From Patescibacteria group bacterium (GTDB taxonomy: Bacteria > Patescibacteriota > UBA1384 > XYA2-FULL-43-10): a DNA stretch of 32,000 nucleotides. Location: NCBI GenBank assembly GCA_041674405.1, contig JBAYVT010000002.1, positions 1 to 32,000 on the forward strand, in the 5' to 3' direction. A program made the translations under genes and the position numbers. Numbering within the stretch: the stretch's first letter is position 1; each line of letters begins with the position of its first letter. Below the pieces are notes generated by a model. The model ran no database searches and was not told where the DNA came from. It was given only the letters and a program-made list of their open reading frames with translations. This document shows, piece after piece, positions 1 through 32,000 of this stretch.

Positions 1-2452
<2,452 letters not shown>

Positions 2453-2783
2453 GAAATATACTTTAGATCAAAGTACTTTTCCCCCCGAAGGAGGAATAAT
2501 ACCTGACCTGTTTGACTAGCAATTACTGGATTCAACTTTCGTTGAAAAAATAATTGTTTTAATATTTTTATCGGAAGAATACATTTTGTGTAATTACATA
2601 TTAATTACTCATTTATTCAATTGTTAAAGTGCTGATAGGATTTCAATATACAAGTCCCTATCTTGTAGTTAAAATCCTGATTGTGTAACAAATTTGCTTG
2701 TCCCACCGGAGCCTAAAGGGCGAAGGGGGATGGACCATAAGGCTCGCAGCTGGTATCAAAAGTATATATCTCACATATAGGAA

Positions 2784-2807
2784 ACAAAAAATCCGCCGGA
2801 AAGCGGA
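2784..2807 (-). terminator. Rho-independent-type terminator upstream of the 23S leader
   Basis: Stem TCCGC/GCGGA (2792-2796 with 2803-2807), followed in minus-strand sense by a T-run (plus-strand A-run 2785-2791). It would stop transcription coming from the small ORF at 3084-3290. Confidence 0.5.
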
Positions 2808-3033
2808 ATGATTTAATGCCACAAAATAAACTTTGCGAAATTAAAATTATCCGCTGACCCCCTCTCTCGTAGTGTGATTGTTTCTCATAGTGCCTAAACC
2901 CGATTAATTTGTTCCTTTATCCTCGGGTAACTTGTGCGCAAAATCAACTTAACATAAACGCACAAACCTTGTCAACACTTTACAACTTATCAGTGGAGAG
3001 CAGAAAAATTACATTAATTAATCCCTCTGCTCT

Positions 3034-3061
3034 GCGTCGCATTCAATTTCGAATGCGACGC
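3034..3061 (-). terminator. 11-bp stem-loop just downstream of the small GC-rich ORF (no U-tract)
   Basis: GCGTCGCATTC (3034-3044) pairs perfectly with GAATGCGACGC (3051-3061). It lies 23 nt after the TGA of the 3084-3290 ORF. Confidence 0.45.
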
Positions 3062-3083
3062 GCCAGCTCTCCTCCTCCTACTC

Positions 3084-3290
3084 TCACCGGCACAGCTCGA
3101 TCAGTACCCGCTTGTACGCAGTCTGGAGTCCCCGAAGTTGCTCGAGATCGCTATCCGAGACCTTGTCCGCCGGTAGCCTCGAAGCTACGGCTTCGTATTC
3201 GACGATCTTCTCGAACCACGTGAGGACGTCGATTTTTGGCAGTGACTGCGGGTTACGCGGAATCGGATCCATCAATTCTCTCAGGTTCAT
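3084..3290 (-). CDS. Small hypothetical protein (68 aa) in a high-GC island
   Basis: ATG at 3290 is preceded by GAGAGGGGA. Third codon positions are mostly G/C (aac ctg ccg ccg aac ccg cag ctg atc gac gtc ctc acg...), in an otherwise AT-rich region. No family recognised. I prefer the internal Met (MNLRELMD...) to the track start at 3332. Confidence 0.6.
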   Translation of the reverse strand: MNLRELMDPIPRNPQSLPKIDVLTWFEKIVEYEAVASRLPADKVSDSDLEQLRGLQTAYKRVLIELCR

Positions 3291-3754
3291 ATTGATCCCC
3301 TCTCTGCCCTTGCAAGGATTGAGTACAGACAAGAAATTTCTATCACAAATTCAAACTTTTCGCAAACGCAGAGCTATGAAAATCTACTTTGAATTGAAAA
3401 ACTGCGGAAATAATCCAGCGGTTAAAAACTATTTCATTTTGATCCTATTTTTGTAACATCCTACAATCACTTCATCAGTTCTTAATTTTATATTGTGCTA
3501 TTTTTCAAAGAAACATGAGATTTATTATTTTAAGATTTCAATACGCTACAAGTTCGAGATACCGGGACCCAACAAATTTTTTGAACAACCGAGATGATTC
3601 TCCTTGGCACGGATTAATTTCCCACCCAAGGGATCTCTCAACTTTATTTCAAACATGGTCCAGACGGTATGTCGAACCCTACAACAAAAACGCCTTCCTC
3701 CGCCACATTGGCACAGGAGGGTGTTTTGTGTTCAGTCCGTAGCGAGTAGTCGAT

Positions 3755-3782
3755 AGTCCGTAGCGTATATTCTCTACGGACT
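3755..3782 (-). terminator. Stem-loop downstream of the 3807-4220 gene
   Basis: AGTCCGTAG (3755-3763) pairs with CTACGGACT (3774-3782). It sits in a cluster of TAGTCC/GGACTA motif copies. Confidence 0.4.
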
Positions 3783-3806
3783 AAGGACTATGGACTACAA
3801 ACTAGT

Positions 3807-4220
3807 TTATTGTTGGCTTGAGAATTTATTTATCGCATCCATAATTTTGCTGGAACTTTTCATATCTTCAAAGAACAAAATTTGGTCACGATTTATATAC
3901 ATTTGATCCTCTGGGCCATGGAGTTCACTTCCAAGTTTTATTAGCGACACTTTCTTATTTTGGTCCGTATTACTATTTTGCAAATCAGTTGTAGTTTTCA
4001 AATAGTATATATCGGTTAGTTTCACGATTTGGTCATCGGAATTCGAAATGTATCCGAAATATACTTGCCCATTTGTAAGAAAAACCGCCTGCCTCACACT
4101 ATGCTTATTTAATAAATATTTTTTATTGACGTAATATCCGCCAAATCCTGCAGCGACGATCACCACGACGATAATAATTATTGCAATGATCCAGCTCTTC
4201 CTCTTTGTAGACTTATCCAT
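3807..4220 (-). CDS. Membrane-anchored hypothetical protein (137 aa)
   Basis: Strong SD (AAAGAGGAG) 6 nt before ATG 4220. The N-terminus has a basic stretch then a hydrophobic helix (WIIAIIIIVVVIVAAGFGGYY). No recognisable catalytic motif. Confidence 0.8.
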   Translation of the reverse strand: MDKSTKRKSWIIAIIIIVVVIVAAGFGGYYVNKKYLLNKHSVRQAVFLTNGQVYFGYISNSDDQIVKLTDIYYLKTTTDLQNSNTDQNKKVSLIKLGSELHGPEDQMYINRDQILFFEDMKSSSKIMDAINKFSSQQ

Positions 4221-4534
4221 AGAATCTCCTCTTTATTGTTACTAATATATACTTACAAAATTCGTCCACAACTGGTGATCTCTAGTCCCTCAGACAAGGC
4301 CGTTATTCGCAAACCACAGCTCATCCGTTCAAGGATACAACAAAAATAAAACACATCAATTAGAATTTTTCACAAAAATTTTATCAAGATGCTGGCCTAT
4401 TGGTGTGAACTCTTCCATATAAAAAAAGCTGGTTATATATAAAAATTAATATGTGGACAACCAGGGTGGCAAATTTATTGCTTAGGTCGATACCCGAAAG
4501 GTAAAAGTATTAAGTAATAAATGAAAAAGGAGCA

Positions 4535-5395
4535 ATGATGGATTATTTAAAATTGGCAAAAATTGCACGTGTTGCCGCAGTATCGACTGCCTTTGTGTTT
4601 GCTGTCGGTTCGGGCGGAGCGCTTGCATCTGTCAGTGTTGGCGGCTCAAACGACACCACGGGACCAAATTCAGAAAATGAAAATGAATGGAAAATCGATG
4701 CCGATTATGATCTGGATGTGGATAACAATGCCGACTTAGAAAGTGAATTTGAGCTAGATGCAGAAACCGGTGATAATGACATCGATTGCAATACTGAGGT
4801 TGATGACATTCTTACTGGTGATATAGAAGGAGATATTTCCGTAGAGAATGAGCTTAATTCATCCGAAATCGAAGTCGGAACGGCAGATGTCGGCGACATT
4901 GAGGTTGACCTAGGAAATGAAACAACCGGGCCTTATTCAGAGAATGAGAACGAGGTCAGAATTTCAATGGATCGAGACATAGACATCGACAACGATGCAG
5001 ATGTTGAAAACGAGCTAGAACTTGATGCCAACACAGGAAAGAATCGCGTTCACAACAACACTGTTGTTGGAGATGTTCGAACCGGAGATGTTTCCCTAAG
5101 CGCTGATTTCTCCAATGTGCTTAATCAGGGAGAAATTGATTTGGGCGGACTTGGTGAAATGGACATCGAGGGAGACTTCGGAAATGAGCTAACCGGTCCA
5201 AATTCTGAAAACAGCAATGAGCTCGACATTGATGCTGACGTCGATGTAAATATCGATAACAATGCCGATATTGAAAATGAGCTTGAAGTTGATGCCAACA
5301 CTGGGAAAAACTGGATTGGCAAAAACACTGTTGTTGGTGATGTTGAGACAGGAAGTGTAGATCTTTCTTTTAGCGTTACCAACATGGCCAACTAG
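4535..5395 (+). CDS. Secreted acidic repeat protein (3 copies of a ~85-aa TGPNSEN...A(E/N)TG(D/K)N...TGD module)
   Basis: SD AAGGAG precedes ATGATG at 4535. Signal-peptide-like N-terminus (AAVSTAFVFAVGSGGALA). Three internal repeats begin at TTGPNSENENE, TTGPYSENENE and LTGPNSENSNE. Confidence 0.9.
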   Translation: MMDYLKLAKIARVAAVSTAFVFAVGSGGALASVSVGGSNDTTGPNSENENEWKIDADYDLDVDNNADLESEFELDAETGDNDIDCNTEVDDILTGDIEGDISVENELNSSEIEVGTADVGDIEVDLGNETTGPYSENENEVRISMDRDIDIDNDADVENELELDANTGKNRVHNNTVVGDVRTGDVSLSADFSNVLNQGEIDLGGLGEMDIEGDFGNELTGPNSENSNELDIDADVDVNIDNNADIENELEVDANTGKNWIGKNTVVGDVETGSVDLSFSVTNMAN

Positions 5396-5501
5396 TCCCC
5401 TGGATTAGACATTAGCGAGGACTCCGGTGTGAGTATGTCGAACACCTGGGTCCCGCAGATGTCGAATTAATTAACACTAATAATCAAACAATGGAGTGGC
5501 C

Positions 5502-7343
5502 ATGACAAAGGTTTATAGGAAAATGAAAAAAATTATTGCTGGAATAATGATTCTGGTCTTTGTGTCATTCTATTCATTACCAGCATTTGCTGCTGGTAAT
5601 ATTGGCCCGACCGGCCCACAGGAACCAACCGGAGCTATCGAACCAACTGGGCCGCAAACTCAAACTGGAGCTATTGAACCGACAGGTCCGCAGACACCGA
5701 CAGGTCCGCAGGAAATTATTTCAAACCCGATTGTGGAAACTTCGGGGACAGAGAATCAAACTGAACAAAATCTATCAAATAATTTTACCGGATCAAATTC
5801 TGAAAATCTAAATGATTCAAACTCTTCGGCCGACGCGAATATAAATCTTACGAATAATGCCGAGGCCGACAACGATATTAGTGCCAATTTAGTTACCGGT
5901 CAAAATGGAATTGGATCAAACACGGTGGTCGGTAATGTATCCACTGGCGATATCAACGGAAATGTTTGTGTTATTAATGCCCTAAATTCCTCGCTCGGGC
6001 CAGACGATTCTATTGGCGGACAGTCGATTAATACTTCAGGAATGAATGGCATCACTCTCGCTCCAGCTGATACCAGGCTAAACCTTCAAAATGCAACGAC
6101 CGGCGAAAATTCGGAAAATTCTAATGTTTTTAATGGCGGACAAGTTATCGATTTTTTCGAAGTTAACGATGCAGCCGCGAATAATTCTATTGAAATTGAT
6201 GCTGATACTGGCAACAACGAAATTTCCAACAATACCAAAGTCGGCGAGCTTCAGACCGGAGATATTGCCATCGCTGCAAATTTAATTAACCTTTTAAACA
6301 TTTCTCCGGAAATTGCACTTTCAATTGACTTTTGGAATCTTTTCGGCGGGCTTGTTGGGGATATCACTATCAGTGAAGCAAATGATATTACAGGTTCAGA
6401 TTCAGAGAATAAAAATTTGGTCAATCTGGATGGCGGGGAAGACATTTCGATCAGCAATAATTCTGAAACCAATAATAATATTAACTTGAGCGCCAATACC
6501 GGAGGCAATGCCATCGGTTCAAATACGGCAATTGGCGATATAAAAACCGGTGACTCAACAATCAAAAACACACTGGTGAATGTCGCCAATATCATTACTG
6601 CACCGGTTTTTTATCTGGTGAATGTCTTTGGTACATGGACCAGTGGAGCACTCCTTGGTATCGATCCATCGATGATATTTATTAATGAAATCAACAATAC
6701 AACAGGAACCAATTCGGAAAATTCCAATCTTGTTACTGCTGAAAATAATGCTGACCTATCGATCGAAAACAATGCTTTAATTAATAACAATTTGAATATT
6801 AAGGCCAACACCGGCAACAACAAAATTTCTAACAATACTGTTGCTGGCGGGCTCTCGACAGGTGATATAAAGCTCGCGTCCAATGTAATTAATATTTCCA
6901 ACCTGGTTGGAAAAGGCGCAAAAGCCTTCGCTCTCCGTATCATCAATATCTTCGGCAACTGGTGTGGTGGCGGAGACGGCAAGGGTGGAGGTGGCGATGA
7001 TAATAATGGTGGTGGCGAGAGTGATGGCAGCGATGAAAATGGTAGCGGACAGGGAGGCGGCGGTTTTTCGGAAAATCCAAGTGATACTGGCAGCAGCCTG
7101 GGTGGGTTTATCGGAAATGCAAAACCTTTGGCCAAACTCGCATCTTTCGAGCAAAGCAATGTTCTTCCGGACGCAGGCGGAAATTTAACAACAACTCAAA
7201 ATAATCCCGTAGTTAAATCGATGACCACAACCACTTCCAGGAGTGCCAAGGAGTTTATCTATTGGATTGCAGCAGCTAGTGCCGTTCTTATTCTCTGGGG
7301 ATCGATAGAATATTTGGCCTACAGAAAAATGAAAAAAATATAA
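5502..7343 (+). CDS. Large secreted/surface repeat protein of the same module family, with a Gly-rich linker and a C-terminal membrane anchor
   Basis: GGAG at 5493-5496 precedes ATG 5502 (the track start GTG 5496 is an alternative). It has a signal peptide and PTGPQ/EPTGP repeats. Four modules follow (FTGSNSEN, TTGENSEN, ITGSDSEN, TTGTNSEN ... ANTGxN ... TGD). The C-terminus has a GGGDGKGGGGDDNNGGG linker, then LPDAGG, then a hydrophobic helix and an RKMKKI tail. Confidence 0.9.
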   Translation: MTKVYRKMKKIIAGIMILVFVSFYSLPAFAAGNIGPTGPQEPTGAIEPTGPQTQTGAIEPTGPQTPTGPQEIISNPIVETSGTENQTEQNLSNNFTGSNSENLNDSNSSADANINLTNNAEADNDISANLVTGQNGIGSNTVVGNVSTGDINGNVCVINALNSSLGPDDSIGGQSINTSGMNGITLAPADTRLNLQNATTGENSENSNVFNGGQVIDFFEVNDAAANNSIEIDADTGNNEISNNTKVGELQTGDIAIAANLINLLNISPEIALSIDFWNLFGGLVGDITISEANDITGSDSENKNLVNLDGGEDISISNNSETNNNINLSANTGGNAIGSNTAIGDIKTGDSTIKNTLVNVANIITAPVFYLVNVFGTWTSGALLGIDPSMIFINEINNTTGTNSENSNLVTAENNADLSIENNALINNNLNIKANTGNNKISNNTVAGGLSTGDIKLASNVINISNLVGKGAKAFALRIINIFGNWCGGGDGKGGGGDDNNGGGESDGSDENGSGQGGGGFSENPSDTGSSLGGFIGNAKPLAKLASFEQSNVLPDAGGNLTTTQNNPVVKSMTTTTSRSAKEFIYWIAAASAVLILWGSIEYLAYRKMKKI

Positions 7344-7371
7344 GAAGATATACAAAACTTTAGTTAAGCTT

Positions 7372-7400
7372 GCGCTGCCACTCCGCGAGAGTGGCAGCGC
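7372..7400. terminator. Bidirectional stem-loop between convergent genes
   Basis: GCGCTGCCACT (7372-7382) pairs perfectly with AGTGGCAGCGC (7390-7400). It lies between the stop at 7343 (+) and the stop at 7404 (-). Confidence 0.6.
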
Positions 7401-7403
7401 CGG

Positions 7404-7865
7404 CTAATCGCTCTCCATCGCAAAAGCCAGCTGGCCCTGCGAGCTGCTTACCGATAAAACTGGCAAGCTAGCTATCCCCCGGCTACTTGCGACAACCACC
7501 TTCTCAACCTCAACCTGAAATCCGAGCTGAGCCCTCGGGAATCGGCGAAGGTTGATCGGCGCGTTCGTGAGCCTCCTGCCGCCTGGTTGATGAAAGCTAA
7601 TGGCCTCCAGGAAATTCAGCCAGTATCCAACCCACTTTTCCTGGTACCATACCTTCACCCAGACTTCCTCCGTCCTCACCCCGAATGGCTCATCGGTAGT
7701 CTCACCGAAATAGTACCCCACCGGCAGCTGTATTGACTTGTTCTTGTCCGGCTCGCCATCGATGGTCGGGCCAAGGACATACATGGCAATGGCATGGCCC
7801 ACGTTGGGTCTGACATGCAGATCGATGTCATCCGGCAAACGAATGCCTCCGGGCAAGTATTGCAT
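7404..7865 (-). CDS. Hypothetical protein (153 aa) in a high-GC island
   Basis: Full-length ORF with a marked G/C third-position bias (ccc gga ggc ... ccg gat gac atc gat ctg ... ggc ccg acc atc gat ggc gag ccg gac aag aac aag). AAGAGGC lies upstream of ATG 7865. No family recognised. Confidence 0.65.
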   Translation of the reverse strand: MQYLPGGIRLPDDIDLHVRPNVGHAIAMYVLGPTIDGEPDKNKSIQLPVGYYFGETTDEPFGVRTEEVWVKVWYQEKWVGYWLNFLEAISFHQPGGRRLTNAPINLRRFPRAQLGFQVEVEKVVVASSRGIASLPVLSVSSSQGQLAFAMESD

Positions 7866-7932
7866 TCACCGAGCCTCTTTCTTTCGGTTTGGTTTGGCAC
7901 GCTATATCAGTATATACCAAATTTTTAAAAAT

Positions 7933-7952
7933 AAAAAAACCGCCTAAGCGGG
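7933..7952 (-). terminator. Weak intrinsic terminator after the GrpB-family gene
   Basis: Short stem CCGC/GCGG (7940-7943 with 7948-7951), followed in minus sense by a T7 run (plus A-run 7933-7939). Confidence 0.4.
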
Positions 7953-8075
7953 ATTATTGATGGAATGTATTGTTGCTGGTTAGAAATATTATCGTGAGCC
8001 CAAATGAATGCGTTTATATTTCTAGTATAAGAATCAAAACAATTTATAGGGACAACTTTCCACGCAGTTCAATGG

Positions 8076-8630
8076 CTAGCTCAATTTACACCTACCTAAA
8101 ACGCTTTTTATAAATTCATCTTTAGCTTTTGAATAAGCTTTCCGATCATTTTCGTATTTTATTGCTAGCTTTTGCTTTAGATTTTCATATTCTTTTAGCA
8201 CATCCCTATCCGCCCTTAAGTAATCCCTGAATACTATTGTTTCTCTATATTTTGTACCCTCAATTTCCATAATGTGTATAAAATGAGTTATATAATCCGG
8301 TTTAATCTGACCCGGCTTTACTGGCACGCCTTTTCTCATGAGAATTTCACCGTCCGCATTGTCTTCCTTTATTGTATAGCTTGGAAACTTCAATATCTTT
8401 TCTTTTATCTTATTAATATCTTCAAGTGAATCAACGCCAACAGCAATATCAATTATTGGTTTTGCAGATAAACCGACAATGGAGGTAGAGCCCACATGTT
8501 CGATCGATTTTGCCACATCACCAAATATTTTTTCTAAAATTGTTTTTTCCTTATTAAACTCGTCCCGCCATTGCGGATTATATTTTTCGACTTTAACAAA
8601 ACCCTTTTTAAGACCAATTTCTTTTTTCAT
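8076..8630 (-). CDS. GrpB-family (nucleotidyltransferase-fold) protein
   Basis: IEHVGSTSIVGLSAKPIIDIAVGV and the C-terminal FRDYLRADRDVLKEYENLK are typical of GrpB/DUF-type proteins. This is recognised by eye only. Confidence 0.75.
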   Translation of the reverse strand: MKKEIGLKKGFVKVEKYNPQWRDEFNKEKTILEKIFGDVAKSIEHVGSTSIVGLSAKPIIDIAVGVDSLEDINKIKEKILKFPSYTIKEDNADGEILMRKGVPVKPGQIKPDYITHFIHIMEIEGTKYRETIVFRDYLRADRDVLKEYENLKQKLAIKYENDRKAYSKAKDEFIKSVLGRCKLS

Positions 8631-8653
8631 TAGAAGTATTTTTCTAAAGACAG

Positions 8654-8686
8654 AAAATGATTCATATTCTAAGTATGAATCATTTT
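8654..8686 (-). terminator. 13-bp hairpin terminator/attenuator between the Nudix and GrpB genes
   Basis: AAAATGATTCATA (8654-8666) pairs with TATGAATCATTTT (8674-8686). T-rich sequence follows in minus sense. Confidence 0.55.
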
Positions 8687-9098
8687 AACGTTCGAGATAG
8701 TTCAATTTGATAAATAATTTTCTTGAAGGTGGCACGATATCATAGTCTTTCAATTGTCCAATGGGTATCCATTCCAACTTTTGAATGCCAGGACTTAATT
8801 TTTCTTTTCCCCCAACATACTCACATAGAGTATCGAGATAAATAAAATGTTTCTCTTCCCCGTCAACATCTTTTTTAATTTCTGTGTCCCAGGATAACCT
8901 TTCAGAGATTTTAATATCTATGCCAGTCTTTGCTTTTACTTCTTGAGTGATAACATCTTCGGGACTTAGGCCTGCACTTAGCTCGCCGCCAAATAAATAC
9001 CAAGTTTCTTTATATGGTAATGAGCCGTCTGGTTTTTTACGCATTAAAACTGAATCACCTTTTTTAACAACACCGATTACTAAAATTTTCGTTTTCAT
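8685..9098 (-). CDS. Nudix-family hydrolase with a divergent Nudix box
   Basis: GGELSAGLSPEDVITQEVKAKTG aligns to the Nudix box GX5EX7REUXEEXGU, but REx and EE are not conserved. Size and beta-strand-rich flanks fit the family. Confidence 0.65.
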   Translation of the reverse strand: MKTKILVIGVVKKGDSVLMRKKPDGSLPYKETWYLFGGELSAGLSPEDVITQEVKAKTGIDIKISERLSWDTEIKKDVDGEEKHFIYLDTLCEYVGGKEKLSPGIQKLEWIPIGQLKDYDIVPPSRKLFIKLNYLER

Positions 9099-9112
9099 AA
9101 TCTTATAATGAC

Positions 9113-9181
9113 AGTTCTAGCGTTATTTTTCCATATATAATAAAAAGACTAGCCTTGGACTAATCTTTTTTTGGTAGACCC
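9113..9181. repeat. Left copy of a ~68-bp imperfect direct repeat (terminator hairpin plus tRNA 3'-end-like TGGTAGACCC)
   Basis: AGTTCT..ATAATAAAAAGACTAGCCTTGGACTAATCTTTTTTTGGTAGACCC matches 9793-9860 (AGTTCT..ATAATAAAAAGACTAGTCTAGAACTAATCTTTTTATTGGTGGACCC). Confidence 0.7.
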
Positions 9182-9266
9182 GATAGGATCTCGAGCATCG
9201 CTTACACTCCCTTGGAAAACCCTCGGTTTTCCAGTTTTCCGACCCCTTCCCGTTCGAATCCTCAGC
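9172..9266 (-). other. tRNA-Ala 3'-end remnant fused to a conserved hairpin element (copy A); possible att remnant or tRNA-derived sRNA
   Basis: Minus sense reads ...GGATTCGAACGGGAAGGGGTCGGAAAAC[TGGAAAACC GAG GGTTTTCCA]AGGGAGTGTAAGCGATGCTCGAGATCCTATCGGGTCTACCA. The last ~30 nt align with the 3' end of tRNA-Ala-UGC. The core is shared with 17063-17171. A terminator hairpin like that of the tRNA follows. Confidence 0.5.
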
Positions 9267-9457
9267 TTTAACTCACTAAATAAAAAATCACCATTAAGGC
9301 GACATTTTTGGTGGGGCACAATCCAAGAAGTAAGAAATATCGTTATGAATTCAAATGAGTATATCTGTATTCCAAAGATGAGAATTAAATCTCTCCATAT
9401 TTAGCGGCTATTTGCTTTTCCACCATTCTGTATAACATAGATTGATAGTATGGGACT

Positions 9458-9491
9458 CCAGTGTGATGACAACAAGTTGTCATCACACTGG
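9458..9491 (-). terminator. 16-bp-arm hairpin after the zinc-ribbon ORF
   Basis: CCAGTGTGATGACAAC (9458-9473) pairs perfectly with GTTGTCATCACACTGG (9476-9491). It lies 24 nt after the TGA at 9515. Confidence 0.5.
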
Positions 9492-9514
9492 CAGCTCTGT
9501 CGAGTCGGACTTCA

Positions 9515-9712
9515 TCAGCGGCAGTCTGGGCAAAGCCCACCCTCGAGGTACTGCGTGCGAACCGCTAGTCTGCACCTCGAACATCGCATCGCGGCACCGC
9601 TCAGCAATAACGCAGTCTCGTCCATGAGCTCGGTCTCCTCGAGATACGGGCTTTTGCCAGCAGTCGCCCCTGGCGGGTCGTTACTCGTCGGGGTACGTGT
9701 TAAATGCCCCAT
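9515..9712 (-). CDS. Small zinc-ribbon-like protein (65 aa) in a high-GC island
   Basis: Strong SD AAGGGAGG 8 nt before ATG 9712. Codons are G/C-rich at the third position. The C-terminus reads CSRC-x13-CPDC (a four-Cys knuckle pair). Confidence 0.65.
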   Translation of the reverse strand: MGHLTRTPTSNDPPGATAGKSPYLEETELMDETALLLSGAAMRCSRCRLAVRTQYLEGGLCPDCR

Positions 9713-9792
9713 TTGAACAGCCTCCCTTCACTTGTCGTCCGTCGGCCACTACAGAATTGCATACTTTATACTAATAGTCAATAACATGAGAT

Positions 9793-9860
9793 AGTTCTGA
9801 CCTATTTTTTGGTATAATAAAAAGACTAGTCTAGAACTAATCTTTTTATTGGTGGACCCT
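9793..9860. repeat. Right copy of the ~68-bp direct repeat (tRNA-Ala-UGC 3' end plus its terminator hairpin)
   Basis: See 9113-9181. It includes the hairpin AAAAGACTAG..CTAATCTTTT immediately 3' of the tRNA. Confidence 0.7.
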
Positions 9861-9925
9861 ATCGGATTCGAACCGATGACCTCCACAGTGCAAATGTGGC
9901 GCTCTACCAACTAAGCTAAGGGCCC
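9850..9925 (-). tRNA. tRNA-Ala (anticodon UGC), CCA encoded
   Basis: The reverse complement GGGCCCTTAGCTTAGTTGGTAGAGCGCCACATTTGCACTGTGGAGGTCATCGGTTCGAATCCGATAGGGTCCACCA folds as a cloverleaf. Anticodon loop is TTTGCAC. The G3:U70 identity pair is present. Confidence 0.95.
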
Positions 9926-9936
9926 AGATCGACGTA

Positions 9937-9965
9937 ATGATAGCATAAACGGGGCTATTTATCAA
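9937..9965 (-). promoter_or_regulatory. Sigma70-like promoter for tRNA-Ala-UGC
   Basis: Minus sense reads TTGATA (9965-9960), a 17-nt spacer, then TATCAT (9942-9937), 11 nt before the tRNA 5' end. The hexamers are the same as at the tRNA-Ile promoter. Confidence 0.6.
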
Positions 9966-9992
9966 CCTTATACACCCTCATCCCAACAGTAA

Positions 9993-10154
9993 TTAATATG
10001 GGTTTTGGGAATATAAATATGAATACACTGCGTAGAGAACTCCAATGACTAAAAGAGCAATAATAGATCCAATTACGAGCCCTCTATTTTTCTTTACAAT
10101 GCCCCAGATCAGGCATGAGAGCGAAACTATGATTAGAATCAAACCTGTTAACAT
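9993..10154 (-). CDS. Small two-helix membrane protein (53 aa)
   Basis: The internal ATG 10154 is preceded by AATTTTGGAGGG. The sequence has two hydrophobic helices (LTGLILIIVSLSCLIWGIV and LVIGSIIALLVIGVLYAVY). The track start at 10205 lacks an SD. Confidence 0.6.
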   Translation of the reverse strand: MLTGLILIIVSLSCLIWGIVKKNRGLVIGSIIALLVIGVLYAVYSYLYSQNPY

Positions 10155-10298
10155 TTGCCCTCCAAAATTTTGATTATCTGTGCTTAAAACTTCACTACAT
10201 ACCAAAATGCACTTAATATTTTAATGTATTGTGAATGATAGCGTTATGACTTTATAAATATATTTTTATGCAAACCGCGCCTTGAACTGCGTATGCAG

Positions 10299-10964
10299 CT
10301 AACGTGTCGAGGTGATAGCAATAGAATGAATCAGCTCGTTATTGAAATAAACATTCAGATCAAACTGCCCGACTTCATTAAATTGAAAACCCGTCCCTTT
10401 GCCCGGGTTGGAAATTGTTTGTTTTTCGGTAACAAACGCTCTTTCACCAGTCTCTTGGTTTATGACCTCTACCCAAAACTCTCCCGTGGTTCCTTTGGTA
10501 TCGGTAATATCTACCTCGATTGACATTCCTGCTTTGAATTCAGTGGTAGGCACAGGAATATTATCTGGACCGGGCGGCGTCCCGGGTTTCATTTGGCCGA
10601 TTTCAATTTTGTCAAAATATTTTGTGTATGATGGCTTCACAGCACAAATTTTGGATTTACATAGCAGGCCATCCTTGCAATCTTTGTAGGTTGCGCAGCT
10701 GCTTCCGACTTCGCCATTCGTACACCTTCCACTGGAGCAAAAATCGGTTTTGCAGTCCTCTTTGACACTGCAGGTCGAGCCCAATTTGCCCGAGGAACAA
10801 ACACCCGATATACAACTTGTACCTTCGGTACAGCGGTTGTTTGCTTTGCAAGCCTGGCCCTCGGGGACCTTTTTGATGAAATAATACCAACCGGCAAATC
10901 CGGCACCAGCAAGAATGATTACGCCCAAAACTACAGAGATAATTATTATCGCGGTCTTGTTCAT
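10299..10964 (-). CDS. Membrane-anchored Cys-rich repeat protein (221 aa)
   Basis: SD AAGGAGGAAG precedes ATG 10964. There is an N-terminal TM helix. Three repeats of a four-Cys motif follow (CKANNRCTEGTSCISGVC, CSVKEDCKTDFCSSGRC, CATYKDCKDGLLCKSKIC), then a beta-rich C-terminal domain. Confidence 0.85.
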   Translation of the reverse strand: MNKTAIIIISVVLGVIILAGAGFAGWYYFIKKVPEGQACKANNRCTEGTSCISGVCSSGKLGSTCSVKEDCKTDFCSSGRCTNGEVGSSCATYKDCKDGLLCKSKICAVKPSYTKYFDKIEIGQMKPGTPPGPDNIPVPTTEFKAGMSIEVDITDTKGTTGEFWVEVINQETGERAFVTEKQTISNPGKGTGFQFNEVGQFDLNVYFNNELIHSIAITSTR

Positions 10965-10989
10965 CTTCCTCCTTATTATTTTTTGTTAT

Positions 10990-11184
10990 CTAGAATTTAA
11001 CTACATACCAAAATGCTGCTACAATCACGAGTACCCCAACAATTTTCCAAAAAGTATAAGTTCCATATGCACCGAGCACTTTTTCAACGGAAGGAAAACG
11101 CATCGTATTGTCGGTGATCCATTTTGCATATTTAATAAGAAGATAACCGAATAATATTAAAGCGATAAAAATTAAATATTTCAT
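10990..11184 (-). CDS. Small two-helix membrane protein (64 aa)
   Basis: ORF with two hydrophobic segments (YLIFIALILFGYLLI and IVGVLVIVAAFWYVV). It is tightly packed between neighbouring minus-strand genes. Confidence 0.6.
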   Translation of the reverse strand: MKYLIFIALILFGYLLIKYAKWITDNTMRFPSVEKVLGAYGTYTFWKIVGVLVIVAAFWYVVKF

Positions 11185-11193
11185 ATTCAGTCC

Positions 11194-11643
11194 TTAGTTA
11201 TTAGTCCATAGTTTTAGTGATTCTCCCACAGCCCACTTTGCAAAATCACTGGCATTCGATTTTAGGAATTCTTCGGGTTTCATCCATGTCACAATATGGT
11301 CATCTTCGATTGATTCAGCTTCGTTAATCTTATCCAATTTGGCCAAATAAAACGTGCCTAGCTTATTCATTGATTCCCTGCCTTCTTTCTGAAAATATTG
11401 ATTTGCGTTTCCTAAATATTTCAAATCGCAAATATCGCATCCTGATTCTTCGTAAGTTTCTCGAACCACTGTTATCTTTGGGTCTTCATTATTATCAATC
11501 CCACCTCCGGGTAAGTGAAAGGAACCATTCACATTTAAACATAAAATCTGCCCCGATTCATCAGAAACTACCGCATAAGCCCCTGGCCTTTCTCGATATG
11601 TTCCGAGTGGTTTTGTTCCGAATTGAAATATTTTATTTGACAT
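11194..11643 (-). CDS. Nudix-family hydrolase
   Basis: Canonical Nudix box GGGIDNNEDPKITVVRETYEESGC (GX5EX7REUXEEXGU). Confidence 0.85.
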   Translation of the reverse strand: MSNKIFQFGTKPLGTYRERPGAYAVVSDESGQILCLNVNGSFHLPGGGIDNNEDPKITVVRETYEESGCDICDLKYLGNANQYFQKEGRESMNKLGTFYLAKLDKINEAESIEDDHIVTWMKPEEFLKSNASDFAKWAVGESLKLWTNN

Positions 11644-11684
11644 TAGAAATTAGTAATTAGTCATTACAAACCTTGGGTTTGCTC

Positions 11685-13064
11685 TCACTCTTCTCTCCAT
11701 GACAGAATCGCATAAGATCCTGTGGTTGGATATTCTGGGGGCGGGCTTAACGTGAGGTATGGGTCATAAGTTTGCAATGTATTTCGATAACCGGCGATAA
11801 CAGTACTTCCCGAAACCCACGACCATGTCCAGTACTGATTTGTTGAAATGCTTCCATATATGGAAATGGAGCTTTTGACAGGTCCTTTGCTATCAGGATA
11901 CCAGACATGGCCGGTTTGGGACAGAAGGGCCGCGTCAATTTCCAACGATGAAACTGCATAATCGGGTATTTCAATATTACCCTGGGAAACAAGACCAATT
12001 GAGGCAGTGCCATCTTTGGCTCCGTACAACAAATTATCCTTAATTTTGATCAATGCTGGGCCTGATTTGTCTATATAGGCAGCAATTGTAATCCGGCCAT
12101 TATATGTACCATCTACCCAAACATTATCATTGACATATACTACTCCGTTTCCAGGCGCATCTAAAGTTCCCAAAAAGTTTGCAGTGATGCCGGTTGACCT
12201 CTCACCACTCACCCGGTATTCATCAATCTTTCCATCTGAGCGCAACTTTAGATAATAGCCGCGTGATTTTGAGGAATCCAGATATATACCACCGGTTTTG
12301 GACTCGGTTTTTAAGTTGGCAAAATCCACGCTTACTCGATTAAAATCAACCGTCGGCACCGGAAAAACCCAATAGTTTTTTGGTCCCCCATTGCCCCAAA
12401 CGCCATCATGTAGTTGGCCATCTCCACCAAAACTTGATGTCGGCCTATATGTTGCCGAAGATGAACTGATAATTCCATTTGCTGTTCCGTCAAAATGCAC
12501 TCCGACATTGGAATGAACAGGGCCGTTTGTTGTTTCATTTACACCAAACCAGCATTCAGTATTTGTCAAAAATGCGTATCTTGCAAATGAGGGCATGCCA
12601 AGATCTGCCAGAACAATCCTATCCATGCTCTCCCCTTTGATTTTTCCGACCGCTTTCACATTCACCACCGCATCTCCAAGCCCAGGTGGGGTTATATACA
12701 AGTCATACGTTCCAACTACATTTCCAGATTGATCAGTATAGTCGTGAGCATAAGGTCCATAAGGCCCGTCTCCCTGGGGGCAAACGTTGCCATCGCAATA
12801 ATCCTTGTTGTCGTGTGCCAAATGCCACATATAATAATTGACTCCTGCTTCGGCTACATCAAGTGCCGAGACTGTCTGCATGTGCAATTTTGCATCCTTT
12901 AGGTTGGATAGAGCAAAACCGGCTACCGCCATCGATAACCCCAAAAATAATACCGAAGTGACCATAATCACCGGAAGGTAGGCGCCTTTTTGAAAGCTTA
13001 TTTTTGACCCTTGCCCGCCTTGAGCAGGGCCGAAGGGATTTTCGATCTTTGGCTTAATGATCAT
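11685..13064 (-). CDS. PilX-like type IV pilus minor component (459 aa)
   Basis: The N-terminal segment GAYLPVIMVTSVLFLGLSMAVAGFALSN...ALDVAEAGVNYYMW resembles the PilX N-terminal domain (hydrophobic helix followed by an AEAG motif). Its start overlaps the upstream pilin stop (ATGA at 13061-13064). Confidence 0.7.
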   Translation of the reverse strand: MIIKPKIENPFGPAQGGQGSKISFQKGAYLPVIMVTSVLFLGLSMAVAGFALSNLKDAKLHMQTVSALDVAEAGVNYYMWHLAHDNKDYCDGNVCPQGDGPYGPYAHDYTDQSGNVVGTYDLYITPPGLGDAVVNVKAVGKIKGESMDRIVLADLGMPSFARYAFLTNTECWFGVNETTNGPVHSNVGVHFDGTANGIISSSSATYRPTSSFGGDGQLHDGVWGNGGPKNYWVFPVPTVDFNRVSVDFANLKTESKTGGIYLDSSKSRGYYLKLRSDGKIDEYRVSGERSTGITANFLGTLDAPGNGVVYVNDNVWVDGTYNGRITIAAYIDKSGPALIKIKDNLLYGAKDGTASIGLVSQGNIEIPDYAVSSLEIDAALLSQTGHVWYPDSKGPVKSSISIYGSISTNQYWTWSWVSGSTVIAGYRNTLQTYDPYLTLSPPPEYPTTGSYAILSWREE

Positions 13065-13645
13065 AGGTTTGTTTTAAGATTTCTCAAATTAACCCTGGTT
13101 ATTGTGGTCACCGCATCCGGGCTTTTGTTCGGATCTTTATCAACCATAATTTGGAATTGCACCATTCTCACAGCATCGGTCGGTACCGGATCAGAAATCT
13201 GCGAGCTGGTATCGTTAAAATAACGAAACAAATCTGATCCATTGGTGACGTTTTTGATTATCATGCTTACATTTTCTTCTTCAGGTGGATAATTAAATAC
13301 CGGCCCAGGCCCCGTGGGCTCTATAATCCCTTTCTTAAATTCACCATTTTCGGAAAAGTATCTAACTTTGCTCGGAGCAGGCTGCTCATCGCCGAGAAGA
13401 TATGCATAAAATTCGTAGGTATCGGCAGTGGAAGCAATAACCTGTGTACTTCCTCTTGCATTTTTCTCGAAATCACGCATTGCTTTAGCAGCCTCCTCTT
13501 GCGAACTGATCGCTTCCTGGCCATAACGGTAGCTTTGGAACCCTCTTACAATCATCGTTGCAACCACGATTCCAATTACGCCAAGAAGCAAGATGACGAA
13601 TGTCATCTCGACCAAGGTAAATGCTTTTTTTGTGCTAATTTTCAT
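13061..13645 (-). CDS. Prepilin-type N-terminal cleavage/methylation domain protein (pseudopilin, 194 aa)
   Basis: MKISTKKAFTLVEMTFVILLLGVIGIVVA: a short basic leader, then the FTLVE motif and a hydrophobic helix, typical of type IV pilins and pseudopilins. Confidence 0.85.
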   Translation of the reverse strand: MKISTKKAFTLVEMTFVILLLGVIGIVVATMIVRGFQSYRYGQEAISSQEEAAKAMRDFEKNARGSTQVIASTADTYEFYAYLLGDEQPAPSKVRYFSENGEFKKGIIEPTGPGPVFNYPPEEENVSMIIKNVTNGSDLFRYFNDTSSQISDPVPTDAVRMVQFQIMVDKDPNKSPDAVTTITRVNLRNLKTNL

Positions 13646-13742
13646 CGAAAACCTATCAAATTTTAGTAATTTTCAAGTTGTAATTTTCCAACCTCGGCTC
13701 GTGCCTCGGCCGAGACGGGTGATTTTTGAGTTTTGAATTAGA

Positions 13743-15158
13743 CTATGGTGCCACTATCTCAAACACACCCGGCTGATTGGCAAATTCACCGCCAGGATTT
13801 TCGATATAAATATCGTATTTTCCTAGATCAAAAAGCGAAAGATCAAAATCTACATCGATGGTTGTTCCTGACTTGACAGAAATATTTGTGCCTAAAATCT
13901 CTTTGGTTGCATTTTTCAATTTTATTATCGGTTCGTTGCTAAAATTTTCTCCGGTGATTGTGAGGGTAGCAATATCACCCTTCACCCCTGTCGGCGGTGT
14001 AATTGAGCGTATTCTTGGCGCTGTCGCAGAATCTGTTAAATAAATGATGACCTGAAGAGTAGAATTTGGAGCGAGATGGACGGGTTGAACAGGCGAAATT
14101 GCTGAAATATATTTATCGGCAGATAAAATTGTAAAATTATAATCATCCCATTCCATGCCAGTAAGCGACAAACTGCCGTTTGCATCAGTCTGTTGATCTT
14201 GTGAGTATTTATGGGTAACGGGATTAAAATATATTTCTTTACTACCCTCAAGATGAAAACTTATATTGGGCACAAGAACCCCATTCAGATCAGCCGTTTG
14301 AATATTTAATGTGCTAACTTTATCTATCGTAAGCGTCACATTTGTAACCTGTTGTGCCAAAATATCAATATCCGGTTGAAGCTGGTTGGGATTTTGTGGT
14401 GTACGCGGATAGGTCATATCGGTAGAGTATCCATCTTTTGTAACCACAATATGATATTCATTATGCTGATCCGGCGGAAGGCTTGGCACCATGATACAGC
14501 CCGTAAGATCGGTTGTGAATTGCATATCCACGGGCGGATCAACATTGGGGTTTTGCAGAGTTGCTTGGGCATCGACAACTGGTTGATTGTTTGCATCGAT
14601 CACGCACAGATATAAAATACCGGAATTGGTTGGAGTTTCAGCTGCTTTCGCTGAAATATTTGTCGTAAGAGTCGCAAGCGGATCTGGCCGACCAACCTTA
14701 TATACCTTTACCTCGGCTTTTTTATAGTCATACGGATAGATATCTTGCGGTTTTCCGGGAATGCTTCCGGCCACATTCCCATCAAAGGGATCATCTACAT
14801 AACTAATTGTCGTATGCACATTATATTGAATATTATTTTCTGTTATTGGTTCATCATCAAGAATCTCGCCCGGAGGATAAATCGTTCCGTGTATAGTCGC
14901 CAATGAATCGTAGGGCAAATTGCGAATATCCTCCATTTTTTCATTCGCAATAGCTACAGCTGCTACTTTGGCCTTTGCCATCAAGATCCCTTTTTCCGCT
15001 GCCATAAATGAGGAAACGATAGCAGTTGCAACCAAAGCAATCACAATAAAATCAACCAAAACCTCAATTATGGTAAAACCACTGGTCTTGTTTTGCTTTT
15101 TAGCTCGATACTTGATACTTGATATTTGATGATGGCAGATGTTCCCTCTCTTCCACAT
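13743..15158 (-). CDS. Large PilV-like minor pilin with C-terminal Ig-like/IPT-type domains (471 aa)
   Basis: SGFTIIEVLVDFIVIALVATAIVSSF is a prepilin motif that follows a long leader. AVAIANEKMEDIRNLPYDSL is PilV-like. The C-terminus PRIRSITPPTGVKGDIATLTITGENFS resembles an IPT/TIG fold. Confidence 0.8.
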   Translation of the reverse strand: MWKRGNICHHQISSIKYRAKKQNKTSGFTIIEVLVDFIVIALVATAIVSSFMAAEKGILMAKAKVAAVAIANEKMEDIRNLPYDSLATIHGTIYPPGEILDDEPITENNIQYNVHTTISYVDDPFDGNVAGSIPGKPQDIYPYDYKKAEVKVYKVGRPDPLATLTTNISAKAAETPTNSGILYLCVIDANNQPVVDAQATLQNPNVDPPVDMQFTTDLTGCIMVPSLPPDQHNEYHIVVTKDGYSTDMTYPRTPQNPNQLQPDIDILAQQVTNVTLTIDKVSTLNIQTADLNGVLVPNISFHLEGSKEIYFNPVTHKYSQDQQTDANGSLSLTGMEWDDYNFTILSADKYISAISPVQPVHLAPNSTLQVIIYLTDSATAPRIRSITPPTGVKGDIATLTITGENFSNEPIIKLKNATKEILGTNISVKSGTTIDVDFDLSLFDLGKYDIYIENPGGEFANQPGVFEIVAP

Positions 15159-15169
15159 CTACAATGATA

Positions 15170-15613
15170 CTACTTTAGGATCAAAATTAAAACCGAAAAT
15201 GCAATAAATATTGCTTGTATTGAAAGCCCCAAAAATGGGCCAATTTTTATCGCCTGAATCTTGTCGTGAACATAATGCATTTTGTCCCCAAACCAAGTCT
15301 TTTGAAAATTCTTTTTCCAAAAAGGGGCTACGTCGAGAATGTCAGGCAAAAGACAACCAAATGCTCCCGAAATAAACGCAACTGGATGACTAATTTTGTC
15401 ATAAAAAATCACAAACAAAACAACACCAATTAATATATCCAACAGAATTAAGACGTTTTGCCGCAATGTAAATTTGCCATCATCGGTCGTGTCAAAATGG
15501 GGAATTGAGTCGAGAATAAAATGCAAAATAAATCCGGCGAAAAAAGCAGGAATTGGCGAATTAATGTATTCGCCGGCAATACCACCAATAAATCCATGAG
15601 TTGCAAAAAGTAT
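15170..15613 (-). CDS. DUF457/YdjM-like membrane-bound metal-dependent hydrolase; start codon unclear
   Basis: The family N-terminal motif THGFIGG is encoded upstream of the only canonical start (TTG 15526). The reading frame is open back to the codon ATA at 15613-15611. That codon directly follows the TAA of the preceding ORF and lies 5 nt after AAGGGGG. Confidence 0.6.
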   Translation of the reverse strand: MLFATHGFIGGIAGEYINSPIPAFFAGFILHFILDSIPHFDTTDDGKFTLRQNVLILLDILIGVVLFVIFYDKISHPVAFISGAFGCLLPDILDVAPFWKKNFQKTWFGDKMHYVHDKIQAIKIGPFLGLSIQAIFIAFSVLILILK

Positions 15614-16000
15614 TTATTCCCCCTTTAATTGCTCAATAAATATTCTGTAAGCATCGGGGGTAGCTAGCAGTTTTCCAGTTCCATTTTCAAATTCTGTGAT
15701 TCGCAAATCGGTAAATGGTGCATCCACCTCATAATCATTAGCTTCGTCTTCGGTCATCAGCACCATGGGTGATCCAGCACTTTCTTTGTTTCCCGGTGCG
15801 CGGTTATCCCAAACTATCCCTCCCCAGGTCCTTACCAACGAAAGGCCGTCTATTCCTGACGGAAATTTTGCTTTTACTTTACCTTGACGAATCCAGCCCG
15901 ATTCATCACCAAGCACTTCCGGCTCAATTTGCCGCTCCTCAGTATCTGGCCCCACATCTTCCGGTCCGGGTCTGCGTCCGATGTTTATTCCGAATACCAT
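15614..16000 (-). CDS. Hypothetical protein (128 aa), GC-rich at its 5' half
   Basis: ATG 16000 is preceded by AATTTTGGAGGAAAT. The 203-aa track ORF extends over a tRNA gene and so is too long. No family recognised. Confidence 0.6.
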   Translation of the reverse strand: MVFGINIGRRPGPEDVGPDTEERQIEPEVLGDESGWIRQGKVKAKFPSGIDGLSLVRTWGGIVWDNRAPGNKESAGSPMVLMTEDEANDYEVDAPFTDLRITEFENGTGKLLATPDAYRIFIEQLKGE

Positions 16001-16102
16001 ATTTCCTCCAAAATTTTGATTATAATTAACAGATAAATGAGACTGATAGCTTGCTATAAGTTTTGTCGAATGGCCTGCCATAAGCAAATGAAGCGAGTCG
16101 AA

Positions 16103-16189
16103 TGGTGGACCTACCGGGAATTGCCCGTCTCGCTTTGGCGCAGCCGAGGCGGAAACCCGAAACTGAGCAATACGCCCCGTACCACATCT
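16103..16189 (-). other. tRNA-like remnant ending in a copy of the tRNA-Ala-CGC 3' end (TAGGTCCACCA)
   Basis: The 11 nt at 16103-16113 are identical to 16190-16200. The segment begins GGTACGGGGCG, which is complementary to CCCCGTACCC just upstream of the tRNA. Confidence 0.45.
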
Positions 16190-16263
16190 TGGTGGACCTA
16201 GCGAGAGTCGAACTCGCGTCTCCACAATGCGAATGTGGAATCGTACCGCTAGACCATAGGCCC
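16190..16263 (-). tRNA. tRNA-Ala (anticodon CGC), CCA encoded
   Basis: Reverse complement GGGCCTATGGTCTAGCGGTACGATTCCACATTCGCATTGTGGAGACGCGAGTTCGACTCTCGCTAGGTCCACCA. Anticodon loop is TTCGCAT. G3:U70 is present. The D stem is short (3 bp). Confidence 0.8.
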
Positions 16264-16359
16264 AAATGGGTACGGGGTAAAAATGCCTGCTACCTGCCCC
16301 GTATTGAACTCTGTTCTGATACTGGGGTGCCGTTTAACTATAGGCCCATTATCAGTATT

Positions 16360-16388
16360 AATATAGCGCTCGAAGCTAAATTTTTCAA
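16360..16388 (-). promoter_or_regulatory. Sigma70-like promoter upstream of tRNA-Ala-CGC
   Basis: Minus sense reads TTGAAA (16388-16383), a 17-nt spacer, then TATATT (16365-16360). Confidence 0.5.
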
Positions 16389-16396
16389 GATCGAAA

Positions 16397-17035
16397 CTAA
16401 ACAATTCCTTCGGATTCGCGATTTAGTTCATCAAAGAATTTAATCATAAAATCATGCCGCCTTTTAGCGATGCGTCTTCCCTCTTTTGTGAGGAGTTTGT
16501 TTTTAACCTTCGACATGTGCAAGATGAACTCGCGGTAAGCAGTATCTTCCTTAGTATATTCGAATTCTTTTCCGAGCTTGGGTTTCGGATCATGCACACG
16601 GGAACCTATTTCACCTGCAAATACGAATGAGCGAGCCACTCCGATTGCGCCGCAATTATCCAATTTATCTGCATCAAAAAGCACTTTTGCTTCTATTGTT
16701 TCAGGAATTCCGCCCTTTTTTGATCTGTGGCGTTCAATGCAATGGGCTACGGAATCAATAAATTCTGGTTCGAGCTCGTATTTCGTAAGGATCTGCCTAG
16801 CTTTTTTCGCCCCAAGCTCGGCATGACAGATTTCTCCCTTAGACAACCGCTCTTCATCGCGGGCAATATCGTGGAGCAAGGTTGCATAATGCAAGACTCG
16901 TATGTCTGCCCCTTCATCTTTGCCGATATGTAGTGCCATTTTAAGAACTCTCTCAGTATGATCAAAATCATGACACCCGGGCGATTTCTCAAAAATGTTT
17001 CTGACTTCTTTTTCGATTGCTTTGATTTTATTCAT
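16397..17035 (-). CDS. HD-domain metal-dependent phosphohydrolase
   Basis: HDFDHTERV...LLHDIAR...FDADKLD are the His/Asp motifs of the HD superfamily. Confidence 0.85.
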   Translation of the reverse strand: MNKIKAIEKEVRNIFEKSPGCHDFDHTERVLKMALHIGKDEGADIRVLHYATLLHDIARDEERLSKGEICHAELGAKKARQILTKYELEPEFIDSVAHCIERHRSKKGGIPETIEAKVLFDADKLDNCGAIGVARSFVFAGEIGSRVHDPKPKLGKEFEYTKEDTAYREFILHMSKVKNKLLTKEGRRIAKRRHDFMIKFFDELNRESEGIV

Positions 17036-17062
17036 AGATATATTCTAACAAAAAAATCCATT

Positions 17063-17171
17063 TGGTGGGCGTGAGAGGAATCTCACGCGCTTCGCTTTTC
17101 AGAACCCTCGGTTCTGAATTATCTCCTACACGGGAAACTTCTGTTTCCCGACCCCTTCCCGGGTCCGATTC
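17063..17171 (-). other. tRNA-Ile 3'-end copy fused to a conserved hairpin element (copy B); pseudo-tRNA, att remnant or sRNA
   Basis: Minus sense reads CGGGAAGGGGTCGG[GGGAAAC AGAA GTTTCCC]GTGTAGGAGATAAT[TCAGAACC GAG GGTTCTGA]AAAGCGAAGC[GCGTGAGA TTCC TCTCACGC]CCACCA. The last 20 nt are identical to the tRNA-Ile 3' end. Confidence 0.5.
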
Positions 17172-17214
17172 TAAATTACAAAAAAATAGCCAGTAATAAT
17201 ACTGCCTATCTTTT

Positions 17215-17291
17215 TGGTGGGCGTGAGAGGAATCGAACCTCTGACCTCGGCTTTATCAGAGCCGCGCTCTAACCAACTGAGCTACACGCCC
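17215..17291 (-). tRNA. tRNA-Ile (anticodon GAU), CCA encoded
   Basis: Reverse complement GGGCGTGTAGCTCAGTTGGTTAGAGCGCGGCTCTGATAAAGCCGAGGTCAGAGGTTCGATTCCTCTCACGCCCACCA. It forms a clean cloverleaf with anticodon loop CTGATAA. Confidence 0.95.
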
Positions 17292-17315
17292 ATGCAAATG
17301 GATTTTTACACAGAA

Positions 17316-17344
17316 ATGATACCAAAAAACCAGCTACTTATCAA
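17316..17344 (-). promoter_or_regulatory. Sigma70-like promoter for tRNA-Ile (extended -10)
   Basis: Minus sense reads TTGATA (17344-17339), a 17-nt spacer, then TGgTATCAT (-10 at 17321-17316), about 25 nt before the tRNA. Confidence 0.6.
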
Positions 17345-17350
17345 CAGACT

Positions 17351-17384
17351 AAAAAATCCGCTTAAATTTTGAAGCGGATTTTTT
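17351..17384. terminator. Bidirectional intrinsic terminator between 16S and tRNA-Ile
   Basis: AATCCGCTT (17355-17363) pairs with AAGCGGATT (17372-17380). It is flanked by an A6 run and a T6 run. Confidence 0.7.
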
Positions 17385-17399
17385 AGTGTTGTCAAAATA

Positions 17400-17428
17400 T
17401 TAACAACTAAATAGTGATACTGTACGTC
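17400..17428 (-). other. 16S 3'-trailer half of the leader/trailer processing stem
   Basis: TTAACAACTAAATAGTGATACTGTACGTC is complementary, apart from one mismatch and one bulge, to 19039-19068 in the 16S leader. Confidence 0.65.
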
Positions 17429-17530
17429 TTTGCCTTGAGATATTACTACATCAAGGACTTTAACACTTTCGATCATCCGAAGATGACCAAGTGACCGACC
17501 TAAGCCGAAATAAATTTCGGCTTGCTCCTT

Positions 17531-18983
<1,453 letters not shown>

Positions 18984-19038
18984 GAGAATCTGACTTAGCC
19001 CTAATAATAGTACTAAACCAAAAAATTCTTTTGAAATT

Positions 19039-19068
19039 GACGTACATGTATCACTATTTAGTTGTCAA
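19039..19068 (-). other. 16S 5'-leader half of the processing stem
   Basis: GACGTACATGTATCACTATTTAGTTGTCAA is complementary to 17400-17428. Confidence 0.65.
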
Positions 19069-19162
19069 AGTGCGTTTTTTCGGGAAACAAATACATAAGT
19101 TTCTAGCAACAGAAACCATAACCCCTTCGATTTACTCCCTAGATTTTATTAAATCTGAATCG

Positions 19163-19191
19163 ATATTATCGAAAAAAATCATTTCTGTCAA
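19163..19191 (-). promoter_or_regulatory. Near-consensus sigma70 promoter for 16S rRNA
   Basis: Minus sense reads TTGACA (19191-19186), a 17-nt spacer, then TAATAT (19168-19163), about 180 nt upstream of the mature 16S 5' end. Confidence 0.7.
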
Positions 19192-19261
19192 CACTAGTTC
19201 ATGGTTGTGGAAAAAATGGTTGGACAGAATATATTGTAATTTGTAATGTTGGGATAGTAAG

Positions 19262-19545
19262 GGAGGTTTTGCCAATGATAAGAGGGGTCAAGGTCTGGGG
19301 GTCACCTGGACAGCCCAACCCGCAGATCTCGCGAACCCGTCCCCCTAGACAGTACAGGCTACGAACACAATGGGGAAAGCGCTCGAACCGACGAAAAACA
19401 ACAATCCCATCATCTGGTTCTTTCGTCCCTGTTGAAGCCCTGCCCACCGGTATGGTCCGCCTGTCTTTCTAGACACGAATCCCCAACACAAACGTGGCCA
19501 TCCCCGGCCGCAAGAACCGACCTGTTGGCACATACCCCCGCTGCA
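19262..19545. other. High-GC island without clear coding periodicity: candidate structured ncRNA or decayed gene
   Basis: The segment is GC-rich between AT-rich flanks. The overlapping ORFs in three frames (19269-19472 +, 19199-19447 -, 19345-19533 -) show no third-position G/C enrichment by hand count. There are internal complementarities, for example GTCTGGGGG/CCCCCTAGAC and GACGAAA/TTTCGTC. Confidence 0.3.
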
Positions 19546-19635
19546 GGTTAGTTTTTTTGTTAGTTGGGCAAACTATTATAATCATTGTCAATATTATCCA
19601 CAATAATTTGCTAGTTTCACACTATATTTTTCTGC

Positions 19636-19679
19636 AAACGTATTAAAACCTCCACGATCGTGGAGGTTTTAATACGTTT
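19636..19679. terminator. 44-nt perfect palindrome (20-bp arms) downstream of the malic enzyme gene
   Basis: AAACGTATTAAAACCTCCAC GATC GTGGAGGTTTTAATACGTTT. A T-run follows on the plus strand. Confidence 0.55.
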
Positions 19680-19721
19680 TTTGATAATTTTAATATAGTT
19701 TCTTAAAAAGAAAAAAGGGGA

Positions 19722-20900
19722 CTATTTACAAGCCGGCCGTATTGAACCCTCTTTTATCGCCTCTTTTCTTACTGCTTCTGCCACAGCTTTAGCGACTTTT
19801 TTATCGATTGGGTTGGGAAGAATTTTATCAATGGCTGGAGACTCGACGTAACTTGCCAGTGACATCGCCGCAGCATTCAGCATTCCGGGAGTTATTTTTA
19901 TTGCTTTGGCATCGAGTGCGCCGCGGAAAATCCCCGGGAACGCAAGAACATTATTGACCTGATTTGGATAGTCCGATCTTCCAGTGGCCACAATTTTTGC
20001 TCCGGCCTTCTTTGCCTCAACCGGATCAATTTCCGGTACAGGGTTAGCCAAAGCAAAGATGATTGGATTATTGGCCATCTTTTTAACCATTGTGGCCTTG
20101 AGTACATTGCCCACAGATAAACCGATAAAAACATCCGCTCCGCAAATGATTTTATCCAGATCACCACAGATGTTCCCCTCGTTGATTATATGATTCAAAT
20201 CCTCTTTGTATTCGTCTAGGTCTTTGCGATTTCTGCATACAGCCCCCTTTGAATCCAGGGTGATGATATTGGCTTTGCCCTTTGTAAATTCGTCGATTGC
20301 TAGAGCGACGGCATGGCCGGCGGCGCCAACGCCATTGATTACGATCATGCAATTTTCCAATTTTTTTCCAATAACTTTTGCTGCATTTATTAATCCTGCC
20401 AACACAACAACGGCTGTACCGTGCTGGTCGTCATGCATCACCGGAATTCCTAGATTCTGCAATTTTTTCTCAATTTCAAAGCATCTTGGCGCTGAAATAT
20501 CTTCCAGATTTATGCCGCCAAAGGATGGCGCTAAATATTTTACAGCTTTGACAATTTCATCAGTGTCTTGCGTGTCAAGACAAATTGGAATGGCATCCAC
20601 TCCTGCAAATTCTTTAAAGAGTATCGCCTTTCCCGCCATTACCGGCTGTGCCGCTTCCGGACCGATGTTACCAAGCCCAAGAACTGCCGATCCGTCTGTC
20701 ACGACTGCAACAAAATTGCTTCGAGAGGTATATTCCCAAATTTTACATTCATTTTTTGCGATTTCCGAAGATACTGCGGCAATGCCCGGTGTGTAGAAAA
20801 TCGCCAAGTCTTCGGCATCTTCGATCTTCGCTTTGCTTTTAATCTCGATTTTACCTGCAAGCTTCCGATGTTTTTTTAGTGATTCTTTTCCAAAGTTCAT
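19722..20900 (-). CDS. NAD(P)-dependent malic enzyme (short, MaeB N-terminal type)
   Basis: FYTPGIAAVS, VVTDGSAVLGLGNIGP, GGINLEDISAPRCFEIE, MHDDQHGTAVVVLAGL and VINGVGAAG are hallmark malic enzyme motifs. Confidence 0.9.
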   Translation of the reverse strand: MNFGKESLKKHRKLAGKIEIKSKAKIEDAEDLAIFYTPGIAAVSSEIAKNECKIWEYTSRSNFVAVVTDGSAVLGLGNIGPEAAQPVMAGKAILFKEFAGVDAIPICLDTQDTDEIVKAVKYLAPSFGGINLEDISAPRCFEIEKKLQNLGIPVMHDDQHGTAVVVLAGLINAAKVIGKKLENCMIVINGVGAAGHAVALAIDEFTKGKANIITLDSKGAVCRNRKDLDEYKEDLNHIINEGNICGDLDKIICGADVFIGLSVGNVLKATMVKKMANNPIIFALANPVPEIDPVEAKKAGAKIVATGRSDYPNQVNNVLAFPGIFRGALDAKAIKITPGMLNAAAMSLASYVESPAIDKILPNPIDKKVAKAVAEAVRKEAIKEGSIRPACK

Positions 20901-20903
20901 GGT

Positions 20904-21875
20904 TCATCCTATTATTTCAGATTTAGATTCAAATATCTTTGTGATTATTTCTTCAATTTCCTGCTCTGTGATTGTAATATTGTCCGGTGAGAATAAGCTG
21001 AAAACGTCTTGGGCAAGTTTGCCTATCTCATCTTTTTTCGCGCTTATTGTGCCAACATTATTAAATATATTTTTTTTGCACTTAAGCGAGGCAAATTTCT
21101 TTTTTTCATCAACGCTCGAGAGCGTAATATTTATGCATTTTTCCGGCGCATATTTATCCCTCAAAACCGACAGGCCTCCATCATATATTTTCATACCCGA
21201 ATTAATGATTATGACCCGTTTACACAACTCTTCAATATCTCCCATATAGTGGCTGGTCAATATCATCGTCGTCTTTTTTTCTTTGTTAATTTTTGAGAGG
21301 AAGCTTCTAATTGCTTTTGCTGAAATTACATCAAGCCCAATTGTCGGTTCATCCAGAAATATCACTTTGGGATCGTGAAGCAAAGACGCAGCCAATTCGC
21401 ACTTCATTCGTTCGCCAAGAGACATGCTTCGAAGCCGATTATTAACTATACTCCCCATGTCCATGGTATCAATCAAAAGTTCAAGGTTTTTTTTATATCT
21501 CAAGTTGGATATTCCATATACCTCTTTAAGCATTTTAAAAGAATCAATAGCGGGCAAGTCCCACCACAACTGATTTTTCTGTCCCATAACTATTGATATT
21601 TGGCGCAGATAATTATATTTTCTCTCCCATGGAACATAACCCAATACTTTGGCTTCTCCGGATGTGGGATGAATTATTCCGGATAATATCTTTAAAAATG
21701 TTGTCTTTCCTGCTCCGTTCGGCCCGAGAAATCCAATAAACTCCCCTTCCTCAATCGAAACTGCCAAATCTTTTACCGCTTCTTTAATTTCTTTATCCGG
21801 ATGGAAAACATCGCCAAAATTAAATCGGGTTTTGACAAAATTTTTGCATATATTTTTTGATTCGATTATTGGCAT
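20904..21875 (-). CDS. ABC transporter ATP-binding protein (COG4586-like, with C-terminal extension)
   Basis: Walker A GPNGAGKTT, signature LSLGERMK, Walker B VIFLDEPTIGLD. I prefer ATG 21875 (MPIIESKNICKNF), 1 nt after the permease stop. ATG 21896 is an alternative. Confidence 0.9.
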   Translation of the reverse strand: MPIIESKNICKNFVKTRFNFGDVFHPDKEIKEAVKDLAVSIEEGEFIGFLGPNGAGKTTFLKILSGIIHPTSGEAKVLGYVPWERKYNYLRQISIVMGQKNQLWWDLPAIDSFKMLKEVYGISNLRYKKNLELLIDTMDMGSIVNNRLRSMSLGERMKCELAASLLHDPKVIFLDEPTIGLDVISAKAIRSFLSKINKEKKTTMILTSHYMGDIEELCKRVIIINSGMKIYDGGLSVLRDKYAPEKCINITLSSVDEKKKFASLKCKKNIFNNVGTISAKKDEIGKLAQDVFSLFSPDNITITEQEIEEIITKIFESKSEIIG

Positions 21876-21876
21876 A

Positions 21877-22668
21877 CTAGCTCGATGCGCTCCCATAATG
21901 TTTAAGCCCTGCCTTCCAAACCAATGAAACGATAATTCCAAATACCAATGTAATCGCGAACATAAATATAATATACAACGTACGTGGCGGATAAAACAGG
22001 GTAGCGACGGGAACATAAGAAACCGTCAAAATTGGCACCAGCACCATTAGAAGGAATTTCAGATAAAGCGGAAAGATATTGACGGGATATCTCATAAATT
22101 GAGATAAGCGGTTTAAAATATCCGTCAAAGACCAAAGTTTGATAAACCAAAAAGCCGGAACAACAGTAATAATTTGGATGAAATAATACAGAAGCAACGC
22201 ACAAACGAACAAAGCAATAAACCATATTAAGTTCGTAAAGCCAATGGCAATTCCCGATTTCATTGCAGCATAGAATACTAGCGGTACCGAGAAAAACAAA
22301 TTAATAAATTCATATATTTCCGGCTTGCTTATCGAAACCAAGATGAGCGGATTGACCGGTTTTGCCAAATAAAAATCCAGATCCCCCATCCGGACTAGGT
22401 CTCGGCCAATGGTTTGTACGCCTCGGCGATACCAAATCGTGCTGACAGTAATAATGATTTTCGAAAAAGCAAAGAGGAATAATACCTGATAAAAATTCCA
22501 ATCCCCAAGACTTTTAACGTTTGCAAAAATCACTCCGAAAAAGACAATTGAAAAAAATAAATCAGATACCTGAAACAAAACCGAGGAAATGATATATCCG
22601 TTAATCTTAAGATCCCTGATAAGCGAATTTCGGAACAATATTACATTTATTTTCAAATATTTCATCAT
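21877..22668 (-). CDS. ABC-2 family permease (DUF990-like), 263 aa
   Basis: Polytopic hydrophobic protein. Its start overlaps the upstream permease stop by 4 nt, and the ATPase gene follows immediately. Confidence 0.8.
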   Translation of the reverse strand: MMKYLKINVILFRNSLIRDLKINGYIISSVLFQVSDLFFSIVFFGVIFANVKSLGDWNFYQVLFLFAFSKIIITVSTIWYRRGVQTIGRDLVRMGDLDFYLAKPVNPLILVSISKPEIYEFINLFFSVPLVFYAAMKSGIAIGFTNLIWFIALFVCALLLYYFIQIITVVPAFWFIKLWSLTDILNRLSQFMRYPVNIFPLYLKFLLMVLVPILTVSYVPVATLFYPPRTLYIIFMFAITLVFGIIVSLVWKAGLKHYGSASS

Positions 22669-23456
22669 CTGCCTACCCCCGTGTATCGTTTAAGTCCGCC
22701 TCGGTAGACAAGGTAGAAAATAAAATACAAAATCAAAATCCAAATGATCATTTGGGCCCAGCTCGAAAATAACTCTGTAATTGTAAATTTACCCAGAAAA
22801 ACCCTTGAGGGAAAATCGAACAAAAATCTCGCCGGTAAAACATTTATCCACTTCAACGCGGCAGGCAAAAAAGCTAAAGGAAAAAGCCCTCCACCAATCA
22901 TAGAAATGATCCAGTTGGCTAGACCTTTATTTGCCCGCTGATCGCCAAAATAAAAAGTCAGTGATTGAATAATTAAATTGATCAATAAATTCATGGCAAA
23001 ACCAATGATTATGGTTATAACAAAAAACACAATGTTGGCTACTGAAGTAATCAGCAGATAATCATGGGCAAAAATGACAATTAAAGCCAAAAACGGCGCA
23101 AAAATAATTAAAGAGAGAAGAACATCAGCAGCAGTTGATAAAAGATATGAGGCGATTACATTCCATGGGCGCACAAGCATGTTTGTAAAAAAACCATTCC
23201 AGATATCTTCTCCCAGATACAAAGAATCTGTTACCTCTATCCGGTAAATAAATGAGGTAATCAAATAATAGGTGACCGTGCTTTTTAGTGAATAGCTCGC
23301 AATTTCGGCAGTCCCGGCAGTTGCATAAACCGATTTCCAAACAAGAAAGAAAATAATAAAAAAAACCATGTTAAAAAAGATCGACAAAGTAAAATCGGTC
23401 TTGTAGGCGGTGAAGCCTTTAAATTCAGTTAAAAAATGGAAATAATATTTCCTCAT
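22665..23456 (-). CDS. ABC-2 family permease (DUF990-like), 263 aa
   Basis: Polytopic hydrophobic protein of the same length as its neighbour. It is the first gene of the three-gene transporter operon. Confidence 0.8.
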   Translation of the reverse strand: MRKYYFHFLTEFKGFTAYKTDFTLSIFFNMVFFIIFFLVWKSVYATAGTAEIASYSLKSTVTYYLITSFIYRIEVTDSLYLGEDIWNGFFTNMLVRPWNVIASYLLSTAADVLLSLIIFAPFLALIVIFAHDYLLITSVANIVFFVITIIIGFAMNLLINLIIQSLTFYFGDQRANKGLANWIISMIGGGLFPLAFLPAALKWINVLPARFLFDFPSRVFLGKFTITELFSSWAQMIIWILILYFIFYLVYRGGLKRYTGVGR

Positions 23457-23550
23457 ATTATCATTTTAGCACTATTAATGAGCTAGATTAATTAAGGTTA
23501 GCAAAAGATTAACTTGCCAATGCCGACGACTCCAACATCATAATCTAGCT

Positions 23551-24495
23551 TTATTTTTCCCCTTTGCTTTCTTTCGTGCTAGCTGCTTTTGGGATCTCGG
23601 GTTTCTTAAGAGGGGCGGCTGGCTGCAGTTGGACTGGAGATTGGGGAATGTTCACTGGCGCCGTTTGCTGTTTCTGGCCGGGCAAAAATGCAGAGACGAT
23701 AATCAGGATAAGCCCAACTGCAAATAAACCCCCGCCTTCGGCCAAATAGAAAATGAAAAAATCAGACCTAAATTTATTATAAAGATCCTGTACTAGACTG
23801 GCAAATTCTTTAATTTCAGTCATTCCGAGATTTGGCGTTGGTATATATCTTAATAACAATGATGCAAGCAATGTCAAGATGCCAAAAATCAAAAGGGCGA
23901 TCCCTGGGATTCGCAATTTTCCTTTCCAGTTTGGCCACATTGCTGCCGAAAGGAGCAACAAGAGAGTCACTATTCCCAAATAAAGCGGTGCTGTGACATG
24001 GCGTTTGCCGATGATTTTTTGCGCCTGCTCCAACTCCGGTGGAACTGGGATAACATATTTTTCCTTAATTTGATTGATGAATTCTGAGTCTTGGGATGAA
24101 AGTTTTTGGATAGAGAAAGCCTGTTTGATAAGCGACAAGTCGATCGTCATCGTCTTGCTTCCTTTGTCGAGAACATTATTGAAGATCTCGTTTATGTTGT
24201 TTTCAACAGTAGTTTTGACTATCTCCGGGGAAATCATTGACATTACATGGGCTATATATTCATCACTTTGAGGTCCAGAATCCATGTTTTGATCCCCACC
24301 TTCCTTTTGTGCCAGATAATTCGTGATGGTGCGTGGATCAATTTTCATTAAACGGTTATAAAAATCAACCTTTTCGAATGCGTTTTTATAGTATGTAGGA
24401 CTTAATATTGTCCGCTCGGAATTAAAATAAAACAGTGCTGCCGGAAAAGTCAGGATAAATATAACCAAGAGCAAAATCGATAGAAATTTACGCAT
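23551..24495 (-). CDS. Hypothetical membrane protein (314 aa)
   Basis: It has an N-terminal TM helix, a soluble middle part, three C-terminal hydrophobic helices and a Pro/Gln/Lys-rich tail. GAGGGG lies before ATG 24495. Confidence 0.8.
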   Translation of the reverse strand: MRKFLSILLLVIFILTFPAALFYFNSERTILSPTYYKNAFEKVDFYNRLMKIDPRTITNYLAQKEGGDQNMDSGPQSDEYIAHVMSMISPEIVKTTVENNINEIFNNVLDKGSKTMTIDLSLIKQAFSIQKLSSQDSEFINQIKEKYVIPVPPELEQAQKIIGKRHVTAPLYLGIVTLLLLLSAAMWPNWKGKLRIPGIALLIFGILTLLASLLLRYIPTPNLGMTEIKEFASLVQDLYNKFRSDFFIFYLAEGGGLFAVGLILIIVSAFLPGQKQQTAPVNIPQSPVQLQPAAPLKKPEIPKAASTKESKGEK

Positions 24496-24585
24496 AACCC
24501 CTCAACTTTCTAGTCCTTAGATAGTAGTCCTTAGTCTATTTTATCACTCAGGCTATTTGTTTGCTACATTACAGACTATGAACAA

Positions 24586-24741
24586 CCGGCTTCGGACTCG
24601 CACTTAATTCTGGACGCAAGTCCAGATTAAGTGCTATATTACCAAAGTGACGATCACATTTTTGATCGTAATTGCGAATCCCGAGCCCGTCGAGGGTGAA
24701 GCAATCTTTGCAAAGATCGCCACGGCTTATAGCCTCGCGAT
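24586..24741 (+). promoter_or_regulatory. Hairpin-dense leader upstream of eno (function unknown)
   Basis: Consecutive stem-loops: 24600-24634 (15-16 bp arms, GCAA loop), 24650-24669 (ACGATCA/TGATCGT), 24671-24705 (ATTGC/GCAAT enclosing CCCGAG..TCGAGGG), 24705-24716 (a palindrome) and 24716-24741 (ATCGC..GGCT/AGCC..GCGAT). Confidence 0.3.
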
Positions 24742-24743
24742 GA

Positions 24744-26051
<1,308 letters not shown>

Positions 26052-26067
26052 CACCGAAAAGGTGACT

Positions 26068-26730
26068 ATGCAGCCACGAGACGATAAATTCATCTACACC
26101 GACGGAATCGACTATTCCAAGACGTCTGCGGATTCCGTTTGGGGAACTGAAGAGAAAATCACGTCGAAAATTATTGACGAAACTGTTACTTCAGGAAAAT
26201 GGCTAAATCTTTGTGCTGGCGATGGACGGTTCAACAATCGCCTTCTTTCACTCGCCAATCAGGTTATCGCAGCAGATATTGATGAAAGCGCATTAGAAAA
26301 ATTGACAAGAATCACGCCAAAAGAGTTGGAAAAAAAACTTAAGACAAAGATACTGAATGTGACCGAGAAATTTCCATTCAAAGATGCGGAGTTTGACGGA
26401 ATATTCTGCTCCGGCACATTACACCTGTTCCCTGAGGATATTCTTCGCAAAATCTTCAATGAAATGGATCGGGTGCTAAAGCCAAATGGTAAAATAGTCA
26501 TTGATTATGCAGCCGATATTCGAAGAGAATACCCGAACGGTTCGCTCTGGGTAATCGAAAACGAGCCCAATTATTCTCTCAAAGACGCCAAAGAATTGCT
26601 TTCAAAAATGTTTTCAAACTATTTAGTGGAAATGTTCGCTGACAAATCAGAGCCAGAAAGAGTGTCGTTTAACAACAAAGAATATCAATTTTCCTCCAAT
26701 TTCATTTTAATCAGAGCACGGAAAAAATGA
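26068..26730 (+). CDS. Class I SAM-dependent methyltransferase (220 aa)
   Basis: WLNLCAGDGRF (motif I-like), VIAADIDE, DGIFCSGTLHLF and LKPNGKIVI. I use ATG 26068 because the track start 25900 overlaps the eno C-terminus. The stop overlaps the gpmI start (ATGA). Confidence 0.8.
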   Translation: MQPRDDKFIYTDGIDYSKTSADSVWGTEEKITSKIIDETVTSGKWLNLCAGDGRFNNRLLSLANQVIAADIDESALEKLTRITPKELEKKLKTKILNVTEKFPFKDAEFDGIFCSGTLHLFPEDILRKIFNEMDRVLKPNGKIVIDYAADIRREYPNGSLWVIENEPNYSLKDAKELLSKMFSNYLVEMFADKSEPERVSFNNKEYQFSSNFILIRARKK

Positions 26731-28214
26731 CCAAGCCAAAAGTCATTTTAATCATTTTGGATGGGTGGGGAATCGGCGAAAAGGATGAAGATAACGCCAT
26801 TCACCTCGCTAAGACTCCTAATTTCGATAAACTCTGGGAGTCTTTTTCTCATGGCAAGATAAAGACCTCCGGCGTTGCTGTTGGTTTGCCGGCAGGGCAA
26901 ATGGGCAATTCCGAAGTAGGCCACCTAACTATCGGCTCCGGTAGAGTAATTGATACTGATCTTGTCAAAATTTCTAAATCGGCAGAAAGAGGAGAGTTCT
27001 CCGCAAATCACGCATTTAAATCCGTATTTGACCATGTGAAAAAGTATGATAGCATCTTACACATTCAAGGTTTGATCGGTCCAGGTGGCGTTCATTCTCA
27101 TTCCAACCATTTACTTGCAATCCTCAAGGCAGCAAAAGCTACGGGCATTGAAAAAATTGCACTCCATGCATTTACCGATGGCCGCGACACAGACGCCAAA
27201 AGTGCGAACAAATATCTAAAAGAGTTAGAAAATGCTATTGAGGAAATCGGCGTTGGCTTTATAGCTACGGCAGTCGGCCGGTTTTATGCCATGGATCGCG
27301 ATGATAATTGGGATCGTTTGAAAGTTGCCGAGGATGCGATCTTCGGCGGAGTTGCAAAAACGGTTGTCCGTAAAAAACCATCCGAAATTATGGAGGAATT
27401 ATATGAATCAGGCATCACCGATGAACATATCGAACCGCACATTTTTCTAGATGAAAAAGGCAATGGTTATAAAATTGGAAAAAATGACGGTGTCATATTT
27501 ATTAATTTCCGCGCTGATAGAGCCAGAATGTTTTCGAAAAAAATTCTCGAAAAACAGGAGGAACTCAATCTGTTTTTTGTCACTATGACTGACTACGGCA
27601 AAGATATTGATAGCGTCATCGCTTTCCCGCCAGATAACATTGAAGATACTTTGGCCGATATTATTTCTGAAAATAATCTTACCCAATCTCACATTGCTGA
27701 GACCGAAAAATTTGCGCATGCAACCTATTTTCTAAACGGCGGCGTCGAAGATGAACACAAAGACGAAAAGTTTATTCTGATCGAGAGCCGCAAAGATATA
27801 AAAACCCATGACCTTGCTCCCGGCATGCGAGCTTCTGAAATTGCTGATACAACCGTCGAAGAAATTCAGAAGGGGAGAGATTTTATCTTCGTAAACTTCG
27901 CCAATCCCGACATGGTCGGCCACACAGCGGTAAAAAAAGCGGTTATTGAAGCAATTGAGACAACCGACCGAGAGCTCGGAAAACTGGTAGAGACAGCACA
28001 AGAAAAAAAGTATGAGATCGTCATATCCGCCGATCATGGAAATGCCGAAGCTCCCGATACTGCCCACACTGTGAATCCCGTCCCCTTGATCTATATTGGC
28101 GAAAAGTATTCTAAAGTATCTAATGGCGCCCTTTCCGACATTGCGCCAACAGTTCTTCAACTTCTCGAAATCAATAAGCCCTCGCGTATGACCGGTAAGG
28201 GCTTATTGAATTAA
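26727..28214 (+). CDS. gpmI: 2,3-bisphosphoglycerate-independent phosphoglycerate mutase
   Basis: ILDGWG, NSEVGHLTIGSGR, HAFTDGRDT, NFANPDMVGHT and SADHGNAE are iPGM motifs. Confidence 0.95.
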   Translation: MTKPKVILIILDGWGIGEKDEDNAIHLAKTPNFDKLWESFSHGKIKTSGVAVGLPAGQMGNSEVGHLTIGSGRVIDTDLVKISKSAERGEFSANHAFKSVFDHVKKYDSILHIQGLIGPGGVHSHSNHLLAILKAAKATGIEKIALHAFTDGRDTDAKSANKYLKELENAIEEIGVGFIATAVGRFYAMDRDDNWDRLKVAEDAIFGGVAKTVVRKKPSEIMEELYESGITDEHIEPHIFLDEKGNGYKIGKNDGVIFINFRADRARMFSKKILEKQEELNLFFVTMTDYGKDIDSVIAFPPDNIEDTLADIISENNLTQSHIAETEKFAHATYFLNGGVEDEHKDEKFILIESRKDIKTHDLAPGMRASEIADTTVEEIQKGRDFIFVNFANPDMVGHTAVKKAVIEAIETTDRELGKLVETAQEKKYEIVISADHGNAEAPDTAHTVNPVPLIYIGEKYSKVSNGALSDIAPTVLQLLEINKPSRMTGKGLLN

Positions 28215-28226
28215 CTATCTCAAGAA

Positions 28227-28397
28227 TTATTCTACCTGCTTATTTGCGGCTTTTTTCTCCTGGCAACCGCAGGTGCAATCCGGGCCACATGTACAACAAT
28301 GGATACATGTAGGCTCTTCATGACACGAACATTTTGCATTCTCATCTAGAGGCATACCGCATGCCACACACTTTTCCGGTTCACTAGATTCTGACAT
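28227..28397 (-). CDS. Cys-rich 56-aa protein, metallothionein/zinc-binding-like (below the ORF-track cutoff)
   Basis: SD AAAGGAG 4 nt before ATG 28397. The protein is MSESSEPEKCVACGMPLDENAKCSCHEEPTCIHCCTCGPDCTCGCQEKKAANKQVE, with 11 Cys in CxxC, CxC and CC patterns. Stop is TAA at 28229-28227. Confidence 0.55.
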   Translation of the reverse strand: MSESSEPEKCVACGMPLDENAKCSCHEEPTCIHCCTCGPDCTCGCQEKKAANKQVE

Positions 28398-28409
28398 ATT
28401 TCTCCTTTA

Positions 28410-28473
28410 CCCCGAGCGAAGTCGAGGGGTTTGCCCCGAGCCTGCCTGCCGACAGGCAGGTAAAATCGAGGGG
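28410..28473. repeat. Two tandem copies of a GC-rich palindromic motif CCCCGAGC...TCGAGGGG (the second encloses an 8-bp hairpin)
   Basis: Copy 1 is 28410-28429 (CCCCGAGCGAAGTCGAGGGG). Copy 2 is 28434-28473, with inner hairpin CCTGCCTG CCGA CAGGCAGG at 28441-28460 and TTTTT after it on the plus strand. A related CCCGAGCCCGTCGAGGG lies at 24680-24696. Confidence 0.6.
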
Positions 28474-28497
28474 TTTTTAATTGCGACTTAATTTTAT

Positions 28498-28857
28498 CTA
28501 ATTCCGCAAGAAAAAACCACGGCAATTCTCACTACCGCAATTGCATGGCATCTTTTCTCCGCCCTGTTCTGTTTTATTGTAATCACAAGTAATTTCATCA
28601 CCGGTGGAAATTGGTTTTAAGGCATTTAGACAAACTTCATCTCCAAGAATCAGTTCCGCTTTCGGATCGCAAGAATGGTTCATATAGTTCAAAATTTCCG
28701 GATCGTCTACAAATTTATTTTTACCAATTTTTGCGTATCCAGACTTTGGTTTCGAATGAATATTATCCATCGGCACATCATAAAATTTTTTTCCAGCAGC
28801 AATATTCTCTGTCGCAAAAATTCCAATGCCATGGATTTTACTTTGAGCTTTTTTCAT
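28498..28857 (-). CDS. SET-domain protein (putative protein lysine methyltransferase)
   Basis: HGIGIFA, NHSCDPKA, GDEITCDY and the post-SET-like CNCGSENCRG. I prefer ATG 28857 (MKKAQSK) to the TTG at 28887. It overlaps the upstream gene end by 20 nt. Confidence 0.85.
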   Translation of the reverse strand: MKKAQSKIHGIGIFATENIAAGKKFYDVPMDNIHSKPKSGYAKIGKNKFVDDPEILNYMNHSCDPKAELILGDEVCLNALKPISTGDEITCDYNKTEQGGEKMPCNCGSENCRGFFLRN

Positions 28858-29488
28858 CGATAAGCCGTTCTGTATATCCTGAATCAATTAATTCGCGAAA
28901 AGCTTTCAGGACCTTGTTGGGTACATCCTGATAAATCTGAAAACCCATTTTGGGATATTCGATTATCCTCTGCAAATCACCAACCATAATATTTATGAGA
29001 TAATCTTGCGGATAATTTTCGTCAGCATAATCAATAAAGTCAATTTTGGGCGAAGTTACCACAAATTCCTTTCCAGGCCATTGCTTTGCAAATGTAGCGT
29101 AAGTTCTACGTTCCATATAAGGCTTCTGAACAATGATGAATGAATCAATCTTCAAATTCTTTTTGTCCAATAATTTCCGAGTGAACTGAATATTCTCGCC
29201 AGTGTTGGTAGATTTGTTTTCGATAATAATCTTGTCTTTCGAAACTCCCATGCCAATAGCGATGTCGGCAAAAATTTCTGCTTCAGATTTTTCAAAAGAC
29301 CGCACGCCGTGACTACCTGAGAATATTAGCAAAGGAGCATATTTATCAAGAAACAGATCGGCGGCTCTTTTGGCTACACGTTTGTCATGAGACCCCAAAG
29401 CCAAAATAGCGTCAGCTTTTTTAAGCTTCTGATTCATCAACATGTAATCCCAAATTATTTGGGCATTCTCGATAATTTCTGCAGGCAT
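28838..29488 (-). CDS. YdcF/DUF218-family protein
   Basis: ILALGSHDKRVAKRAADLF...LIFSGSHG...STNTGENIQF...IIVQKPYMERR matches the DUF218 (ElyC/SanA/YdcF) pattern. Its start abuts the ddl stop. Confidence 0.75.
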   Translation of the reverse strand: MPAEIIENAQIIWDYMLMNQKLKKADAILALGSHDKRVAKRAADLFLDKYAPLLIFSGSHGVRSFEKSEAEIFADIAIGMGVSKDKIIIENKSTNTGENIQFTRKLLDKKNLKIDSFIIVQKPYMERRTYATFAKQWPGKEFVVTSPKIDFIDYADENYPQDYLINIMVGDLQRIIEYPKMGFQIYQDVPNKVLKAFRELIDSGYTERLIDEKSSK

Positions 29489-30673
29489 TTATTGTTTTAA
29501 TTTGCCGCCCTTTATTCCCATCTTCGAGGAATTAAGGCCAGACAAGAGAGCTGATTTAAATGTATGGGTGAAATCTTTCTTTGCCGCGTGCTTCTCTTCA
29601 GCAAATTTAATAAGCTTTGATAAAAGATCGTGGAGTGGCACTCCGCTTTTCTCCCAGAGGTGGTGATAAACGGTGCCAGGCAGGGGATTGATCTCATTTG
29701 CAAAAACTTCGTTAGTTTTTTTATCAAGAAGAAAATCGACCCGGGCAATCCCACAACAACCAACAGAAGTATATACTTTTTTCGCCATTTCCTGAATCTT
29801 CTTTGTCATTCCCCTATCAAGGCGCGCAGGGATTACCAGCCCCGATTCCGCTTTCCCGAGCTGTGCGCCACCATCTTTTAGGTACTTTTCCTCGAAATCA
29901 AAAAGTTCTGCCTGAAAAACAGATTCTTGCAGTTCTGAAGCCGTTAAATCATCGTTGCCAATAATGCAGCAAGTCACATCCATAAGGTTGTCGACCCCCT
30001 CTTCAACCAAGACTTTGTCATCGTAATAAAGCGCGACTTCAATTTTATTTTCTAGATCCTTCTCATCCTTCACTTTCGCAATGCCGATTGAGGATCCAAG
30101 ATGTACGGGTTTCACAAAAACCGGCCATTTCATTTTTTGGATTCGATCGACAATGAATTTTTTATTCGAATCCCAATCTTTTTTACGGAAAACTCCATAT
30201 TTAGTTGTCGGAATTCCATTTACTTCACAAAGTTGCTTGGTAAGTGCTTTATCCATTGAAATTGCCGAGGACGCCACATCACAACCGACGTAGGGAACAT
30301 CCAACATCTCAAACAATCCCTGTATTGTCCCATCCTCGCCATATGCTCCATGAAAAGCCGGAAAAGCGAGATCGATTGTGATCGATTTCCCAACAATCCC
30401 CTTTTTCTTAAAGACCATTTTCCCGCGCGAATTCTGAAGGTCGAGAAGGTATTGTTTGAAGGAGGTTTTTTCTTCTATCCTCACCTTGGGATCGGTAAAA
30501 CTGGCAAGTTTGCCCAAAGATTCATCAATCATCCATTCACCATCGCGCGTGATATATACTGGAACTACATCATACCCTAGTCCACAAAGTCCGGAAATTA
30601 TCAACTGGCCGGTAATAATTGAAACATCGTGCTCGGTACTCCGGCTGCCAAAGAATACACCAATTGTTTTCAT
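29489..30673 (-). CDS. ddl: D-alanine--D-alanine ligase
   Basis: SD AAAGGAGAAAC precedes ATG 30673 (MKTIGVFFGSRSTEHDVS). It has an ATP-grasp body (FPAFHGAYGEDGTIQG, KPVHLGSSIGI, NEINPLPG). The track start 30832 overlaps the murF-like gene and is rejected. Confidence 0.92.
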   Translation of the reverse strand: MKTIGVFFGSRSTEHDVSIITGQLIISGLCGLGYDVVPVYITRDGEWMIDESLGKLASFTDPKVRIEEKTSFKQYLLDLQNSRGKMVFKKKGIVGKSITIDLAFPAFHGAYGEDGTIQGLFEMLDVPYVGCDVASSAISMDKALTKQLCEVNGIPTTKYGVFRKKDWDSNKKFIVDRIQKMKWPVFVKPVHLGSSIGIAKVKDEKDLENKIEVALYYDDKVLVEEGVDNLMDVTCCIIGNDDLTASELQESVFQAELFDFEEKYLKDGGAQLGKAESGLVIPARLDRGMTKKIQEMAKKVYTSVGCCGIARVDFLLDKKTNEVFANEINPLPGTVYHHLWEKSGVPLHDLLSKLIKFAEEKHAAKKDFTHTFKSALLSGLNSSKMGIKGGKLKQ

Positions 30674-30683
30674 GTTTCTCCTT

Positions 30684-31994
30684 TTAGATGTGCTGATCTC
30701 CCCAATCATTTTGAAAAAGTATAACATCACCCGGTTGTAGAATCTTGGATAATGAATCATGCGCCGATTTCGCCGTTTCGTGCCAGATAATATTTTTATC
30801 GTCAAAACCAGCATTTTTAAGTCCTTCGGCAATATATGGGGTCGCGCTATTTTTAATAAGAATTACCTTGTCGGCAACCGCTGATAATTTTTTGCCAATT
30901 TCGGTGTGAACATTTTTATTTTGGCTGCCGGACTCAACCAAACCAGGAGTGATGAACAATTTACGCCTATCAGTAAATGTTGCAAGTACTTTGATTGCCT
31001 CTGTTACCCCTTGGGGGTTGCCGTTGTAGCTGTCATCAATCACAAGAACACCACCAGCACCCATGATTGGCTCAAGTCGGTGATTGACCGGTTTGATTTC
31101 GGAGATACCTCGTTTGATTTCAGCATTTTCCATACCAAGAGATTTTGCTACAAGATTGGCAGCTTGAACATCACCCAAAATGTATTCGCCCAGAATAGGA
31201 ATCTCAATTTCTCCCAGCTCTGCAATCTCCGCTTTCCAGTGTAATTTGTCCACATCAAACTTTTTTGCTTTAACATCATTCGTGCTGAAGAATTTGACTT
31301 CTCTTGTACTGCAGTATTTTTCGTAATATTTTTTCACATTTTCATCATCGGCGTTTAAAAACACTCTGGCATTAGGTTTTGCATTTTCCACCGCTTCGAA
31401 AATTGTCGCGGCAATTCTCTCGATGCTGCCAATCCGCTCAAAGTGTGCCTCGTTGATACCGCTAATAACTTGAATATCTGGAGGAAAGATCCCGGCAATT
31501 CGTTTATTATCACCTTGATATTCTTCTCCAAATTCAACAATTAACATCTCTGAAGTTTTCTTATAATTTTTGATTATCCACGAGCTCATGCCAACAGCAG
31601 TATTGATGCTTTCACCCGGTGCCAACACCTTATATTTTTGCTTGAGCACAGATTCTATTACGTTTTTAAGTGTAGTCTTACCGTAACTGCCGGCGATGCC
31701 GATAATTTTCAGCTTGGAATTTTTGACCAAATTCCGTGCTCGATTCATAACTATCTTCTTGGCCACATAATCAAAAGGGCTTAAAATCAGCAGCGAAAGC
31801 GTAAAATATATCGGCGCAATAAAAAACGAAATTATTATCCAGATAACGCCAGCCAATGTCCCGAGTGTTAAAAATAGGTAGGTCGATACCGCAAAAATCG
31901 CGAACGAAAGAAGTGCCAGAAGCATTATTTTCTTTGTCCATACTAATCTTTTTCGAAGCGGTACATTTGCTTTATAAAACCCGCGGCGAAACAA
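30684..31994 (-). CDS. murF: Mur ligase family protein, MurF-like, with a hydrophobic N-terminal region; the frame stays open to the window edge
   Basis: GIAGSYGKTT P-loop, VISGINEAHFERIG, DSYNGNPQG, and a C-terminal Mur ligase domain. It lies immediately upstream of ddl. The first ~90 aa are 2-3 predicted TM helices. The start (TTG 31994, ATG 31925, or beyond the window) is uncertain. Confidence 0.8.
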   Translation of the reverse strand: MFRRGFYKANVPLRKRLVWTKKIMLLALLSFAIFAVSTYLFLTLGTLAGVIWIIISFFIAPIYFTLSLLILSPFDYVAKKIVMNRARNLVKNSKLKIIGIAGSYGKTTLKNVIESVLKQKYKVLAPGESINTAVGMSSWIIKNYKKTSEMLIVEFGEEYQGDNKRIAGIFPPDIQVISGINEAHFERIGSIERIAATIFEAVENAKPNARVFLNADDENVKKYYEKYCSTREVKFFSTNDVKAKKFDVDKLHWKAEIAELGEIEIPILGEYILGDVQAANLVAKSLGMENAEIKRGISEIKPVNHRLEPIMGAGGVLVIDDSYNGNPQGVTEAIKVLATFTDRRKLFITPGLVESGSQNKNVHTEIGKKLSAVADKVILIKNSATPYIAEGLKNAGFDDKNIIWHETAKSAHDSLSKILQPGDVILFQNDWGDQHI

Positions 31995-32000
31995 AAGCCG

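Follow-up and report, generated by a model that had tools for sequence, protein, structure and literature searches.

The explanation that we favor, at roughly even chances of being right, is that three GC-rich blocks in the AT-rich genome of a Patescibacteria (CPR) bacterium are small protein-coding accessory genes without a known family, lodged in variable intergenic slots. Little is understood of how Patescibacteria, with their tiny, reduced genomes, gain accessory genes and retain them, and this locus bears on that question: within an rRNA operon that is broken up, it has units of one gene each, unusual in composition, in slots next to tRNA genes whose content can be exchanged. One of the units at least, with a GC3 near 0.7 in a background of 0.2-0.4 over a long divergence, offers a test case for amelioration versus selection on composition. 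The source is a MAG, and the window analyzed (the whole stretch of 32,000 nucleotides) carries its 16S, tRNA-Ile, two tRNA-Ala, and 23S genes on one strand, the rRNA genes being split by ~15 kb of protein genes:

1-2460, minus strand: 23S rRNA gene
9850-9925, minus strand: tRNA-Ala(UGC), called by ARAGORN and Rfam
16190-16263, minus strand: tRNA-Ala(CGC)
17215-17291, minus strand: tRNA-Ile
17533-18983, minus strand: 16S rRNA gene

The initial annotation had placed small GC-rich ORFs next to the 23S gene, tRNA-Ala(UGC), and tRNA-Ala(CGC), and that is where these genes lie, with tRNA-Ile and the 16S gene also present. The islands are spaced 2-4 kb apart, with ordinary genes between them; they occupy variable intergenic gaps of the broken rRNA operon, and in this lineage the order of genes near the tRNA genes is not fixed. 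The ORFs in question are as follows:

3084-3290, minus strand: o68, a 68-aa GC-rich ORF with an alternative TTG start at 3332 (GC1/2/3 0.61/0.36/0.70)
7404-7865, minus strand: o153, a beta-rich, 153-aa GC-rich ORF, called by NCBI in a 144-aa version (GC1/2/3 0.59/0.40/0.68)
9515-9712, minus strand: o65, an acidic, 65-aa GC-rich ORF with a C-terminal CxxC-x12-CxxC zinc-ribbon-like motif
15614-16000, minus strand: o128, a 128-aa ORF (GC3 0.40, GC1 0.60)

With GC contents of 0.56-0.61 and GC3 values of 0.70, 0.68, and 0.67, respectively, o68, o153, and o65 stand ~6 SD outside the reference set of 26 other selected ORFs of the window (0.382 ± 0.051; maximum, 0.46). All four ORFs had been said to share G/C-biased third positions; this holds for these three but not for o128, whose GC-rich 5' half is due to amino-acid content and not to third positions. 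The remaining claims about signals fared better, in that an SD-like motif precedes all four ORFs and the islands are gene-sized, with AT-rich, host-like signals ahead of the three. Their borders are sharp, GC rising from 0.2-0.35 to 0.5-0.68 at 3034/3330, 7370/7890, and 9458/9750 (40-nt windows), and codon-position periodicity is strong within them, with GC2 well below GC1 and GC1 below GC3. As an internal control, the GC-rich block at 19260-19540 has 0.53-0.59 in all frames and no codon periodicity. In every contig where homologues occurred, members of these gene families are GC-richer than their neighbors, across three different backgrounds, and relatives carry further GC-rich genes, namely, a dUTPase/dCMP-deaminase fusion and an NDK gene (related locus L003) and a 328-aa ORF (L009).

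The case for protein coding differs among the three. We found o65 to be a real, conserved protein gene under purifying selection, as judged from sequence comparison: it has two homologues (P0014, 77%; P0015, 75%) in which the four Cys are invariant, and against the syntenic copy in L003 the differences by codon position are 9/9/26, with dN 0.13 and dS 1.04 (65 codons, dS near saturation), for a dN/dS of ~0.13. If we were to guess, its product would be a small regulator or a binding protein of the zinc-ribbon type. For o153, coding is shown more weakly, through a single homologue, P0010 (53% identity by BLASTP, 49% over the global alignment), that shares the block ISFHQPGG[RK]RLT.APINL.RF; substitutions by codon position are 55/48/88, a third-position excess at a saturated dS. 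The AF2 model of o153 (pLDDT 36) is unusable. By composition and signals, o68 is predicted to be protein coding as well. It is a complete orphan, its sole match among 5.8 billion proteins being itself, with an identical sequence in 5 contigs from several samples and no Pfam, PHROG, NCBIfam, PADLOC, PDB, or viral match. For the GC-rich ORFs as a group, no protein-family or structural match was found, nor did PHROG, PADLOC, or phage/viral contigs yield a match for the island ORFs.

Past its stop codon, each of the three ORFs is followed by a hairpin:

3034-3061, minus strand: perfect GC-rich hairpin 3' of o68 (12-bp stem, -23.4 kcal/mol, z -4.3, no U-tract)
7372-7400, minus strand: perfect GC-rich hairpin 3' of o153, between convergent genes (13-bp stem, -30 kcal/mol, z -5.8, no U-tract)
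9458-9491, minus strand: perfect hairpin 3' of o65 (15-bp stem, -27 kcal/mol, z -5.7, no U-tract)

Long perfect hairpins without U-tracts had been described here at the outset, and the stems of 12, 13, and 15 bp, at -23 to -30 kcal/mol and without a T-run, bear that description out. None of the three joins a hairpin to a U-tract in the manner of a Rho-independent terminator, and all are absent from the list returned by a terminator scan, on which the U-tailed tRNA terminators do appear. L003 retains the o65 hairpin and shows a compensatory change in it (window, CCAGTGTG..CACACTGG; L003, CCAGGGTG..CACCCTGG). Next to the o153 hairpin there is a single GTTAAGC, attributable to chance.

The surroundings of o65 form a slot with definable boundaries:

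9813-9925, minus strand: tRNA-Ala(UGC) and its terminator T1, the left boundary of the slot (first repeat copy, 9813-9871)
9305-9393, minus strand: AT-rich ~85-nt element ending ...CCACCAAAAA, the conserved right-hand part of the slot
9136-9194, minus strand: T1', a second copy of the tRNA-Ala 3' end and terminator, the right boundary of the slot

A promoter-like site lies upstream of the tRNA (9965-9937). The two repeat copies, 9813-9871 and 9136-9194, are identical at 52/60 positions, and the same arrangement is found in L003 (41/47) and L008 (38/41); the ~85-nt element likewise matches L003 3474-3562 and 4948-5033 and L008 11229-11315. Between the window and L003, the AT-rich promoter, SD, and flanks of the o65 unit have been co-inherited with the ORF. 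Neither L007 nor L008 contains o65: in L008, the same flanks enclose a different, AT-rich ORF of 225 aa, and in L007, the tRNA-Ala gene is present and the slot is not.

In the model that we favor, a unit would comprise an AT-rich, host-type promoter and SD, then the GC-rich ORF, and then a perfect GC-rich stem-loop that would define or protect the 3' end of the mRNA. The direct repeat of the o65 slot, which lacks an integrase, would be the footprint left by integration at the tRNA gene, and the cargo may have been exchanged via recombination between the conserved flanks or by an integrase acting in trans. High GC would be a property of the gene families wherever they are found; that of o65 could be foreign in origin and then maintained, or could itself be selected (e.g., for mRNA stability).

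A complete tRNA gene accompanied by a partial tRNA copy is a signature of integration (PMC9897764). Like tRNA-integrated islets and CIMEs (cis-mobilizable elements), the o65 slot runs from an intact tRNA gene to a partial copy of the tRNA 3' part, with cargo that is atypical in composition and differs between relatives, as the 225-aa ORF and the missing slot attest. Unlike them, the o65 unit measures ~0.7 kb, consists of a single 65-aa gene, and has a repeat that runs through the terminator; no integrase lies in the slot, where 0.7 kb leaves no room for such an ORF. No integrase or transposase was noticed among the larger ORFs of the window either, ten of which were scanned against Pfam. Border anatomy of this kind is confined to o65, as o68 and o153 lack it and have no flanking direct repeats beyond chance. 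With integron gene cassettes, the islands share a gene-sized layout, in which a single short ORF has behind it an inverted repeat that can form a hairpin, and cargo of no assigned function whose composition is unlike that of the host. Unlike cassettes, however, the island ORFs have their own promoter-like AT-rich leaders, and unlike attC sites, the hairpins are short and without extrahelical bases; we reject integron cassettes based on the perfect stems, the lack of paired RYYYAAC/GTTRRRY core sites, and the fact that no intI, attI, or cassette array was seen in the window. What survives of the earlier suggestion of a cassette-like gene class is the o65 slot, which a 41- to 60-nt repeat bounds and which has other cargo or is missing in relatives. 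We class the islands as orphan accessory genes that occupy variable slots between genes; they resemble cassettes and do not constitute a new kind of system. As with ORFans and horizontally acquired GC3-atypical islets, they are compositional outliers, patchy in distribution and without a family.

Could the islands be recent, gene-sized transfers from a high-GC donor (e.g., the actinobacterial host of an episymbiont), with composition and U-less "I-shaped" terminators still unameliorated? This is possible but, we think, on the unlikely side. The sharp borders and the GC3 near 0.7 would fit, as would the absence of o68 and o153 from the related loci recovered, the orphan status of o68, and the presence in L003 of other GC-rich genes with ordinary functions. 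U-less hairpin terminators have been described for high-GC Actinobacteria, and they count in favor of such a transfer: like the "I-shaped" ones, the island structures are U-less, perfect, GC-rich stem-loops directly after the stop codon, and they differ from nearby host terminators, which have U-tracts. Unlike the actinobacterial terminators, these putative terminators sit in an AT-rich genome. Recent acquisition from a high-GC donor, as first annotated, is contradicted for o65, whose syntenic copies both remain near 0.7 (GC3 0.67 in the window and 0.73 in L003, in backgrounds of 0.2-0.4) at a dS of ~1. A neutral import would decay toward 0.3, and persistence through ~1 synonymous substitution per site departs from simple acquisition and amelioration; on the reading that we favor, the high GC3 is therefore not a sign that transfer was so recent that amelioration has yet to act. 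It is possible that o65 was acquired independently at the same site in two lineages. Also against recent transfer, the promoter, SD, and flanks of the unit are AT-rich and, for o65, co-inherited with the ORF, and the 5.8 billion proteins gave no homologue of the island ORFs from any high-GC organism and no donor lineage.

Alternatively, these may be native, lineage-specific small genes whose high GC is selected, whether for mRNA stability or structure or for escape from AT-targeting nucleases or silencers, with no transfer at all. The persistence of GC3 across a dS of ~1, the GC richness of the families in three different backgrounds, and the compensatory change in the conserved 3' hairpin all point this way, as does the o153 transcript, which folds better than its shuffles (z -4.5), with the hairpin accounting for about half of that. 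We nonetheless consider a purely native origin improbable given the patchy distribution (o65 not in L007 or L008, one homologue for o153, none for o68) and the alternative cargo in the slot, and the o68 and o65 transcripts have no unusual structure beyond the hairpin.

A side observation concerns a covarying element downstream of tRNA genes in many CPR classes, which copies the 3' end of each tRNA and matches no Rfam family. In the window, the relevant features are the following:

9171-9290, minus strand: degenerate tRNA-linked hairpin element, first core hairpin deleted, ending in a tRNA-Ala 3'-end copy (covariance-model match at 9206-9261, 36.7 bits, E 2e-8)
16102-16263, minus strand: tRNA-Ala(CGC), then a GC-rich ~90-nt stretch ending in a 15/17 copy of the tRNA 3' end
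17059-17291, minus strand: tRNA-Ile with its own terminator and a full tRNA-linked hairpin element (covariance model, 88.1 bits)

The element core consists of two conserved, covarying hairpins, GGGAAGGGGTCGGGAAAC...AACCGAGGGTT; its 5' flank is the reverse complement of the T-loop and T-stem of the neighboring tRNA, and its 3' flank is an exact copy of the 3' part of the tRNA. After tRNA-Ile, that copy is an exact 22 nt (17061-17082 = 17213-17234). It may represent either a class of RNA not seen before or mobile DNA of a new type that targets tRNA genes. We speculate, as a long shot, that the o65 slot was built by an undescribed, CPR-wide family of miniature elements that lack an integrase and home to tRNA genes of any kind at their 3' ends. 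Their flanks, folded as a single strand, would mimic the T-arm and acceptor duplex, a likeness to the forked-hairpin attP of CTX-type phages, or would form, as RNA, an acceptor-like minihelix ending NCCA; o65-like units would then be occasional cargo.

GC-rich blocks in AT-rich genomes are usually stable RNAs, the islands lie within a broken rRNA operon, and at 56-61% GC, long ORFs are to be expected in several frames, so might the blocks be structured noncoding RNAs or remnants of rRNA, tRNA, or introns in which the ORFs are accidental? This is very improbable: no Rfam 15 covariance model matched any island at the gathering threshold or at E<=1, transcripts minus their terminal hairpins fold little better than shuffles, and the strong codon-position periodicity and the dN/dS of 0.13 largely refute the idea for o65. 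That reads of a GC-rich organism were joined into an AT-rich contig can be dismissed as exceedingly unlikely despite the abrupt borders and the origin of the sequence in a MAG: each ORF is directly adjoined by signals of host type, a diverged relative has the o65 island in synteny, and the junctions are unchanged in independent assemblies of other samples made with other pipelines (L002 and L041-L044, from ENA, JGI, Logan, and NCBI).

The fourth ORF, o128, belongs to a small Patescibacteria family with three homologues (40-52%). It alone approaches the ordinary core gene that the initial annotation had asked about, and then only in part, since it is syntenic in L005 and missing from L012 and L007. 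Its AF2 model (pLDDT 74) has weak matches to SSB/PriB-like folds (E 0.05-0.5), and the protein is possibly OB-fold-like.

The 16S-to-23S gene order places the four ORFs considered here, o68, o153, o65 and o128 (each named for its length in amino acids), inside a broken rRNA operon. On one strand (window 1-18983, minus), some 15 kb separates 23S from 16S and tRNA-Ile, and the gap holds protein genes together with two tRNA-Ala genes; unlinked rRNA genes are reported to be common in Patescibacteria (bioRxiv 10.1101/705046). The window ORFs correspond to NCBI protein records MFA72439xx, and the locus is laid out as follows.

Features of the split rRNA operon, from 16S to 23S
17533-18983, minus strand: 16S
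17215-17291, minus strand: tRNA-Ile, with an HD-domain gene beside it on the same strand
17059-17175, minus strand: full hairpin element downstream of tRNA-Ile, with conserved core
16190-16263, minus strand: tRNA-Ala(CGC), with o128 (128-aa ORF)
16102-16190, minus strand: weaker copy of the element
Between o128 and tRNA-Ala(UGC), minus strand: pilin-like gene cluster
9850-9925, minus strand: tRNA-Ala(UGC), with o65 (65-aa ORF)
9171-9290, minus strand: copy of the element at the far end of the o65 slot, with conserved core
Next in order, minus strand: NUDIX and GrpB genes, then o153 (153-aa ORF)
Between o153 and o68, opposite strand: two large repeat proteins
1-2460, minus strand: 23S, with o68 (68-aa ORF)

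The 16S gene is flanked by a 21-nt pair (17400-17420 and 19048-19068) that is 95% complementary and resembles a processing stem. The two repeat proteins (4535-7343, plus strand) are adjacent, secreted or anchored, 286 and 615 aa long, and made of diverged 267-nt repeats in which an N.TGPNSEN motif recurs; the second also carries a Gly-rich tail and, at the C terminus, a membrane anchor.

The initial annotation regarded all four ORFs as GC3 outliers. This holds for o68, o153 and o65 (GC3 of 0.70, 0.68 and 0.67), given that the 26 other selected window ORFs average 0.382 ± 0.051 and reach at most 0.46, and fails for o128, whose value of 0.40 lies within that distribution. The borders of the three GC-rich islands are abrupt in 40-nt windows, and the long hairpins without U-tracts described at these ORFs are borne out: all three stems are perfect, with stabilities far above those of shuffled sequences, and a T-run follows none of them; the tRNA and GrpB terminators nearby, in contrast, are U-tailed. 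Could the islands be assembly artifacts? Contigs built from other samples and with other assemblers (L002 and L041-L044) show the same junctions, which makes chimerism very unlikely as their source. As a test of strain variation, a 98.4% identical strain (L042) is uninformative, having zero differences within the o68 island. A fifth GC-rich block lies upstream of 16S (19260-19540; GC, 0.53-0.68). It lacks codon-position periodicity, with flat GC in all six frames, and has neither an Rfam match nor a fold signal; the corresponding region of a related contig (L012) is AT-rich.

Within o68, o153 and o65, GC2 lies well below GC1 and GC1 below GC3, the pattern of GC-rich coding DNA. Judged by its sequence conservation, o65 is a real protein gene. 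It has two homologues at 75-77% identity, and against the syntenic copy in the related contig L003 its substitutions fall 9/9/26 by codon position (dN, 0.13; dS, 1.04), compared with a dN of 0.35 and a dS of 0.88 for a neighboring 64-aa gene; the four cysteines of its CxxC-x12-CxxC motif are invariant. The single homologue of o153 (53% identity by BLASTP, 49% over the global alignment) shares long conserved blocks with it, with third-position change in excess. No homologue of o68 was found among 5.8 billion proteins, and o68 is predicted to be coding from its periodicity, its SD and ATG, and an ORF that fills the island. Transcript fold z-scores of the three islands are -2.8, -0.7 and -4.5 (the last for o153), much of which comes from the hairpins; beyond these terminal hairpins, the island transcripts are not notably structured.

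Database searches placed none of the four proteins in a known family. Searches of Pfam, PHROGs, NCBIfam and PADLOC with the four ORFs and two neighbors of homologues gave nothing usable, and a PDB sequence search returned noise only. No relatives of o153, o68 or o65 were found among IMG/VR viral contigs, nor of o153 by tblastn against INPHARED. Rfam recovered only rRNA and tRNAs (whole window at the gathering threshold, 2400-20000 at E<=1, and subregions at E<=10), with no family in any island even at permissive thresholds. Comparisons of o153 with o128, and with the GC-rich ORF beside the o153 homologue, as possible paralogues were not significant.

Why, then, are these genes GC-rich? Recent acquisition from a high-GC donor had been proposed. 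Hairpins lacking U-tracts match the terminator style of a high-GC donor; set against this reading, the o65 hairpin is kept in the recipient lineage. For o65, the syntenic copies differ by a dS of about 1 (estimated from 65 codons) with GC3 unchanged, which argues against a recent, unameliorated import. The persistence of its GC3 would mean either that the composition is maintained or that each of the two lineages acquired the unit independently at this site. In every contig found, the homologues exceed their neighbors in GC (0.67, 0.73 and 0.52 for o65; 0.68 and 0.57 for o153). Other GC-rich genes stand on AT-rich backgrounds in relatives, namely, a dUTPase/dCMP-deaminase fusion (GC, 0.53) and NDK (0.51) beside 23S in L003 (618-2261) and a 328-aa ORF, for which no phage match was found, in a region of L009 (5775-6761) with a GC of about 0.5-0.6. 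Compositional mosaicism is thus general in this lineage.

The surroundings of o65 appear to form an exchangeable slot. It opens with tRNA-Ala and the terminator of that gene (T1), followed in order by an AT-rich leader, o65, the hairpin, an AT-rich element of about 85 nt ending in CCACCAAAAA, a second terminator with a hairpin-rich element, and a repeat (T1'). This far-end repeat spans 60 nt, 52 of which are identical to the T-loop-to-terminator segment of tRNA-Ala; integration at a tRNA gene classically leaves one complete tRNA together with a partial 3' copy (PMC9897764). L003, whose 23S leader is 84% identical to that of the window and whose 64-aa gene shares 57% amino acid identity, matches the window in its tRNA-Ala and T1, its o65 and hairpin, and its AT-rich element and T1' (repeat, 41/47), with a compensatory change in the hairpin and an o65 GC3 of 0.73 among genes at 0.18-0.36. 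In L008, which has the pilin cluster in common with the window at about 60-70% identity, the flanks are again the tRNA with T1 on one side and the AT-rich element with T1' (38/41) on the other, but the position of o65 is taken by an AT-rich ORF of 225 aa. L007 has the tRNA-Ala without any part of the slot. We posit a cassette-like slot, the content of which is swapped either when its conserved flanks recombine or through an integrase acting in trans.

The closest known systems are tRNA-linked genomic islets and CIMEs, whose repeat and variable cargo are found here and whose integrase is absent from the slot, where one tiny gene makes up the cargo. Integron cassettes match less well, lacking support in both attC features and an intI/array context; attC core sites at the island borders are not above chance. 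The initial suggestion of cassette-like genes stands for the probably exchangeable content of the o65 slot and not in the integron sense, and the locus belongs to known island biology as a variant rather than forming a new category. Copies of the AT-rich element (TTCTCATCTTTGGAATA...TGTGYYCCACCAAAAA) occur at 9305-9393 (minus strand) in the window, at 3474-3562 and 4948-5033 in L003, and at 11229-11315 in L008, each directly upstream of a terminator and one of the L003 copies after purD. In L008, where the slot carries the alternative cargo, a 353-aa ORF (9159-10220) that is DDE transposase-like by eye lies immediately upstream of the slot's tRNA-Ala.

The hairpin element that recurs behind tRNAs in the window extends well beyond it. 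Scanning GTDB representative genomes with the pattern GGGAAGGGGTCGG N8-38 AACCGAGGGTT gave 27 loci, all in Patescibacteria and spanning Kaiser-, Nomura-, Sacchari-, Pacei-, Lipton-, Colwell-, Wolfe-, Adler- and Sungiibacteria. Its core consists of two hairpins, GGGAAGGGGTCGGGAAAC..GTTTCCCG...AACCGAGGGTT, both of which covary. At 21 of the 27 loci, the element follows a tRNA gene of the same orientation at a distance of 10-89 nt; 14 isotypes are represented, and the tRNA-Ile of the window is a fifteenth. At these 21 loci, the 3' flank is an exact repeat (9-24 nt) of the 3' part of the element's own tRNA, and the 5' flank matches, in reverse complement, 7-16 nt of the T-loop/T-stem region of the same tRNA. 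Flank pairing is stronger for cognate combinations (-17.8 kcal/mol) than for noncognate ones (-12.1 kcal/mol). A covariance model finds extra copies behind other tRNAs of the same loci (multiple in L027, L017 and L035, and behind all three tRNAs in L027). The element has no match in Rfam 15, and no relevant description of a tRNA-downstream RNA or element in CPR was found in the literature. A leader regulating downstream genes was rejected because those genes are heterogeneous, unrelated to one another and in either orientation. The element may be a small RNA whose end resembles an acceptor, or it may fold into the site at which a miniature mobile element attaches.

None of the relatives recovered spans the o68 or o153 site; in L003 the genes upstream of its 23S leader are different ones, and target-site-like direct repeats at the o68 and o153 borders occur at chance level only. 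For o128, homologues show 40-52% identity, and the predicted model (pLDDT, 74) bears a weak resemblance to an OB-fold. The gene is syntenic with a pilin gene in L005 and missing from L012 and L007, tRNA-Ile being followed directly by a membrane-protein gene in L012; with its GC3 at background level, o128 is a gene of variable presence and ordinary composition. At 15600-15616 (minus strand), its TAA stop directly abuts ATA-CTT-TTT, where L012 and L007 have ATG-CTT starting the membrane-protein gene, so the gene downstream of o128 may start at a nonstandard codon, or its ATG may have been lost. The o128 leader and SD (ATAATCAAAATTTTGGAGG, 15995-16023) are an 86% copy of 10149-10177, the leader of a 70-aa ORF (9993-10205), and the expression signal first described as host-like is therefore a local duplicate.

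Follow-up and report, generated by a model that had tools for sequence, protein, structure and literature searches.

In T4-type phages, small ORFan genes of hyperplastic regions are separated by short conserved composite units of a stem-loop terminator and a promoter, the PeSL (promoter-early stem-loop) cassettes; gene content differs between relatives and recombination between units is the proposed mechanism (Arbiol et al. 2010, PMC2839356; Comeau et al. 2014, PMC4122927). In Prochlorococcus, repeated integration at tRNA genes, leaving partial tRNAs, has been documented for the tycheposon islands (bioRxiv 10.1101/2020.12.28.424599; also PMC9897764). Such tRNA-targeting islands show direct repeats of the tRNA 3' end, stacked tRNA pieces, variable cargo beside the tRNA and integrase-less remnants. 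Integron arrays combine small single-gene cassettes with a repeated, partly palindromic site and a fixed genomic anchor. A non-coding counterpart is the E. coli tyrT locus, in which 178-bp repeats downstream of the tRNA yield the rtT RNA (Rfam RF00391). The features of PeSL regions, of tRNA-targeting islands and of integron arrays listed here are all shared by the tRNA-Ala(UGC) locus described below, the terminator and promoter activities being predicted.

The locus lies at 9113-9860 of the window, by which we mean the whole 32-kb stretch of Patescibacteria DNA analysed here, and all features described for this interval read on the minus strand (Table 1). Along this strand a hairpin terminator and flank come after the tRNA-Ala(UGC) gene, and the same block returns about 680 bp further on, immediately ahead of a Nudix gene. 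A 35-nt core of 91% identity is common to the copies at 9113-9181 and 9793-9860, which can be aligned with gaps over about 93 nt, 72 of 97 positions being identical; the local alignment score is 45, whereas 300 shuffles averaged 8.8 and did not exceed 17. The insert of about 680 bp behind the tRNA described in the initial annotation is thus present, the tRNA 3' part is contained in the direct repeats bounding it, as in att islands, and the other sequence features listed there, i.e. the 65-aa open reading frame, the hairpin with 16-bp arms and the fragment at 9309-9324, exist as well. That two A/T-rich terminators resemble each other by chance or generically, with no common origin, might be suspected as both hairpins are A/U-rich and terminator-like; the shuffle scores and a likeness running through the non-hairpin flanks on both sides, which are conserved in relatives, effectively refute this and render it extremely improbable.

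Table 1. Features of the tRNA-Ala(UGC) locus in the order of the minus strand
Feature	Position	Strand	Basis
Sigma-70-like promoter of tRNA-Ala, TTGATA-17-TATCAT with TG (predicted only)	9937..9965	-	consensus scan, 10/12 matches
tRNA-Ala(UGC), encoded CCA	9850..9925	-	ARAGORN; Rfam tRNA model 72.1 bits
Boundary unit copy 1: CCACCA-AT, terminator hairpin (9819-9847), ATTATA, mini-hairpin CC..GG, TCAGAACT	9793..9855	-	sequence; repeat family D1
Promoter-like box of the 65-aa ORF module, TTGACT-N17-(TGC)AATTCT	9753..9781	-	conserved with ORF; promoter function inferred
Shine-Dalgarno AAGGGAGG, 8 nt upstream of the ATG of the 65-aa ORF	9721..9728	-	sequence
65-aa zinc-ribbon protein gene, MGHLTRTPTSND...CSRC-x13-CPDC, 61% GC	9515..9712	-	ORF list
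Perfect 16-bp-arm hairpin, 3' of the 65-aa ORF, without U-run	9458..9491	.	inverted repeat I2
M3 spacer element, TTTAATTCTCATCTTTGGAATA ... TTGGATTGTGCCCCACCA	9309..9394	-	7 aligned copies
Terminator hairpin T2 and T-run, closing M3	9278..9303	-	terminator scan; unit-hairpin position in spacer alignment
Tail of second unit, AGTGAGTTAAAGC (compare AAGTGAGGGTTAGAAC); weak resemblance	9265..9277	-	by-eye comparison with unit tails
M4, degenerate E element: GAGGATTCGAAC, GGGAAGGGGTCGGAAAAC, hairpin GGAAAACC-GAG-GGTTTTCC, end GATCCTATCGGGTCTACCA	9172..9263	-	core-motif comparison
Boundary unit copy 3: CTACCA-AA, hairpin 9142-9170, ATTATA, spacer, TAGAACT	9113..9177	-	repeat D1; terminator scan match; alignment
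-10-like CATTATAAG preceding the Nudix gene	9102-9110	-	sequence
Nudix gene directly after unit 3	8685..9098	-	Pfam NUDIX E = 1.3e-7

The insert is real, but a single integrase event probably did not leave it, because the repeats at its ends belong to a recurring unit predicted to combine terminator and promoter. This boundary unit of about 75 nt consists of CCACCAAT, a hairpin, the sequence ATTATA, a mini-hairpin that covaries and the tail TTAGAACT, the main hairpin being an A/U-rich stem of 12-13 bp with a U-run as in intrinsic terminators. Scanning metagenomes with the hairpin arms alone yielded 13 loci, which together with the window and locus L008 contain 21 copies of the unit in 15 sequences, a small sample of relatives chosen through the hairpin pattern itself. 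CCACCAA precedes 18 of these 21 copies and a TTAGAAC-like tail follows 13, neither flank being part of the search pattern. Just five copies stand after a tRNA-Ala gene, the other 16 being placed between ordinary small genes, so that the repeat is not specific to the insertion and does not represent a private att pair; a motif occurring after many genes, which the initial annotation had named as evidence against integration, is largely what this recurrence amounts to. The unit hairpins fold stably (predicted -16.2 kcal/mol for unit copy 1), hairpin T1 having few G-C pairs, and T2 and copy b of L008 differ in sequence while a hairpin is kept at the same position. As the hairpin persists though its sequence differs, a role as terminator fits. 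Extended -10 boxes (TGnTATAAT) follow the unit in L057, L058 and L059.

The gene enclosed in the insert is a real one of foreign composition, with a GC content of 61% compared to 33-41% in its flanks. Its codon-level conservation (e.g. Ser AGT replaced by TCG) and a dN/dS of about 0.13 (0.12-0.15) identify it as protein-coding rather than as a tmRNA or structured RNA. A tmRNA or another large structured RNA in its place is ruled out by this conservation together with the lack of matches, ARAGORN finding no tmRNA in the window and Rfam having no match at 8900-10100. In favour of such an RNA, base pairing is possible between GGGGCAT, located 5' at the ATG, and the stretch GTGCCCC-ACCA (9309-9319), L008 showing compensatory changes. 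Between the two copies of the gene that are linked to tRNA-Ala, dS is about 1 and thereby near saturation, which argues for an old residence and against a recent insertion. Searching other genomes for the protein, as the initial annotation had proposed, revealed homologs in at least 125 protein clusters, some of them in phage-like and mobile-element contexts, i.e. on a phage-like contig of 142 kb, beside T4SS, Fic and RT genes and in the repeat-delimited array L009. The protein itself has no significant match in Pfam, PHROGs, a PDB sequence search or Foldseek; an AlphaFold2 model (pLDDT 77) predicts a disordered N-terminus followed by a helix and the zinc ribbon. The N-terminal part carries the motif MGxxTRxPTSND. 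Together with the gene a promoter-like box is kept (TTGATA-N17-AATTCT in L008, TTGACT-N17-AATTCT in L063), and in both of these loci a hairpin is found at the same place 3' of the gene, its stem differing in sequence and covarying. The occurrence of this module in other contexts (L008, L009, L063, L065), along with its composition and its own promoter-like box and hairpin, bears out that it is foreign and modular.

The flank 3' of tRNA-Ala is a variable hotspot in the relatives, the content after a near-identical tRNA-Ala and unit differing between the window, L008, L050, L057, L059 and L062. Both in the window and in L008 the cassette with the 65-aa gene stands after tRNA-Ala and unit and is closed by M3 and a further unit, whereas the outer flanks differ, with the Nudix gene in the window and purD in L008. 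In L050 and L059 other genes follow directly after tRNA and unit, within flanks that are not syntenic with the window, and in L062 the order is tRNA, E element, unit. The array of L057 begins in the tRNA-Ala 3' end and unit and continues with five ORFan cassettes (283, 88, 56, 62 and 52 aa) split by spacers of M3 and unit, so that four unit copies lie within 2.5 kb. A 204-aa ORFan is located between two units in L055; the cargo genes of L057, L055, L008 and the window are mostly ORFans without Pfam matches.

With somewhat better than even confidence we suggest that 9113-9860 represents two modules of a repeat-delimited, recombining variable region anchored at tRNA-Ala(UGC) and similar to PeSL regions. 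The direct repeats would be copies of a lineage-specific composite boundary unit with the tRNA-Ala 3' flank as its prototype, in which CCACCA-AT, the terminator hairpin, ATTATA, the mini-hairpin and the tail would lead into the next gene's promoter. As module 1 we would see a horizontally acquired, self-contained expression cassette, in which the 65-aa gene has its promoter-like box, its strong Shine-Dalgarno sequence and its 3' hairpin and which is closed by the M3 spacer and the terminator of M3. Module 2 would be a decayed E element, small and non-coding, which supplies the tRNA-like part of the distal repeat. Each unit may stop transcription coming from the tRNA or cassette and allow the next gene, here the Nudix gene, to start, and recombination between identical units of 60-190 bp could bring about the gain, loss and exchange of cassettes. 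Judged by sequence, terminator and promoter activity of the unit appears plausible, as does recombination at the units, either homologous or by some recombinase acting in trans. Unlike PeSL regions, this one resides in a Patescibacteria chromosome, is anchored at a tRNA-Ala 3' end, has the order terminator then promoter and carries extra conserved parts, i.e. CCACCAAT, the mini-hairpin, TTAGAACT and often M3; mini-circles or recombinants were not observed. A deletion allele, a circle or a cassette swap between close strains was likewise not seen, all seven strain contigs being identical.

The most serious competitor, which we regard as unlikely though by no means negligible, is serial site-specific integration at the tRNA-Ala 3' end, of the tycheposon type or as in classical islands, by a recombinase encoded elsewhere or lost. 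The attP site would comprise the tRNA 3' end plus terminator, and each event would duplicate att and push older inserts (M4, then M3) downstream, leaving integrase-less remnants or mini-elements mobilised in trans. This would account for an insert between direct repeats containing the tRNA 3' end and for the stacked CCACCA-ended pieces, which is the part of the integration footprint seen in the initial annotation that stands; it has a precedent in the Prochlorococcus islands with their partial tRNAs. It is also supported by L049, a locus of a different lineage with an unrelated terminator and the same architecture, in which a single-gene insert of 757 bp between repeats of the tRNA-Ala 3' end and terminator looks like a classical att duplication. 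Against it stand the position of most units away from tRNA genes, irregular left junctions such as the roughly 50 extra nt between unit and ORF promoter in L008, and the dS between the two tRNA-linked gene copies, which speaks against recent mobility. Neither an integrase nor an empty site, which a footprint would call for, was found, and the repeat is not specific for the insertion. No sizeable ORF of the 32-kb window contains an integrase or transposase domain according to Pfam, in line with the absence of an integrase stated in the initial annotation, and Pfam scans of 28 window ORFs and nine unit-adjacent ORFs in relatives revealed no recombinase. The segment is 100% identical in seven contigs from six samples, the strain occurring in ERZ27247358, ERZ27247363, JGI 3300037067, SRR6484325, SRR18595300 and SRR22315508, the check for an empty-site allele proposed in that annotation thus yielding none; an exact-protein look-up returned the identical contigs only, and a scan of a genome collection with the tRNA 3' half found 40 distant Patescibacteria, none of them syntenic. 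The locus further differs from tRNA-targeting islands in that the repeat runs on for about 65 nt beyond the tRNA and is met again among ordinary genes at a distance from tRNAs, and in its modules of 0.1-1.1 kb. An origin from a phage or an attP site was rejected, scans of viral contigs for the unit hairpin, the E core and the M3 box being negative or giving chance matches, and those for the family of the 65-aa gene being negative or giving chance matches in high-GC contigs only.

The spacer M3 recurs as an element of about 85 nt, of which seven copies could be aligned (one in the window, two in L008, four in L057), and a terminator hairpin follows each full copy. The sequence GGATTGTGCCCCACCA at 9309-9324, initially read as a third fragment of a tRNA end, is the conserved 3' end of M3 and not demonstrably a piece of a tRNA. 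We found no conserved RNA fold for M3 (RNAalifold -2.6 kcal/mol, essentially without covariation). Known RNA families were rejected for M3, M4 and the E elements, Rfam at E <= 10 returning noise only. The sharp boundaries in the seven aligned spacers, TTTAATTCTCATC on the left and TTAGAACT on the right, might suggest that M3 and unit together form a MITE-like element of about 190 bp, comparable to the Correia elements of Neisseria, that spreads intergenically and brings along a terminator as well as a promoter facing outward. The repeat next to the tRNA would then be a 5'-truncated copy fused at the common CCACCA. A solitary copy after purD in L008 and the imperfectly inverse ends (TTCTCATCTTTGG and CCAAAGTGAGGGTTAGAA) would agree with this. 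We consider such an element improbable, as the likeness between the inverted ends is slight and without clear covariation, M3 is absent from 14 of the 21 unit copies, neither target-site duplications nor presence/absence polymorphisms were seen, no transposase candidate was found, and the replaceable hairpin sequence fits a terminator better than recognition of a transposon end.

The element M4, initially annotated as copy A of a hairpin element, does exist but turned out to be a degenerate member of a family, termed here E elements, that ends in copies of tRNA 3' ends and is the source of the T-arm-like part of the distal repeat. It is judged to be degenerate because the first hairpin and the matching 5' strand are missing, while its core motif is common to the element behind tRNA-Ile and to those of L014 and L036, hairpin 2 covarying. 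E elements follow tRNA genes and terminate with a duplicate of their own tRNA's segment from T-loop to CCA; the window contains two more, after tRNA-Ile (an exact copy of 22 nt, 152 nt apart) and tRNA-Ala(CGC) (13 of 14 nt, compared to about 12 of 16 for M4), and others occur in other Patescibacteria. The distal tRNA-like piece, taken for a trace of integration in the initial annotation, is explained by this family. In the loci examined, an exact copy of the tRNA 3' end is found downstream of 9 of 64 tRNAs and upstream of one. On the 5' side the elements carry an inverted copy of the T-loop/acceptor region along with conserved covarying hairpins, which were compared individually, the MAFFT alignment of four E elements being poor; Ile, Arg and Pro tRNAs are also mimicked.

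The appearance of the elements behind tRNA-Ile and tRNA-Ala(CGC) suits a local duplication of the tRNA 3' end and flank as in tyrT, with a later insertion between the copies and a unit that is itself immobile. We consider this very improbable, since it leaves unexplained the 16 units away from tRNAs, the L057 array and the finding of one common E core, GGGAAGGGGTCGG, after three distinct tRNA species from three lineages, and since the unit or E core has in part been found at places that bear no relation to the tRNA with whose end it is furnished; the Rfam rtT model had no match at E <= 10. Like the rtT/tyrT repeats, E elements including M4 are non-coding, stand directly behind a tRNA and carry a copy of its last ~20 nt; unlike them, they are single rather than tandem, share no similarity in sequence or model and combine the inverted 5' copy and covarying hairpins with several different host tRNAs. 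Two of their properties are those expected of serial integration: the tRNA homology breaks off within the T-loop, reportedly a known crossover sublocation for tRNA integrases, and in L022 CCA is encoded on the distal copy only, as would be expected of a displaced native end. A resemblance to the tRNA-like domain of tmRNA is seen in the 5' end of the L014 element (GGGAUCU-AUC-GGAUUCGAAC-GGGAA) and in the closing helix with G3:U70 and the 3' ACCA of L014 and L022; in contrast to tmRNA, E elements have no tag reading frame, T-arm or pseudoknots, and they score 19 and 14 bits with the tmRNA_permuted model, far below the gathering score of 47. A normal tmRNA is present in the relative L052. The E family is apparently undescribed and may represent either RNAs that mimic tRNAs or the traces of insertions into the T-loop.

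Against the PeSL-like region that we favour it may be said that a terminator would not require the conserved CCACCAAT, the mini-hairpin or so sharp a right boundary as that at TTAGAACT. These parts may belong to a site of site-specific recombination, and this would speak for the integrase or integron-like explanations. In the attC sites of integrons an inverse core RYYYAAC is combined with a core GTTRRRY, to which the tail GGTTAGAAC of the unit, conserved in 13 of the 21 copies, is loosely similar; the left partner GTTCCACC matches the inverse of this tail by eye at only six of nine positions, so that a consistent inverse core is not apparent. Unlike in integrons, there is no IntI beside the anchor according to Pfam analysis of the window, and the cassettes have predicted promoters of their own. 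A bolder model, rather unlikely in our view, would see here a tRNA-anchored platform of Patescibacteria, in which the units are recombination sites of a trans-acting recombinase, integron-like with no linked integrase, and the E elements form a new class of small structured elements. In L014 and L022, where they are intact, these would fold into a mimic of acceptor and T-stem with G3:U70 and a 3' CCA, and would be either RNAs mimicking the top half of a tRNA or miniature insertion elements targeting the T-loop.

For genome annotation, direct repeats of tRNA ends alone do not prove integrase activity, and the E elements behind tRNAs may matter more than the cassette region itself. If the PeSL-like reading is true, short boundary units, starting out from the 3' flank of a tRNA, would make each ORFan an independently expressed, exchangeable cassette, and streamlined CPR/Patescibacteria without obvious mobile-element machinery would still be capable of sampling small foreign genes.

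The segment behind tRNA-Ala(UGC) had been described in the initial annotation as a ~680-bp insertion bounded by direct repeats and carrying a zinc-ribbon ORF, and this description proved correct: the repeat copies at both insert ends have a 35-nt core being 91% identical and agree at 72 of 97 positions overall, resulting in a local alignment score of 45, whereas 300 shuffles reached 17 at most. The insert is composed of one ORF cassette and one non-coding module, M4 (Table). It lies within a split rRNA operon, i.e. unlinked or interrupted, with 16S and 23S encoded on one strand ~15 kb apart and three tRNAs and ~15 mostly unannotatable protein genes in between; the GC content of the window is 42%. 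The tRNA-Ala 3' half is matched exactly in 40 genome contigs, mainly from Patescibacteria/CPR lineages, by which the organism can be assigned to this group.

Table. Features of the window, with the parts behind tRNA-Ala(UGC) listed in their order
Feature	Position	Strand	Details
16S	17533-18983	minus	
tRNA-Ile	17215-17291	minus	
E element after tRNA-Ile	17063-17214	minus	terminator hairpin, GAATCGGACCC-GGGAAGGGGTCGGGAAAC, two hairpins, GTGAGAT, tRNA-end copy
tRNA-Ala(CGC)	16190-16263	minus	
Element after tRNA-Ala(CGC)	16103-16189	minus	87 nt; ends CGGTAGGTCCACCA
Promoter-like site	before tRNA-Ala(UGC)	minus	
tRNA-Ala(UGC)	9850-9925	minus	
Unit 1	9793-9855	minus	CCACCA-AT, 29-nt hairpin + U-run, ATTATA, small hairpin, TCAGAACT
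AT-rich stretch	after unit 1	minus	TTGACT-N17-AATTCT
AAGGGAGG	between AT-rich stretch and ORF	minus	
65-codon ORF	9712-9515	minus	61% GC
Perfect 16-bp hairpin	9491-9458		after ORF
M3	9394-9309	minus	85-nt element; 3' end GTGCCCCACCA
Terminator belonging to M3	9303-9278	minus	
M4	9263-9172	minus	GGATTCGAAC, GGGAAGGGGTCGGAAAAC, GGAAAACC/GGTTTTCC hairpin, end GATCCTATCGGGTCTACCA
Second hairpin-unit copy	9177-9113	minus	
Nudix gene	8685-9098	minus	begins 14 nt past second unit copy
23S	starts at 2460 (1-2460 in window)	minus	

Further features were observed elsewhere in the window. A second GC-rich island at 7404-7865 (minus strand; 55-59% GC) contains a 153-aa ORF without Pfam match and may be another foreign cassette. 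Coding repeats with a period of 267 bp at 4645-6420 are situated inside the ORFs 4535-5395 and 5496-7343, both repeat-domain proteins with no Pfam match. An 88% repeat connects 10185-10210 with 10991-11016, the first copy being an orphan C-terminal remnant (AFWYVVKF-stop) from a paralogue of the ORF at 10990-11184 (64 aa, membrane), which has homologs also in the contigs L008 and L062. Two genes have in common a promoter/5'-UTR block, ATAATCAAAATTTTGGAGG-N4-5-ATG (10149-10177 and 15995-16023; minus strand), representing another recurrent regulatory unit. The sequence GGGCCTATAGTTAAACGG (16330-16347; minus strand), located ~70 nt upstream of tRNA-Ala(CGC) and kept at the same position in the relative L059 (about 5600-5640), resembles a tRNA-Ala 5' fragment.

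Scanning metagenome contigs with the arms of the unit's hairpin alone (AAAAAGATTAGT N6-9 TAGTCTTTTTATTATA), the flanks being outside the pattern, resulted in 13 loci and, with the window and L008 added, in 21 unit copies. CCACCAA precedes 18 of these 21 copies; in 13, a TTAGAAC-like tail comes after the small hairpin, the stems of which covary (CCC..GGG, CCTA..TAGG). Only five of the 21 follow a tRNA-Ala gene (window, L008, L050, L057, L059); the others are located after the spacer element M3 (L008 and three times L057), an E-like element (L062), a 'GTTCGAGC..GAACACACCACCA' element (L053, L058, L060) or a small ORF on the reverse strand that neighbours a PLD-nuclease/HTH pair (L051, L052, L054, L061). 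The most informative locus is contig L057, which opens in the 3' end of tRNA-Ala with its unit, followed by five small ORFs (283, 88, 56, 62 and 52+ aa) with spacers consisting of M3 plus unit between them. Seven aligned spacers have in common a conserved block of ~170-190 nt, sharply bounded by TTTAATTCTCATC and TTAGAACT; two of the aligned copies differ in hairpin sequence, the hairpin itself being retained. The recurrent unit copies, the L057 array and the conserved spacer block together argue for the direct repeats of the window being boundary units of a cassette array. At L051:1463-2615, L054:3653-4803 and L061:275-1410 the unit is directly adjoined by a conserved trio consisting of a PLD-like nuclease, an HTH protein of the Xre type and a reverse-strand ORF of 30-37 aa (MVD..W..F..VL.WEP.LR), which starts within the unit's GTCCACCAAT.

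The units look like intrinsic terminators followed by promoters, with extended -10 boxes (TGnTATAAT) after the unit in several copies, and would insulate every cassette transcriptionally. Identical 60-190-bp units in direct orientation would furthermore be substrates for recombination, by which the DNA in between could be deleted, duplicated or swapped. Recombination between units is the mechanism shown for the PeSL units of T4-type phages (PMC2839356; PMC4122927), and we propose the same mechanism for the units described here. This exchange may be homologous or site-specific, in the latter case catalysed by an unlinked enzyme. Consistent with a site-specific reaction are three features of the unit, namely its conserved CCACCAAT, its mini-hairpin and its sharply defined TTAGAACT boundary, as well as contig L049 of another lineage, in which tRNA-Ala(UGC) is followed by a 757-bp insert with a single 179-aa ORFan on the reverse strand, enclosed by ~55-nt direct repeats of the tRNA end (GGTCCACCA) plus the terminator of that lineage. 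Site-specific exchange also fits the known repeated integration at tRNAs, which leaves partial tRNAs behind (bioRxiv 10.1101/2020.12.28.424599; PMC9897764).

The 65-aa ORF is a genuine gene and foreign. The homologs found first, both close, show 77% and 75% identity; a full HMMER scan yielded 125 clusters at E <= 1e-3 and a profile search 60 proteins. Common to the family are the MGxxTRxPTSND motif at the N-terminus, a helix and, at the C-terminus, a CxxC...CPDC ribbon. The dN/dS of the gene is 0.12-0.15, changes being mostly synonymous, with a dS of ~1 between the window and L008 copies. The AlphaFold2 model has a pLDDT of 77, and comparisons with Pfam, PHROG, PDB sequences and Foldseek gave nothing significant. 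Family members occur in a densely packed 142-kb phage-like contig, in another setting beside T4SS-coupling, Fic and reverse-transcriptase genes, and as a single gene amid housekeeping genes. A 66-aa homolog is part of an array of small zinc-finger ORFs with ~50% GC (contig L009:330-1560), with the same terminator and conserved TTTTTCCAGTCTTTG motif behind every ORF, an independent example of repeat-delimited cassettes. The promoter-like box, the ORF and a hairpin with covarying stems stay linked in L008 and L063 as they are in the window.

Each contig that encodes the Nudix protein or the 65-aa protein in identical form matches the window at 100% along 753-1700 nt, and within the strain none of these contigs showed an empty site. 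More distant relatives have the tRNA and unit in common and differ in the neighbour genes: L008 carries the same cassette flanked by acetyltransferase and purD, in L050 and L059 a different gene comes straight after the unit, and L062 shows the order tRNA, own terminator, E-like element and unit. This variation shows the tRNA-Ala flank to be a variable hotspot and does not indicate a recent insertion. Three independent assemblies of the strain (L004, L005, L006) break within the tRNA-Ala T-arm, their starts mapping to window 9865-9881, as expected if co-occurring strains have the same tRNA and a different flank. The initial annotation had read the insert as an integration footprint, of which the foreign, modular cargo and the tRNA flank as hotspot hold; the repeats are a recurrent boundary unit plus E element rather than a private att pair, and neither an integrase nor an empty site nor signs of excision were found for the insert.

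E elements are small elements downstream of tRNAs ending in a copy of the 3' end of that tRNA. The copy behind tRNA-Ile is exact over 22 nt (GATTCCTCTCACGCCCACCAAA) and 152 nt away from the original; tRNA-Ala(CGC) has a 13/14 copy of its own end (CGGTAGGTCCACCA) 87 nt downstream, the start of this element, GGGGCGTATTGCTCAGTTTCGGG, resembling a tRNA 5' part. In 61 Patescibacteria-type loci, the 3' end of 9/64 tRNAs recurs downstream within 1.2 kb (at least 14 nt, with no more than 2 mismatches), and that of only one recurs upstream. Similar elements are located behind tRNA-Ala, tRNA-Arg and tRNA-Pro in other Patescibacteria (L014:1343-1530; L036:4810-4980; L022; L024). Four members of the GGGAAGGGGTCGG subfamily were counted in 416 kb, each behind a tRNA (in the window tRNA-Ile and tRNA-Ala, in the Uhrbacteria chromosome L014 tRNA-Ala, in L036 tRNA-Arg), with covariation in both internal hairpins and tRNA homology beginning within the T-loop, past the conserved GTGAGAT. 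Their 5' part contains the T-loop sequence in inverse form, to which L014 and L036 add the inverse of T-stem and acceptor strand, and because of these inverse tRNA strands the RNA is predicted to close by an acceptor/T-stem-like helix with free ACCA, containing G3:U70 in L014 and L022. In L022 the tRNA-Ala(GGC) gene has no encoded CCA, this being encoded in the distal copy only. At the edge of contig L024, 40-nt repeats of the tRNA-Arg 3' end are arranged in tandem. As the first hairpin and the matching 5' strand are absent from M4, we regard it as a probable decayed E-element copy, an origin which explains the T-arm-like extension of the distal repeat (TCGAGATCCTATCGGGTCTACCA vs TCGAATCCGATAGGGTCCACCA).

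Rfam searches with the E elements resulted only in sub-threshold matches to the permuted-tmRNA model, and we found no literature description of E-type elements, the closest known precedent being the E. coli tyrT 178-bp repeat/rtT RNA. We rate the region as a variant akin to PeSL-like cassettes and tRNA-anchored islands, and the E-element family as the most novel lead of our analysis.

Follow-up and report, generated by a model that had tools for sequence, protein, structure and literature searches.

A family of small structured non-coding elements at the ends of tRNA and protein genes in CPR bacteria, with a layout resembling the tRNA-linked repeats of Escherichia coli

The layout of tRNA-linked repeats (TLRs) was described in E. 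coli in 1978, and more than 45 years on neither a function nor an origin is generally accepted for these elements (PMC8144298). They close with 18-19 nt that repeat the 3' end of the upstream gene exactly, and RNAs of this kind (RttR, RrB) are expressed and processed, RrB ending 3 nt past the repeat and being reported to undergo trimming by the tRNA 3'-end machinery (PMC8144298). TLRs (RtT, RF00391; RttR; RrA/RrB/RrF) have been reported at tRNA and rRNA genes only, where they immediately follow a tRNA or 5S gene in the same orientation, and one of them sits within the rrnB terminator segment. This segment is carried by many cloning vectors. Integrative elements (genomic islands, dusA-type islands and integrase-less CIMEs) also duplicate the end of their target as a direct repeat, which for tRNAs starts in the T-loop, as is typical of integrase attachment sites in tRNA genes; they supply a functional gene end, displace the native one and can accumulate in tandem.

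The two repeats under study, copies A and B, lie behind tRNA genes in a 32,000-nt stretch of DNA (the window) and belong to a large uncatalogued family of structured non-coding cassettes of ~100-200 nt in CPR bacteria. The exact 18-nt core motif with which the family sample was gathered matched at least 119 metagenome contigs, a mode of sampling that overstates core conservation, and the full element is present in 105 of the 121 matches listed, the two of the window included. All members follow one order: the gene end (X1), a variable spacer, often with a terminator or cargo in it, a short stretch (X') that repeats the beginning of the gene end in inverted orientation, a core of ~80 nt and a second copy of the gene end (X2). 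The core comprises a GNRA-capped hairpin (P2), a covarying hairpin (P3), a GCGAAGC motif and purine-rich junctions. The window holds the following features.

17215..17291, minus strand: tRNA-Ile(GAT) (ARAGORN; Rfam tRNA, 76.6 bits)
17234-17215, minus strand: X1 of copy B, the last 20 nt of tRNA-Ile, i.e., the repeated gene end fused to the tRNA body
17173..17214, minus strand: spacer between tRNA-Ile and copy B, with a terminator-like hairpin (17209-17187) followed by seven T (17186-17180)
17172-17063, minus strand: copy B, the whole element, an intact family member
17161..17172, minus strand: remnant of the 5' arm (X') of copy B, AGAATCGGACCC
17083..17160, minus strand: conserved core of copy B (R1 match, fold, covariation, family alignments)
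17160-17150, minus strand: core junction of copy B, GGGAAGGGGU(C)
17150-17131, minus strand: hairpin P2 of copy B, CGGGAAAC-AGAA-GUUUCCCG
17130-17119, minus strand: junction between P2 and P3 of copy B, UGUAGGAGAUAA
17118-17098, minus strand: hairpin P3 of copy B, with a GAG loop
17097-17083, minus strand: 3' junction of copy B, AAGCGAAGCGCGUGA
17063..17082, minus strand: X2 of copy B, the second tRNA-Ile 3' end, GATTCCTCTCACGCCCACCA
16263-16190, minus strand: tRNA-Ala(CGC)
16103..16189, minus strand: copy C, a third tRNA-linked repeat, adjoining tRNA-Ala(CGC) (sequence)
9850..9925, minus strand: tRNA-Ala(UGC) (ARAGORN)
9869-9850 and ~9848-9815, minus strand: X1 for copy A, the tRNA-Ala-UGC 3' end and its terminator
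9264..9849, minus strand: long spacer with cargo between tRNA-Ala-UGC and copy A (sequence, ORF list, composition, terminator scan)
9172..9263, minus strand: copy A, a decayed family member (R1, alignment to copy B, fold)
9263-9252, minus strand: 5' arm of copy A, GAGGATTCGAAC
9251-9191, minus strand: core of copy A, with P3 at 9233-9213 and without the P2 3' half and the GUGGAGGAA junction
9190-9172, minus strand: X2 of copy A, GATCCTATCGGGTCTACCA
9142..9171, minus strand: terminator after copy A, a diverged copy of the tRNA-Ala-UGC terminator (terminator scan, flank comparison)

Copy B carries every feature of the core family as captured by covariance model R1, namely GGGAAGGGGUC, the P2 GNRA hairpin, GUGGAGGAA and the covarying P3, and is matched over the full model length (17166-17090, 82.1 bits, E = 8e-22), a score that is partly circular since copy B is in the R1 seed alignment; locus L001, which also scores 82.1 bits, is the copy B sequence from another sample. 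Its terminus, GATTCCTCTCACGCCCACCAAA, consists of the tRNA-Ile 3' end and the first two flanking bases, so that the 20-nt identity noticed in an earlier sequence-only reading of this DNA extends over 22 nt. The core motif begins 54 nt past tRNA-Ile, and the X1-X2 interval of ~130 nt is devoid of ORFs. The intervening spacer hairpin contains too few G-C pairs to be picked up by a simple terminator scan. Copy B forms a far more stable fold than its shuffles (z = -4.1). Whereas the closing helix is clear in most family members, copy B is an exception that retains 5 bp: its X' is a degenerate inverted copy of the T-loop/T-stem 3' region of the tRNA, with pairing limited to GAATC/GATTC, and the upstream arm of copy B, aligned with the reverse-complemented tRNA 3' end, scores 15 as against 20-40 for most members. 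In place of this helix, the fold contains a local minihelix in which X2 and 17089-17083 can pair as GCGUGAGA/UCUCACGC. This terminal minihelix had been foreseen from the sequence and does form in the fold, but its 5' strand, GCGTGAGA, is the conserved 3' junction motif of the family and complements tRNA-Ile by chance. The resemblance of CGTGTAG to the tRNA-Ile 5' half, also remarked on earlier, proved coincidental, as the CCCGTGTAGGA junction is found after tRNA-Leu, tRNA-Val, tRNA-Tyr, tRNA-Ser and rplL at other loci as well. In this element, tRNA origin is confined to the arms, and the core is not tRNA-derived.

Copy A is matched by R1 at 9257-9205 with 34.8 bits and an internal deletion, ~25 nt comprising the P2 3' half and the GUGGAGGAA junction being missing, and as a whole it folds no better than its shuffles (z = -0.9). 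The motif said to be common to both copies, CGGGAAGGGGTCGG, is indeed present at exactly two sites in the window (17161-17148 and 9252-9239), and the GAG-triloop hairpins fold as claimed in copies A and B. The spacer of copy A holds a terminator, a G+C-rich ORF of 65 aa that resembles a Zn ribbon (9712-9515) and has no Pfam match, a strong hairpin (~9491-9457) and, at 9324-9287, a CCA-ended fragment with a terminator of its own. As had been proposed, the terminus of copy A is a degenerate tRNA-Ala-UGC 3' end; the likeness, in a part absent from the earlier description, runs ~40 nt further into the copied terminator, and the duplicated block therefore extends past the tRNA. At tRNA-Ala(CGC), the terminus of copy C, CCCGGTAGGTCCACCA, repeats TAGGTCCACCA of the tRNA, and its 5' sequence GUGGUACGGGG can pair with that end. 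The interior of copy C is unlike the family core, its fold is one long closed hairpin that is not significant (z = -0.84), and no relatives were found among the collected family loci.

Among the matches listed, ~70% of members stand behind tRNA genes, among which 18 or more amino-acid types are represented; a same-strand tRNA lies upstream of 72 elements, and in 69 of these it ends 6-75 nt before the core. Most elements terminate in a copy of the upstream tRNA's 3' end of 14-30 nt, and the left edge of the identity falls at tRNA positions 57-61, in the T-loop, in 46 of 50 cases. Alignment to the reverse-complemented tRNA end, which replaced a first, gapless search for the closing helix that was too noisy, shows the 5' arm to be the reverse complement of this tRNA segment. 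Arm length is highly variable, often covering the T-stem part alone, and X' measures just 5-10 nt in many members. The closing helix of several members stops precisely at tRNA position 72, beyond which an NCCA tail remains; X2 includes CC(A) in 12 of 35 cases in which the tRNA gene lacks CCA, and many X2 copies have 3-13 nt of 3' trailer in common with the tRNA gene. X1 and X2 lie ~100-250 nt apart in most of more than 100 loci, spacers with a hairpin and a T-run are common, and terminators often stand between tRNA and element. The covariance search that had been suggested earlier was carried out, and R1 finds second and third copies within one contig, each after a different tRNA (Pro, Gly and Lys in L048; Gly and Pro in L043; Met and Asp in L016). 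Tandem arrays occur in L024, as they do at tyrT in E. coli, and tRNA-like arms are found without a cognate tRNA within several kb in L012, L031, L038, L086 and L111.

The compensatory P3 changes that had been noticed between copies A and B hold across the family: among 42 members, 5 of the 9 pairs show changes on both sides, and the covariation score is 0.171 compared with 0.077 in shuffles, none of 500 of which reaches it. G-U pairs in P3 (12) are not in clear excess over A-C mismatches (9), a ratio that does not distinguish RNA from single-stranded DNA. The P2 loop is GNNA in 92 of about 100 members. In the Rfam search, likewise suggested earlier, no family matches copy A or B: with Rfam 15, the window and 20 consensus-like loci gave tRNAs, rRNAs and chance matches only, at gathering and at permissive thresholds (E up to 1-10). 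The earlier idea of an undescribed tRNA-derived structured RNA is thus upheld insofar as the core is conserved, covarying and absent from Rfam 15, but only the arms derive from tRNA and the layout has been known since 1978. Literature searches returned no account of the CPR core family outside E. coli.

Targets are not restricted to tRNA genes. The same layout is found at tmRNA (L072) and at the 3' ends of the protein genes rplL, ndk and hppA, where the repeats end at the stop codon and not at the transcript end, and inverted elements occupy the 5' ends of dnaK, trxB, rnhA and a glycosyltransferase gene, where the duplication ends 0-3 nt from the start codon, the GNRA strand runs antisense to the gene and there is no evident promoter. 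All target genes are highly expressed. The duplications span 11-95 nt, and the arms differ from target to target, copying the local gene end. At one such locus, trxB of L019, on which the empty-site comparison is based, the element is absent from four syntenic relatives. There, an orphan copy of the gene end is in the native position, and the copy fused to the gene looks foreign, its distal 27 nt being A+T-richer and its proximal 38 nt identical. The two 95-nt hppA ends of L103 differ at ~20 nucleotides, yet at only 2 of 31 residues. The family element is an insertion that brings a second copy of its target's gene end, and, by the logic of the trxB locus, X2 of copy B is probably the displaced native tRNA-Ile end.

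In comparison with TLRs, CPR elements are likewise set just behind a tRNA gene in the same orientation, repeat a gene end of similar length (20 nt and 2 flanking bases in copy B) and occur in tandem arrays; the RF00391 consensus also has a closing helix formed by an inverted copy and the repeat. By eye, the junction motifs are shared: CPR elements have GAGAAC and AAGCGAAGCGACGUGAGAU where TLRs show GGAUGAGAAC behind the 5' arm and ...GCGAAGCG...CGAGUAAU ahead of the repeat. However, the central cores are unlike, R1 misses the E. coli TLRs, and RF00391 (gathering threshold 45 bits), which does recover the E. coli copies with 133-137 bits, has no match on the window, copies A and B included, or on the 20 consensus-like loci at E up to 1-10. 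CPR elements differ further in their use of tmRNA and both ends of protein genes. With integrative elements they share the supply of a gene end and the displacement of the native one, as in L019, but they measure 100-250 nt, lack an integrase, combine a single core with dozens of targets and add an inverted copy that forms a helix round a structured core. Like REP/REPIN sequences and MITEs they are small, non-coding, multi-copy, hairpin-folding and intergenic; unlike these, their terminal inverted repeats are not constant but copied from the local target, a fixed, short target-site duplication is lacking, and copy number per genome is apparently low and tied to the ends of conserved genes. As with tRNA-like 3' ends (viral TLS, mascRNA/MALAT1, the tRNA-like domain of tmRNA), the NCCA-tailed, acceptor/T-arm-like helix of some members could recruit tRNA-processing enzymes, although here the mimicry is a literal and often incomplete copy of the neighboring gene, and protein-coding ends take its place at other targets.

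On this evidence we lean towards viewing copies A and B as small non-coding insertion cassettes that restore the gene end they enter and resemble TLRs. Such a cassette would bring its own terminal segment of the entered gene (for tRNAs, the part between roughly T-loop position 59 and the 3' end), in most cases followed by a terminator, and would add a short inverted copy of the start of the segment and the ~80-nt core, predicted to be a three-way junction. It would thus come to lie between the gene body and the displaced native end, leaving the gene intact, and the helix formed by the inverted copy and the native end would enclose the core. We infer that entry would take place by recombination within the shared segment, in the style of Campbell integration, and that the selected part would be the core and its closing helix as a folded single-stranded nucleic acid, most likely RNA. 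After tRNA genes, the transcript would have a tRNA-like 3' end that could be trimmed by the tRNA 3'-end machinery. Against the cassette reading, homologous recombination on 15-30 bp would be inefficient, the acquisition of matching arms for a new target gene is a weak point, and the antisense GNRA strand at 5'-end targets fits poorly with co-transcription. The suggestion made from sequence that the copies are junctions of tRNA-targeting elements comes closest to this picture: insertion with gene-end duplication stands, but neither a large island nor a restriction to tRNA was found.

A less probable but still substantial alternative, compatible with an origin by insertion, is that X'-core-X2 is a structured-RNA gene of the host, encoding a stable small RNA that borrows its neighbor's end as a processing or stability signal, so as to present an acceptor/T-arm mimic to RNase P, RNase E or Z, or the CCA-adding enzyme, with gene conversion keeping the arms matched. 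Strongly conserved core junctions, P3 covariation, mostly GNRA-type P2 loops, closing helices that stop at position 72 with an NCCA tail and CC(A) where the tRNA gene has none are all in line with this view, as are the expression and processing of RttR and RrB in E. coli (PMC8144298); however, relatives with an empty site thrive, arms are often reduced to the T-stem part, terminators frequently intervene, and elements at 5'-end targets are antisense with no evident promoter. Rather improbable is an origin as retro-derived chimeras, in which a reverse transcriptase would copy the arms from the ends of abundant RNAs (tRNA, tmRNA, 5S rRNA, highly expressed mRNAs), switch templates with the core RNA and yield a product that recombines into the cognate gene. 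Retroviral primer-binding sites copy a tRNA stretch up to position 58. The left edge at positions 57-61 would be accounted for in this way, together with the 18-19-nt repeats of E. coli TLRs (PMC8144298), the CC(A) in X2, the high expression of all targets and the 5'-end duplications that stop 0-3 nt from start codons. Nevertheless, mature tRNAs lack the trailer shared by many X2 copies, mRNA-type repeats stop at the stop codon, copy A duplicates a terminator as well, and the flanking ORFs include no reverse transcriptase linked to the element.

The core is also aptamer-like, being a conserved three-way junction whose closing helix is arbitrary and whose peripheral helices covary, and X' is complementary to X1 and X2 alike; a riboswitch-like switch of three parts could be envisaged, in which X' pairs either with X1, disturbing the upstream RNA end, or with X2, closing the core, so that a ligand or protein on the core controls maturation of the upstream tRNA or mRNA end. 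This is very unlikely, since the target folds first, an order that is wrong for co-transcriptional control, while X' is very short in many members, the core is on the antisense strand at 5'-end targets and no Rfam riboswitch matches. We give equally little credence to leftovers of large integrase-encoding islands or prophages, lost again after having inserted at tRNA genes: direct repeats starting in the T-loop and tandem arrays with cargo, as at copy A and L024, recall attachment sites, but the short X1-X2 distances, the use of a single core at dozens of different targets and the lack of an integrase, long gaps included, speak against them, as does the lack of viral-contig and phage-genome matches. 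In view of the family data we reject two further readings of copy B that the sequence-only reading had put forward. Decayed tandem duplicates of adjacent tRNAs would explain why its last 22 nt equal the tRNA-Ile 3' end and flank, but one and the same core is found behind 18 or more tRNA types and behind several protein genes, the 5' arm copies the tRNA end in inverted and not in direct orientation, and no tRNA model matches either copy (ARAGORN, Rfam RF00005). A cis-regulatory leader of the HD-domain gene would be suitably placed, 28 nt ahead of its start codon; yet downstream genes are unrelated across loci, with no recurrent family among 96 flanking ORFs, and homologues of the HD protein share at most 60% identity within a gene family scattered over unrelated phyla.

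The neighborhood was surveyed by an all-against-all comparison of the 96 flanking ORFs, which gave no group larger than two members (six such pairs, of which one stems from duplicate contigs) and no recurrent neighbor family; no integrase, transposase or reverse transcriptase was found near the elements in these ORFs or in the longer gaps examined. Larger, autonomous, integrase-bearing versions were considered at L086 and L047 and rejected, the distant tRNAs there mismatching X2 and no recombinase ORF being present. A phage or virus origin was discarded too, the core motif being absent from viral contigs and neither element matching a phage genome. Known self-cleaving ribozyme folds (HDV-like, hammerhead, twister, pistol) do not fit, by-eye comparison and Rfam being used. 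The same applies to a permuted tmRNA: the single match to RF04321 (19.2 bits; gathering threshold 47 bits) is driven by the real tRNA-Ile T-arm, ARAGORN calls no tmRNA, and it is the near-palindromic T-loop that makes GGAUUCGAAC-GGGA resemble a tmRNA 5' end.

The family extends the TLR layout, with a strongly conserved and covarying core, to a bacterial lineage very distant from E. coli, and adds to what is described for TLRs both protein-gene ends as targets and at least one site occupied in one genome but vacant in its close relatives. The elements look like insertions that protect the host gene by bringing a spare gene end. It is conceivable, if on balance doubtful, that E. coli TLRs and the CPR family branch from a single class of mobile non-coding cassettes, widespread but unrecognised, that enter the ends of conserved, highly expressed genes (tRNA, tmRNA, 5S rRNA, rplL, dnaK, trxB and others); a replacement gene end would make insertion harmless, and a target-templated helix would close a core that directs spread or gives function, by a mechanism outside known transposase, integrase and intron systems. 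Such repeats will confuse tools that map tRNA ends or genomic islands and read displaced tRNA 3' fragments as island boundaries, and spurious small ORFs are to be expected from them in CPR annotations. A pattern scan of genome contigs with a motif gap of up to 33 nt, where the usual family gap is ~36 nt, gave five chance matches in G+C-rich genomes; by TrxB search, the most G+C-rich family locus tested (L019) falls in Patescibacteria too.

The element represented in the window by copies A and B probably arose by insertion, carrying a gene end with it. These two copies belong to a family of non-coding cassettes of ~100-200 nt with a shared layout: a gene end fused to the gene body (X1), a spacer, an inverted copy of that end (X', the 5' arm), a core of ~80 nt with hairpins P2 and P3, and a second copy of the gene end (X2). 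The window belongs to a Patescibacteria (CPR) genome, and its HD-domain protein has 100% identity to an NCBI entry labelled 'MAG: Patescibacteria group bacterium'. Everything in the window that is relevant to the element lies on the minus strand, as follows.

Features of the window around the element
18983-17533, minus strand, 16S rRNA
17291-17215, minus strand, tRNA-Ile-GAT, followed by copy B
17035-16397, minus strand, HD-domain gene, next after copy B
16263-16190, minus strand, tRNA-Ala-CGC, followed by several protein genes
9925-9850, minus strand, tRNA-Ala-UGC, followed by copy A
9098-8685, minus strand, NUDIX gene, next after copy A
2460-1, minus strand, 23S rRNA

The rRNA operon is split, with 15 kb and protein genes separating 16S (17533-18983) from 23S (1-2460). 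Additionally, highly similar promoter-like sites (TTGATA, 17 nt, TATCAT) are found at 17316-17344 for tRNA-Ile and at 9937-9965 for tRNA-Ala-UGC.

Copy B is intact, and copy A is old and decayed. The covariance model of the family core (R1) scores them at 82.1 and 34.8 bits, respectively; in folding stability, copy B greatly exceeds shuffled sequence (z = -4.1), and copy A shows no excess by the same comparison (z = -0.9). An identical copy B is also present on contigs of two other samples, and its 5' arm is degenerate. In agreement with the sequence-only reading, CGGGAAGGGGTCGG is common to both copies, with exactly two occurrences in the window, their GAG-loop hairpins both fold as described, and the 3' end of copy B matches that of tRNA-Ile, the identity covering 22 nt including two flank bases. 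The terminal minihelix proposed for copy B can also form, and the pairing of the conserved junction GCGUGAGAU with tRNA-Ile sequence that produces it is happenstance. A cargo of ~590 nt separates tRNA-Ala-UGC from copy A, where a terminator is part of the duplicated block. Within these ~590 nt, a 65-aa Zn-ribbon-like ORF (9515-9712, minus strand) looks like foreign cargo; it has ~60% G+C against roughly 40% in the genome, GGGAGG as its ribosome-binding site and a spacing of CxxC...CxxC, is followed by a 15-bp hairpin (~9457-9491), and had no match in a Pfam search. A CCA-ended fragment (GGATTGTGCCCCACCA) with its own terminator lies at 9287-9324 (minus strand), TGGTGGaaaaGCA upstream could pair with it, and TGGTGG occurs near 9425; the fragment and its upstream match may be a further arm pair from a different tRNA. 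A third tRNA-linked repeat, copy C (16103-16189, minus strand), directly follows tRNA-Ala-CGC. Its interior is unrelated to the family core, its 3' end is a copy of TAGGTCCACCA of that tRNA, its 5' arm can pair with this 3' end, and no relatives of it were found among the loci compared.

Searches of Rfam 15 gave no match for copy A or copy B, permissive thresholds included, nor for consensus-like family members. The family was gathered by a metagenome scan with the exact 18-mer GGGAAGGGGTCGGRAAAC, a sampling that yielded at least 119 contigs and overstates core conservation; the full long element is present in 105 of the 121 matches listed, the window's two copies counted. R1 also finds additional copies on these contigs, with a different tRNA preceding each one. 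The family motif was absent from viral contigs, and phage genomes held no match for either this element or the E. coli tRNA-linked repeats (TLRs). From 5' to 3', the element begins with the 5' arm (e.g., GGATTCGAAC or GGACGAGAAC) and junction GGGAAGGGGUC, followed by hairpin P2 (GGGAAAC-GNNA-GUUUCCC), junction GUGGAGGAA and, in some members, further hairpins; next comes P3, whose stem varies and whose tip is ACC-GWG-GGU, then AAGCGA-(optional hairpin)-AGCG, then one of GUGAGAU, GCUCGAGAU or GUUCAAAU, and last the tRNA-like 3' end. The P2 loop is GGGA, GGAA, GGUA or GAGA in 92 of ~100 members. In P3, both sides change in five of nine pairs, 92% of cells are paired, and none of 500 shuffles reached as high a covariation score. 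Two loci carry tandem arrangements: in L016 a complete copy comes after a truncated one, and in L024 (minus strand) tRNA-Met is separated from the family element by another cassette, whose G+C-rich interior is different but whose arms are the same (GCGGGTGGGTTCGAAC ... GAATCCCACCCCAGCCAC), so that the tRNA-Met end occurs three times in tandem. A match on an Actinomycetota contig (L005), obtained with a different pattern, is a chance one without relation to the family, at a site resembling a cobalamin riboswitch.

Among the matches listed, a same-strand tRNA lies upstream of 72 elements, representing 18 amino-acid types, and its end is 6-75 nt upstream of the core in 69 of these. Most elements among these matches terminate in a 14-30-nt exact copy of the upstream tRNA's 3' end, the left edge of the identity block falling within positions 57-61 of the tRNA for 46 of 50 cases and its right edge 1-13 nt beyond position 72; in many elements, 3-13 nt of 3' trailer are common to the tRNA gene and X2. 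The 5' arm, variable in length, is the reverse complement of the same tRNA segment and in several members extends exactly to position 72. Since the 5' arm is inverted and X2 is a direct copy, a helix of the neighbour's end encloses the core. The signal from X2 is mixed, in that, despite the trailer bases it often shares with the tRNA gene, it carries CC(A) that the gene lacks in 12 of 35 cases among the matches listed. For the tRNA-like arms of L012, L031, L038, L086 and L111, no cognate tRNA was found within 3-6 kb upstream, and at L086 and L047 the closest tRNA of matching type differs in its 3' end.

The element is not specific to tRNA. It stands behind a tmRNA gene at L072, and at loci that lack a tRNA, protein genes are targets with the same layout: the last ~27 nt and stop codon of rplL are duplicated at four distinct loci, and duplications also cover the C-terminus of an Ndk-like gene and, in an H+-pyrophosphatase gene, the final ~95 nt. 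Elements in the opposite orientation duplicate the start codon and adjoining sequence, 55-70 nt in all from the gene's 5' end; their targets are dnaK, trxB, rnhA, a glycosyltransferase gene and one encoding an N-terminus similar to a metal-binding domain. The duplicated block invariably extends from a point inside the gene to its terminus, and it is the block's internal end that the inverted copy matches in every case. No recurrent protein family was found downstream of the elements across loci.

The empty-site comparison comes from one locus, the trxB gene of L019, whose closest TrxB relatives are proteins of Jorgensenbacteria and Brennerbacteria. Four relatives (TrxB identity 67-74%) share its gene order, i.e., a DsbA-like gene, an SPW gene, a Zn-ribbon ORF and trxB, and R1 with filters off detected no element in them, giving one weak 9.7-bit match inside the DsbA-like gene. 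The orphan 5' copy of L019 occupies the position of the trxB start in these relatives, and the gene-fused copy lies beyond the element; the two are identical over the proximal 38 nt, and the distal 27 nt of the gene-fused copy are richer in A+T than those of the orphan. This arrangement is the product expected of a single crossover between the chromosome and an X-spacer-X'-core unit, which would take place within the shared segment. At L103, ~20 nucleotide differences separate the two hppA ends of 95 nt, yet no more than 2 of their 31 residues differ, and thus both evolved as working gene ends before being joined. In three loci (L019, L075 and L076), the reading frame of the orphan copy continues uninterrupted across the core's reverse strand, and its stop codon overlaps the start codon of the restored gene as ATGA, a sequence feature suggesting that translation of the restored gene may be coupled to the native start signals. 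The small Zn-ribbon ORF (MYTCPECGYASEENGKCPACDV...) is conserved upstream of trxB in all five Parcubacteria-type loci (L019, L129-L132).

The closest known system is that of the E. coli TLRs, of which 22 copies at 10 loci have been described, with unknown function and with last 18-19 bp that repeat how the preceding tRNA or 5S gene ends (PMC8144298). The 178-bp repeat linked to tyrV begins with the tRNA-Tyr end in inverted form (GCGGGGAAGGAU) and continues with GAGAAGC, an interior, GCGAAGCGCGCAGCGCUGAGU and AAUCCUUCCCCCACCACCA; the Rfam consensus of these repeats (RF00391) has the same closing helix. TLRs resemble the CPR family in layout and, as judged by eye, in two junction motifs, but differ from it in their interiors, and neither model detects the other group: RF00391 misses the CPR family and R1 misses the TLRs. 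The rrnB-linked TLR (L128) lies between terminators T1 and T2, in a segment belonging to the rrnB terminator that many cloning vectors contain. Its arm is of the tRNA T-loop type (GGAUUUGAAC; GGATTTGAAC), yet the end it repeats is that of 5S rRNA, a mismatch in sequence that hints at possible movement between contexts.
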